Source of the DNA: Lepidodermella squamata | Lineage: Eukaryota; Animalia; Gastrotricha | Direction of reading: 5' to 3' | Assembly: GCA_047495785.1 (NCBI GenBank) | Contig: JBLDXI010000004.1 | Coordinates: 1,674,001-1,738,000, forward strand | DNA length: 64,000 nt | Shown: positions 1-64,000 of the stretch, piece by piece | How positions within the stretch are numbered: the stretch's first letter is position 1 | Layout of the letters: every line of letters starts with the position of its first letter | The notes under the pieces: generated by a model | The model's input: only the letters and a program-made list of their open reading frames with translations | What the model was told of the DNA's origin: nothing | Database searches by the model: none | Program-made: the position numbers and the translations under genes

Positions 1-6025
<6,025 letters not shown>

Positions 6026-6457
6026 CAACAACAAGCAATCCAGAGAATGCTGAAATTTGAGAATGCACATAAGATCGCAATATAGGTATCGATAACCTTG
6101 CCTGCAACTTTCTTTCCATTACCTTACCTTTTTTGAGAGAAATCAAACTTCAAGTTGATGGACCATAGAATATCGGGAAATCAAAATAAAATGGGACACA
6201 GCACGTTGAAAATTCTCAACGAGGATAAACCGATTTTTTTAGAATTTTCACAACATTTTCGGATGAGCGGGAGAAATTCAACCAATGGTTTGAGTTTTCT
6301 ACCTAAAATTTCATTGCATAAGAGGAGTCGTTTGATAATTAACTCCGGCTGAAATATAATATAGTGTAGAATTCATATAATGTGAAATATTTTGTTAATA
6401 CTTTACGTATGACCCACGGATGATCTGCGTATCGATTTTCGAATTCTAAGATTTTTT

Positions 6458-7603
6458 ATGAAAAATATTGAAATGATGGAGACGGAAGACGCGATTCACA
6501 TCATGATTCAGTTGGTCAAAAACACCGACACGGCGATTCTTGAAGAACTCGGGACCGATGAGGCGAGTTTACTGGACGGAATCGAGGCAGTACGATCAAA
6601 ACATCGGCGAGTTCTGGCAGAGCTGTCATCGCTGAAGGATGATCTGCTGGAATCGCGAGCTAATTGTCTCAAACTTCATGATGAATTGAAGGAGGCGGTG
6701 AAAACTGCCCAATGGGTGCCACCGGAGAAACGTTTTCAAGAAGTCGAAGCGGAGCTACATCTCGTTCAAAAAGAGAATGCCCGCGTGTCACTAGCTGTGT
6801 TCGGGAAAGACCGCCAGAGTGTGTACGACACCAAGCGCAGGCTGGAAGCGAGCGGCTTTGGAGTTGCCGATGTCGTATTTTTACCGCAGGGCAACGTTGC
6901 GAAATTCAAGTTCGTCACCCGAGAACAAGCAGCCGCAGCCTTGAAAACAATGAAGGATAACAAGGTTAAGTGCGACTGGTGGGAGTCGAAACACGAACGG
7001 GAATTCCGGATCATATGCGATTCTTTTATCGACAGTCACCCGGAAAAATCGCAACTGAAACGCCGAGGGGCTGAAATTTTAAAAAATGGTAAGCCGTTCA
7101 AACGGTATGAGTCTTCGATCAAACAAATCATCGACACGGAAGCCAAGGTGGAGAGCGAGGATGAAGAGGATGATCCTCCGTCGATGATACGTGGCGGCCG
7201 GGGCAACGACACCCGGGCGTCGATAAAACCCCCGCCGGTCCCGGATGTCTCGGTAACGGGAACAACGGACAAGGATAACGAGGTCAAGAAAGGTCAAAGG
7301 CCAAGGGTCAAAGAGTGTCACGATTGCGGCGACACCCAACATCTGCGGCGTCATTGCCCGACGCGGCTCGCGACCATTCAGTGCTACAACTGTGAAGAGT
7401 TTGGCCATTACGCGAACGAGTGCAAGTCCGAAGTGCAAAGGCGGTTTGACCACCAGGCACGGGGCCATCAGTCACGTGGGCATCAATCACGTGGCTACGT
7501 ACCACAAGGATTTGAATCACGTGACGGCGGGGCGCATGGTCAGGCGCAGCTCGTGGCTCTGGTATGTGAACTGCTTCAAGGCGCAACCAGACGACAACGT
7601 TGA
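6458..7603 (+). CDS. LINE ORF1: coiled-coil, RRM-like region and two CCHC zinc knuckles
   Basis: Knuckles CHDCGDTQHLRRHC and CYNCEEFGHYANEC (CX2CX4HX4C); heptad-rich N-terminus; HQ(A/S)RG repeats. Confidence 0.88.
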   Translation: MKNIEMMETEDAIHIMIQLVKNTDTAILEELGTDEASLLDGIEAVRSKHRRVLAELSSLKDDLLESRANCLKLHDELKEAVKTAQWVPPEKRFQEVEAELHLVQKENARVSLAVFGKDRQSVYDTKRRLEASGFGVADVVFLPQGNVAKFKFVTREQAAAALKTMKDNKVKCDWWESKHEREFRIICDSFIDSHPEKSQLKRRGAEILKNGKPFKRYESSIKQIIDTEAKVESEDEEDDPPSMIRGGRGNDTRASIKPPPVPDVSVTGTTDKDNEVKKGQRPRVKECHDCGDTQHLRRHCPTRLATIQCYNCEEFGHYANECKSEVQRRFDHQARGHQSRGHQSRGYVPQGFESRDGGAHGQAQLVALVCELLQGATRRQR

Positions 7604-7757
7604 TGGGGCGGGCCTGACTGCTTGAACTATAACCGGTTTGAAATTGTTGATAATGATGATATCCAAAACTTTGTAAATAGTAACTATGATGCCATTCTTG
7701 TTGAAAAAAATGAATTTTGTAAATATTTTTCTGATTTGCAGAATACGCAGTCAGGTC
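7601..7757 (+). promoter_or_regulatory. Candidate UGA stop-codon readthrough cassette
   Basis: A single TGA (7601-7603) separates same-frame ORFs. GGCCTGACTGC (7611-7621) pairs with GCAGTCAGGTC (7747-7757): 11 bp with one G-U, starting after a 7-nt spacer. Confidence 0.6.
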
Positions 7758-10700
7758 GAAATCATAACCAAAATCAAAGTCTGAAATTGGTGGGGAAAAA
7801 GAGAAGAAGGCGGAAAAATCGAAAACATAAAAAACAATCGAAAAATCTTGATTTATTAGAGGCAATTTTTATGCTGACTTACGGCTCGCAAAATTTATCA
7901 ACGGGTAAAAACAAAATTCCCTCTATTGCGGAGGAGATGAGGGAACGAAAAATTCATGTTCTTTTATTACAGGAATTTCGTAAGAAGGGCAAGGGTGAGA
8001 AGCACCAAGATGGCGTGACTATTATTTATTCCGGGGTCGATGCGAGCAGCAAAGTTAACCGGGCTGGAGTAGCATTCTGTATTTTAGATGACCCGAACAT
8101 CGTTATCACGAGCTACGAACAAATTGATGAACGAATAATAACACTTGAAATTAAGGTGGCTGGAAGAAAAATTTCGTTCGTAAATTTATATGCGCCAGCG
8201 TCATCTGATGTAGACGAATTAGATATTTATATTTCAAAAGTTGAGAGTGTACTTGAAAAAATCGAAAAATCACGGGCCGAAAATGATATTGTTTTGATTG
8301 GCGGCGATCTTAATGGAGTTGTTGAACGAAGTGACGATGGAAATAGCCAGACGGTGGGCAAGTATGCTGGGCTTAGCGGAAATACTAAAGGCGAAAGATG
8401 GTTCGATTTTGCATGCAGAAATCAGTTATATTTTGCCAACACTTTTTACCCGAACTGTGGTTTTACTTATTTTCGAAAAATGGAACCTAATAAGAAAAGG
8501 AAGAAGGTGGAAACAAAAAGCTATTTTTGCAGATCATTCATAGATTATCTACTAATTCCACAGTATGCGCGCAAATTTGTTGTAGATTCACATATCGCCG
8601 AAGAGGCATGTTTAGGAGTTGATCATCACCTAGTAGTGGCTAATTTAGCAATCAACGGGACGAAAGTCTTAGAAGGAAGCGAAGAAGTCACGCGGGTCGC
8701 TCATGAAAATTTGGCCAAAGGTAAAAACGCGCGCCGACTAAAACAGATAATGGCTGAAAAATTGAAAAGAATAACCTCCTCGACTGACGCTGAGCAAATT
8801 TGGCTCGAGTTTAAGAGCATTAATGAGGAAACAGAGAAGATTTGCGGGCGCAAGCGAGTTCGAAAAAAAGGGAAAAGAACCCGCTGGTGGAAAAATAAGG
8901 TGAAAAATAAAGTCAAGGAAAAGAAGCGCAAGTTCAAAGCCTTCACTAAAGCTAGAAGGGTGGCGGAGGAAAAGGGGGATGTGGATAACGAGGAAGTCAA
9001 AGCGTTATACGACGAATATGCCTTGTGCAGAGATGAAGAAAAAATTGTGGTTGAAAAGGCGAAAAAGAAAGCAAAAGTCGAGATTGCAGACGAATTTTAT
9101 GCCTTAAAAGATAAACCGCAAGAGGCGCAACAGCTATTTTGGCGGATAGTTGAAAATGCTAGAAAAGGTTCGGGCAGTTTGGAACAACGGTTGGTAATTG
9201 AAGGGGAGAACGGTGAAATTTTGACGGAAGCAGGGAAAGTAGCGGGGAGATGGAGGCAACATTTCATGGGAGTAGTAGATGGCGTTGAACTGACCACAAA
9301 AGTAGAAAATGAATCTCAGCAAGGTTTCAAAAATCAATGCGACGTAAATGAACCGGCACGAGCCATGGAAAACATCTCGCGCGACGAAATAGTAGAAGCC
9401 CTTGAAAAAGAAAAGCTTGGAAAATCACCGGGTCAAGACGAGGTGCGTAAAGAGATGCTAATTGCAATAGAGGAAATAATAGGAACAGAGTGGCTGTATG
9501 TACTGTTTAACAGAATTTGGACGGAAAGGCGAGTTCCTGACGATTTTCTTAATCTAATTTTGATTCCGATACCCAAGAAAGGTGACTTGAAAAAATGTGC
9601 GAATTACCGAGGAATTAGCTTAATAAGCATAGTCGCGAAATGTTACGCTCGTATTTTGGAACGCAAACTTCGATTAAAAGTTCGGAAAATTTTAGAAGAC
9701 AACCAGCACGGGTTCATGGAAGGTAAAGGCATAGGCGATTGTACCTTCATGCTAAAACAGCTAATAGAAAAATTTGTTGAGTTTGAGCAATTATTTTTTA
9801 TTACTTTTATGGACTTGGAGAAAGCCTACGACTTTGTTGACCGCGAAGAAGTGTGGAAAGCGCTAGAGGGACTGGGAGTAGAACAAAATCTCATCGAAAA
9901 CATAAAGGCCTTGTACAGAGACAGCATAGCAACGGTTAGGGTTGGTGGTGTTGCTTGCGAGCCTTTCAGGGTCACAAAAGGGCTCAGACAGGGCTGCCCT
10001 TTATCACCGTTGTTATTTATTTGCGTCTTCAACGTTGTATGCCAGAGAGTTAAGTTAGAAAAGTGCGGAGTACCGCTCACTGACGAAGAGTGGCTCAATA
10101 TTTTGGCTTTTGCTGACGATACTGGGCTGTTAGCCATGCATAGGAACGACATGCAACTTCTTATCGATATTTTTGTTGAGGCTTGCCAGAGTCTAGGGCT
10201 CAAAATAAATGTACCAAAAACCAAATTCATGGTTATTAACAAAGGAGATGAAATTGTTGAGCCTTTTATTATTTACAATGAACGACTGGAAGAAGTTAGT
10301 AGCTTCACATATTTAGGTAGTATAATTACCTCAGATGGAGCTTCAAAAAGCGACATCAGGGCCAGAATAGAGAAAAGCTGCAAAGCTTTCGGTGCCTTGA
10401 AAAAATATATTTTTGGAAATAAATCTATTCCTATTAGCGTAAAAATGAAGTGTCTTCGAGGTACAGTAGAACCGGTTGCGAAATTTGGGGGTGAAAATTG
10501 GACGATGACCAGTGAGGATGAACGGCGACTGAACGTTTGTCAGATGCGATGCCTACGTAGCATTTGCGGTGTCACTCTGAGAGACAGAGTTAGGAATGAT
10601 TATATTAGAGAGAAATGTGAAACTCAAAAATTATCTTCGATAGTAGCAAGACATCAACTTAGGTGGTACGGCCATGTTGCTCGCATGGACCCCGAACGGC

Positions 10701-10888
10701 TAACCCACCGAGTACGGTATTGGAACGTGCCGGAGGGTTGGAAACGGCCTAGAGGCAGACCTAAGCTAAGGTGGCTCGACTGTATTAAGAAAAATTTGGG
10801 GCGGGTGGGAATTCAAAATTTAGAGGATGCAGATGATCTAGCGAAGGACAGAAATGAGTGGAGGCTGAAAATTCATAGTCTGGGGTGA
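7604..10888 (+). CDS. LINE ORF2: AP-like endonuclease + reverse transcriptase (open from the ORF1 stop; first ATG at 7871)
   Basis: APE motifs LLQE, NLYAP, GGDLN, IDY, DH; RT motifs NYRGISL, DLEKAYD, GLRQGCPLSP, FADD, YLG. Confidence 0.95.
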   Translation, partial: WGGPDCLNYNRFEIVDNDDIQNFVNSNYDAILVEKNEFCKYFSDLQNTQSGRNHNQNQSLKLVGKKRRRRKNRKHKKQSKNLDLLEAIFMLTYGSQNLSTGKNKIPSIAEEMRERKIHVLLLQEFRKKGKGEKHQDGVTIIYSGVDASSKVNRAGVAFCILDDPNIVITSYEQIDERIITLEIKVAGRKISFVNLYAPASSDVDELDIYISKVESVLEKIEKSRAENDIVLIGGDLNGVVERSDDGNSQTVGKYAGLSGNTKGERWFDFACRNQLYFANTFYPNCGFTYFRKMEPNKKRKKVETKSYFCRSFIDYLLIPQYARKFVVDSHIAEEACLGVDHHLVVANLAINGTKVLEGSEEVTRVAHENLAKGKNARRLKQIMAEKLKRITSSTDAEQIWLEFKSINEETEKICGRKRVRKKGKRTRWWKNKVKNKVKEKKRKFKAFTKARRVAEEKGDVDNEEVKALYDEYALCRDEEKIVVEKAKKKAKVEIADEFYALKDKPQEAQQLFWRIVENARKGSGSLEQRLVIEGENGEILTEAGKVAGRWRQHFMGVVDGVELTTKVENESQQGFKNQCDVNEPARAMENISRDEIVEALEKEKLGKSPGQDEVRKEMLIAIEEIIGTEWLYVLFNRIWTERRVPDDFLNLILIPIPKKGDLKKCANYRGISLISIVAKCYARILERKLRLKVRKILEDNQHGFMEGKGIGDCTFMLKQLIEKFVEFEQLFFITFMDLEKAYDFVDREEVWKALEGLGVEQNLIENIKALYRDSIATVRVGGVACEPFRVTKGLRQGCPLSPLLFICVFNVVCQRVKLEKCGVPLTDEEWLNILAFADDTGLLAMHRNDMQLLIDIFVEACQSLGLKINVPKTKFMVINKGDEIVEPFIIYNERLEEVSSFTYLGSIITSDGASKSDIRARIEKSCKAFGALKKYIFGNKSIPISVKMKCLRGTVEPVAKFGGENWTMTSEDERRLNVCQMRCLRSICGVTLRDRVRNDYIREKCETQKLSSIVARHQLRWYGHVARMDPERLTHRVRYWNVPEGWKRPRGRPKLRWLDCIKKNLGRVGIQNLEDADDLAKDRNEWRLKIHSLG

Positions 10889-11912
10889 TGAATATGATTC
10901 TTCTCGAGGGTTTTTGCATATTTTGTATTACTGATGAAAAATGATTTCGGGTTGACTAGGATCGGTCCCCTAGACTGGTCCTCCTCCGACACGCGCTCTG
11001 CTTGCCAGGTCACCACCGTGACCTGTCCGGCAGGGTGTGTACACCGGAGTGATTTTTATTTTCAGCACGCCTTTTTGTTGTTTTTTCTAATTTTGTTTTT
11101 TACTGTTCTTTTAATGTCAAAAGTGCTGAACAATAAAGAAAATGTTATGTTATGTTATGTTATGTATGACCCACAAAATAAATGCACGAAAGAGGATGCT
11201 CTGCTCGATGCTCAAGCGTTTATGACATAAGGGCCCCCTGTGGTTTTTTGGGGTTTACCTCGGCATCGGACACTTTAGCAAATATCGGAAAGAAATTTAC
11301 TATCAGCAGCGCGAATTCGTACTGATCGCGTGACTGATTAACTCATGTTCGGTATTCGAAGCCAAGATAAAAAAGAACTACATTTTTAAAGTTTACAGCT
11401 CTTCATTCCGTAGCAACAACATCCAACAGAATATTATTTGTTATGTTGATGAGTAGATCTTTTTTACCTTGGCCGGCTACGGGCTACATACTACTCAGGC
11501 CTTGGCCATTTTCTTCGGCGGCGCTGACTCTCAGCTACTACATCAGCTACACGTGATGCCATGCCGCCACCGGCGCCTACGCACGTGCTGTAATACGAAG
11601 CTGAGTATAAGCCTTGTATTAATGCTTGTTTACTCGCGGCTCATATAACACAATGTAAGTACTCTTTCACGAATTATTTATAAGGTCGTATTTGAGTTGT
11701 GCAAAAAGTGATACCCTGCTCGCTACTTGCCTACAGGCTTTTCTCTACGCTACCCTCAACTAAGGTAATAGCAATTTATGTAAAACTAGGCTATCAGCTA
11801 TCAATAGGTTGCGTTTTCGTGATAAGATAAGAGAGTGGCGCAGTCTCTTACCACATAATCTAAACCAAACATCCACATCGGATTTTAATTTAGAAAACAA
11901 CCGTAACACATA

Positions 11913-12866
11913 ATGTCCGCTCCTGATCATCAACACCATGGCCCGCCTGATCTTGAGATGATCAAGAAATTCATGGCTGACTTCGCCGATACGTGGAGGC
12001 CGCTGGGAGGCAACAAACAAGACGGCATGCCCCGAGCCCTGTTCAACGGCCACTGGTTGCCGGCGTTCCTGCCGACGTACTGGCCAGAAATCTACAACTT
12101 CCCTGTTACTAGCGACGACGTGGTTATTTTGAGCTTTCCGAAATGCGGCAGTCATTGGCTGCACTACATCGCGTATCTGATTAAAACGGGCGATTTCGAC
12201 AGCACCCAGCAACACATGATTATGGAACTGCCGAAGCCGCTGATGGCAGGAGCTCTTGAACGCTACGGCGCAACGCCAGGTTCGAAGATTCTAGCCACGC
12301 ATTTGATGCCTAGTATGCTGCCTAAGAAAGTCTACAACGCGAAGCTGATCTACATTTATCGAAATGCGAAAGACGCGGCCGTTTCCTTCTACCACCACTT
12401 TGTAGGCCTGGATAACCCGAACTTTCCGTTCAAGCTAACGTTTGATCAATTTGCGAGAAATTACATCAAAGGAGATTTTCTATTCGGGCCTTACCACACC
12501 CACGTGAAAGCCTATCACCAACTGAAACAAGATGGTAAGGATATTTTGATCCTCCGATACGAAGATGTGAAAAAGGACCCATCTGGTGCCATTCGCAAAA
12601 TTGCTGCCCATCTTGGCAAAGACCTGGATGATGCAACGGTTGAGAAGATTCGCGAGCGTACCAGCTTCTCGCAAATGCGTGAAAACAGAAATTACAACTG
12701 GTCTGACGCGAAGCAAGCTGGAGTTTTTGCTAAGGATGCTGAGTTTCTTAGGAAGGGCGAAATCGGCGACTGGCGCAATCATTTTAAAGATGCACAGCTT
12801 TTGGCTGATTTCGAAAAGTATATTGCAGACAATTTGCCGCCAGAATTGATTATACCATGTGAATGA
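11913..12866 (+). CDS. Cytosolic sulfotransferase (Sulfotransfer_1 family), copy 1, intronless
   Basis: 5'-PSB-like SFPKCGSHW, catalytic THL, 3'-PB YIYRNAKDAAVSFYH, C-terminal RKGEIGDWRNHF. Confidence 0.95.
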   Translation: MSAPDHQHHGPPDLEMIKKFMADFADTWRPLGGNKQDGMPRALFNGHWLPAFLPTYWPEIYNFPVTSDDVVILSFPKCGSHWLHYIAYLIKTGDFDSTQQHMIMELPKPLMAGALERYGATPGSKILATHLMPSMLPKKVYNAKLIYIYRNAKDAAVSFYHHFVGLDNPNFPFKLTFDQFARNYIKGDFLFGPYHTHVKAYHQLKQDGKDILILRYEDVKKDPSGAIRKIAAHLGKDLDDATVEKIRERTSFSQMRENRNYNWSDAKQAGVFAKDAEFLRKGEIGDWRNHFKDAQLLADFEKYIADNLPPELIIPCE

Positions 12867-13666
12867 TAGCAGAACCAAAATAATCTTATCAGTTTTGCAT
12901 TTGCTGGATGATTTTAGCGATTCCACCTGCCAATTCTAATTGGAAATTTTATAAAAGAAATGTGTCATCTGCGTGACTTTAAATTGGATTATTGATGCAA
13001 GTTCAGGTCAAGTAAACATGTTCAGTTGTCTAGTACCTTCAGTCCAGCTACTGTGTCCCTTTTCCCTTTTCATTCGGTCACTGAGGCATCCTAATAACTA
13101 GTTAACCCTAGAAAATTCATTGGCGAATCAATGTGATCTACGTCGCAGCAAATATTGCTAGAAGAAAATAACCAAAGGCCTGAACATAAACTATTGGCTA
13201 CCTTAGGGAAATAACTCCAAAAGCCAAGTTCAACTCTAATAATGTCTGCTATGATGCATGACATGGAGGATTTTTTAAATTTATAATGACTCTCTCCGCA
13301 TTATGATTTTTATTTGTAATCACTGGCAAATGATAAGCCGAGAAAGCAACATTTGATCAACCGCGGTGAACGCATACTTTTTGCATAAAAAATGTACCAT
13401 GGCAGCGCAAAAACGTGTAAGGCCGAATTTGCACGTAGGCGAGCTTGGTAGCCGCTGAATAATTTATTCATACGCCGTAGAATTTCAGATGTCCACAAAG
13501 ATTTGTTGCTGCAAAGCAGCGTGCAAGATATCCCCAATCATTACCTGCAATACCTCGAGCTCATAAAAATATTAACATCGCGCAAAAAATGGTGGAAAAT
13601 CAATGTTGAGTCGGGCTTGCTCACAGCGACTATTATCAAAATAATATCAAATATCAAATATATACA

Positions 13667-16600
13667 ATGATTTTGCTTCTAATAACGGCAGCGCTATGCC
13701 ACAGCGCTGCTGGTGGAGGTTATCACTACAACATCTACCCCGGAATGGCCTTCGGCCCAGTTAAGGCCGGCTACGACCTCTCGATCCACCTTGTCGGAAA
13801 TCTAAGCTCCGTTCAATCAGCTGTAGCCTGTATGGCTTCGTGTAATTCGAACGATCTCTGCAGATCTGGTCAATTCGCAGCTACTAACGAAACATGCTAC
13901 CTATGGAGCTTCGACTTGCCTGGCTCGACGATTGCCCAAGTCCTAGCAAATACAGACGCAACATCGTTCTCAGTGGCATCGCAGGGTCTGATGAAGAAAT
14001 CGCGCCAGTGTTCTGCAAAATCTTCTTGCGCTGTAACAGCGACATGGGATGCAATACTCAAATCAGCGTGGACAGCCCCTTGTTTGCTGCAGCAAGTTTC
14101 AGGCGGTGAAATCGTTGACTTTGACAATTCTTACGTTACTGACCAAGGTTACTCTTCGAGCTCCGTCTCCGTCGATGAGAAGCCGCAGCTCGGTCATCTA
14201 TACGAAAACCATCCGCATTATTTCGGTTTCGCCACCAACGCCGTTGGTTCTTGGTTTAAAATCGATCTCCAACGCTTCGTTTGGATGACGGAATTCCAGC
14301 TTTACTGTGCAAATTGTTTATTTAAGCTGAAATTAGAGTGGAGTTTTGATGGATTAGCCTTCCAAGCGATTGATAACGGCCATGGACAGAACAGGCTATG
14401 GGATGCTATCGAAGGCAAGACTACGATATTCACGCCTTTCCGACCGGTTCTCACAAAGCATGTTAGATTTATAAACACATTCGAGAATAGAACGGGTGTT
14501 GCAAGCAAAGCGAAAGTAGCAGTTAAGGGCTCTCCAGCTCAGTGCTTCGAGCCGCTAGGCATGGAAACTTATGAAATTGAAGACTCGCAACTGTCGACCG
14601 AAGGCGTTGCAGTAGCAAAGCCGTATTACTCGCGGCTGAATTGGGGCCTGGCTGCGTATGCTAACAGCATGCCTTTAACAATCGACCTGAGAAAACAGAC
14701 CGTGGTCACTGCTGTGCAAATTCAGGGCTGTGCCATGCCTAATTCTTGGGTACAAGTGTTCACCCTGAGCTACAAGGCTGGGTCGAGTGATAACTGGGCT
14801 GAGCTGCAGGACAATAATGGCCAAGCTGCTTTAACGGGTAACGTAGATCCGTTGAACATCGCAACAGTTGTTTTCCCGAGACCTGTTGCTGCTCAATACT
14901 TCAGGATTGAGCCGATTTCATTCTCCGGCGTGAAGCCATGTTACAAAATCGAACTGCTTGGCTGTAGAACTATCCCGCGGTATACACCGAATATTGCCTT
15001 CAAATCTCCTATAGCCAAAACGTTTGCCTTGGCGACTGATGCTTTGGTTGGAATCCCAGGTGCCTCAGTTTTGACTGGCGACCGTGTAATCCGAGAGAGA
15101 AGTTTCACAAACTGCACGAAGCTGCGAACAGGTGATGGGACGCCTTGGTCCAGGTCTTACGTCACAATTGATTTGGGCGAGACGAAAACTGTCACGTCTG
15201 TGGAAATTACGACACCGCAACTTGACCCAAAATTCACACTCGTCCCAGATGGCTACTGGCCTCTTGACATCTTGCGTCGAGCTGACGATCTGAGCGGCAA
15301 TGGCAACAACGGAGTCTACTCAACCGCATTGACATTTGGCTCGGGTGTTGCTGGGCGGGCTCTGTCTGCCCTCGCGTGGTCAGGCTCTGGCAAAATGTTT
15401 CTACCGATGGATAATTTGGCTCCTGACAAAAATAACGGCTGGACATTTTCAGCATGGGTGTGGCACACGAGTGGCATTCTCAATTTGTTCAGCTCAACTC
15501 AAGGAAAGTAAGCCTCAGAATGGAAAGCATATGTATTGACAAATGTAACGACGCTTTTCCGTAGTATTTGTATGCGAATTTGGATTGACGATGCAGGGAC
15601 GTTTCTAGTGGATCAATCCCGGGCATGCAACGACACTGGGAGCTTCCCTAAAATCCATGGTTACGTAATCATCGATAAAAATCGCTGGGTTCACACCGCT
15701 GTGACATTCGACTGCCGCTCGGGTATTGCTCGCGCTTTCATCGATCGCATCCTTCGTGGTATTTTTGCGGTCAGCTGCTTTACTCCGACTGCAGTCAAAG
15801 TAAATGCTTACCTCGTGGTGGGAGGCGCATGGACCGGGAGGCTAGCACACATCCAAATATACAAACGGACCTTGGACAACGCTGAGATTGATCAGAATGC
15901 CCGAGCTCCTTGGACTCGTGAGTAAAGGCACTATATCGCCAATTTATCTAATATATGGTCTGAATTTGTAGCCCCGATGCCTGTTGTGCTGTATCCGTTG
16001 GCCTGCAACCTGGCCGATCTCATTACGCCAAGCTATGCGTTTACAGCGGTTGGAAACCCGACGTGCGACAATATGCTCAGCTACAGCAACACGTAAATCA
16101 AAATTACATCATTTTAAAATCAAACATCAAGGTGCTCACCAAAAACCTTTGAACACTTAACCGAGCGACTTTGACCGAATCTCGCATATGCCTAATTTCC
16201 CTGTTTTTAATGACAATGAATCATGGTCATTTCAAAATTGTTGTTAAGCACCTCGATGATTCATCAGACGGTTTGAAAAACAATTGCTTTTTTCTATTTA
16301 GCGCATGGAGGCTCAATTCTCAATCTGATTATTTATGGATAAAATCTGCTTCCGCCCGTTTCAACATCCAACCTTGGACATTCTCGCTCCTGTTTCATTT
16401 CAAGCCAGCTAGTTTTGGCGGATTGTTGATGGGCTGGACGAATGCGTTGAATTCAACAGCTTTTGAAACGGGGATGAGCACATCGTCGACCGGCTACCTT
16501 CAAATTGTTGCTACTTGCGCTGGCTCAACAACACCTTCCACGCTAACGTCTTCGAAAAAACTGCTACTGAATCAGTGGAACTATGTTGGATTTCATTACA

Positions 16601-19600
16601 TAGTAGCGTCAGGTAATACTTTTTTGATGCAAGAGGGCGAATTCGTCACCTCGTGGTCAGCACGCTGTGACGGCTTCGGAATGCAAACCGATGGGACGTA
16701 TTTCAGAATCGGAGGTGCAAACAGCCAGCCGGCGAGTTATGCGTGCGTGCAACTGTATAATAGCGCAGTGTTGCTTACGCCAAGATTCGCCCATTCATCG
16801 AGACGATGCCCGCTAACCAGCACAATGAAAGCCGTCCTGTTAACGCCCTTCGACTACAACAACGGCCTGTCTACAGTGGATGGTACAAATGATGTGCTAA
16901 CTGCGGCTGGATCGTCCCTGCGTGGGCCTGCGTTCCCCTGGTCGACGGGCAACACGGAGGTGTTTCGATTTTCACCCGCTGCCGCTAATTCACTGAGTAC
17001 GCCTTCATATTCTATTAACTACAAGGTCGGCTTCAACCGCTCTGCTCCTCTGCCGCCCTATACCGTGGCAATCCACGCAATGCCGTTTCCAAATTTCACT
17101 GCTGGCAGCCAGCCAATATTCCAACTGGCCATGGTTACATCTCCTCTTCTCCAGCTGTTCTACAACTCGACTGACATGTCGATATCCTACACTGTGAATT
17201 GCGGTGGAGTGCAGACTGCAAACGATACCGGCAACGCGGCTGTTAATCGCTGGCAGCATCTGCTTTTGAACGTCGATTTCACAGCAGGCGGTCATCGCAT
17301 CACTGGCTACCGTGATGGCATTGCTGGGACAACGCAAAGCTTCGGCGATTGCATTCCTGGTGACACGAATGGCCTCGTCATAGGAAGGGTATGGTCTGCT
17401 TTTTCAACATCATAAAATGTTCTCAAGCCAAAAGTGACAGGTGGCAAAATGGGCTCAAGTTGTAGGGTAACCTCAGTGTATGCTATTGTGCATGTTCAAC
17501 CTGTGAATGAGGGATTACGGCTAAAATACGGCCTTTATTTTAGGTTCTGCCTTCTACTATGTATGTTACGGTATCGATCTTTCCATAGTGAATAATTTAT
17601 TAGAGGTGAATTTGAAAAGAAAGGATGGTAACATTTGAGAGCCCTAGCTAGAACAATTAGTTTATCGAGGTTGCGAATTTTCGCGTAAGGGAATACTCTA
17701 TGGCTTTTACATGGAGAAATTCAATTCCCCATGATCTAAAACCCCGAGGCGAGTCCGACGAAGCCGGCGACCCTATTTAGAGAGTTTTAGAGAGCATAAA
17801 AACATATTAAAATTCGCCATCTTTTAGGATGTCTCGAGCAGTGCGTCCTTCACAGGGTTGATGACGTGGCTGGCAATATACCAAAGCCCTGTAGATTCAC
17901 TCCTAGCCATGGAGCTTGCTAATCAAATTCCTACCCCCAATACCTGTAAGTGCTGAAACTTTATAATACCTTGACGATAACAAAGTTATTGCGCTTTCAG
18001 TGGAGGGCCACGTTTGCGAGTCTGACCTGTCATTCACATCGGCCTGGACTTACAGTTCAAACTACTCCTCTGCTTCCCCGCCCTACGGCGTTTGCCCTGG
18101 ATCGGGTGATGTTCGTGGCTCTATAGCTTGCAGTTGGACCCCAGCGACCTTGTCGAACACGGACTTCTTGACTCTGAACTTCGGCGAGCAGAAAATCGTT
18201 ACATCGATTGCAACATCTGGCGATTCGGTGAATAACTGCTTTGTCCGAACCTACCGACTGTCGTACAGCACTAATGGCGTTACCTTCAAAACATTCCACG
18301 ATCGAGCCATCGGCCTATCATCAACTAAAGTAACCCGACATATAATAAATTCTCGAAAAATGAAATAAATGTCGACAGATTTTCGTTGCAAACAACGATT
18401 CAACGTCGACTCAGTGGAGCTTCATCAGGCCTCACGTCATAGCCCGGCATCTCAGATTCCATCCTGAATCATGGAGTACTCACATTTGTTTGAAATGGCG
18501 AGTTCGAGGATGCGCGCGTAAGATTATAAAATTACTTATAATTCTGCAATGATAATTTTTCGAAACTCATTAGATCAATTTTGTAACATTGAGCTTTACG
18601 ATAGCGAATCCGTTGAAACTGCTTCGAGTGCAACAAATCCTAGTGATTTGAGCAGGAATGACATCGGCAACTCAGACTGGATCCCGCTAGCCACAGATCG
18701 GCAGCCTTATTTTCAGATTTCATTCACCGAACTGAAAATCGTCAACATTGTCGCGGTTCAATCTAGCGCTACCCTGGCTGCCTGGATTGAAAAGTATCAC
18801 CTGACATATCGGCTAAAGGGCGACAGTAGTAAATGGGTAGCTTACACCGGCAACAGTGGGTCGAGAATTAGAATTTTCGATGGACCATCCAATGGCCCGA
18901 ATTCTGAACCTTTCGTCAACTACCTTAAAACACCTCTAGTTGCATTCGCCATCCGATTGTACGTTGACGATTACACTCTACAGCCGATAGGACGCTTCAG
19001 CTTCAAGGGCTGTTCCTACGCCGACGTTGGATACGCCATTACAGAGCTGAGAGTTGCTGTTTCCAACAGCGTCCCGACTTCCTTCTCTAGTGCAGTATTG
19101 AAGAGCTGCAACAATGCCGGCGACAGTGCGTCCATTGACCCTAATGTTCCTTTTGACACTAGAATGTCCGTGCCCTGTTTTCCACCCGCAACTGGCCGTT
19201 ATGTCAACGTGATATCTATCTCTCGCGACGCCATCATTTTGATATGTAAAGTTGAAGCTAGCACTGAAACTGGGACGAATTACGCTCTGTTCAAGAAAGT
19301 CACGTCGTCAAGTTTTTCGGCTTCACTAAGCGCTATCATGACTGATGGCTCATTTTTTCCATCAAGCAGCGGCGGGACCGCTGACTTCTGGTTTCTTATT
19401 GACATTGGCCAGTCGATTTACGTGTCGAAGATAGTTCCGACGGTTTCTTATATTTCCGTTAGTTTATTCAATGCGGTGAGTTACGAAGTCGTTTCCCGGG
19501 TCGGTGATGAATCATCGGCCAGTGCAGCGGTCAATCCTATTTGTGATATCTATCGAGCATATCGCTTCCCGAATTTGGTGATCGGCCAAGCGCTTACGAT

Positions 19601-19691
19601 GTACTGCACGCCTCCATTGCAGGGTCGGTACATTCGCGTCGAAAAATCAGGCACCATGTCTATAACATTCTCTGAAATTCTAGTCTACTAA
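13667..19691 (+). CDS. Large secreted PAN/apple + F5/8C (discoidin) + LamG/pentraxin + F-type-lectin-fold protein, copy 1
   Basis: Signal peptide MILLLITAALCHSAA; eight exons at about 13667-15507, 15565-15917, 15972-16092, 16302-17388, 17828-17945, 18001-18328, 18379-18517, 18574-19691, with GT-AG ends. F5/8C motifs (CFEPLGME, IDLRKQTVVTAVQIQG, ELLGC), LamG motifs (YWPLD, WVHTAVTFD) and terminal FTL-like GRYIRV...SEILVY. Confidence 0.88.
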
Positions 19692-19746
19692 GAAAACTGA
19701 CTTCATACTTATACTTCTGATTAATTCCTTGTAATGGTCACTATGG

Positions 19747-19898
19747 ATCGATTGCTGTAATCAAGGACTATCGATTGAAACTCATAGAAAAATGATTTTT
19801 GCTTTCGAAGTAATCGTGTTTTTTTGGCTAAAACGTGACGCTGAATCTGCCGCGTGGTCTTCGATCAGACTCGATAGCCCTTGATTACAGCGATCGAT
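19747..19898. mobile_element. Small MITE-like inverted repeat
   Basis: ATCGATTGCTGTAATCAAGGACTATCGA matches TCGATAGCCCTTGATTACAGCGATCGAT in inverted orientation. Confidence 0.55.
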
Positions 19899-20018
19899 TG
19901 ATGTATAAGGATCCATAATGTCCCTCTACCGCACCATTGGATCGGAAAATATTGGTTACTCAATGTAGGCTTAAGCCTATGCTGTATAACCTTAGATCCT
20001 CTAAAGGCGTACCACATA

Positions 20019-20223
20019 CCGTAGTTACCGATATATAAGCCTACCCTCGTTTAGAAGCCTAGGTAAATTGAAAGTCGTTGAAGCATCGTCGAGTTATGAG
20101 ATTGAAAGACGGAAAAAAGTCAGGTCTGTTTCATAAGCCTCGAGTATCAAAGAGAAGCCTATTTTTCTGTTTTTCGAGGTATCATTTTTGCATGAGCCCG
20201 GGTTAGTATTTCAGTAACTACGG
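20019..20223. mobile_element. Tc2/pogo-like MITE
   Basis: TA-CCGTAGTTAC...GTAACTACGG-TA termini with internal AAGCCT subrepeats. Confidence 0.7.
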
Positions 20224-20461
20224 TATTCAACTCTACTTTCAAGCGATTTTTCATTTTCTTGTCTTTCTCGAGTCTGATTTGATCTTATACCCGCAAAAAT
20301 CGCAATCAAATGAATAAAGTATGAATTAATAAACATTATGCGACTGTCAATAAGGCAATATTGCGACAAAAATGGTTCATAATATGTGTAATTCTGAAAC
20401 GAACTGCACGTGCTTCTTTTTTTACAATCTTTTGCGACCATTTTCCTTTTTTATTTGAGAT

Positions 20462-20499
20462 TGTGACGTTTCGACGTCATCTGACGTCATCTTCAGACA
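20462..20499 (-). ncRNA. Minimal type I hammerhead ribozyme motif (Penelope-type)
   Basis: Minus strand UGU-CUGAAGA-U-GACGUC-AGAU-GACGUC-GAAAC-GUC-ACA: both core boxes, 6-bp stem II, palindromic ACGU stem III, GUC cleavage triplet, 3-bp stem I. Confidence 0.75.
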
Positions 20500-20715
20500 T
20501 TAAAGAAATCTATAAGACATCAAGATAGAAAGCGGTTTAAAACTAGACAATAATCGCAATCGAACCGATGTTAGTTCGTATACGCTGCGAAAAACTGTCC
20601 GTATCGAAAACCTCGAATCAAAGCCAATCAAATCTTTCCAGATGTTTTACTAGAACTCAATATTCACTTTCGATTTTTCAGATTTTTCAAATCAATAATG
20701 AATCGAAGATAACTA

Positions 20716-21583
20716 CACAGGAAAAAAAAGGCATGAATTCAGTTTTCAAAGGCATGAATCTCAGATCTCAGCACGCGACATGAATTCGGGGGAACAAATC
20801 GAGCCCTAACTTGGGGGCATGAAATACAAGGACTTTCGCGACCCGAATTCACGCTTTTTTATGAAAGCTTGTAAATCATGTGCTTGATTTTTATGCTTTT
20901 CAATGCGCTCTATATTTCAATTGAAATAACACACTGCATTGATATTTATTCTTCAGTTACTGAACTTTTCGGGCTCCAATAAGCATCGAGACGAGGTATC
21001 CACCCAATTTTGATCAAGTTTACTTTCTCTTAGCTTTAGATTAAACAGACAACACTCCACGACGATCAATATGATATCAATTATTTCAATTCGAGTGATC
21101 ATAAATAACCCAGATTGCATCTTAGTTACAGTTTAGATTGGAATTGAGCATTTCGGTGCTAAAAAAGCTGCGGCGCATCGGCCCAAATGCCAGTTTTTCG
21201 GCGCTGAAAATTTTTCATTAAAAAAACGCACAAGTCCAACAGAAAAAGGTGATGATTAGGCGATGTTAGCATTAGTTTTCATCTAAGCATTGGTAGTAAA
21301 GTGGTAAGAATCATCACCTGTAACTCTATAGACTAGGGACTAGGGTTCGAATCCCCGCCAATGCGTCATTTTTCTGCTCTCTATTTTTTCCCTCATTTAA
21401 ATATTCACACATCTATAAAACTAAAAACCCATGAATTCAGGGCCTGTAAAAAACGTTCATGCGGTTTATGCCTTTTCAAAAAAGCCTGAAAAAGGATACG
21501 CATAGGGCCTGAATTACAAGGATCGCCTGTGAGCTCGCTAATGTTAGCGAAAAGCCTGAATTCATGCCTTATTTTTTCCTGTG
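20716..21583. mobile_element. Non-autonomous CACTA/EnSpm-like element
   Basis: TIR CACAGGAAAAAAAAGGCATGAATTCAG / CTGAATTCATGCCTTATTTTTTCCTGTG, flanked by TA on both sides; repeated subterminal GCATGAAT/GCCTGAAT motifs. Confidence 0.75.
21287..21365 (+). pseudogene. tRNA-Gly-derived pseudogene carried inside the CACTA-like element
   Basis: Gly(GCC)-type acceptor stem GCATTGG/CCAATGC, A box, B box GGTTCGAATCC and TTTTT terminator. The anticodon stem is unpaired, the loop reads GTA, and there is a 7-bp duplication GACTAGG. Confidence 0.7.
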
Positions 21584-21651
21584 TATGTTTGAATTGCTGA
21601 AATCATTCACTTAAAGCGATAATAAATTTGTTTAGAGTATTTATAACACTA

Positions 21652-22545
21652 TCATTCACTAGGAATAATCATATCTGGTGGCAGATTATCAGTTATATAT
21701 TTTTCGAAATCAGCCAAAAGATGGGGATCTTTGAAGTGATTGCGCCAGTCGCCGACTTCGCCTTTTCGGATGAATTCAGCATCTTTAGCGAAAACCCCGG
21801 CCTCCTTCGCGCCAGCCCAGTTGTAAACTTCGTTGTTTCGCATTTTTGAAAAGCTGGTAAGCTCGCGAATTCTTTCAACGGTCGCATCATCCATCTCCTT
21901 GCCAAGGTAGGTAGCAACCTGCCGAATCGCACTAGCTGGGTCCTTTTTCACATCTTCATATCGAAGGATCAAAATGTCCCTGCCTTCTTGTTTCAGCTGG
22001 TGAAACGCCTTTACGTGGGTATGGTAAGGCCCGAACAGAAAATCACCACTGATGTATTTCCTCGCATACTGCTCGAACGTGAGGTTGAACGGAAAGTTCT
22101 TCATAGCAAGCATATGGTGGTAGAACGAAACAGCCGCGTCTTTCGCATTTCGGTATATGTAAATCAATTTCGCGTTAAAGATGCTTTTCGGCAACAGGCT
22201 AGGCGGTAAGTGGGACGTTGGGATTTTCGGCCCCGGTTTCGCTGCATAGCTTTCAAGGGCGGATGGCTTGAAATCTCTCGGCAGTTCGAACAGCACGCGT
22301 TCATCGTGCGGTGGAGGGCTGTCAAAATTGCCGGTCTTTATCAAATACGTGATGTAGTGAAGCCAGTGGGTGCCGCATTTCGGGAAGCTCAGAACAACCA
22401 CGTCGTCGCTGGTCAGCGGGAAGTTGTAGATTTGCGGCCAGTACGTCGGCATGAACGCGGGCTCCCAGAAGCCGTTGAACAGGGCTCGGGGCATGCCTTC
22501 CCCATCGCAGCCCAGGTGCTTCCAAGTATCCGCGAATTCTGCCAT
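21652..22545 (-). CDS. Cytosolic sulfotransferase, copy 2, intronless
   Basis: SFPKCGTHW, SHL, YIYRNAKDAAVSFYH, RKGEVGDWRNHF; close paralog of 11913-12866. Confidence 0.93.
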   Translation of the reverse strand: MAEFADTWKHLGCDGEGMPRALFNGFWEPAFMPTYWPQIYNFPLTSDDVVVLSFPKCGTHWLHYITYLIKTGNFDSPPPHDERVLFELPRDFKPSALESYAAKPGPKIPTSHLPPSLLPKSIFNAKLIYIYRNAKDAAVSFYHHMLAMKNFPFNLTFEQYARKYISGDFLFGPYHTHVKAFHQLKQEGRDILILRYEDVKKDPASAIRQVATYLGKEMDDATVERIRELTSFSKMRNNEVYNWAGAKEAGVFAKDAEFIRKGEVGDWRNHFKDPHLLADFEKYITDNLPPDMIIPSE

Positions 22546-23182
22546 GGCGATGATCAGGGTCTAGGTACGAAGAAGCTGATGTGAAATCCCGGTGTGGTTT
22601 TTCAAGCTGTGAGAAAACCCACTCGGGTCTTATCGCCACACCCTTCGTCGTTATCTCGGAGATTGTAGAAAACCACGTGCAATACGTTTCAGAATTGCAT
22701 TTACGCGCTGTACCTTCTTGATTACATCGTAATGCTTATTACAGAACAGGAAAACATGCAAAAACCAATTTTCAAATTTCCTAAAATTTCCTGGCCGAAA
22801 ATGACTCTTTCCAAGCAAAAACATGCAACTGCTTCATTTCCCGAATGAGAAGTTCCTAAATTCCACATATTTTTGAAAAATTTCCTGCAGGCCAGGCTCG
22901 CGGTTTTTGCATTTTCCCAGCTCTGAGATATTACATCATGGACTGGTTAATCAGCTCTCACCAAAAAAACCGGGCGTTTTCTACGGCAGAATCGAATTGA
23001 AATTGAACAACGTACTCAAGACAAAATGTCACCTTATTGTTTTGATAAAAAAGATACGGGCTTCTAACTCGATTAAAAATTCATTACAATTAATGAGAAT
23101 ATCAGATCCATATAGACTCAGGAAAGACTAGAAAACGAAAAATCGCTCGAAATTAGAGATGTCAATAACCGTGAGTTTTCAT

Positions 23183-26100
23183 TTAGTAGACTAGAATTTC
23201 AGAGAAAGAGACAGACATGGCGCCTGATTTTTCGATGCGAATGTATCGGCCCAGCAATGGAGGCGTGCAGTACATCGTCAGTGCTTGACCGATCACCAAA
23301 TTCGGGAAGCGATAGCCCCGATAGATGTCGCAAATAGGATTGACCGCTGCACTGGCCGAGACATCACCGACTCGGGAGAGGACTTCGTAACTCATCGCAT
23401 TGATTAAATCAACGGTGAAATACGAAACCGTGGGAACTATCTTCGACACATAAATCGACTGGCCAATGTCGATTAGAAACCAAAAATCAGTAGCGTACCC
23501 CCCGCCGCTGCCTGATGGGTAAAATGAGCCATCAGTCATGTTAGCGTTGAGTGAAGCCGGAAACGTCGATGTGACTTTCTTGAAAAGAGCATAATTCGTC
23601 CCAGTTTCTGTGCTAGCTTCAACTTTACAGATCAAAATGATGGCGTCGCGAGTAGCCGATATTACGTTGACATAACGGCCAGATGCGGGTGGGAAACAAG
23701 GCACGGAAAATTTAGCGTCATAAGGAACGTCAGGGTCGCCAACATTGCAGTTCTTCAATACTGCATCAGCGTACGTAGTTGGGATGCTGTCGGACACAGC
23801 GACTCTCAGGTCTGTAATGGCGTATTCAACGTCGGCGTAGGAACAGCCTTTGAAGCTAAACCGTCCAACCGGCTGTAGTGTGTAATCGTCAACGTACAAT
23901 CGGATGGCGAATGCAACTAGCGAGGGTTTAAGGTAGTTGATAAAAGGCTCGGAATTCGGGCCACTAGATGGTCCATCGAATACTCTAATTCTCGATCCAT
24001 TGTTCCCGGTGTAAGCTACCCATTTGCTACTGTCTCCCTTCAGCCGAGATGCTAGGTGGTACTTTTCAATCCAGGCAGCCAGGGTAGCGCTAGATTGAAC
24101 CGCGACAATGTTGATAATTTTCAGCTCTGTGAATGTAATCTGAAAATAAGGCTGCCGATCTGAGGCGAGTGGGATCCAGTCTGAGTTGCCGATGTCATTT
24201 CTGTTCAAATCACTAGGATTTGTTGCACTCGAAGCAGTTTCAACGGACTCGCTATCGTAAAGTTCAATGTTGCAAAATTGATCTAATGAGTTTTGAAACT
24301 CGTTATGGGAAATGAGAAATTAATTATCAAATCTTACGCGCACAGCCTCGAACTCGCCATTTCAAACAGATGTGGCCGCTCCACGATTCAGGATGGAATC
24401 TGAGATGACGGGCTATGATATGAGGCCTTAGGAAGCTCCACTGAGTCGACGTTGAATCGTTGTTTGCAACGAAAATCTATCGAAAATTATTTCATTTTTT
24501 TGATAATTTATTATATGTCGAGTTACTTTAGTGGACAATAGGCCGATGGCTCGATCGTGGAATGTTTTGAAGGAGACGCCATTAGTGCTATACGCCAGTC
24601 GGAAGGTTCGGACGAAGCAGTTGTTCACCGAATCGCCAGATGTCGCAATCGATGTAACGATTTTCTGCTCGTCGAAGTCAAGAGTCAAGAATTCCGTGTT
24701 CGACAAGGTCGCTGGGGTCCAACTGCATGCCAATGAGCCGCGAACATCACCCGCTCCTGGGCAAACGCCATAAGGCGGGGAAGCGGAGGAGTAGTTTGAA
24801 GTGTACGTCCAGGCCGACGTGAATGTCAGGTCGGACTCGCAAACGTGGCCCTCAACTGAAAGCGCAAGAATCTTCATGAATAAAGGTACGTTTTCTCGCT
24901 TACGTGTGTTCGCTGTAGGAATTTGAGTAGCGAGCTCCATGGCTAGGAGTGAATCTACTGTGGTTTGATAGATTGTCAGCAAAGTCATCAGCCCTGTGAA
25001 GTACGCGCTGCTCGAAACATCCTAAGCAAGGCGAATTTTAAAATGTTTGCAAGAATAGGCCTTTCAAAAATGTAAATTCCGTGCTTATTAAATTACTAGA
25101 GGCAGCGCACTATCATTTGTTATCCGGATCATAGCGGAAAATACGCTGTAAAACAGCCCGGAATATTTTCTGCTATCCCGGGCTGTTTGAGCCAGGATAG
25201 CATGATATCCGGGCTGATTTAAACTCAGGTCATGGCTCGAAATTTTGGCAGCATTCACCCCTATTTTCGATTTCTTTGAGCACAAAAACAAAAGTCACGA
25301 AAATACTGAGGCGCCGAAACCCCTGCGACCCCCTAACATTTATTATTTCGTAATTACGAGAAAATTAACAAGGTTGAAGGATTTGCCGCAAAGGCACGGT
25401 TGCAAGCGGACCAAGCCATTTTGGTCGTTGGATCAGATTCGATTCAGCGGAAAATTCACCGGAACTGAGAATTATTGCCGATTGCTTAGAAACTTGAGCC
25501 AGCCGCAACTTACACTCGTTCTTGCTCCGGAGCGGGCTGAGATCAACTCGAGAATCGGTGTGGCGCCAAGATCCAAGAGAATGCTACAGCGAACAGGTCG
25601 CAAGCCGAGATCGTTTCGCTGCCATCGCTGGGTGACTGGCTGGTTGACTGGGAATTCTTCTAGCGCATTAGCAGCTTGGCTTCTAAGCTTGAACGGCCCA
25701 ATGCTGCATTCGTGGTTCGAGATACATACGTTTTTCCCAAATTTGATGCGATCCTTGTTGATGCAGACCGGCGTGAAAAAAGCAGTTTCAAATCGCAGCG
25801 AAAAAACGAAGAATGATTAGCGTTTGAAAATCATTCGCTTTTGCAACTTCAATGCGAAATTTTAAGATGGATTTTTTATTTTCCGTATTTTTCGCTGAAT
25901 TCGACTGAGATGGTACCTCTATTGTAAGGATAATTGGGTATTTCGGGAGGATAGTCGGGATAGTGATCCGGATAACAACTATATCTGGGAGCTTTTACGC
26001 GGATAGGTCAAATATTCGCCTTCAGGCCGCTATTCCGACCTTCGGCTGCGCCTCAGGTCTCCATAGCTGGCCTTCAGGCGAATATTTTCCGCTATCCGCT

Positions 26101-29100
26101 ACAAAGCTCCCAGATATTGTATAATACCAAGTATATCTTGTGTTTTTTGGATCCCCCTGGAAGTCGCACACTTTGTTGTTGTGTACGATATAAAATGGTG
26201 CGTGACACTTGTTGCTGCGTTGCTTGTTGCTCTAGCAACGAAAAGTTATTCGAGGGTAATATTTAAACCAGAAACTTTTCATATCGGATATTTCGTCAAA
26301 TAGAGACAATTCTCAACTCACAAAGGAATGAATGCATTTTTTACGCCCAACGTTGAAGAAGAGCAACGAGCAACGATTCCTAACACCCATATGCGGGCAT
26401 TGAGGACGGCGACGGGCGATCAGCTCCCAAAATTTCCCAACTTGAATAAAAAATTATTTTTCAAAACTTCTGGGCGGCTAAAATTAGCTATTGAAAGATC
26501 ATCAGTTCTTTTCCAGTGTTGTCTATGGCCCTTTCACGTAATCCCTGCTTCTCAGGTTGAGCACACACAATAAAAACTGAGGCTTCCCTACAGCTTGAGC
26601 CTACTTCTACCACTCTGGCTTGACAATTTAGTACATTATATCTTTTTGCAGACGTACGTACCCTTCCTATGACGAGGCTATTCGTGTCACCAGGAATGCA
26701 GTCGCTGAAGTTTTGCGTTGTCCCGGCCACGCCGTCACGGTAGCCAGTGATGCGATGAGCGCCTGCTGTGAAATCGACGTTCAAAAGCAGGTGCTGCCAG
26801 CGATTAACAGCCGCGTTGCCGGCATCGTTTGCTGTCTGCACTCCACCGCAATTCACTGTGTAGGATATCGACATGTCTGCCGAGGTGTAGAGCAGCTGGA
26901 GAACGGGAGTTGTACCCATGGCCAGCTGCAATATTGGCTGGCTGCCAGCTGTGAGATTTGAAAACAGCATTGCGTGAATGGCTATGGTATAGGATGGCAG
27001 AGGGGCAGAGCGGTTGAAGCCGACCTTGTAACCACTGATATATGAAGCAGCACTAAGTGAATTAGCGGCAGCCGGCGAAAATCGAAACACCTCAGTGTTG
27101 CCCGTCGACCAAGGGAACGCAGCTCCACGAAGGGACGACCCAGTCGCAGTAAGAACATTACTTGCACCATCGACCGTCGACAGGCCGTTGTTGTAGTCGA
27201 AAGGCGTTGATAGGACGGCTTTCATTGTGCTAGTAATTGGGCATCGCCTCGAGGAATAGGCGAATCTTCGCGTGAACACTACTGCGCTATACAGTTGCAC
27301 ACACGCATAGCTCGCCGGCTGGCTGTTTGCACCTCCGATTCTGAAATACGTCGCATCAGTTTGCAGTCCAAAGCCGTCACAGCGTTTTGACCACGAAGTA
27401 ACGAATTCGCCCTCTTGAACGAGATAGGCAGTAGCTGTCCCTATTCTGTACTGAAATCCAACATAGTTCCACTGATTCAGTAGTAGTTTTATCGGGGAAG
27501 TTAGCGTGAAAGGCGTTGTTCCGCCTCTGCAATTAGCGACGAGTTGAAGGTAGCCGGTCGATGATGACCTTAATCCGACGTCAAAAGCTGTTGAATTCAA
27601 CGAATCCGTCCAGCCCATCAACAATCCGCCAAAACTAGCCGGTTTGAAATGAAACAGGAGGGTAACTGACTTGAGAACGACGGTGAAGCGGCTAGCATCA
27701 GAGTTTATCCAAAGATAATCCGTGGGAGAATTGAGCTTCATCGCGCTAAACACATAGAAAAAAGCAATATTGTTTCGGCGCAAGTTTAATTTGATTTACG
27801 TGTTGCTGTAGCTGAGCACATTGTCACACGTCGGGCTTCCAACCGCTGTAAAAACATTGCTTGGTGTGAAGAGATCAGCCAGGTTGCAGGCTAACGGATA
27901 TAGCACAGAAGGCATCGGGGCTGCAAATTGTGACTAACTACTTGTAATAAAGTGCCTCAGAGCAAGAACTCACGAGTCCAAGGAGCTTGAGCACTTTGAT
28001 CAATCTCAGCGTTGTCCAACGCCCGTTTGTAGATCTGGATGTGGGCTAGCCTCCCTGTCCATGCGCCTCCCACCACCAGGTATGCATTCACTTTTACGGC
28101 AGTCGATGTGAAGCAGTTGACCGCGAGAATGCCTCGCAGGATGCGATCGATGAAGGCGCGAGCGATACCCGAGCGGCAGTCGAATGTCACAGCGGTGTGA
28201 ACCCAGCGATTTTTATCGATGATTGCGTAACCATGGATTTTAGGGAAACTCGCAGAGTCGTTGCATGCCCGAGATTGATCCACCTGAAATGTTCCAGTAT
28301 CGTTTATCCAAATTCGCATACACATACTAGGGAAAAAGAGAAATTATTTGTCAATACACAAGCTCGAAGAAGCCTCTGGAGAAGCTTTATACAACTTGAA
28401 ATTTTTTATTCATGAAAATCGTATCAGTGATTCTATACAACCTAAAAAAGCGGTCGACACTGTGAATAAAACCCTTTTGATGCGAAGCACCGAAATTCAC
28501 AAAATTGCGAATGGGAAAAAGTTGCTGTTTTGCTAAAATGACTAGTGATTTCAGGTCACTCCAAAACCTTTCAAAATTGATAAAACAGTGGGATTAATTC
28601 TCATTTTGGTGTTAGGCCTAGCTGAGCCGTGAGGATAATCCCCCTAGGCTCCCGGAAAGTCGCACACTGACTGAACTCTGGTCGTCAGCCGTCCCCTGAA
28701 CCCTCACGGGTACGGCTTGTAACATTTCCAGCGTTGAATTTATTACCAAATTATCCCAATCAAATCCAGGCCGCTACTCTTAAGACCCAGCCTCTAACCG
28801 TAACCTTAACCCTAACCTTAACCAGTTGAATGAATGAATAAAATGGTTAGGTAGTTATTGAACTAGATGAAAGATGGTACCGCATTGAGTTTTCCCCCAC
28901 AAGCTTCCCATACTATGACTTACTTTCCTTGAGTAGAGCTGACCAAATTGAGAATGCCGCTCGTGTGCCACACCCATGCTGAAAATGTCCAGCCGTTCTT
29001 TTTGTCAACAGCCAAATTATCCATGGGCAGAAACATTTTGCCAGAGCCGGACCAAACGAGGGCTGACAAAGGTCGCCCAGTAACACCTGTGCTGAATGTC

Positions 29101-30764
29101 AGCCCGGTTGAGTAGACGCCGTTGTTGCCATTGCCGCTGAGATCGTCAGCTCGACGCAGGATGTCAAGAGGCCAATAGCCATCTGGCACGAGGGTGAATT
29201 TCGGGTCGAGTTGCGGGGTCGTAATTTCCACAGACGTGATAGTTTTCGTCTCGCCCAAATCGATCGTAACGTAAGATCGCTGGAAAGGTTCCCCATTACC
29301 TGTTCGCAGCTTCGTGCAGTTTGTGAAACTTCTCTCTCGGATAACACGGTCGCCAGTCAAAACTGAGGCATCTGGGAGCCCAAGCAATGCATCGGTCGCT
29401 AGGGAATACGCTTTGGCGATGGAAGCATTGAAAGCAATATTCGGTGTATACCTCGGGATAGTTCTACAGCCAAGCAGCTCGATTTTGTAACAAGGCCTCG
29501 CGCCAGAGAATGAAATCGGCTCAATCCTGAAGTATTGCGCAACAATCGGCCTCGGGAATACAACTGTTACGATGGTCAACGCGTCAACGTTACCCGTTAA
29601 AGCAGCTTGGCCATTATTTTCCTGCAACTCAGCCCAGTTATTACTCGACCCAGCCTTGTAGCTCAAGGTGAACACTTTGACCCAAGAATTAAGCATGGCG
29701 CAGCCCTGAATTTGAACAGCAGTTACCACGGTCTGTTTTCTCAGGTCGATTATCAAAGGCATGCTGTTAGCATGCACAGCCAGGCCCCAGTTCAGCCGCG
29801 AGTAATACGGCTTTGCTACTGCAACAGTTTCGGTCGAAAGTTGGGAATCTTCAATTTCATTAGCTTCCATGCCCAGCGGCTCGAAGCACTGAGCTGGAGA
29901 GCCCTTAACTGCTACTTTCGCTTTGCTTGCAACACCCGTTCTATTTTCGAATGTGTTTGTAAATCTGACATGCTTTGTGAGAACCGGTCGGAAAGGCGTG
30001 AATATCGTAGTCTTGCCTTCGATAGCATCCCATAGCCTGTTCTGTCCATGGCCGTTATCAATCGCTTGGAAGGCTAATCCATCAAAACTCCACTCCAATT
30101 TCAGCTTAAATAAACAATTTGCGCAGTAAAGCTGGAATTCCGTCATCCAAACAAAGCGTTGGAGATCGATTTTAAACCAAGAACCAACGGGAGGAATGGT
30201 GGCGAACCCGAAATAATGCGGATGATTTTCGTAGAGATGGCCGAGCGGCGCCTTCTCGTCGCCCATGACAGAGCTCGAAGAGTAACCAAAGTCAGTTACG
30301 TAAGAATTATCAAAGTCAACGATTTCACCGCCTGAAACTTGCTGCAGCAAACTAAGCGATGTCCAAGCTGACTTGAGTATTGCATCCCATGTCGCAGTTA
30401 CAGCACAAGATCTCGTCGAACACTGGCGCGATTTCTTCATGAGACCCTGCGATGCCACTGAGAACGATGTTGCGCCTGCATTTGCTAGGACCTGAGCTAT
30501 CGTCGAGCCAGGCAAGTCGAAGCTCCATAGGTAGCACGTTTGGTTAGTCGCCGTGAATTGGCCAGATCTGCAGAGATCGTTCGAATTACACGAGGCCATG
30601 CAGGTTACGGCGGATGGAACGGAGCTTAAATTTCCGACGAGGTGGATCGAGAGGTTGTAGCCAGGTGTAACTGGGCCGATAGCCATTCCCGAATATATGT
30701 TGTAGTGATAACCTCCAGCAGCAACGTTGTGGCATAGCGCTGCCGTTATTACAAGCAAAATCAT
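23183..30764 (-). CDS. PAN + F5/8C + LamG + F-type-lectin-fold protein, copy 2 (inverted duplicate)
   Basis: Same exon order and intron positions as 13667-19691 with highly similar translation; ATG at 30764; introns 1 and 4 enlarged by insertions. Confidence 0.88.
25086..26126. mobile_element. Asymmetric hairpin-ended element (Crypton-like, unclassified) in an intron
   Basis: 15-bp perfect IR TTGTTATCCGGATCA (25117-25131) / TGATCCGGATAACAA (25964-25978), followed by a long imperfect palindrome 25981-26117 centred on TTCGGCTGCGCCTCA; absent from the paralogous intron. Confidence 0.5.
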
Positions 30765-32136
30765 GTTTATGGATTTGATATTATTTTGGTGATAATCAGT
30801 GAACAAGCCCGACTTAACATTGATTTCTTTCACATTTTCTTATGCGTGAAGTTATTTTTCTGAACTCAGTTGTAGGTATTAATTTGCTTCAGCTTTCTCG
30901 TTGCTTCACAGCAACGAATCTTTGTGGACATCTGAAAATCTGCGGCGCACGGATGAATAATTTAGTGGCCACGAAGCTCGCCCACGCCTTTCCGGTGTGA
31001 GAATTCGGCCTTACGCGTTTGCTCGCAGCCATGGTACATTTTTTATGCAAAAACTCACAGCGCTGATCAAATTCCGTCTTCTCAGCTTGAAGAAAGGCGA
31101 AGTTTGCCAGAGATAACAGTGGAAAGCATTCGGATGATTCAAATTTTAGGATGATCTTCCACATAACGGAATTAGAGCTTAAACGCGCTTTCGTTCATTA
31201 CCTCGAGGAAGCCCATATGTATTATGTTCAGGGGCCTGTGGTTAGCTTCACCTGGCAACATTTTCAGCGACGTGGATTACGTTGATTATTAATTCGAACA
31301 TGTTTCTCAACCCGCTTCCTGTCGTTCGAAACTATTTCTAGCGAATGTATAATTGCGAAAAAAACGTATATTCGATCGATGACCGACGTACGATTCTGTT
31401 TTGACATAGACCCGCCCTTTTCACAACGGGAAAATATCGCACAGGCAGACTAAGCCGCAGGAGTCGTCTGTATTGAAGCTTCTTCAAATAATGAAGTTGA
31501 ACTGTTAAGTATCCCTCGGTATACAAGTATGCAGCTCTGTTCTCATAATAGCGCTGCCATTCACAAGGTCAGTCAGAGCGCGAAGTACGGGGGAATGAAG
31601 GGTATCGCATCCCCCAGTTCGGCAGGCCAGATTGGATAGTGGAAAACCCCCCAAAAAACCACAAGGGGGCCCCCTGGTCACAAAATTTGGGACCGGAAAT
31701 ACCCCCTAGTTCAAAGATCCTATGTACTCGCGAACTGAGCATTTGGAAAGTTTAACATTCGAACGCTGGAGTGAGGGACAGAAGCACAAATTTTAGGGAA
31801 ACCTCGACTTTGAGTATTTTCAACCTCAGAAAATATTTACATGACCTTCGATTCATAGAGCGAAGTAGGACCGCAGAACTGGTAGAGATTACAGAAATCG
31901 ACATAAGAGTCCCCCTTCTGGTCTTAGGATGAGTTCACCGTACATACCGATGGACAGGTAGGGATGATCCCTACCATCCCTAGCGGTACTTCGCTCTCTT
32001 CAATTCAGTGTGCTTCAATTCAATGTTATACGAATTTGTTGAAATCATTGGTAATTCGAATTGGCAGTTGGCAGGTCGAAGAGCTAAAATCATTCAGCAA
32101 ATACAAAACTGATAATGCTTTATTTTGTTTCAGCGA

Positions 32137-32435
32137 TCATTCGCAGGGTATAATGAATTCTGGCGGCAGATTGTCGGCGATATACTTCTCAAAATCAGCC
32201 AAAAGCTGTGGGTCTTAGAAGCGATTGCGCCAGCATCTTTAGCGAAAACCCCGGTCTGCTTCGCTCCAGCTCAGTTGTTAACTTCGTTGTTTCGCGTTTT
32301 CGTCAAGCTTGTAAGCTCGCGAATTCTTTCAACAGTTGCATCGTCCAACTCCTTGCCAAGATAGGTAGCAACCTGCCGAATAGCACCAGCTGGGTCCTTT
32401 TTCACATCTTCATATCGAAGGATCAAAATGTCCCT
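32137..32435 (-). pseudogene. Sulfotransferase 3' fragment (copy 3)
   Basis: Matches only the C-terminal third (DILILRYEDVKKDP...). A 31-bp deletion between CAG microhomologies removes the RKGxxGD motif and shifts the frame. Confidence 0.88.
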
Positions 32436-32724
32436 GTTCACATCAAGAATGACGATTTGTTGATGATAATTTTGCCTTTTTCCAAGTTCCGATTCGGCGA
32501 ATCATTTCCTGAACCTGTGATAGGGTTTTGTTTGTTTTTTTCGTGGCAAAAACAATTAAGAATCTGCATTGGTTATTACTGCCGAAACAAAATGATCGAT
32601 GTTGAATCAACAGGAACCTGCTGAGCAGTTTCCGTTCGTGGTGCCTGGTTGATTTCGATATTACATCGCAATAAAAAATGCAGCCATTTATGGAATTCAC
32701 TCTACGAGTTTTCTGGAAACAAAA

Positions 32725-35666
32725 ATGTTACGATTGGCGATTGCAGCTGCTGTTTTGTCGAGTGGCTTCGCCGCTTTCATGAAGACCGTGCCAACAGCCT
32801 TCTGGCCGCTGCGTGACTATCAAGGGCTGTACGACTACAGCGGCAATGGTATCCATGGCGTGAACCCGAGATCTCCCATCTACGACTCAAAGGTTCCGAT
32901 GCCAGACGGGAAAGCCTCGCCGTTGCAACTCGGACCAGATGCTAACAATTACGTCAAATTCACCGACCAGCAACGGCTGAATTTGGGCGCTAAGAACGCT
33001 TGGACCTGCGCGCTGTTCTTCAAAGCCAACACGCCCGCTGCTATGACCATTTTTGAGTACAGTTCTAACCAACCAGAGACCCGTGGATTAGTTTTAGGGG
33101 TTAATTACAAGGACGGTGTTGCCACACGCGACTACCTCTTCGCCCAGATTGACGCTAGCACTCCCAGTTTCGGCGCGTGGTGCACAGTTATTAACTGGCG
33201 ATTCGTTGCCATCTCATTTAACGGCTCCCATTACAACTTGTTTTGCGATACAAAACTTGCGAGCAGCCAGCCGTACAGTAACATTGGAGCTGATACAGCA
33301 ACTGGCGAACTGTTCCTAGGCAGCAGGCAGGGTTATGACACCACTGCCGCGGCGTATGCATTTTGGTTCTCGATCTGGCCGTACGCGCTCAGCGTCGACG
33401 ATTTGCTGTTGTTGAAGCAGCGTGGTACTGAGGCCGTTTTCTTCGATTTGCCGAAAATTCCTGGAAAATCGACGCTATTCAATCCGGATGTTTTCTACCT
33501 CGACGTCATTGGCTTACGTGAGTTATCTTTGTCCGATTGCATTTCATGCCATCCCTCGCGTGAATTATTCAGGAAAACCGCTTTGGAAAGTGAGCTGCGA
33601 CGCAAACGTGAATTCGGGCGGGGCGATATCGGCTTTCCCTATAGCGGAGGAAGGCAAATTGGCTGTACTCTACAGCTCAAAATTGCCGACGAGTCAGAAG
33701 AGGGACGGCGCCTATTTCGAGATTCAAATCAAGACTAATCCCACGCGAACTACTGGCGATGATGGCTACGCAATCTATATCGTGAAAGCCTCCAGTTTGG
33801 CAATAAAGCCAGGTAAAAATGCCGAATAAAATGAAATATCTTTCTACTCTTAATGCAGGTGATTGCCAGGTTTTCAGCAATTACGGACTCCGAAACGAGA
33901 GTGGCGTACTTCAAGCTGGCTTTCGGATCCGCCACTTCAAGGCTCTGATCCACGTCAACCTATTTAATAGCACAACTGACAGTCGAATGTGGCAGGATTT
34001 CAATAAGTTCGGTCTGCAAGCAATTAGTTCAAATTCGTTGTATGGCATCATCGGCATGAACTGTGTGGGTCCAACTCGACCCGCTAATTTGACCTACACC
34101 ATAAGTCTGATCGATGATAACATTATTGTTTCTCTTATCGAAAATCGTGACAACAAAAACAAGCAAACTTGCGCGTCGATCCGCAACCCTGCACTCTATA
34201 ATTACCTGAAAAGTGGGGAATACACAATTGCGGTTGCGGTTGGGAATTTGGTGTTGGATGCTGCAAGTAGAGCCGAAGTTATCAGCATCACCCATTCGAT
34301 AATCGCAAGTGATACAACTTCCTCGACTTCTACAACATCAGCTTCGACTCTTTCGACTAAAGTAGATACCACTGGTACGACTGCATTATCCACACAGGCA
34401 ACGAGTACTTTTACGAGTCAAACCAAAACAACATCTGATACCAGGATGCCCGAAACCTCGACAGTGACAGTGACGAGTATTCCTACTGGCGAAATGTCTA
34501 CAGTCGATGGTACATCCAGTTCAAGCCGAACTTCTTTTGTTAGTCCAATTGATGAAATTGATATGGAAGCCATCTATCTAGCCTTTGAAGCTAGGTTTGA
34601 GAACCTAACTTTCCCAATCCCGCCTACACCCAAACCAAGCTCAAATCTAACAACTGATGAGCTCATCTGGTGGTGTCCTGATCTATCTCCAATCAATCGT
34701 AGCCCATCACCAGTGCATCTACCTCTAAGACTTACTTTCACGTTGGATCGTCTTGCGAAGATCGATGAGGTTGGCAAGAAATTCTCAGCAACTGGCCAAT
34801 TGTACACGCGATGGATGGTCGTGCGATGCCGCTTCAACGAGTCCTACACGTTTGATCGTCTGAAAATTCTCGATCTCACTTCGATCTGGCACCCTGAGAT
34901 AGAGTTCAAAAACGCTGCGAGTGATTTCGGAATGACATCAGATTCCATTGGCAACTACATGGAGTTGTATTTGAATCGAACCGAAGAGAATGCAACATTG
35001 TGGCCGCTCTACTTCTACTGGAAACAGTTCGGCCTGTTCGAGGCCAGCTGCGATTTCAATCTCGAGCGATTTCCGTTTGATACCCAGAAGTGCGAAATCA
35101 TCTTCAGAGTTCAACAGCCTTTAAATTTAGTCACTATTACCAAGGCGAATCTTTCGAGGATAGCGATGGATAGCGAGTCGATCAGTACCTTAGAAGAATG
35201 GCGAGTCCATCCGATCGGCTACAACATCGAAATGGTCCGAAATGGTGATTTGGCATCCAGCCAAGTCGTGTTTTCGCTCGAACTACGCCGCAAGCCAGAC
35301 TACTTCATGTTCAACCTGCTCGGGCCGTGCTTCGTGTTGACTCTTCTCGCGTTCAGTACGATCCTCCTGCCGCCGAGCAACAGCGACCGTGTTTGCTTCA
35401 ACGTGTACCTGCTGCTTGCTTACACAGCATCGATCGGACCGTTGGCGGCGAAGATTCCGCGATCCAATCAACGCGTGCTTATCTCGGATCTCATCATGTC
35501 ACTGGAGGCCGTTAGCCTGCTGCTAACAACTGAGAGTTTGGTTGTATTCTGGCTTAGCCAACGCAAATCGAAGGCGCATTTGTGTCGAAGAATTGACGTG
35601 GTTTGCTACGGCATCCTGTTGCTAGCTGTGTCTGGTATCGTTGTCTACTGCGCAAAACAAGCCTAG
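32725..35666 (+). CDS. LamG/pentraxin + L-type-lectin-like + Ser/Thr stalk + Cys-loop ligand-gated ion channel fusion, copy 1 (946 aa)
   Basis: Exons 32725-33517, 33573-33812 and 33859-35666 join in frame (2841 nt). Signal peptide; FWPL...WRFVAISFNG LamG; GDDGYAIYIV lectin-like motif; IWHPEIEFKN; Cys-loop CDFNLERFPFDTQKC; LRRKP followed by four TM helices. Confidence 0.88.
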
Positions 35667-36626
35667 TTCACTGTACGTATTATGCGTTTATGGCGTAGTA
35701 ACTGTAAATATTTGTAAATGATAAAAATCGAAGTTGTTCAGTTATTCAATTGCTGTAATAAATAAGTTGTGGACTTTTAGTTCAACTCCGAACCAAATTT
35801 GGGTTGCTTTCAGCTTTAAGAATTTCTTACTTAAACTGAATGTATAGATTGAAACCACAACAATATAAGCAGCTTCGAAGTCAGCTAGAACAAAACTAGT
35901 TAGCTGATTTTAAGCTGGGCGCCACAATGGAGTCGTCAACCCACGTGCGAAAACTAGGTCAGAGGGACTCAGGGGGGCATTAACTTATATCCATTAACTT
36001 ATTAGCTAATTAGCATTTCTTTCAGTGGCACAATGGGTAATAGGTCGTTCGTCATAGTGATTACCAATATATATGTATGAGATTTCGAGGCGAAATGAAG
36101 ACTGATTGGCCTGCGTGCCCATTTTTGTCGCTTACCTATTATGGAGCGGCCTGTTATGTTCTAATAGGAGTTCTACGCAACTAACAAGTTGATCTGAACA
36201 CAGGCTCGCATTTTCTGAAGGAGACGCTGTTCGGATTCCACACGTAACTTTGTGTCCAAAACATTTGAAAGAAATTGATGCCTTGATGCAGTTTCGAAGA
36301 TGAACCTTTACACTTTACAGGATCGACGATGTTGTTTTCAAAGTTGAATAATTTGAATACATTGAAGTTGCGATAGAGGATTCATTTCAGCTATAAATTC
36401 AATCGGTTTGATCCATGACAATAAGGCAATAGTTTTAATAATTGGTTTTAATTTCGAATTCCGGCCTATCAGAGTTTTGCTTGGGGCCTGGGAGGTGTTA
36501 TTGCATTGGCAAACAATACAGCGCCGCCTGCAAAGCAAACAAAACTTCGAAACGGTCGCTCAGAATTGAAGTTTTTCCCGGATCAACATTGTCAATAACA
36601 CGGTCGATTTTTGACTTCAGCTAGAA

Positions 36627-39600
36627 ATGATAAGATTGGCCTTGGCTGCCTCTTTCGCAACAACTTGCCTCGCGGCTATGATGAAGAGCGCGCCGATAGC
36701 TTTCTGGCCGTTGCGCCGTTCGCAAAAAATTGACGACTACAGTGGCAATGACATCGACGGTGTGAACAGCAGCGCCCTTGTATTCAACGATGGAACAGGC
36801 CCAAACGATTGGACAATCCCAATTCAACTCGGGCAGGATGCAGCTGACTACATACACTTCACCGATGCGAAGCTTGACATAAGCCTGAAAAACGCATGGA
36901 CCTATGCGCTCTACTTTAAAATCGACACATCTAATGCAGTGCCCATTTTCGAGTATAGATCAAGCACATCTTCTGACAGCATCGGCTTTCATTTTTGGGC
37001 TAACTACGCCGAAGGCACAAGTGGGGCGGGCCACTTATACGCTAGGGTTCGTCAGGGCGATTCCGGTATACAGGCGCCGTGCGAGTTCGCTAAGGGATGG
37101 CGATTCGTCGCCGTTTCATTCGACGGCTCCAGTCTCAGGTTGTTTTGCGATGACAATTATGTGAATAGCATGAATTACAATGGCCAAGCGGATACAACAA
37201 CACGCGAGATGTTACTTGGTAAAAGGCTAGGCCAGGGCACTGAAACTACAACTTACGCGTTTTGGTTTTCAATATGGCCGTACGCGCTCAGCGCTGACGA
37301 ATTGCTGGTGTTGAAGCGACGCGGGGCTGATCCTACTTTCCGCGACCAACATACCGGGGATTTCTCTTCAAAACTGTACTACGTTGACGTCATAGGCTTA
37401 CGTGAGTTTTAGAAATTATCGCCAATCTTCAAGCTTTAATGTAGCTGGATTAATGCTTTCAAATCATCGACCCATAATTTCTTCATAAGTGCCCAAACAT
37501 TTTTGCAACATCATAAATTGATGCCATTCGCTCATTTATTTAGCGAATCTCTCTTGAACATGATTTTAAAAGCTGTAATCGCTCTAAGTTTATGTAGTTA
37601 AAAGGAAGAGATTTATGAGCTTTAGCATTGGAAAATAGGTGAATAAGCTGAGAGACATCATTTTTGCCGCTGGGAAATGTTCGAATATGCAAGAAACTCT
37701 ACGTGCTTTTCATCAAAATATAGGCAAGGCAGCAATTTTTCGCTATTTACGCTTTCGGGATGATTGAATCGTGGCTTGTAATGGGGAGCCATGGGAAAAA
37801 AATGACAAGAGTAAGCACTAATATTTCAGAATCATCCTTTTTATTCAATGTTAACTTTCTCAAAACGGATACCTCAAAACGAATTTTGCATGCATATATA
37901 GTTCCCGAGCTGCTCTTTCGCGTGATTCATATAAGATTTGAGGTGGGCAACCCAACCGTTGTTACACGATACAAAAACCTCGCTTTCACTGTGGTTTCAT
38001 TTATTTTGATGAGATCAAGACTGAGCAGCAATTGCCCACCTCAAATCTTATACCACGCGAAAGAGCAGCTCGCGATCTATATGCATGCAAATTTGGTGAA
38101 CAACGGAGGTATCCGTTTTGAGAAGTATTCGATTTAATAATGCAGATCAAAATGTTAGCTTGAGTGCTTACTCAGGTATTTCTTTCTATGGGTTTTTCCT
38201 AATGTAAACTACGAGTTTCTCGCATAAGAAAGCGGAAGAGCAAAATCGCCGGGTTTGGGCTGCTGAACTAACGGTTACTTGGTAGGGCGTTGGTCGTTTT
38301 GAAAGCTACGTCACCACATAAACTTAGCGATTAGAGCTTTCAAAATCATGGAGAGATTCGCCAAAATGGCAGCAATTAATAATTTTATAAAATCATTTGA
38401 CACGCTGTATAGAAGAAGTGGTCATTCATATAGCAAAATGAAATTTTCCAGCCTCCGTTAATGGTCTCCACTGAAAGAATCGGGCTAGTAAGGGAGCGTA
38501 AATTAATGGGCTTCTTTTCTGAAATTTGAAATTTAGAATCGACACTTCCTTTACGATCAGGGAGAAAATTAGCGTGGAATAACCGCTTGAAGTCACCTAT
38601 TGTTAACATGGGCTATGTACATTTGATTTTGTTCCTAGGTGGGCAGCGGTGGAAAACGAGCTGTGATGTTTCAACAGCAGATGGAGTGATATCAGCCTTC
38701 CCTAGCCCGGGTGAGAACAAAATTGCTGTACTGTACAACAAAGGCGTCACGACTAAGGCTGATGGAGCGCATTTCGAAATCAGAATCAATACTACGGCGT
38801 CGCAATCTGGTGGAAATGACGGTTATGCAATTTACATCGTGAAAACATCCAGTGTAGCTAATCAGACAGGTAGGATACCCCGCAAGTCTTCGCCCTATGT
38901 TTGATCTCGTTTTTATAGGTGATTGTCAGATCTACAAAAATTACGGCTTGCGAAACGAGAGTGGCGCACTGCAAGCCGGATTTCGAATTCGCCACTACAG
39001 GTCTCTGATCCACGTCAACCTGTTCGACAGTACAACAGACAACGAAATGTGGCAGGATGAAAATAAATTCGGCCTGCACGCCATTAGTAACGCGTCTTTT
39101 TATGGCAAAATCGGCAACGGCTGCGTCGTTACAACTCAGCCTGCTGATTTAACCTACGTGATACGTTTGGCTGATGGTAGCATTGTTGTTGACCTCATCC
39201 AAGATGGTCGAAAGAACACGAGCCAAAATTGTGCGTCAGTTGCCGCTAACCCAACACTGATGGACTACTTGAACAGTGGCAATTACACGATAGCTGTGGC
39301 AGTTGGAAATTCTGCCCGGGAATACGCGAGCGCAGCCGAAGTGATCAGCATTTCTCACATGAAACTAATTGCTAAAACCTCGACGACGACCCTAACATCA
39401 ACAGTCGTTTCTTCGACGAGTTCAACCAAAAGCGCAACCAGTGATTCGTCTACAACTTCCACACCCACCTCTTCAGTCTCCTCGAGTTTTACGGCTTCTC
39501 CCGCTGTTTCAAGCTATCCCGACTCTGTCCCAAGTCTAAACCCCACTATTTTTTCTACTGCTACTACTTCAACCGAAACGCCTAGCGGTGATACGCCTCC

Positions 39601-40855
39601 GATATCCACGGCCACTGCGATGGGTCAAACTGAAACGACTAATGCCAATATGCCTGAAACAGCCACCCGGAGTTATGCGTCGTCCACAAAAACAACTGCG
39701 ACCGATACATCACCGATAACGCTTAGTACCTCTGCTACTCCAGATGATCACACGAAAGAGGAAGCCCTGTTTCAAGCTTACGAAGCTGTGGCTGAGGAAC
39801 AATCTTTCCCAATGCTACCAAAACCAAAGCCAAGCTCAAATCTAACAACCGATGAGCTTATTTGGTGGTGTTCTGATCTATCCCCGATCAATCGAAGCCC
39901 ATCGCCTGTAAATTTGCCCCTGAGACTTACTTTCACATTGGATCGACTCGCGAAGGTCAAAGAGGTTCGAAAAACATTTTCGGTCACAGGCCAGTTGTAC
40001 ACACGATGGATGGTTGTGAGATGTCGTTTCAATGACTCTTTCATCCTCGATCGTGTAAAAATTCAGGACCTGAGCTCGATCTGGCACCCTGAGATCGAAT
40101 TCAGAAACGCCGCGAGTGACACTGGGATGACATCTGACTCGATTGGCAACTACATGGAACTATATATTAATAGAACTGTAGAGAATGCTACGCTGTGGCC
40201 ACTTTACTTCTACTGGAAACAGTTCGGCCTGTTCGAGGCCAGCTGCGATTTTAACCTCGAGAAATTCCCGTTTGACACCCAAAAGTGCGAGATCATCTTC
40301 AGAATTCAACAGCCTTTGAATTTGGTAACTATTACCAAGGCGAACCTATCAATGATGGATAGCGAATCGCTAAGTACCCTAGAAGAATGGCGAGTCTATC
40401 CGATTGGCTACAGCATCGAAATGGTCCGAAACGGTGATTTGGCATCGAGCCAAGTCGTGTTTTCGCTCGAACTGCGCCGCAAACCAGACTATTTCATGTT
40501 CAATCTGCTCGGTCCGTGCTTCGTGTTGACTCTTCTCGCGTTCAGTACGGTTCTGCTGCCGCCGAGCAACAGCGACCGTGTTTGCTTCAACGTGTACCTG
40601 CTCCTTGCTTACACAGCATCGATCGGGCCGTTGGCGGCGAAGATCCCGCGATCCAATCAACGCGTGCTCATCTCGGATCTCATCATGGCGCTGGAGGCTG
40701 TCAGCCTGCTGCTGACGACTGAAAGCCTGCTCGTGTTCTGGCTCAGCCAGCGCAAATCGAAGGCGCATTTGTGTCGAAAGATCGACATCAGTTGCTACGG
40801 CATCCTGTTGCTAGCTGTGGCTGGTTTTGTATTCTACTGCCTTAAAAGGGCTTAG
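36627..40855 (+). CDS. LamG/pentraxin + L-type-lectin-like + Ser/Thr stalk + Cys-loop channel fusion, copy 2 (980 aa)
   Basis: Exons 36627-37401, 38639-38869 and 38919-40855 join in frame (2943 nt); same intron positions as copy 1; Cys-loop CDFNLEKFPFDTQKC. Confidence 0.88.
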
Positions 40856-41263
40856 ATACATTGAAACCTATCATTCTTAAGTTTCTTAAGTAAGGAAATA
40901 TTATATAAATTGATGAATATTGTAGGTCGTGTCTAATGTATGTGGTACTTGTTTTCAAGTTTGCAGAAAAATACCTTGAAAGCGTTGTAAGTATTTCTGT
41001 TTGACTGGTTTTTTTTAGCTCTTAGCTTATCATTCTTGAAGCTGTTCATTCTCTATGGGATCTCAAATGCTCTCCAGCTTTTCCAAATGTAGTCAATAAT
41101 TTACTTTTTACTTTTCAACGGCTTGACAACGATGACTTGGAACATCAGGGAATAAAATAAAAAAAAAGTTCTCAAACAAAATAACTGATCACAACAAATC
41201 ACGCGAGTCCACGTCGAAAATCCCCTAAATTGATCATTGCTATACTATTATGTGATCTAATTA

Positions 41264-43239
41264 CTATTTATCGTAGAGAAGCCTCGAATCATTCGGCGGG
41301 TAGTTGATCGTGTACATGCGCCCGCCAACCTTCGCCCCATCAACCGGCGCCGGTTTGCCAACCGCAGTTTTCGCTGTAGGTTCAAATTTCGGCCCATCGA
41401 GCCCACCGTAATACGTCGGATTCTCAACGTAGGTCGGCGCCAATTTGCGCTCCTCCTCGCCGTCGTTGTAGTCATCCTCGTCACTGCGCAGGGTTGTGTA
41501 GTCGTTGTAGAGGCACGACGATGGAACATTCAGCGAACTCACGCGGGCTGCGTCGCTCGAAATGCAGTTCGGGTCGAAGAGCGGCTGCTCGCGGACGTCA
41601 CGTCGGTGGACGAAGTAGACGAGGGCGCAGTAGATGGCGAGTTGGATGAGGAAAATCACGCCCGTCATGTAGAAAACGTCATCGTGCGATTTTCGCAGAT
41701 CATAGATTCCACCGGTCAGGAGAGGCCCAAGCAGCAATCCAACGCCAGAACACGTATTCGTATATCCCCACTAAAAGAAAAACAAGAAAATACAAAAATT
41801 AGCTATGCCAAAGGATTCGTGGAACGCGACTGCGTAGAATGTCCTAAACCTTATTAGGTGCCCACAAGCTAATTATCCTAATTGGACTCCTGTCAAGGTC
41901 TTTTGGGACGATTCAACAAATTGAGACAAATAATACTCACCGCTTGGTCCTGAGGTAGCCGAGTAATGTCGACAGTTTCAGCGAAGGTGTAAACAATTGC
42001 GAAGCCAAGGAAGAACCCACTGCCAACTGATAGGCTGAGGATCATCACCCAACCAGCTTCATCAACGCTTGGCCACATGAAGTAGATAGCTGATAAGGCT
42101 AAACTTGATATTAAATTGACGACAATAAGACGGCCTTTCAGTAAATCGCCGATGAGAGACGCCCCGATGTAGGCGATGATCTCTGAGAAACTGAGAACGG
42201 TGACTGCGAGTGACGTCACGGCGCCCTGATAGCCCTGATCTCGCATGTAAGACGGTAAATTTACGACAGGCATGTAGAACCCGAGGAAGGTTGTTAGATT
42301 GACGGCGAACCACAGGATGACCTCGGGCTTCTTCAGTTGCTCCAACGGCACTAGTAAACTGCCTTTCGCCTCTCGCTGCTTCATCGCCGCGTATTCAGCG
42401 TTGTCGTAGCGGGACACGAAAACCGGGGCTGTAGCAAAGGCTGTGATGAACAGTAACACGGCAGCGATGCGGAACGATATCCGCCAGCCATAAGTTGTGA
42501 CCAGTTCAGCATAAATCGGGTTGAAAATTACAGAACCTATATTTGAAAACAAACATTGAATGAACAGGAATTTAGAATTTCCTAAAATCCTAAAATAGGG
42601 TAGTTCAATTATTTACACGTCAAATTTTGATAAATTCAAAACATACCCAATGGATATCCGCAGTAGAGTATCGATGTCCCTAACACGTGATACGGGTGAG
42701 TTTTGTCGAAATAATCGATGAGGATCAGCGAACTGGCCATGTAAGTCAACGAGGTGCCGATACCCTGCAGGACTGAGTAGGCGAATACAAGCGAGTGCAT
42801 GGTGGTCATGAGTGAAGACAAGACACACGACAGCGAGCAGATGATCATGCCGCCGAATATGCAATACTGGTAGCCGGAGGAGTCGAACATTCGGATGAAA
42901 GAAACAGAAATAGGGGCCAGGGTCATTGAAGTTGTCATCACCAGGGTTCCGATCCAATCTAACGAAATAATAGATGAATGATGAATTCAGTCAATCCAAT
43001 TTTTGAAAATGACTTACTTCCTTCAGTCATCGATGATCTGTTGAAATCATCCCGTAGGTCGACCAAAAACTAAAGACACAAATTTATAATCTATAGTTGA
43101 ATTTCGGTCGAAAACTTGCTTCGCCGTAAGAATAGTGAAGGCCTGAACGAATGACGGTTACGAAAAGTACAGCGGCGCAGATGAACCACGAACGCACAAA
43201 AAGCGTCGCGCCAGTTTTGTACCAGTTATACCACAGCAT
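41264..43239 (-). CDS. MFS transporter, monocarboxylate transporter (SLC16)-like
   Basis: Spliced model from ATG 43239: GLHYSYGEFLVDL, WIGT, YSVLQGIGTSL, DYFDK, YGWRISFR, GPLLTGGIYD; multiple hydrophobic helices; the first intron 43070-43119 is GC-AG. Confidence 0.85.
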
Positions 43240-45558
43240 ATTTTTACTAGATAAATCACTGCCTCATGGCCTAAAGTTGCGAAAGTACGAATTTCTGAAA
43301 ATGTCCGCGGAAAAAACAATGATTTGCCGGTAAAGAAACGTATCACGCGATGTCTGGTCGATAAAGTCTTAAGCTGTCAATTAGCATAAGCTTCAGGTGA
43401 AAACAAAATTTTTTTCACTGCCCGGGGGCTCATCTTATCGGTAAGTATTTGCCACTCTCAAAATCTAGTTTTTGACATTAGCTAATAAAGGGACACAAAT
43501 TTCCCTTTCTAGATGAAAAAAGTCGAAAATGCCTAAACCTACAAGGCTAATCGATAGACCTATTTTTGTTCGCAAAATCTTAATTTTTGAACTTAATATT
43601 TGAACTCGGTAAGAACTGCAAGATATTGAATTCGGAATTCCTTGCATAGCCCTTTCAGGTATCTCAAGTGCAATTAAGTGCTTATCTAACTAATAAATTT
43701 TTTAAATATATTCAGGTGAAAACGAAAAAATACCGAAAAAACCAAACCAATCAGCTCCTTTTTCGATCCAAAACCGCAAGATTTATTACAACTTGAAAGT
43801 TAATCGGATCTCTACCTTGGAACTCAAGACAATTCTAGGCATGCTTCATATTAATGGCTCAAAACTGGCCTGGATTATCGGAATGAAACCGTGTCAGAGT
43901 TAACAGGTTACCGAAATACGGCAAGAGCCACTTGATAGCCCTATTGAGCTAATGAGTGGCGGCTATCGATGATACTTGTGATATTATCGCGTAATGACTA
44001 CTCGCGTAAGTATATGCCTGCCATCGTACGTGAGTGAGTGCGTGCGAATCGATGCGCAAAATCATCAGCCACTTTGCCTAAGGACAACAACCGCTTGAGT
44101 TGAGCATCGTCGTCGTCGTTAGTTTTCAGCCGTTAGCGGTTTTTTTTCTGCCTCAGCCCTGTTTGCTTTTCACTCACTTTCTTGTTCTTCTCAAGTGTAT
44201 TCTTCGGTGATATTTTTTACGGCGCAGTGAGGTGATTGCCGTATCAATGAGAGTAGAATCGATATTTACCTAGAAATTGTACAATAAGTCGTTGTCAAAC
44301 ATTTGTTGGTAAACATTTGCAAAAATTCGAAAGTTTTACTTATATTCACATCATCGCTGTAGTAATATAACAAACTGAAATTAATCAATTGCCACGCAAA
44401 TTTCGCCTGAGTAGGTGAAAACCCTGCCGCACGCATAGCTTGACCAATACTGAACGGATTCGCCGCTTGTTCCAGCCTTTGAACCTCGCGACACAAAACT
44501 CCTTCATCCGCCGTTGAATCGTATGATGGGGATTTATCGCTAGCAGGAATTCTCTATCTGAAAAATTCTTGTAATTCTTGTGGTGACTTGAAATTATAGT
44601 ATAAAACTAACCAGCTTTCGATAGCATGGAAGCACTGGTGATTTGATGCAAAATCGTGGAAAATAACAGCAGACAAGGTAGAAAATCCATGTAATAGGCC
44701 TTGCTAGCGCACTACACTGCCACTTGAAGGCTCTTCTGCGCTGGAATCCTATTTCAGTGTCCTGAAGCACGTGCACGAACCTGGAATTTGTGGCAGATTC
44801 AGCCAGCGAGCGTTCAATTGGCTCGATCAGCTTTACATACGTTCACACTCATGTTATTTCACGCAGTTCCGCGTCTAATATAACTCCTGTCTATGTGCGC
44901 ACATAGCTGCGAGCAGCGGTTTGAATTTCTCAAATTCCTGCGTCAGATGCCTCGAGTCGTTACACAGTCATTTCAGACAGCTTAGCTACTAGAAGAATGG
45001 CTGAGTCAAGCCGCCGCTATGATTACTAGATACTCGATAGTCTTCGAAGTGAGAAATTAAGTAGATGAAATTTCAAAATTGAAACTTCAAATTCTTAAAC
45101 AAATTGAAAACTATTTAAATTTGAGCTGGCTAGTTTTCATGTCAATCTTTTATGATCTGAAGACAAACACGGTCAAGGTCACTTCACGAGTTGTACTTCA
45201 GCCAGCGATAGGCGATATCGATTCCAAGTATCGATTTCATGAATCAGTGATTTTTTAGATAGGTACCCTGTATCAACCGTGATGTTGACTCACTGTATGA
45301 GTCCTAACAAATTGAAAATTCAAATTTCTCAAAATTCGTGAGGTTTGAAAAAACCATTGCTTTCCTCGAAAAAATGTCAATTTCCAAGAGGCTTTTGTTT
45401 GGTCACACCAGTCTCACACTGTATGATATACTACAGATATAGGCTTATCAGCATTCACGCTGATTAGCTGGAACGTGGCAGATAACGAATGCATAAACTG
45501 GCACTCGCAGAAAGGCGTACACTTTACAGCCATCAGAAATAGCTGCACCATAGAAAAA

Positions 45559-48500
45559 ATGTACCCAGTGCCTTACTATTCACCGTACAATTTGCCGTAT
45601 ACCAACTACACGTTCTACCAAGAACAGCCGTCAAACGCCCCACCCTGCTGCTCGGAGGCCGTCATCGAAGCCGTCACACATCGAAAACCGCCCGTTGACT
45701 TCAATCCTTACACACAGTCAACATTACCACCACCCGGTCCTATCTACCCGCCTGTGCCTAGCAACGATTCATACGTGAAACAGGCAAGACCTGCCAACTA
45801 CCCTCAACCTGGGTTCTTCCCACCTGGAATCACCCCGGCTGTTACGCATGGGTCAGCCTGCAATATACCAGGCTGCGTCGACTGCCGTAGTAGTTCTTGC
45901 CTCCCTTACTCATATTACCAACAGGACCCTAATCGGCCTTCAGTTGGCTGGGAGCCGATAACTTGGGAACCTTATAACAACCAACTGCCCTACCCGAACC
46001 AACAGCCAGGTGAAGTAATTGTCCAGCGGCAGTCAAATGCAAACGCCTTACAAGCTGGAAGCGCCTCGCCGCGGTTGAGCGAAGTCCTATCCGGCTCAGC
46101 GAACGTCCTGCCCGAAAATCTGGCGAGCCCACAGAAAATCATTAGCAAGACTTACGTTGAGGTGCGAGCGGAATGCGCGAAATCAAAACGGCTCTACGAT
46201 GACGTTGAATTCCCGGCGAATAACTTGAGCATAAGTGCGTTCCGCCGACCGACAAGGCCGATTGAGTGGAAACGGCCGAAGGAGCTAGTCGCGAACCCGA
46301 AGTTCATCTTCGATGGGATGAGCCGTTTCGACATTGTCCAGGGTGAACTCGGCGATTGTTGGCTACTGGCGGCGATGGCGAATTTAACCCTCTACCCTGA
46401 GCTGATTGAACGCGTCGTGCCGCCTGATCAGAGCTTTGACGGGCCGAACTACAACGGCGCCTTCCGATTCAATTTCTGGGTCTACGGCCATTGGGAGGAA
46501 GTTGTCATCGACGACAGACTGCCGACGTACAACGGGCGGTTGGTCTACATGCATTCGCAGCATAAAAACGAGTTTTGGTCCGCGCTGCTCGAGAAGGCGT
46601 ATGCGAAACTCGTTGGCTCGTACGATAACCTGCGCGGTGGTTCGACCTGCGAATCTATGACCGACCTCTCGGGCGGGTTCTGTGAGATTTTCGAGCTCAA
46701 GGAAAAAACTCCACCTGCTCTGGTGCAAATTTTGCAGAAGGCAAATGAACGTGGCTCCCTTATGTGTTGTTCGATCAATCAACGTGAGAACATGCCGTCG
46801 ATGGCGCAACTTCCAAACGGCTTGATCATGGGACATGCGTACAGTGTGACGGATATCAAGAAGGTCACGTCGAGGTCTGGCGACATCAATTTGATCCGCA
46901 TCAGGAATCCATGGGGTCAAACCGAGTGGAATGGAGCTTTCTCAGACAAGTCAGTCTTTTCAGAAATTTGCAAACTTTGTGACTGCAATTTTTTTTTTAA
47001 ATTGGGGAAAATGTACAAAAAATGAAAATTTTTGAGATAATATTTATTGGAAAAATTCTGGAAAATGTTTTTAAAATTCAGAAGAATTTCGGAGAATTTA
47101 GGAAAATTCTGGAAGATATCTGAAAATATAAAAAAATATGGAAAATTTCAAAATATTTTTTTTTCATAGGAAATTTTGGAAAATAATCAAAGTTAATCAG
47201 GAAAGGTTCTAAAAATTAAAACATTAAAAAATCAGAAAATATTCGTGTTCATGATAGCATTAATGAATAGTGGTTCGGAAAGGGAAACCGGAAATTATAT
47301 CTTCAATTTTCGTTATTTCAGCTCTCCAGAGTGGCAAAAAATTTCTGAAGACCAGAAGAAGAAGATCGGCGTTAGTTTTGGCACAGATGGCGAATTCTGG
47401 ATGGCCTACAACGATTTCACATCGAATTTCGAACTTCTCGAAATGTGCAATCTTTCATTCGACCTGCTCGGAACTCGGGAACAACTGGAGAAGCTCACGA
47501 TATCCGCTACCCAGTCAATCCGTTGCATGACCAAAGTTCGAAAATGGGAGACGACCATCATTGAAGGCGAGTGGCGGCGGTACTTCAACGCCGGGGGTTG
47601 TCGAAATTTCATTCAGAGTTTCGCTAGCAACCCGCAATACCGCATCAGACTGACGGAGTACGACGAGCATGACCCGGAGAAGCTGTGCACGGTCCTCATC
47701 GGGCTGATGCAGAAAGACAGGCGGAAGGTGAAGTCTGAAATACCAACCTTCTTAACCATCGGCTTTTCGCTGTACAAACTGACAGAGGCCGATTGCGCGA
47801 GGCCGTTAGATCAAGGGTTTTTCGAGAGGAATGTCTCAAAGGCTAGGTCGAGCTTTATCAATTTGAGAGAAGTGTCCGGAAGGTTCCGGCTCCCACCTGG
47901 GATCTACGCGATTATTCCATCTACATTCGAACCTAATACCGATTGCGAATTTGTTTTACGAGTCTACTCAGAACGGAAGTGTACGGCTGAGTAAGTTATG
48001 AAAATATTGGTTAATTATAGTTGACTAAAATGTTCTCTAGCGAACTAGACACGGCTACGATGAAAGTAGCTCCTAAGCCTTTGCCAGTTCCATCAGCCAA
48101 GGAATCAAAAGAGACCAATAACTTGGGATCTTTGACGGATGAACAGATACGCAAGAAAGCCATCGATGCTTTCCGTCAAGTCGCTGGTTCCGATGGCGTG
48201 GTCGATGCTTACGAATTGCAGCAGGCCATGGCTAAGAAGTTCTCGGAAATGTTCAAATTCGATGGTTTTAGCCTCGACACCGTGCGGTCGATGGTGGCGT
48301 TGAAGGACAAAGGCCTGACTGGCACGTTGAATTTGTACGAGTTCATGGACTTGTACAAGGACCTCGCCTACTGGAGCCGCGTGTTCGTGCAGTTCGACGT
48401 GAAGAAAAGCGGCAAAATGGAGGCGGTCAAGCTGCGCGACGCTCTCAGCCACATCGGCTTAGGGCTCAGTAACAAGGTGTTTAAAACTATGGTGCTTCGA

Positions 48501-48786
48501 TACTCGGACAAAACAGGTCGAATCAGCTTTGACGATTTTGTCAACTGCGGAATTCGACTTTCATGCATGCTAGGTAAAACAGAGCTTATTTTACTTATAA
48601 TATAATTCCAGATTCAACTTATTTTGTTTAATAGAAAAATTCAAGGCTGCGAGTGATCCGAAAGATAAAATTCCTAAAGCAGGATTTCTTCTGGACGACG
48701 TAAGCTATTATATTAGATGAATGTTTAAATTTATTTTTCAAACTTTTGTTCGATTGCAGTTTGTGATAACAACAATGTACTGTTGA
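45559..48786 (+). CDS. Classical calpain (CysPc + C2-like + penta-EF-hand) with a Pro/Tyr/Gln-rich N-terminal extension
   Basis: Catalytic QGELGDCW, GHAYSV, RNPWG; domain III AGGCRNF...NPQY...PSTFEP; EF-hands. Exons about 45559-46949, 47322-47990, 48041-48573, 48636-48699, 48760-48786. Confidence 0.95.
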
Positions 48787-48877
48787 TTACCGCTGAAAAT
48801 TTGCCGTCACCTCGTAATGATTTAACGCTGAGATATAAAAAATTAACACAAAGAAACTTGGATCAGAATAAAAGTTA

Positions 48878-48917
48878 CTAATATACCTAATATACCTAAT
48901 ATACCTAATATACCTAA
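48878..48917. repeat. 9-bp tandem repeat (CTAATATAC)x4
   Basis: Read directly, just downstream of the calpain AATAAA. Confidence 0.9.
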
Positions 48918-49123
48918 ATGAAAACGATATGAACAAATTGAAGACAAATACCTTATACTAAAATGTGAACGTCAAAATATTGAAAAATTAGAAAAATTAA
49001 TTTTTGGTGAATTATTATTTTTCGTATACATTCTACGCCACACCCCTGGGCTACTGTTAGAACAAATACGGTCTGGAAAGATGGAAAAATAAAAAATAAA
49101 AATAAAAAAAGTAGTTCGAGTTA

Positions 49124-49195
49124 AGGCTCAGGGGGGGATCGAACCCTCGATCTTCTGCTTACTAGGCAGACGCTCTACCACTAAGCTACTGAGCC
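49124..49195 (-). tRNA. tRNA-Thr(AGT)
   Basis: Acceptor GGCTCAG/CTGAGCC; anticodon arm TCTGC-CTAGTAA-GCAGA; TTCGATC loop; one T-stem mismatch; T-run downstream. Confidence 0.9.
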
Positions 49196-49848
49196 GACTC
49201 ATTCAATTGCATTACTAGCCTCACTCCTGAAAAAAATGCAGCTGAATACACGCTGATTCATTCAAACTGTTTCAATCGGCATATTTTAGACAGAACGAGC
49301 TGTTTGGAATGACTGAAGAAATTGCCCAGAAATGTGCTTAAATGGGTCGGGTTTCATCTTGTAGGCATCTTGCTATTGCTCCGCTTGAAATTCACTTTCA
49401 AGTTCTTCATCACGTCTCAGCATTTGTTTCTATTGAACAGCGGTGATCGAAGCGATTTCTGCAAAGATGACTACCTCTATTTTTCAACATAATTACTAAT
49501 CAACTTACAAAAAGTATCATTCTCGGGTTTTTTCAACAAAATCGAAATAAAAATCCGCTAATTTAAAATGTTTACTTCCACAAGTAATCGTCTAATATTT
49601 TTCTTAAGCTGTTTTCTTACGCAAGGAAAAATTGTGCTGTTAGAAACCAAAAACTAATATGGCTATAGCGAAAATACTTAAAAAATTGGAATACTAAATT
49701 TAGCCGTCAGGTTAATTTATAATCAGACCTACTATTCCTCCCTACTACAAAGTGCGTTGAAATAATTTACTTCCTCTCTGCTCGGTGAATAATTAAGCAT
49801 TGGGGCATGAAATAAAAAAAATAAAATGAAAAAAACGAGAAAAAGGTC

Positions 49849-49920
49849 GGGCCTGTCCGGGATTTGAACCCGAGACCTCTCGCACCCAAAGCGAGAATCA
49901 TACCCCTAGACCAACAGGCC
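49849..49920 (-). tRNA. tRNA-Pro(TGG)
   Basis: GGCCTGTTGGTCTAGGGGTATGATTCTCGCTTTGGGTGCGAGAGGTCTCGGGTTCAAATCCCGGACAGGCCC followed by a T-run. Confidence 0.96.
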
Positions 49921-50317
49921 TCGTGATAATACTCGGCGAGATTGTGCCTTTTGTTTGTTGTCACCGCAACGCCACAGCGACACAGCGCCGTAGTTGTCCT
50001 TGACGTAATTATAACACGACGCAAGCGGAAATTTTCATTTTACGCATAAACGTGGCATTATAGTGCGACACGCAATGCTTAGGATTATACACTTGCTTAT
50101 TTATGTACTTCCATTCTACAAGACAAACAACAGTGACCATTAATAACGCACCTGCTAAAGTGATGGTATACGGCAGTTATTAAATGAAAAGAGCTGCTTT
50201 TGATGCGACGATGAATTTGGCATAACTGGGTCAGTGCCAAGTGCTGTGCGCATACAGAAATGCGTTGTGTGCTCAGCTCATAAACATATTTCATTATACC
50301 ACACCTGAATACACTGC

Positions 50318-50389
50318 GGCCCGTTGGTCTAGGGGTATGATTCTCGCTTCGGGTGCGAGAGGTCTCGGGTTCAATTCCCGAACGGGCCC
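50318..50389 (+). tRNA. tRNA-Pro(CGG)
   Basis: GGCCCGTTGGTCTAGGGGTATGATTCTCGCTTCGGGTGCGAGAGGTCTCGGGTTCAATTCCCGAACGGGCCC followed by T-runs. Confidence 0.96.
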
Positions 50390-50563
50390 AACTATTTTGC
50401 TCTTTCTTTTTTTATTTTTATTTTTATTTTAATTTTTTATTTATTTTCAATATTGTATCATAGTTTTATCCCTTCGCAGTAAAATTTCTGTTTTCAAAAT
50501 CCAAAATTTCAAAAAAAATCAAGATTTTTATTCAAATAAAAAGACAAATGAGCGAAATAAAAA

Positions 50564-50860
50564 GGTTCTATGTCAATTGAGCAAACGAAAATTGAGCAAC
50601 GAAAATAGAGCAAGGGCTTTTGAGCAACGATATTAGAGCAAACGAAATTAGAGCAAAACGACTTTTGAGCAAAACGAGATTAGAGCAAAACGACACGAGA
50701 GCAAAACGAGATTAGAGCAAAACGACACGAGAGCAAATTTAATAATTAATTGCAGCTGTTGTTTATTTTAAATAAAATTTGCTCTCGTGTCGTTTTGCTC
50801 AAAAGTCATTTTGCTCTATTTTCGTTGCTCAATTTTCGTTTGCTCAATTGACATAGAACC
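50564..50860. mobile_element. Foldback-type MITE (Mutator- or Merlin-like)
   Basis: About 50-bp perfect TIR GGTTCTATGTCAATTGAGCAAACG...; 8-bp TSD AATAAAAA; arms built of tandem GAGCAAAACGA units. Confidence 0.88.
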
Positions 50861-50926
50861 AATAAAAAATCCTCCTTAATAATTGCTGTGATAATTATTT
50901 TTTTTCTTGATTTAACGCACCAAAAG

Positions 50927-52871
50927 ATGACCCTAATAAAGTTAGCGGTAGCGGCTATTTCAGTTTTTCTCATAGGTAACCGATACTTCTTTGTTACCTG
51001 TTTACAGTCCTTTCAGAGTGATGTTTTCCAGTTGCTATTAATTGTGCTGCTGATAAGAAAAAAGAAGCTGAAGAAGAAACAGTGGATGAAGGCGATGAAG
51101 ACAACAGCGGAAATGGCACCCAGCGCTACTCGCCACTCTCCGTGTTGCCAGTCGTCGGCGCGCTGGAGCAGCACGGCCTTCTCTTCGTGCCGCTCTTCGA
51201 CAGCGCCCTGCTGCACTACGACGAGGACGACGAGCAGGTGTACACTGCCAGCTCGCACATTTTCCAGGCCGGACCGTTCGACTTCCCGGTTACGCTATTC
51301 GAAATATCGAGCAATGCGACAATCCTAGAAGCCCTGCCGCTGCCCGTCAATGTCACGCAAATATCGTTTTTCTACTTTCTGCGGAAGGAGCTCGTCAATT
51401 TAACGGCGCATGGCTTCCCACTAATGGCGATTGGCAACGAATCGATGTTAATAGTGCAGGACGGGGCTCTCAAACTACTCAACGCAACTGGCGGGAAAAA
51501 AGACATCATGACAGGTAGAAATTTTAATTTTGATTCAAAAGAGGAGAAATGCGGAATGAAGAAATGTAGTTTTCAAGCCGAAACACTAGAGAACTTTTGA
51601 AAATTCAGAAAATTCCCCAGACCCCACTTTTCACTTGTAAACTGTAAATTTACAAAACTTGGCTCTCCTAAGAATCTTTTGCTTTGTTTCGTTTTTCAGG
51701 AATAAAGCCCGGCTGGAACATAGCCGTGATCGATAAGATCCGCGAAATTCTCGGCGACACACCTCCCGTGCTAACGCTAATGCTGAACCTTGCATGCCTT
51801 ACGTACTACCATGATTCCGTGAATTTAAAAACGCCGGAAATGCTCGCCCTCATTCAGTGTACGTGCCGTAGCATCGGGTTCTGCCGGTTAGTCAACGCGT
51901 ACCAGGGCCCAGCACCGGACCACCTCGTCGGTTACTGGCCCCTCGACGCCGCGTCTCACCTCGGCGAGTTTGCGTACGATGAGAAGCCGCTCGAGGCGAG
52001 TAAACTCGCATTTGTCGATGAAGCCGAACCCGGTCCATACGGCGAGAAAGCGACTTCAATCGGAATCAAGGGCAAAAAGCCGGGCCAACTCGCTGCGTAC
52101 TGCCTAACAAACAAATTGAACATGGAGATAGGTTTCACATTCAGCCTTCACTTCAACCTAGGCAAACAATCGAACCAAATGAACCCAGTTGTCTTCGTAG
52201 CCCCTGATACGTCCTCCCTTCTAATAGTTTCGTTCAAAAAGAAAACAGGCTTTATTCTGAAGTTTGTATCAGCGAGGGGGACTAAGGATGTCACGCTGTT
52301 GAAAACCGTGCCTGATAAGCAGTGGATTTTCATAGCAATCGTGCTGTCTCAAGAACGAGGCGTTACCTTCTACTACAGAATCGACGATGGCGAGTTGCTG
52401 TCCACCGAATTCCGCCGAGTCCCACCCTTCATCGTAGTGCCTGACCGCGAATTCTGGATGGTTCTCGGCAAAATCGATGTCGGCGATCGATTGGCATGCG
52501 TTCAGGTGCATGACGCGATTTTGACGGAGGAGGAGGTTCAGTTTTTGCCCTGCGTCTGCCAGGAGAAGGGCCTGTGCTACGCCGCGTTGGCTATGAACCG
52601 GTTGCTAGATTTTACGGACGCATTTTTCAATGTGACTAAACGAAGTTTAGGGCATCATCGGCGGTATTTCATCGAGTCGAAATGCGGCTCGAATAATAGC
52701 ACGAATTCGACAAAGCCGAGGAAGAAGCCTGGCAGAGGTGACGTGGTGGAAGAACCGGCAAAGTCGAGAAACAAGACAAAACCTGTGAAGCAAATGTCCG
52801 CAACTGGGTCGGTTACGGTTTTTATCGAACGTTCTCTAATTCTTGTTTTATTTGCTCTTGTTTACAAATAA
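50927..52871 (+). CDS. Signal peptide + unknown domain + LamG/pentraxin-like protein with a hydrophobic C-terminus (possible GPI anchor)
   Basis: Exons 50927-50975, 51032-51514 and 51700-52871 in frame; LVGYWPLD...FTFSLHF...QWIFIAIV...LACVQVHDAILT; tail SATGSVTVFIERSLILVLFALVYK. Confidence 0.78.
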
Positions 52872-53059
52872 ATTATAGTCTTAATTCCGATCGGAGAGCA
52901 ACTATTATCTGTTATCTGAATTGCCAAATGATCAACTCAACCGCCATTAAAACTAGCTCTCCAGCGACATTTTTGGTAGCATTAACAATTTTAATAAGGC
53001 TGGTCAAGTGTTTTCAACGTTTTGCATTCTTGCTGGTCACTGGCATCCGAGACTGCAGT

Positions 53060-57806
<4,747 letters not shown>

Positions 57807-59136
57807 TTTTTAAAATGCTTATTTTACTAAGTTGCTAAATAGCGATAGAAAATTTCATTATAGACTGTTAGGGATAACAGTAGGCGGGATCCAGGCTTCA
57901 AAGCCCTAGTAGCTTTCAGTGTCGAAGCCTAGTATTAGCTTTAGAAACATTCGCCTGAGAAAAATTGCTCAAATTCAAAACAGAAAAAGGCGGAATGAAG
58001 AGGGGAGGAATATCACGAAATATGCTAGCATCTTTGAACTCGGCGCACTCGTACCGCTATGTCGCGTGATGGCGGCGGCTTACATTTTTTTCTGTTAAAT
58101 GGCGAATCAGACAATTTTAATCATGCATTAGCCGCTTTACAGGCAGACGCGCGCTTGTGTACACGTAAGCCCAGCTGCCAACATAGCCGCGCTAGTAGAG
58201 CCATGGCCGATATTATGCAGACCTATAGCATCGTTTATTTACAATTTATACATCAATTTTCTGCTACCATAGAATCCCGAGTCCTCATGGTATATCGAAT
58301 TGATTATTGGTTAGTTCACATCTGTTAAATCTTCAATTATTCTTTAATCTATCGTTTTTGTTGTCGTTAGTAGTGATATCATAGTAGTAAAAACTTACTA
58401 AGTACGTAACTGACCAACTACGTACTAACCACGTAAGAACGACACGTAAAGATACTACTACTACTACTACCACTACGACTACCAGCGCCGCTTGGGCATA
58501 GATATTATTCATTCTTTTATCATCATCATTTTTGTTTTATCCACGCGTGCTATACCCGCCGACCATGAGAACATGGCTACCAAACGACGCCAGACAGTGT
58601 AGGCGTAGTAATCAAGAAGATATCATCGTCTCGACGTGTGCTAGGTCGAGGTTAACCTGGTCTCGCTCACCAGAGAGCTCACCTTGATTTTCAACTCGTA
58701 TTCTCGTGCACATTTTTCTATAACCTGCACCAATTTATTTTTTAAATTCTATTTGTCGACGATAATAAGAACACATCGGACAGAGCAATAAAAAGTGAAT
58801 ATTCCTATAGCACCTAGCACCTATCTAAGAATCACGCGGATCGGATTATTTGAAATTACAACTTGATGATTTATACGAAATTTCAAAGTGCGCGCGTCGT
58901 GCCTGGTCTTAGAGGTAAAATACCGCGCGCTGCAATCACCTCTAAATTAACCCTGTGTTCCCTATGGATAATATTCTAAATTTCACCAAAATTGCCATTC
59001 TTCTGCCACGGTTAGCTCTTTCGGAATTGTTTTTTTTTAAATCTGAAAAATGAGTTTATCCATAGATAATAATAACTATCTTACAATTTATGGATAAACT
59101 CATAGATAAACTTTTTTTATATAACGTAACGTAATT

Positions 59137-59181
59137 TACTCCAACGTTTCGGTTATACATAATAACCATCTTCAGCGAGCA
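59137..59181 (-). ncRNA. Minimal hammerhead ribozyme motif (Penelope-type), left arm of an inverted pair
   Basis: Minus strand UGCUCG-CUGAAGA-U-GGUUAU-UAUGU-AUAACC-GAAAC-GUU-GGAGUA; stem I has one G-G mismatch next to the core. Confidence 0.6.
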
Positions 59182-59366
59182 CCTTTAGGACAAACAAAAT
59201 GACTCTATCAAAGCTAAGTTATTTATGGAGCCGATATTCCATGAGAGGTGTAAAAAGAAGATGGAAAACTAGCCAGATTACAACTTCAAGATGCTTTAAA
59301 ACATCCACCTTAATTATTATTATTAATTATTAACTTAACTACACATTTCGATTTAATTTCTTAAAC

Positions 59367-59410
59367 TATCTCTGAAGATGGTTATTGTGTATAACCGAAA
59401 CGTTGAAATA
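59367..59410 (+). ncRNA. Minimal hammerhead ribozyme motif (Penelope-type), right arm; stem I degenerate
   Basis: CUGAAGA-U-GGUUAU-UGUGU-AUAACC-GAAAC-GUU; part of the inverted repeat 59106-59175 / 59372-59440. Confidence 0.55.
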
Positions 59411-59488
59411 AATGCGTTACTTTTATAAAAAAAATTTATTCGAAGAAACTTGTAACAAGTTTATCCATATTGAGAATAGTTTCTATCC

Positions 59489-60861
59489 GATCGACGATAT
59501 AAAATTGCACATTTCCCCATCCGCCGGTGTTTCCTCCACGCGCGCGCTCCTATTGGCTGGGCGTTGTTGCGCAACAACTAAGATAATTACAGCCTTCGTG
59601 CGCGCGCGCACGGACGAGAGCAAAGACGACTGCGCCCTGCGCTGAGTCAGCGAAATGCTTTCAAGAAAATAAAAAAAGCTTAGATTAAGGCAGATTTTGT
59701 TGTCGAAAAACTTGACAAAATTTGGATTATCATGTATTCTGTTCTTGTGTTACGTTATGTTTACCTATCGATTGAATAGAAAATAGAAAATAGTGCGCGT
59801 GCAAAATTCAAACTTCACCTAACAAATTGCGAAAGCGCGCACCGATGGCACGAGCTATTTTCGGTGAATTTTGGGTAATTTCATCAAAATATAGCTTGAG
59901 ACTCTAACCATTTGATTATTTTCGCGCTACGTCGAATTGATTGAAAAATGTTTCTTGCCCTAGAAAGTTTGCGCGTTTGAAAAGTTACCGTTCATTACCG
60001 GAGCCGCTTATGTAGAAGTGGATGTAAAAATTTCTTAGAATGATCAAAACTCAAGCGCTTCTAAAAATGTAGAAAAATAGCGATTTCATAAAAGCGGCAT
60101 ATTATCATGATGAACCATGGTGGCGCGATTTTATTTTGCTTGGAAATATTTTTGAGCGGCCTGTCGTTTGTAAGGCATCATTATTTCTCGCATATCTATT
60201 TGCAATTTTTTGAGAACCTTTGCACTAATTGAAAAATGTACTCTCGATGCGCGCGCTTCACATGATATACTGGACTTGTTCAATTCGGGCTGGCTGACTT
60301 GTGGTTTTCTTGTAATTTTGCAGCGCGCGCGTAGAAAGCTGCAATTATTTGTTGCGCAATAAATGCGCGCGACGTGCGGTTACGCGTAAATTTAACCAAC
60401 CAATAGGAATGCGAGCGTGGAGGAAACACCGGCGGATGGGGAAATGTGCTATAAAATTTATCGGGTAAATAATTTATTTCGATTTTCCGATTTTTTCTGC
60501 CTGGCATTTAGGACTTTGAATTCTCTCACAGCGTTACTTGTTCGGAGATATTTGAGCAAATAATTAATTTCGTGCTAAAAAATAATCGGAAATCAAAACA
60601 AAGTAACTCGATAAATTTTATATCGTCGGACGCAGTACAAATTCTCGAAAATTCTCGGGAAAACTGCTATGGCGTGAATACTGATTAGTACCCTTAGATT
60701 AATGAAAACATTGGAATTCCAAGATGGCGGATTGCAGTATGGGTATAGCGCGTGGAAAAATACCCTGGTTTTACATGTAATCATACATGTATGCGCGAGT
60801 TAGAAAAAGACCCGCCATAATGCAAATTTACGAAAATTGGCAAAAGAATTAAACCTTCAAG
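59489..60861. mobile_element. Older long-TIR foldback element related to the 552-1398 family
   Basis: Inverted arms about 59489-59610 vs 60322-60629; 60710-60861 resembles 1217-1356 of the P-like element. Confidence 0.6.
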
Positions 60862-61316
60862 CATAGAGAATAGAGTTACCAGAGATGAAACTCCTATTGG
60901 AAACTTGAAGTTTTAATTCTTTCGCCGATTTTCGTAAATTTTCATTATGGCGGATCTTTTTGAAACTCGCGCTTATATGTTTACACGTAAAAAATGGTGT
61001 TTTTCCGCGCGCTATACCCAAAATAGCTCATCATGGAATTCCGATTTTTTTATTGTAATCGATGGGGATTGGCTTCAACTACAACCAGTTCAAAGGATTT
61101 CGTACGGAAATGTTCGGTTTTGACGCCATAGCGATTTCCGCGAAGGTCACTAGGGGTTCAAAAATGGGTGTTTTTGCCTTGACCCCACGGCCACATCATT
61201 GATCGGACTATCACTTTCTTTAGTGGAATTGGTAGAACTGAGTCCATATTACAAGCGTGTGAAATGTTTTGTTTACCAAAGCCACCGTTCAGAAATTACT
61301 CATGGTTTTCGGATGC
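60862..61316. mobile_element. Single arm (about 455 bp) of the P-like foldback element
   Basis: Begins CATAGAGAATAGAG and is the reverse complement of about 937-1398; no second arm or TSD. Confidence 0.88.
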
Positions 61317-61750
61317 TTCGACAAGCAGGCAGCTGTAATATCGTTAGCGGCGCGCCAAAACAACCACTTTACTATTTATAGATTTTATATGGATAGTACG
61401 ATCGAGAGTAGAAAAAAATCAGTGCTCAAATGGCCTATCGTACTTTATCATTACGTTCGGCGACTTCAAGTACGATCGAATGAATCATCTAAGTGGTTGT
61501 TTTGGCGCGCCGCTAACGATATAGGAACAAGACAGGACTTCAATCATTGTCTGGCTGGGCTGAAACCAGCTTACACCGGCTGCAATTCGCCCGGCCCATC
61601 CCGCCAAGCAGTCGCATTTGTTAGGGCCGACACACACGCCTCCGTGCCAGCGCCACGGCAATAAACTAATCACAGACAAAATCAGCAATTGATGTTCTAT
61701 TTTGAGGCCAACTCACATTCGTCGTAGTTCGGTCCCTGCCAGCCGAGGGT
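61317..61750 (-). pseudogene. Fragment of the EGF exons of the EGF/C-type lectin gene
   Basis: Homologous to about 57135-57400, with a small deletion, a lost cysteine and a MITE insertion. Confidence 0.8.
61341..61519. mobile_element. MITE with about 30-bp TIR and TA duplication
   Basis: TCGTTAGCGGCGCGCCAAAACAACCACTT / AAGTGGTTGTTTTGGCGCGCCGCTAACGA; absent at the paralogous site near 57155. Confidence 0.85.
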
Positions 61751-61756
61751 GCCCCT

Positions 61757-62171
61757 GTTACTCGGTAAAATCGATGTCGGCGATCGGTTGTCGTGTGTTC
61801 AGGTGCATGACGCCATTTTGACGGAGGAGGAGGTTCAGTTTCTACCCTGCGTCTGCCAGGAGAAGGGCCTGTGCTACGCCGCGTTGGCTATGAACCGATT
61901 GCTAGATTTTACGGACGATTTTTTCAATGTGACTAAACGAAGTTTAGGGCACCATCGGCGGTTTTTCATCGAGTCGAAATGCGTCTCGAATAATAGCACG
62001 AATTCGACAAAGCCGAGGAAGAAGCCTGGCAGAGATGACGTGGTTGAAGAACCGGCAAAGTCGAGAAACAAGACGAAACATGCGAAGCAAATGTCCGCTA
62101 CTGGGTCGGTTACGGTTTTTATCGAACGTTTTCTATAATTCTTGTTTTATTTGCGCTTGTTTACAAATAAA
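61757..62171 (+). pseudogene. 3' fragment of the LamG/GPI gene
   Basis: Near-identical to 52463-52871, lacks the 5' part and has a 2-bp insertion giving a premature TAA. Confidence 0.88.
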
Positions 62172-62383
62172 TTATAGTCTTAACCTAAAAGCAAGCTTTT
62201 CCAGCGAATTCCGATCGGAGAGCAACTATTATCTGTTATCTGAATTGCCAAATGATAAACTCAACCGCCATTAAAACTAGCTCTCCAGCGACATTTTAGG
62301 TAGCATTAACAATTTCAATAAGGTTGGTCAAGTGTTTTCAACTTTTTACATTCTTGCTGGTCACTGGCATCCGAGACTGCAGT

Positions 62384-64000
62384 TCAAAAGACCTCGCTGC
62401 CTGGCAGTTTGACGCAAACGATTGGCAACGCCGTAGAACATGGCTCAGCTGAAAACGTATCGGTTTCGCTCGTCTTTTTCGAACCTGCAACAAGTCAAAA
62501 TGGAGGAAAAAAGGCACAAAAATATAACGATATGTGTTATAGCATTCTAAAAATTCCTTTTTCAGTAATTTCATATCATTCGCATGTCCTATAATTCAGC
62601 CATATACGAGAAATGAGCAGCGAACCCTATTAATAAAGAGACCCTTCCAAAACTTCGAGATATGTTAGTAACAGAGCTGGAAAACCTGCCGGATTTCCTA
62701 CGCGCCGTTTTTTAAATTTCCTACTAAACTACCACTTCCTTCAACTTTTGACTGTTTCCTAAGCCAAAATTGCCTACTTTTCCCAAAATTTCCTACGCAC
62801 CTGGTGCGTCATCTCTGCAAGTTTTCCAGCTCTGGTTAGTAACAAAAATCACGATTTCAATAATTATCAGTAATTTCTGAAAAAATCCTGCATTTTTTCT
62901 AATTCAACCGCATCATATGGGAATCTAAGCCGGAGATATTAATGGGAAAGTCAGGAGCCAGAAGAATTCCAACATCCTTGCCTGCTATACCGTAAAATGC
63001 TGAATTCCCACGACTGATTACTGAAACGGAAATACTGAAGGGTCACAATTTTTAGAACACTACCCAATTTTGAAATACCGTAAATGTTGAAATACTAGCC
63101 CGGGCTTCTAGATTTTCAATGTCCGAAAAAGGGTGAAAAACTGGGCTTCTATTCAAGGTGGGCTTCTATTCGAGATGGGCTTCTATTTGAGATGGGCTAA
63201 TAGAACCAAGTTAAGGGCAACCGTTCTAACTTTAATCAGCTCCTGGGAAAATTTCCGCCCCATCGTCGCTTTAATCACTGTTATTAATAGGCTCTCCTTC
63301 ATCATTAAAACCTCCATAATTTTCATTACGCTGAGATGAAGCTATAGAACCACTTGTTTTGGCGAAAAATGAGTCAACGAGTCACTTTGTTATGGCCGTA
63401 CTAATTTACGTAATAGCCCGGGCTACTATTCGAGATGGGTTTCTAGGTCAAGTATCGTTGCATGGGTGGGCTTTTATTCGTGATGGGCTAGTATTTGAAA
63501 ATTTACGGTACCTAATTTCTTATATAACATTAGCGACTTATTAATTAAATTAATCATGAAAAATTGACATACAATATCTCAAGCTATGTAATAACACGGC
63601 CTCTTTGCTAACTCTTGCTAAGCTGTTAGTGTTTAGTCGGAACTTACATCCGTATGTGGAAGACCCCGTGGGGAAACCTGTTCGGTAATCATGCATTGCA
63701 ATCTCCCCGCGCCACTTTGCATTCACGAAAATGTTGCCGGCGGATGGGAACGCGGCTGCGAGGCTGGACATAGATGCATAGTTGGCGACGATCGGCAGTA
63801 TCTTCGACGCAACCGTACACACTGAGTCGGCCTGAGACCACGATTTCGCTGTACCACTGCTTTGCAGCGTCACAACGCCCTGAAACAAGCATTGCAAGTC
63901 AGTCACGACGCCAATAGTCAAACCTACCGTAGTAGGGTCGGCGCAGTAGATTTCCGTGAGCGTGAACGTCGTACAGTGCACATCGTTGTAGCCGAATGAC
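62384..64000 (-). CDS. EGF/C-type lectin protein, copy 3 (3' exons only; continues past the window)
   Basis: Last three exons near-identical to copy 2 (54716-55070 and 53060-53160), reading frames intact. Confidence 0.82.
62672..62834. mobile_element. hAT-type MITE
   Basis: TIR CAGAGCTGGAAAAC / GTTTTCCAGCTCTG; 8-bp TSD GTTAGTAA; absent from the paralogous intron. Confidence 0.88.
63078..63508. mobile_element. Tc2/pogo-like MITE
   Basis: TA-CCGTAAAT...AAATACTAGCCC / GGGCTAGTATTT...ATTTACGG-TA; GGGCTTCTATTCGA subrepeats. Confidence 0.8.

What the first reader, a model, noticed from the sequence alone, without database searches (positions are those of the whole stretch)
32725..40855. Tandem pair of lectin-fold + mucin stalk + Cys-loop channel fusions: candidate glycan-sensing pentameric receptors
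Seen: two three-exon genes splice in frame to 946 and 980 aa. Each has a signal peptide, a pentraxin/LamG-like domain, a second beta-rich domain with GDDGYAIYIV / GNDGYAIYIV and YTIAVAVGN...AEVISI, a Ser/Thr stalk, and a complete pLGIC (loop A WxP, C-x13-C Cys-loop, four TM). The second domain, stalk and channel share one exon, so the fusion is not a splicing artefact. Known: animal Cys-loop receptors normally start right after the signal peptide; extra N-terminal jelly-roll domains are described in prokaryotic channels such as DeCLIC, and pentraxins are themselves pentamers. Inference: the second domain is L-type (legume/ERGIC-53) lectin-like, and the protein is a pentamer holding ten lectin-fold domains on a glycosylated stalk, coupling glycan or surface contact to a channel (contact chemosensation, immunity or adhesion).
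Basis: partly seen in the sequence, partly recalled or inferred. Interest (0 to 1): 0.92.

Follow-up and report, generated by a model that had tools for sequence, protein, structure and literature searches.

The report
Ion-channel genes carrying extracellular antenna domains
Two neighbouring genes of an unidentified invertebrate each encode a nicotinic-receptor-type ion channel subunit carrying a long extra outer arm (a lectin-fold domain, two further beta-rich domains and a sugar-coated stalk), a layout that textbooks assign to bacteria but that the lobster genome paper already reported for crustaceans.

Summary
Two tandem three-exon genes (32725-35666 and 36627-40855, + strand) splice GT..AG in frame to 946 and 980 aa. 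Each has a signal-peptide-like start, a Laminin_G_3 domain, a further beta-rich region, a Ser/Thr-rich stalk and a complete Cys-loop channel with four TM helices and a ~15-residue M3-M4 loop.

An RNA run covers gene 1 and contains the exon 1/exon 2 junction. All domains are under purifying selection (dN/dS 0.07-0.34; stalk 0.71) at dS of about 1.

- No test supports an L-type lectin. The "YTIAVAVGN" motif matches the C-terminal hairpin of PKD/Ig-like domains. The rest of domain 2 is an orphan: no relatives among 1.84 billion representatives.
- The acetylcholine aromatic box is absent.
- The 85-125-residue stalk argues against rigid allosteric coupling. I favour a tethered binding or anchoring antenna.

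The architecture class is not new. The lobster genome paper (PMC8221624) described 66 Cys-loop channels with C-type lectin, pentaxin and LDLa domains, and ESM Atlas holds arthropod clusters of that kind. This is a new variant with different head domains and no detectable orthologues.

The scan has noted similar fusions on other pieces of this genome (s1-365918, s1-384346, s1-384292, s1-384293, s1-379545).

The parts
32725..33517 (+). Gene 1 exon 1: signal-peptide-like start (aa 1-19) and Laminin_G_3 domain (aa 73-226, about nt 32941-33402)
   Evidence: ORF and splice model. Pfam PF13385 E 3.5e-8, 34.2 bits against cut-off 27.6. Hydropathy.
33518..33572 (+). Gene 1 intron 1 (55 nt, GT..AG, phase 1)
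   Evidence: RNA contig of run X1 skips 33517->33573, GT..AG, depth 6.27, 43 letters on the shorter side.
33573..33812 (+). Gene 1 exon 2 (240 nt, symmetric phase 1-1): first 80 aa of the orphan beta-rich domain 2a, with GDDGYAIYIV
   Evidence: No Pfam family. X1 RNA contigs lie on 33649-33814.
33813..33858 (+). Gene 1 intron 2 (46 nt, GT..AG, phase 1). The junction was not seen in RNA.
   Evidence: The frame breaks if the intron is retained, and the position and phase are the same in gene 2. No joint is listed.
33859..34043 (+). Gene 1 exon 3, start: last ~60 aa of orphan domain 2a
   Evidence: AF2 partial model gives three long strands and then a low-confidence stretch. No relatives.
34044..34298 (+). 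PKD-like / Ig-like beta-sandwich (domain 2b, aa ~407-491) with NPALYNYLKSGEYTIAVAVGN
34302..34556 (+). Ser/Thr-rich mucin-like stalk of gene 1 (aa ~493-577)
   Evidence: Composition. No tandem DNA repeat. dN/dS 0.71 and barely alignable between the paralogues.
34647..35297 (+). Channel extracellular domain of gene 1 (aa ~608-824). The Cys-loop CDFNLERFPFDTQKC lies at nt 35049-35093.
   Evidence: Pfam PF02931 E 6.2e-14. PDB phmmer best match is muscle nAChR gamma/epsilon at 9.3e-20. C-x13-C.
35301..35666 (+). Transmembrane domain M1-M4 of gene 1 with a ~15-residue M3-M4 loop, then the stop codon
   Evidence: Four hydrophobic segments. M1-M3 align to nAChR gamma. M2 and M3-M4 sequences.
36627..37401 (+). 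Gene 2 exon 1: signal-peptide-like start and Laminin_G_3 domain
   Evidence: Pfam PF13385 E 4.2e-10, 40.4 bits. 45% identical to gene 1.
37402..38638 (+). Gene 2 intron 1 (1237 nt, GT..AG). It holds a high-copy foldback element at about 37797-38185.
   Evidence: Nested inverted repeats. Depth 4000-11000 against about 45 in DNA run X2.
38639..38869 (+). Gene 2 exon 2 (231 nt, phase 1-1): start of domain 2a with GNDGYAIYIV
38870..38918 (+). Gene 2 intron 2 (49 nt, GT..AG)
38919..40855 (+). Gene 2 exon 3: rest of domain 2a, PKD-like domain, longer Ser/Thr stalk (aa ~485-610) and a complete Cys-loop channel (Cys-loop at nt 40244-40288)
   Evidence: PF02931 E 1.8e-13; channel about 92% identical to gene 1.

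Best explanation
These are two old tandem paralogues that are selectively maintained. At least gene 1 is transcribed. Each encodes a subunit of a pentameric Cys-loop channel of the nicotinic (cation-channel) branch.

The N-terminus of each subunit carries a multi-domain extracellular extension: signal peptide, Laminin_G_3 (ConA-like) domain, an orphan beta-rich domain of about 145 aa, a PKD-like Ig sandwich, and a Ser/Thr-rich, presumably O-glycosylated stalk of 85-125 aa.

The channel part keeps the gating hardware: Cys-loop FPFDxQxC, loop A WxPE, pre-M1 Arg, M2 Leu 9', and Asp -1'/Arg 0'. It lacks the acetylcholine aromatic box (loop B Trp is Gln; loop C is short, with no Tyr and no Cys-Cys). 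It has almost no intracellular loop.

Shown: the gene structure, the domain content, the selection pattern, transcription of gene 1 and its first splice junction.

Inferred:
- The subunits form pentamers, so five heads stand some 20-30 nm above the membrane on mucin-like stalks.
- The heads bind a macromolecular extracellular partner (matrix, cuticle, mucus or a foreign surface).
- Because the tether is long and flexible, the head acts as an anchoring or capturing antenna. It takes over the localisation role that the missing intracellular loop plays in other receptors, and it may pass tension or proximity to the extracellular domain. It does not act as a rigid allosteric lectin sensor.
- The heads evolve four to five times faster than the channel, as expected of a recognition module.
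For: - Gene models, phases and motifs.
- Pfam Laminin_G_3 and Neur_chan_LBD above curated cut-offs.
- Signal-like start, four TM segments and C-x13-C.
- The channel aligns from the extracellular domain through M3 to muscle nAChR gamma/epsilon (E 9e-20). Loop B and loop C resemble non-alpha subunits.
- M2 and M3-M4 sequences are identical in both copies.
- dN/dS is 0.34 (LamG), 0.25 (domain 2), 0.71 (stalk), 0.07 (extracellular domain) and 0.12 (TMD), at dS 0.4-1.35.
- Amino-acid identity runs 45% / 64% / about 92% from head to channel.
- RNA coverage is confined to gene 1 and includes the exon 1/2 junction.
- PKD-like signal in domain 2b.
- No furin-type site lies between head and channel.
- Precedent for lectin/pentaxin-LGIC chimeras expressed in lobster brain and antennules: PMC8221624. 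Arthropod clusters of that architecture.
- From general knowledge: adhesion GPCRs such as ADGRG4 have a pentraxin/LamG-like head on a long mucin-like stalk ahead of the membrane transducer.
Against: - There is no functional data of any kind. Pentamer formation, surface expression, O-glycosylation, ion selectivity and ligand are all inferred.
- The exon 2/3 junction and all of gene 2 lack RNA support. The RNA evidence rests on one short contig in a run full of assembly artefacts.
- The head structure could not be modelled. AF2 gave pLDDT 43.6 for the LamG exon and 61 for a truncated domain 2.
- The LamG head could bind a small ligand or a glycan and still gate the channel in trans by contacting the extracellular domain.
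- The subunits could be accessory partners of ordinary alpha-type subunits encoded elsewhere.
Confidence: 0.55

Rival explanations
1. Pattern-recognition ionotropic receptor, which is the first reader's idea and the reading offered for the lobster chimeras. The LamG head and the other head domains bind a glycan or a microbial or food-derived surface pattern. That binding opens the cation channel directly, giving contact chemosensation or a fast neuro-immune signal.
For: - The ConA-like Laminin_G_3 head is present.
- The heads diverge fast while the channel is conserved.
- The neurotransmitter pocket is degenerate, so another trigger is needed.
- Lobster lectin/pentaxin-LGICs are expressed in antennules and brain (PMC8221624).
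- Neighbouring genes encode PAN, discoidin and LamG_3 proteins.
Against: - A flexible, non-conserved stalk of 85-125 residues (dN/dS 0.71) separates head and channel. Conformational coupling would therefore need the head to fold back onto the extracellular domain.
- Laminin_G_3 is a fold family, not evidence of sugar binding.
- The L-type lectin assignment is not supported.
- No binding data exist.
Confidence: 0.22
2. Accessory (non-alpha-like) subunits. The two proteins co-assemble with ordinary alpha-type nicotinic subunits encoded elsewhere. The receptor is still gated by acetylcholine or another small transmitter. The head only positions or clusters the receptor extracellularly.
For: - The best PDB matches are the non-alpha muscle subunits gamma, epsilon, beta and delta.
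- The loop D Trp of the complementary face is kept while the principal-face residues are lost.
- The minimal M3-M4 loop leaves no room for intracellular scaffolding.
Against: - No partner subunit lies in the window.
- The channel is only about 23% identical to any database pLGIC, so assembly with canonical subunits is speculative.
- Per scan notes, the genome holds several other head-bearing families. That suggests self-contained receptor families.
Confidence: 0.15
3. Gene-model artefact or decaying genes. The head exons and the channel exon belong to different genes, or the loci are pseudogenes.
For: - The exon 2/3 junction and all of gene 2 are without RNA support.
- An in-frame ATG lies inside intron 2, in ORF 33819-35666.
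Against: - Domain 2 continues across the exon 2/3 boundary and shares exon 3 with the channel.
- A channel started at 33819 would lack a signal peptide.
- Intron positions and phases are identical in two copies separated by dS of about 1. dN/dS is well below 1 in every domain and the ORFs are intact.
- The exon 1/2 junction is seen in RNA.
Confidence: 0.04

Closest known systems
Lobster 'immune-LGIC' chimeras (Homarus americanus genome, Polinski et al. 2021, PMC8221624) and the arthropod Pentaxin+LDLa+Neur_chan_LBD clusters in ESM Atlas
   Same: An animal Cys-loop channel subunit preceded by extracellular recognition-type domains of the ConA-like or lectin kind. It is an expanded, lineage-specific family with unknown ligands.
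   Different: The head here is Laminin_G_3 + orphan domain + PKD-like domain + mucin-like stalk. No C-type lectin, Pentaxin (PF00354) or LDLa domain is detected and PF02932 is not detected either. The organism's calpain does not nest inside arthropods. Whether the channel moieties share an origin was not testable here. The lobster paper states that such chimeras were not found outside crustaceans.
DeCLIC and other prokaryotic pLGICs with N-terminal domains (PMC9897478; bioRxiv 10.1101/2025.02.27.640520; Tasneem et al. 2005, PMC549065)
   Same: A pentameric channel with extra beta-rich domains N-terminal to the extracellular domain.
   Different: DeCLIC's two lobes sit directly on the extracellular domain and modulate gating. 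Here a Ser/Thr-rich linker of 85-125 residues intervenes. There is no sequence similarity: the head profiles get no PDB hits. This protein is a eukaryotic Cys-loop receptor, not a Pro-loop one.
Non-alpha muscle-type nicotinic receptor subunits (gamma, epsilon, beta, delta)
   Same: These are the best sequence matches of the channel part (E 9e-20 to 1e-12), aligned from the extracellular domain through M3. Shared features are the Cys-loop signature, loop A WxP, loop D Trp, Leu 9', and the absence of the loop-C Cys-Cys pair.
   Different: Identity is about 23%. The M3-M4 loop is about 15 residues instead of more than 100. The pore lining is unusual (Tyr 6', Gly 16', Pro 17'). There is an extra conserved Cys pair in the extracellular domain (g1 C617 and C668), and a 600-aa N-terminal extension.
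Adhesion GPCRs with a pentraxin/LamG head on a mucin-like stalk (e.g. ADGRG4/GPR112). This is an analogy from general knowledge and was not tested here.
   Same: The logic is the same: a ConA-like head, a long Ser/Thr-rich spacer, then a membrane signal transducer. It has been proposed to sense adhesion or force.
   Different: The transducer is unrelated (a 7TM with a GAIN domain, against a pentameric channel). There is no autoproteolysis module here.

Membership tests
Cys-loop / pentameric ligand-gated ion channel superfamily | Extracellular ligand-binding-domain fold (Pfam PF02931) above the curated threshold | tested here: met
   52.4 and 50.9 bits against cut-off 26. PDB nAChR matches down to E 9e-20.
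Cys-loop / pentameric ligand-gated ion channel superfamily | Cys-loop of two cysteines 13 residues apart with the FPFD signature | tested here: met
   CDFNLERFPFDTQKC (g1 742-756) and CDFNLEKFPFDTQKC (g2 778-792).
Cys-loop / pentameric ligand-gated ion channel superfamily | Four transmembrane helices, with M2 lining the pore (Leu 9') | tested here: met
   Four hydrophobic segments. M1-M3 align to nAChR gamma. M2 reads ...DRVCFNVYLLLAYTAS... with Leu at 9'. Pfam PF02932 itself gave no hit at E<=1.
Cys-loop / pentameric ligand-gated ion channel superfamily | Assembly into pentamers that conduct ions | not testable with these tools
   Needs expression and recording or a structure.
Acetylcholine-gated nicotinic receptors | Aromatic box: loop B Trp, loop C Tyr-x-Cys-Cys and a second Tyr | tested here: not met
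   In the alignment to nAChR gamma, the loop B position is Gln (FRVQQ). Loop C is short (VRNGDLASSQ), with no aromatic residue and no Cys-Cys. Only the loop D Trp and loop A WHPE are kept (residue roles from general knowledge of Torpedo alpha1).
Concanavalin A-like lectin/glucanase superfamily (Laminin_G_3, PF13385) | Profile match above the curated threshold across the domain | tested here: met
   34.2 and 40.4 bits against 27.6, covering profile positions 3-149 of 151. ESM Atlas neighbours are all Laminin_G_3, score 0.97.
Concanavalin A-like lectin/glucanase superfamily (Laminin_G_3, PF13385) | Jelly-roll fold in a confident model | tested here: inconclusive
   AF2 with two sequences gave pLDDT 43.6, which is unusable. 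No PDB sequence hit.
Pentraxins (PF00354) | Pentaxin profile match or signature | tested here: not met
   No PF00354 hit at E<=1 for either exon 1.
L-type (legume / ERGIC-53 / VIP36) lectins | Profile match to PF00139 or PF03388 | tested here: not met
   No such hit at E<=10 for the exon-2 or exon-3 parts of domain 2. No PDB hit.
L-type (legume / ERGIC-53 / VIP36) lectins | Structural match of the domain to an L-type lectin jelly roll | tested here: inconclusive
PKD / Ig-like E-set domains (for domain 2b) | Profile match to PKD domains | tested here: inconclusive
   Pfam PKD E 0.17, covering profile positions 9-78 of 80. The only hits of the exhaustive search are PKD and fn3 repeat proteins. 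hhalign prob 75% over 38 columns. A local PKD HMM scores 15.7 and 14.5 bits against at most 5.8 in shuffles, but the match covers only the 24-28-residue hairpin motif.
Crustacean lectin/pentaxin/LDLa-LGIC chimeras (PMC8221624) | CLECT, Pentaxin or LDLa domain N-terminal to PF02931/PF02932 | tested here: not met
   None of these three domains is detected. The general concept (recognition domains ahead of a Cys-loop channel) is shared.
Crustacean lectin/pentaxin/LDLa-LGIC chimeras (PMC8221624) | Channel moiety in the same clade as the lobster chimeras | not testable with these tools
   No lobster sequences could be fetched. The word-indexed searches found only relatives at 23% identity.

The most novel reading that the evidence does not exclude
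A non-arthropod animal lineage has evolved, independently of crustaceans, whole families of 'adhesion-type' Cys-loop channels. A mucin-tethered LamG/PKD head replaces the neurotransmitter pocket as the trigger. Binding of a macromolecular or surface ligand, or mechanical pull on the tether, then gates a cation channel. That would be a new gating modality for pentameric channels: an ionotropic pattern-recognition or tether-gated receptor.
Probability: 0.15. Interest if true: 0.85.

Novelty: new variant of a known kind. Interest (0 to 1): 0.55.

Why it matters
Structural work on pentameric channels still treats N-terminal accessory domains as a prokaryotic feature (bioRxiv 10.1101/2025.02.27.640520). 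The only report in animals is a genome-level note on lobster.

A second lineage carries the same idea built from different domains: LamG_3, an orphan domain, a PKD-like domain and a mucin stalk. It also lacks both a transmitter pocket and an intracellular loop. That would suggest fusing recognition modules to Cys-loop channels is a recurrent evolutionary solution.

It would also offer a compact pair of about 950-aa proteins for testing how, or whether, an extracellular antenna controls a pentameric channel.

The two paralogues differ mostly in the head (45% identity) and hardly in the channel (about 92%). They form a natural domain-swap experiment.

Tried and rejected
1. Two word-indexed homologue searches with exon 3 found only pLGICs at 23% identity. 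They did not find the window's own protein.

2. An exhaustive profile search with the exon-3 part of domain 2 gave three weak hits. All are PKD or fn3 repeat proteins. No orthologue or homologous head exists among the 1.84 billion representatives.

4. AF2 on the LamG exon failed at pLDDT 43.6, so I did not search with that model.

5. The complete domain 2 and the whole head could not be folded or scanned. The spliced protein has no reference and long letters may not be typed, so this step was left out.

6. hhalign of domain 2 against domain 1, and of its two halves against each other, showed no relation. The LamG_3 head is also not a recent copy of the LamG_3 domains in the neighbouring genes.

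7. The attempt to place the organism failed. The calpain has at best 59% identity to anything and sits on a long branch outside every sampled phylum. Rfam and tRNA scans gave only three tRNAs.

8. I rejected the pentraxin reading (no PF00354 hit), a furin-type cleavage between head and channel (no site), and a tandem-repeat origin of the stalk.

Full report
**Observation**

- Gene 1: 32725-33517, 33573-33812, 33859-35666, giving 946 aa.
- Gene 2: 36627-37401, 38639-38869, 38919-40855, giving 980 aa.
- Each has one terminal stop. All four introns are GT..AG.
- Both introns are phase 1 and sit at homologous positions in the two genes. Exon 2 is a symmetric 1-1 exon of 240 or 231 nt.
- tblastn of the two proteins against the window finds only these two copies.

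**Domains that can be named**

- Pfam puts exon 1 of both genes in Laminin_G_3 (PF13385). The scores are 34.2 and 40.4 bits against a cut-off of 27.6, nearly full length.
- Pfam puts exon 3 in Neur_chan_LBD at 52.4 and 50.9 bits against 26.
- The language-model neighbours of exon 1 are all Laminin_G_3 clusters.
- Hydropathy shows a signal-peptide-like N-terminus and four C-terminal TM segments. M3 and M4 are separated by only about 15 residues.
- The Cys-loop is canonical: C-x13-C with FPFDTQKC.
- Against PDB sequences the channel part matches muscle nicotinic gamma/epsilon/beta/delta subunits best. E runs from 9e-20 down, aligned from the extracellular domain through M3. It therefore belongs to the nicotinic, cation-channel branch.
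- Counting back from Leu 9', M2 has Arg 0' and Asp -1' and no Pro-Ala-Arg motif. From general knowledge that predicts cation selectivity. Tyr 6', Gly 16' and Pro 17' are unusual.

**The transmitter site**

In the alignment to nAChR gamma, the loop B position of the alpha-subunit Trp is Gln. Loop C is short and has no aromatic residue and no Cys-Cys pair. Loop A (WHPE) and the loop D Trp are kept. The proteins therefore look like non-alpha subunits. A pentamer made only of them would have no classical acetylcholine pocket.

**Are the genes real and used?**

The Nei-Gojobori comparison of the two copies gives:

| Region | dS | dN/dS |
|---|---|---|
| LamG | about 0.8-1.35 | 0.34 |
| Domain 2 | about 0.8-1.35 | 0.25 |
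| Stalk | about 0.8-1.35 | 0.71 |
| Extracellular domain | about 0.8-1.35 | 0.07 |
| TMD | 0.43 | 0.12 |

- This is an old duplication with purifying selection on every folded domain, heads included.
- Amino-acid identity falls from about 92% in the channel to 64% in domain 2 and 45% in the LamG head. The stalks barely align.
- One public run flagged as RNA (X1) holds short contigs that are at least 99% identical. They cover gene 1 from 33420 to about 35725.
- X1 has zero depth over the intergenic stretch 35820-37619 and over gene-2 exon 1.
- One X1 contig skips 33517->33573 with GT..AG.
- The 33812/33859 junction and the gene-2 junctions were not observed.
- The run is small and full of 'opposite strand' assembly artefacts, so this is thin but positive evidence.

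**The second domain**

- No Pfam family reaches significance for the exon-2 or exon-3 parts.
- There is no PDB sequence hit, with a single sequence or with a profile.
- There is no meaningful ESM Atlas neighbour.
- An exhaustive HMMER profile search of 1.84 billion representatives returns only three weak hits, E 3e-5 to 6e-4. Two of those hits are PKD-repeat proteins and one is an fn3/Ig repeat protein.
- Profile comparison aligns ...RNPALYNYLKSGEYTIAVAVGN... with the C-terminal 'Y..pG.Y.V.L.V.N' hairpin of a PKD domain: 38 columns, 42% identity, probability 75%.
- A PKD HMM built locally from nine repeats scores 15.7 and 14.5 bits on the two paralogues. The best of 1000 composition-matched shuffles scores 5.8.
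- Pfam's own PKD model covers positions 9-78 of 80 on gene 2, at a non-significant E of 0.17.
- AF2 on the exon-3 part (pLDDT 61, pTM 0.63) gives a beta sandwich.

My reading is that 'domain 2' is two modules:
- an orphan beta-rich module of about 145 aa (g1 ~255-405, holding GDDGYAIYIV);
- a PKD-like Ig module (g1 ~407-491).

The L-type lectin idea is not excluded for the first module. The whole spliced domain could not be submitted to any tool, and nothing measured supports the idea.

**Mechanism**

- The stalk is about 85 aa in g1 and about 125 aa in g2. It is 47% Ser+Thr over the wider segment and 55-70% in its core windows.
- It has no DNA tandem repeats, and it evolves almost neutrally.
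- A tether that long, variable and presumably O-glycosylated cannot carry a defined conformational change. That sets these proteins apart from DeCLIC, whose N-terminal lobes sit on the extracellular domain.
- No furin-type site separates head and channel.
- I therefore favour a tethered antenna. Five heads per pentamer bind a macromolecular partner and anchor or concentrate the channel. This may compensate for the missing intracellular loop. Tension or proximity is a possible gating input.
- Direct pattern-recognition gating, and an accessory-subunit role in transmitter-gated heteromers, remain live rivals.
- Everything beyond the architecture is inference.

**Comparison with what is known**

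- A recent pLGIC structural preprint still states that N-terminal domains belong to prokaryotic members.
- Jaiteh et al. discarded termini in their census.
- Jiao et al. report only dynamin or GAIN additions in mollusc nAChR models.
- The American lobster genome paper (PMC8221624) describes 66 Cys-loop receptors with C-type lectin, pentaxin and LDLa domains. Some are highly expressed in brain and antennules. [quoted passage not shown]
- ESM Atlas holds arthropod clusters with Pentaxin+LDLa+Neur_chan_LBD and LDLa+Lectin_C+LBD.
- No later paper in the library follows this up.
- The present genes share the concept but none of those three head domains.
- They have no detectable orthologues.
- They come from an organism whose calpain sits on a long branch outside arthropods and every other sampled phylum.
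- Hence the rating: a new variant of a known kind.
- An earlier follow-up in this scan (s1-365918) said the layout was known only from bacteria. The lobster paper contradicts that statement.
- Scan notes list several more head-bearing pLGIC families elsewhere in this genome. I could not inspect them.

**Surroundings**

The two genes lie in a cluster rich in secreted recognition-type proteins:
- two inverted large genes with PAN, F5/8 type C and Laminin_G_3 domains (13667-19691 + and 23183-30833 -);
- three Sulfotransfer_1 genes or exons (11913-12866 +, 21652-22545 -, 32271-32441 -);
- downstream, an MFS transporter and a calpain.

The pLGIC LamG heads are not recent copies of the neighbours' LamG_3 domains.

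**Verdict**

- The architecture has a precedent in crustaceans.
- Interest is moderate to good. It depends on experiments that test whether the antenna controls the channel.

Noticed in passing
window 37797-38185 (inside intron 1 of gene 2): Nested inverted repeats form a foldback element of about 390 nt, resembling a MITE. In DNA run X2 its depth is 4000-11000 against about 45 for flanking sequence, so the genome holds on the order of a hundred or more copies. A little RNA-run depth also maps here.
   Followed up: partly
window 13667-19691 (+) and 23183-30833 (-): Two large genes in inverted orientation encode PAN, F5/8 type C (discoidin) and Laminin_G_3 domains. This is the locus another note calls a split F-type lectin. 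Pfam names the domains F5_F8_type_C, not F-type lectin. Short N-terminal similarity to the pLGIC heads appears at 15245-15346 and 28974-29186.
   Followed up: partly
window 11913-12866 (+), 21652-22545 (-), 32271-32441 (-): Three Sulfotransfer_1 genes or exons (E 1e-51, 1e-54, 3e-12) are interleaved with the lectin-like and channel genes. The third lies only about 280 nt upstream of the gene-1 start codon, on the opposite strand.
   Followed up: partly
window 35301-35666 versus 40496-40855: Synonymous divergence between the paralogues drops to 0.43 in the transmembrane domain, against 0.8-1.35 elsewhere. Possible causes are partial gene conversion of the 3' end or strong codon or RNA constraint there.
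   Followed up: no
window 49124-50389: A small tRNA cluster: Thr(AGT) and Pro(TGG) on the minus strand and Pro(CGG) on the plus strand.
   Followed up: no
window 45475-48605 (+): A multi-exon classical calpain (Peptidase_C2, Calpain_III, EF-hands). Its catalytic domain is at most about 60% identical to any database calpain. It sits on a very long branch outside all sampled phyla, which suggests a fast-evolving or poorly sampled lineage.
   Followed up: partly
g1 residues 617 and 668 (nt about 34674 and 34827); g2 residues 653 and 704: An extra pair of cysteines is conserved in both paralogues. One lies in the N-terminal helix of the channel's extracellular domain (WWC) and one in the loop D strand (VVRCRF). 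They may form an additional disulfide not present in canonical nicotinic subunits.
   Followed up: no
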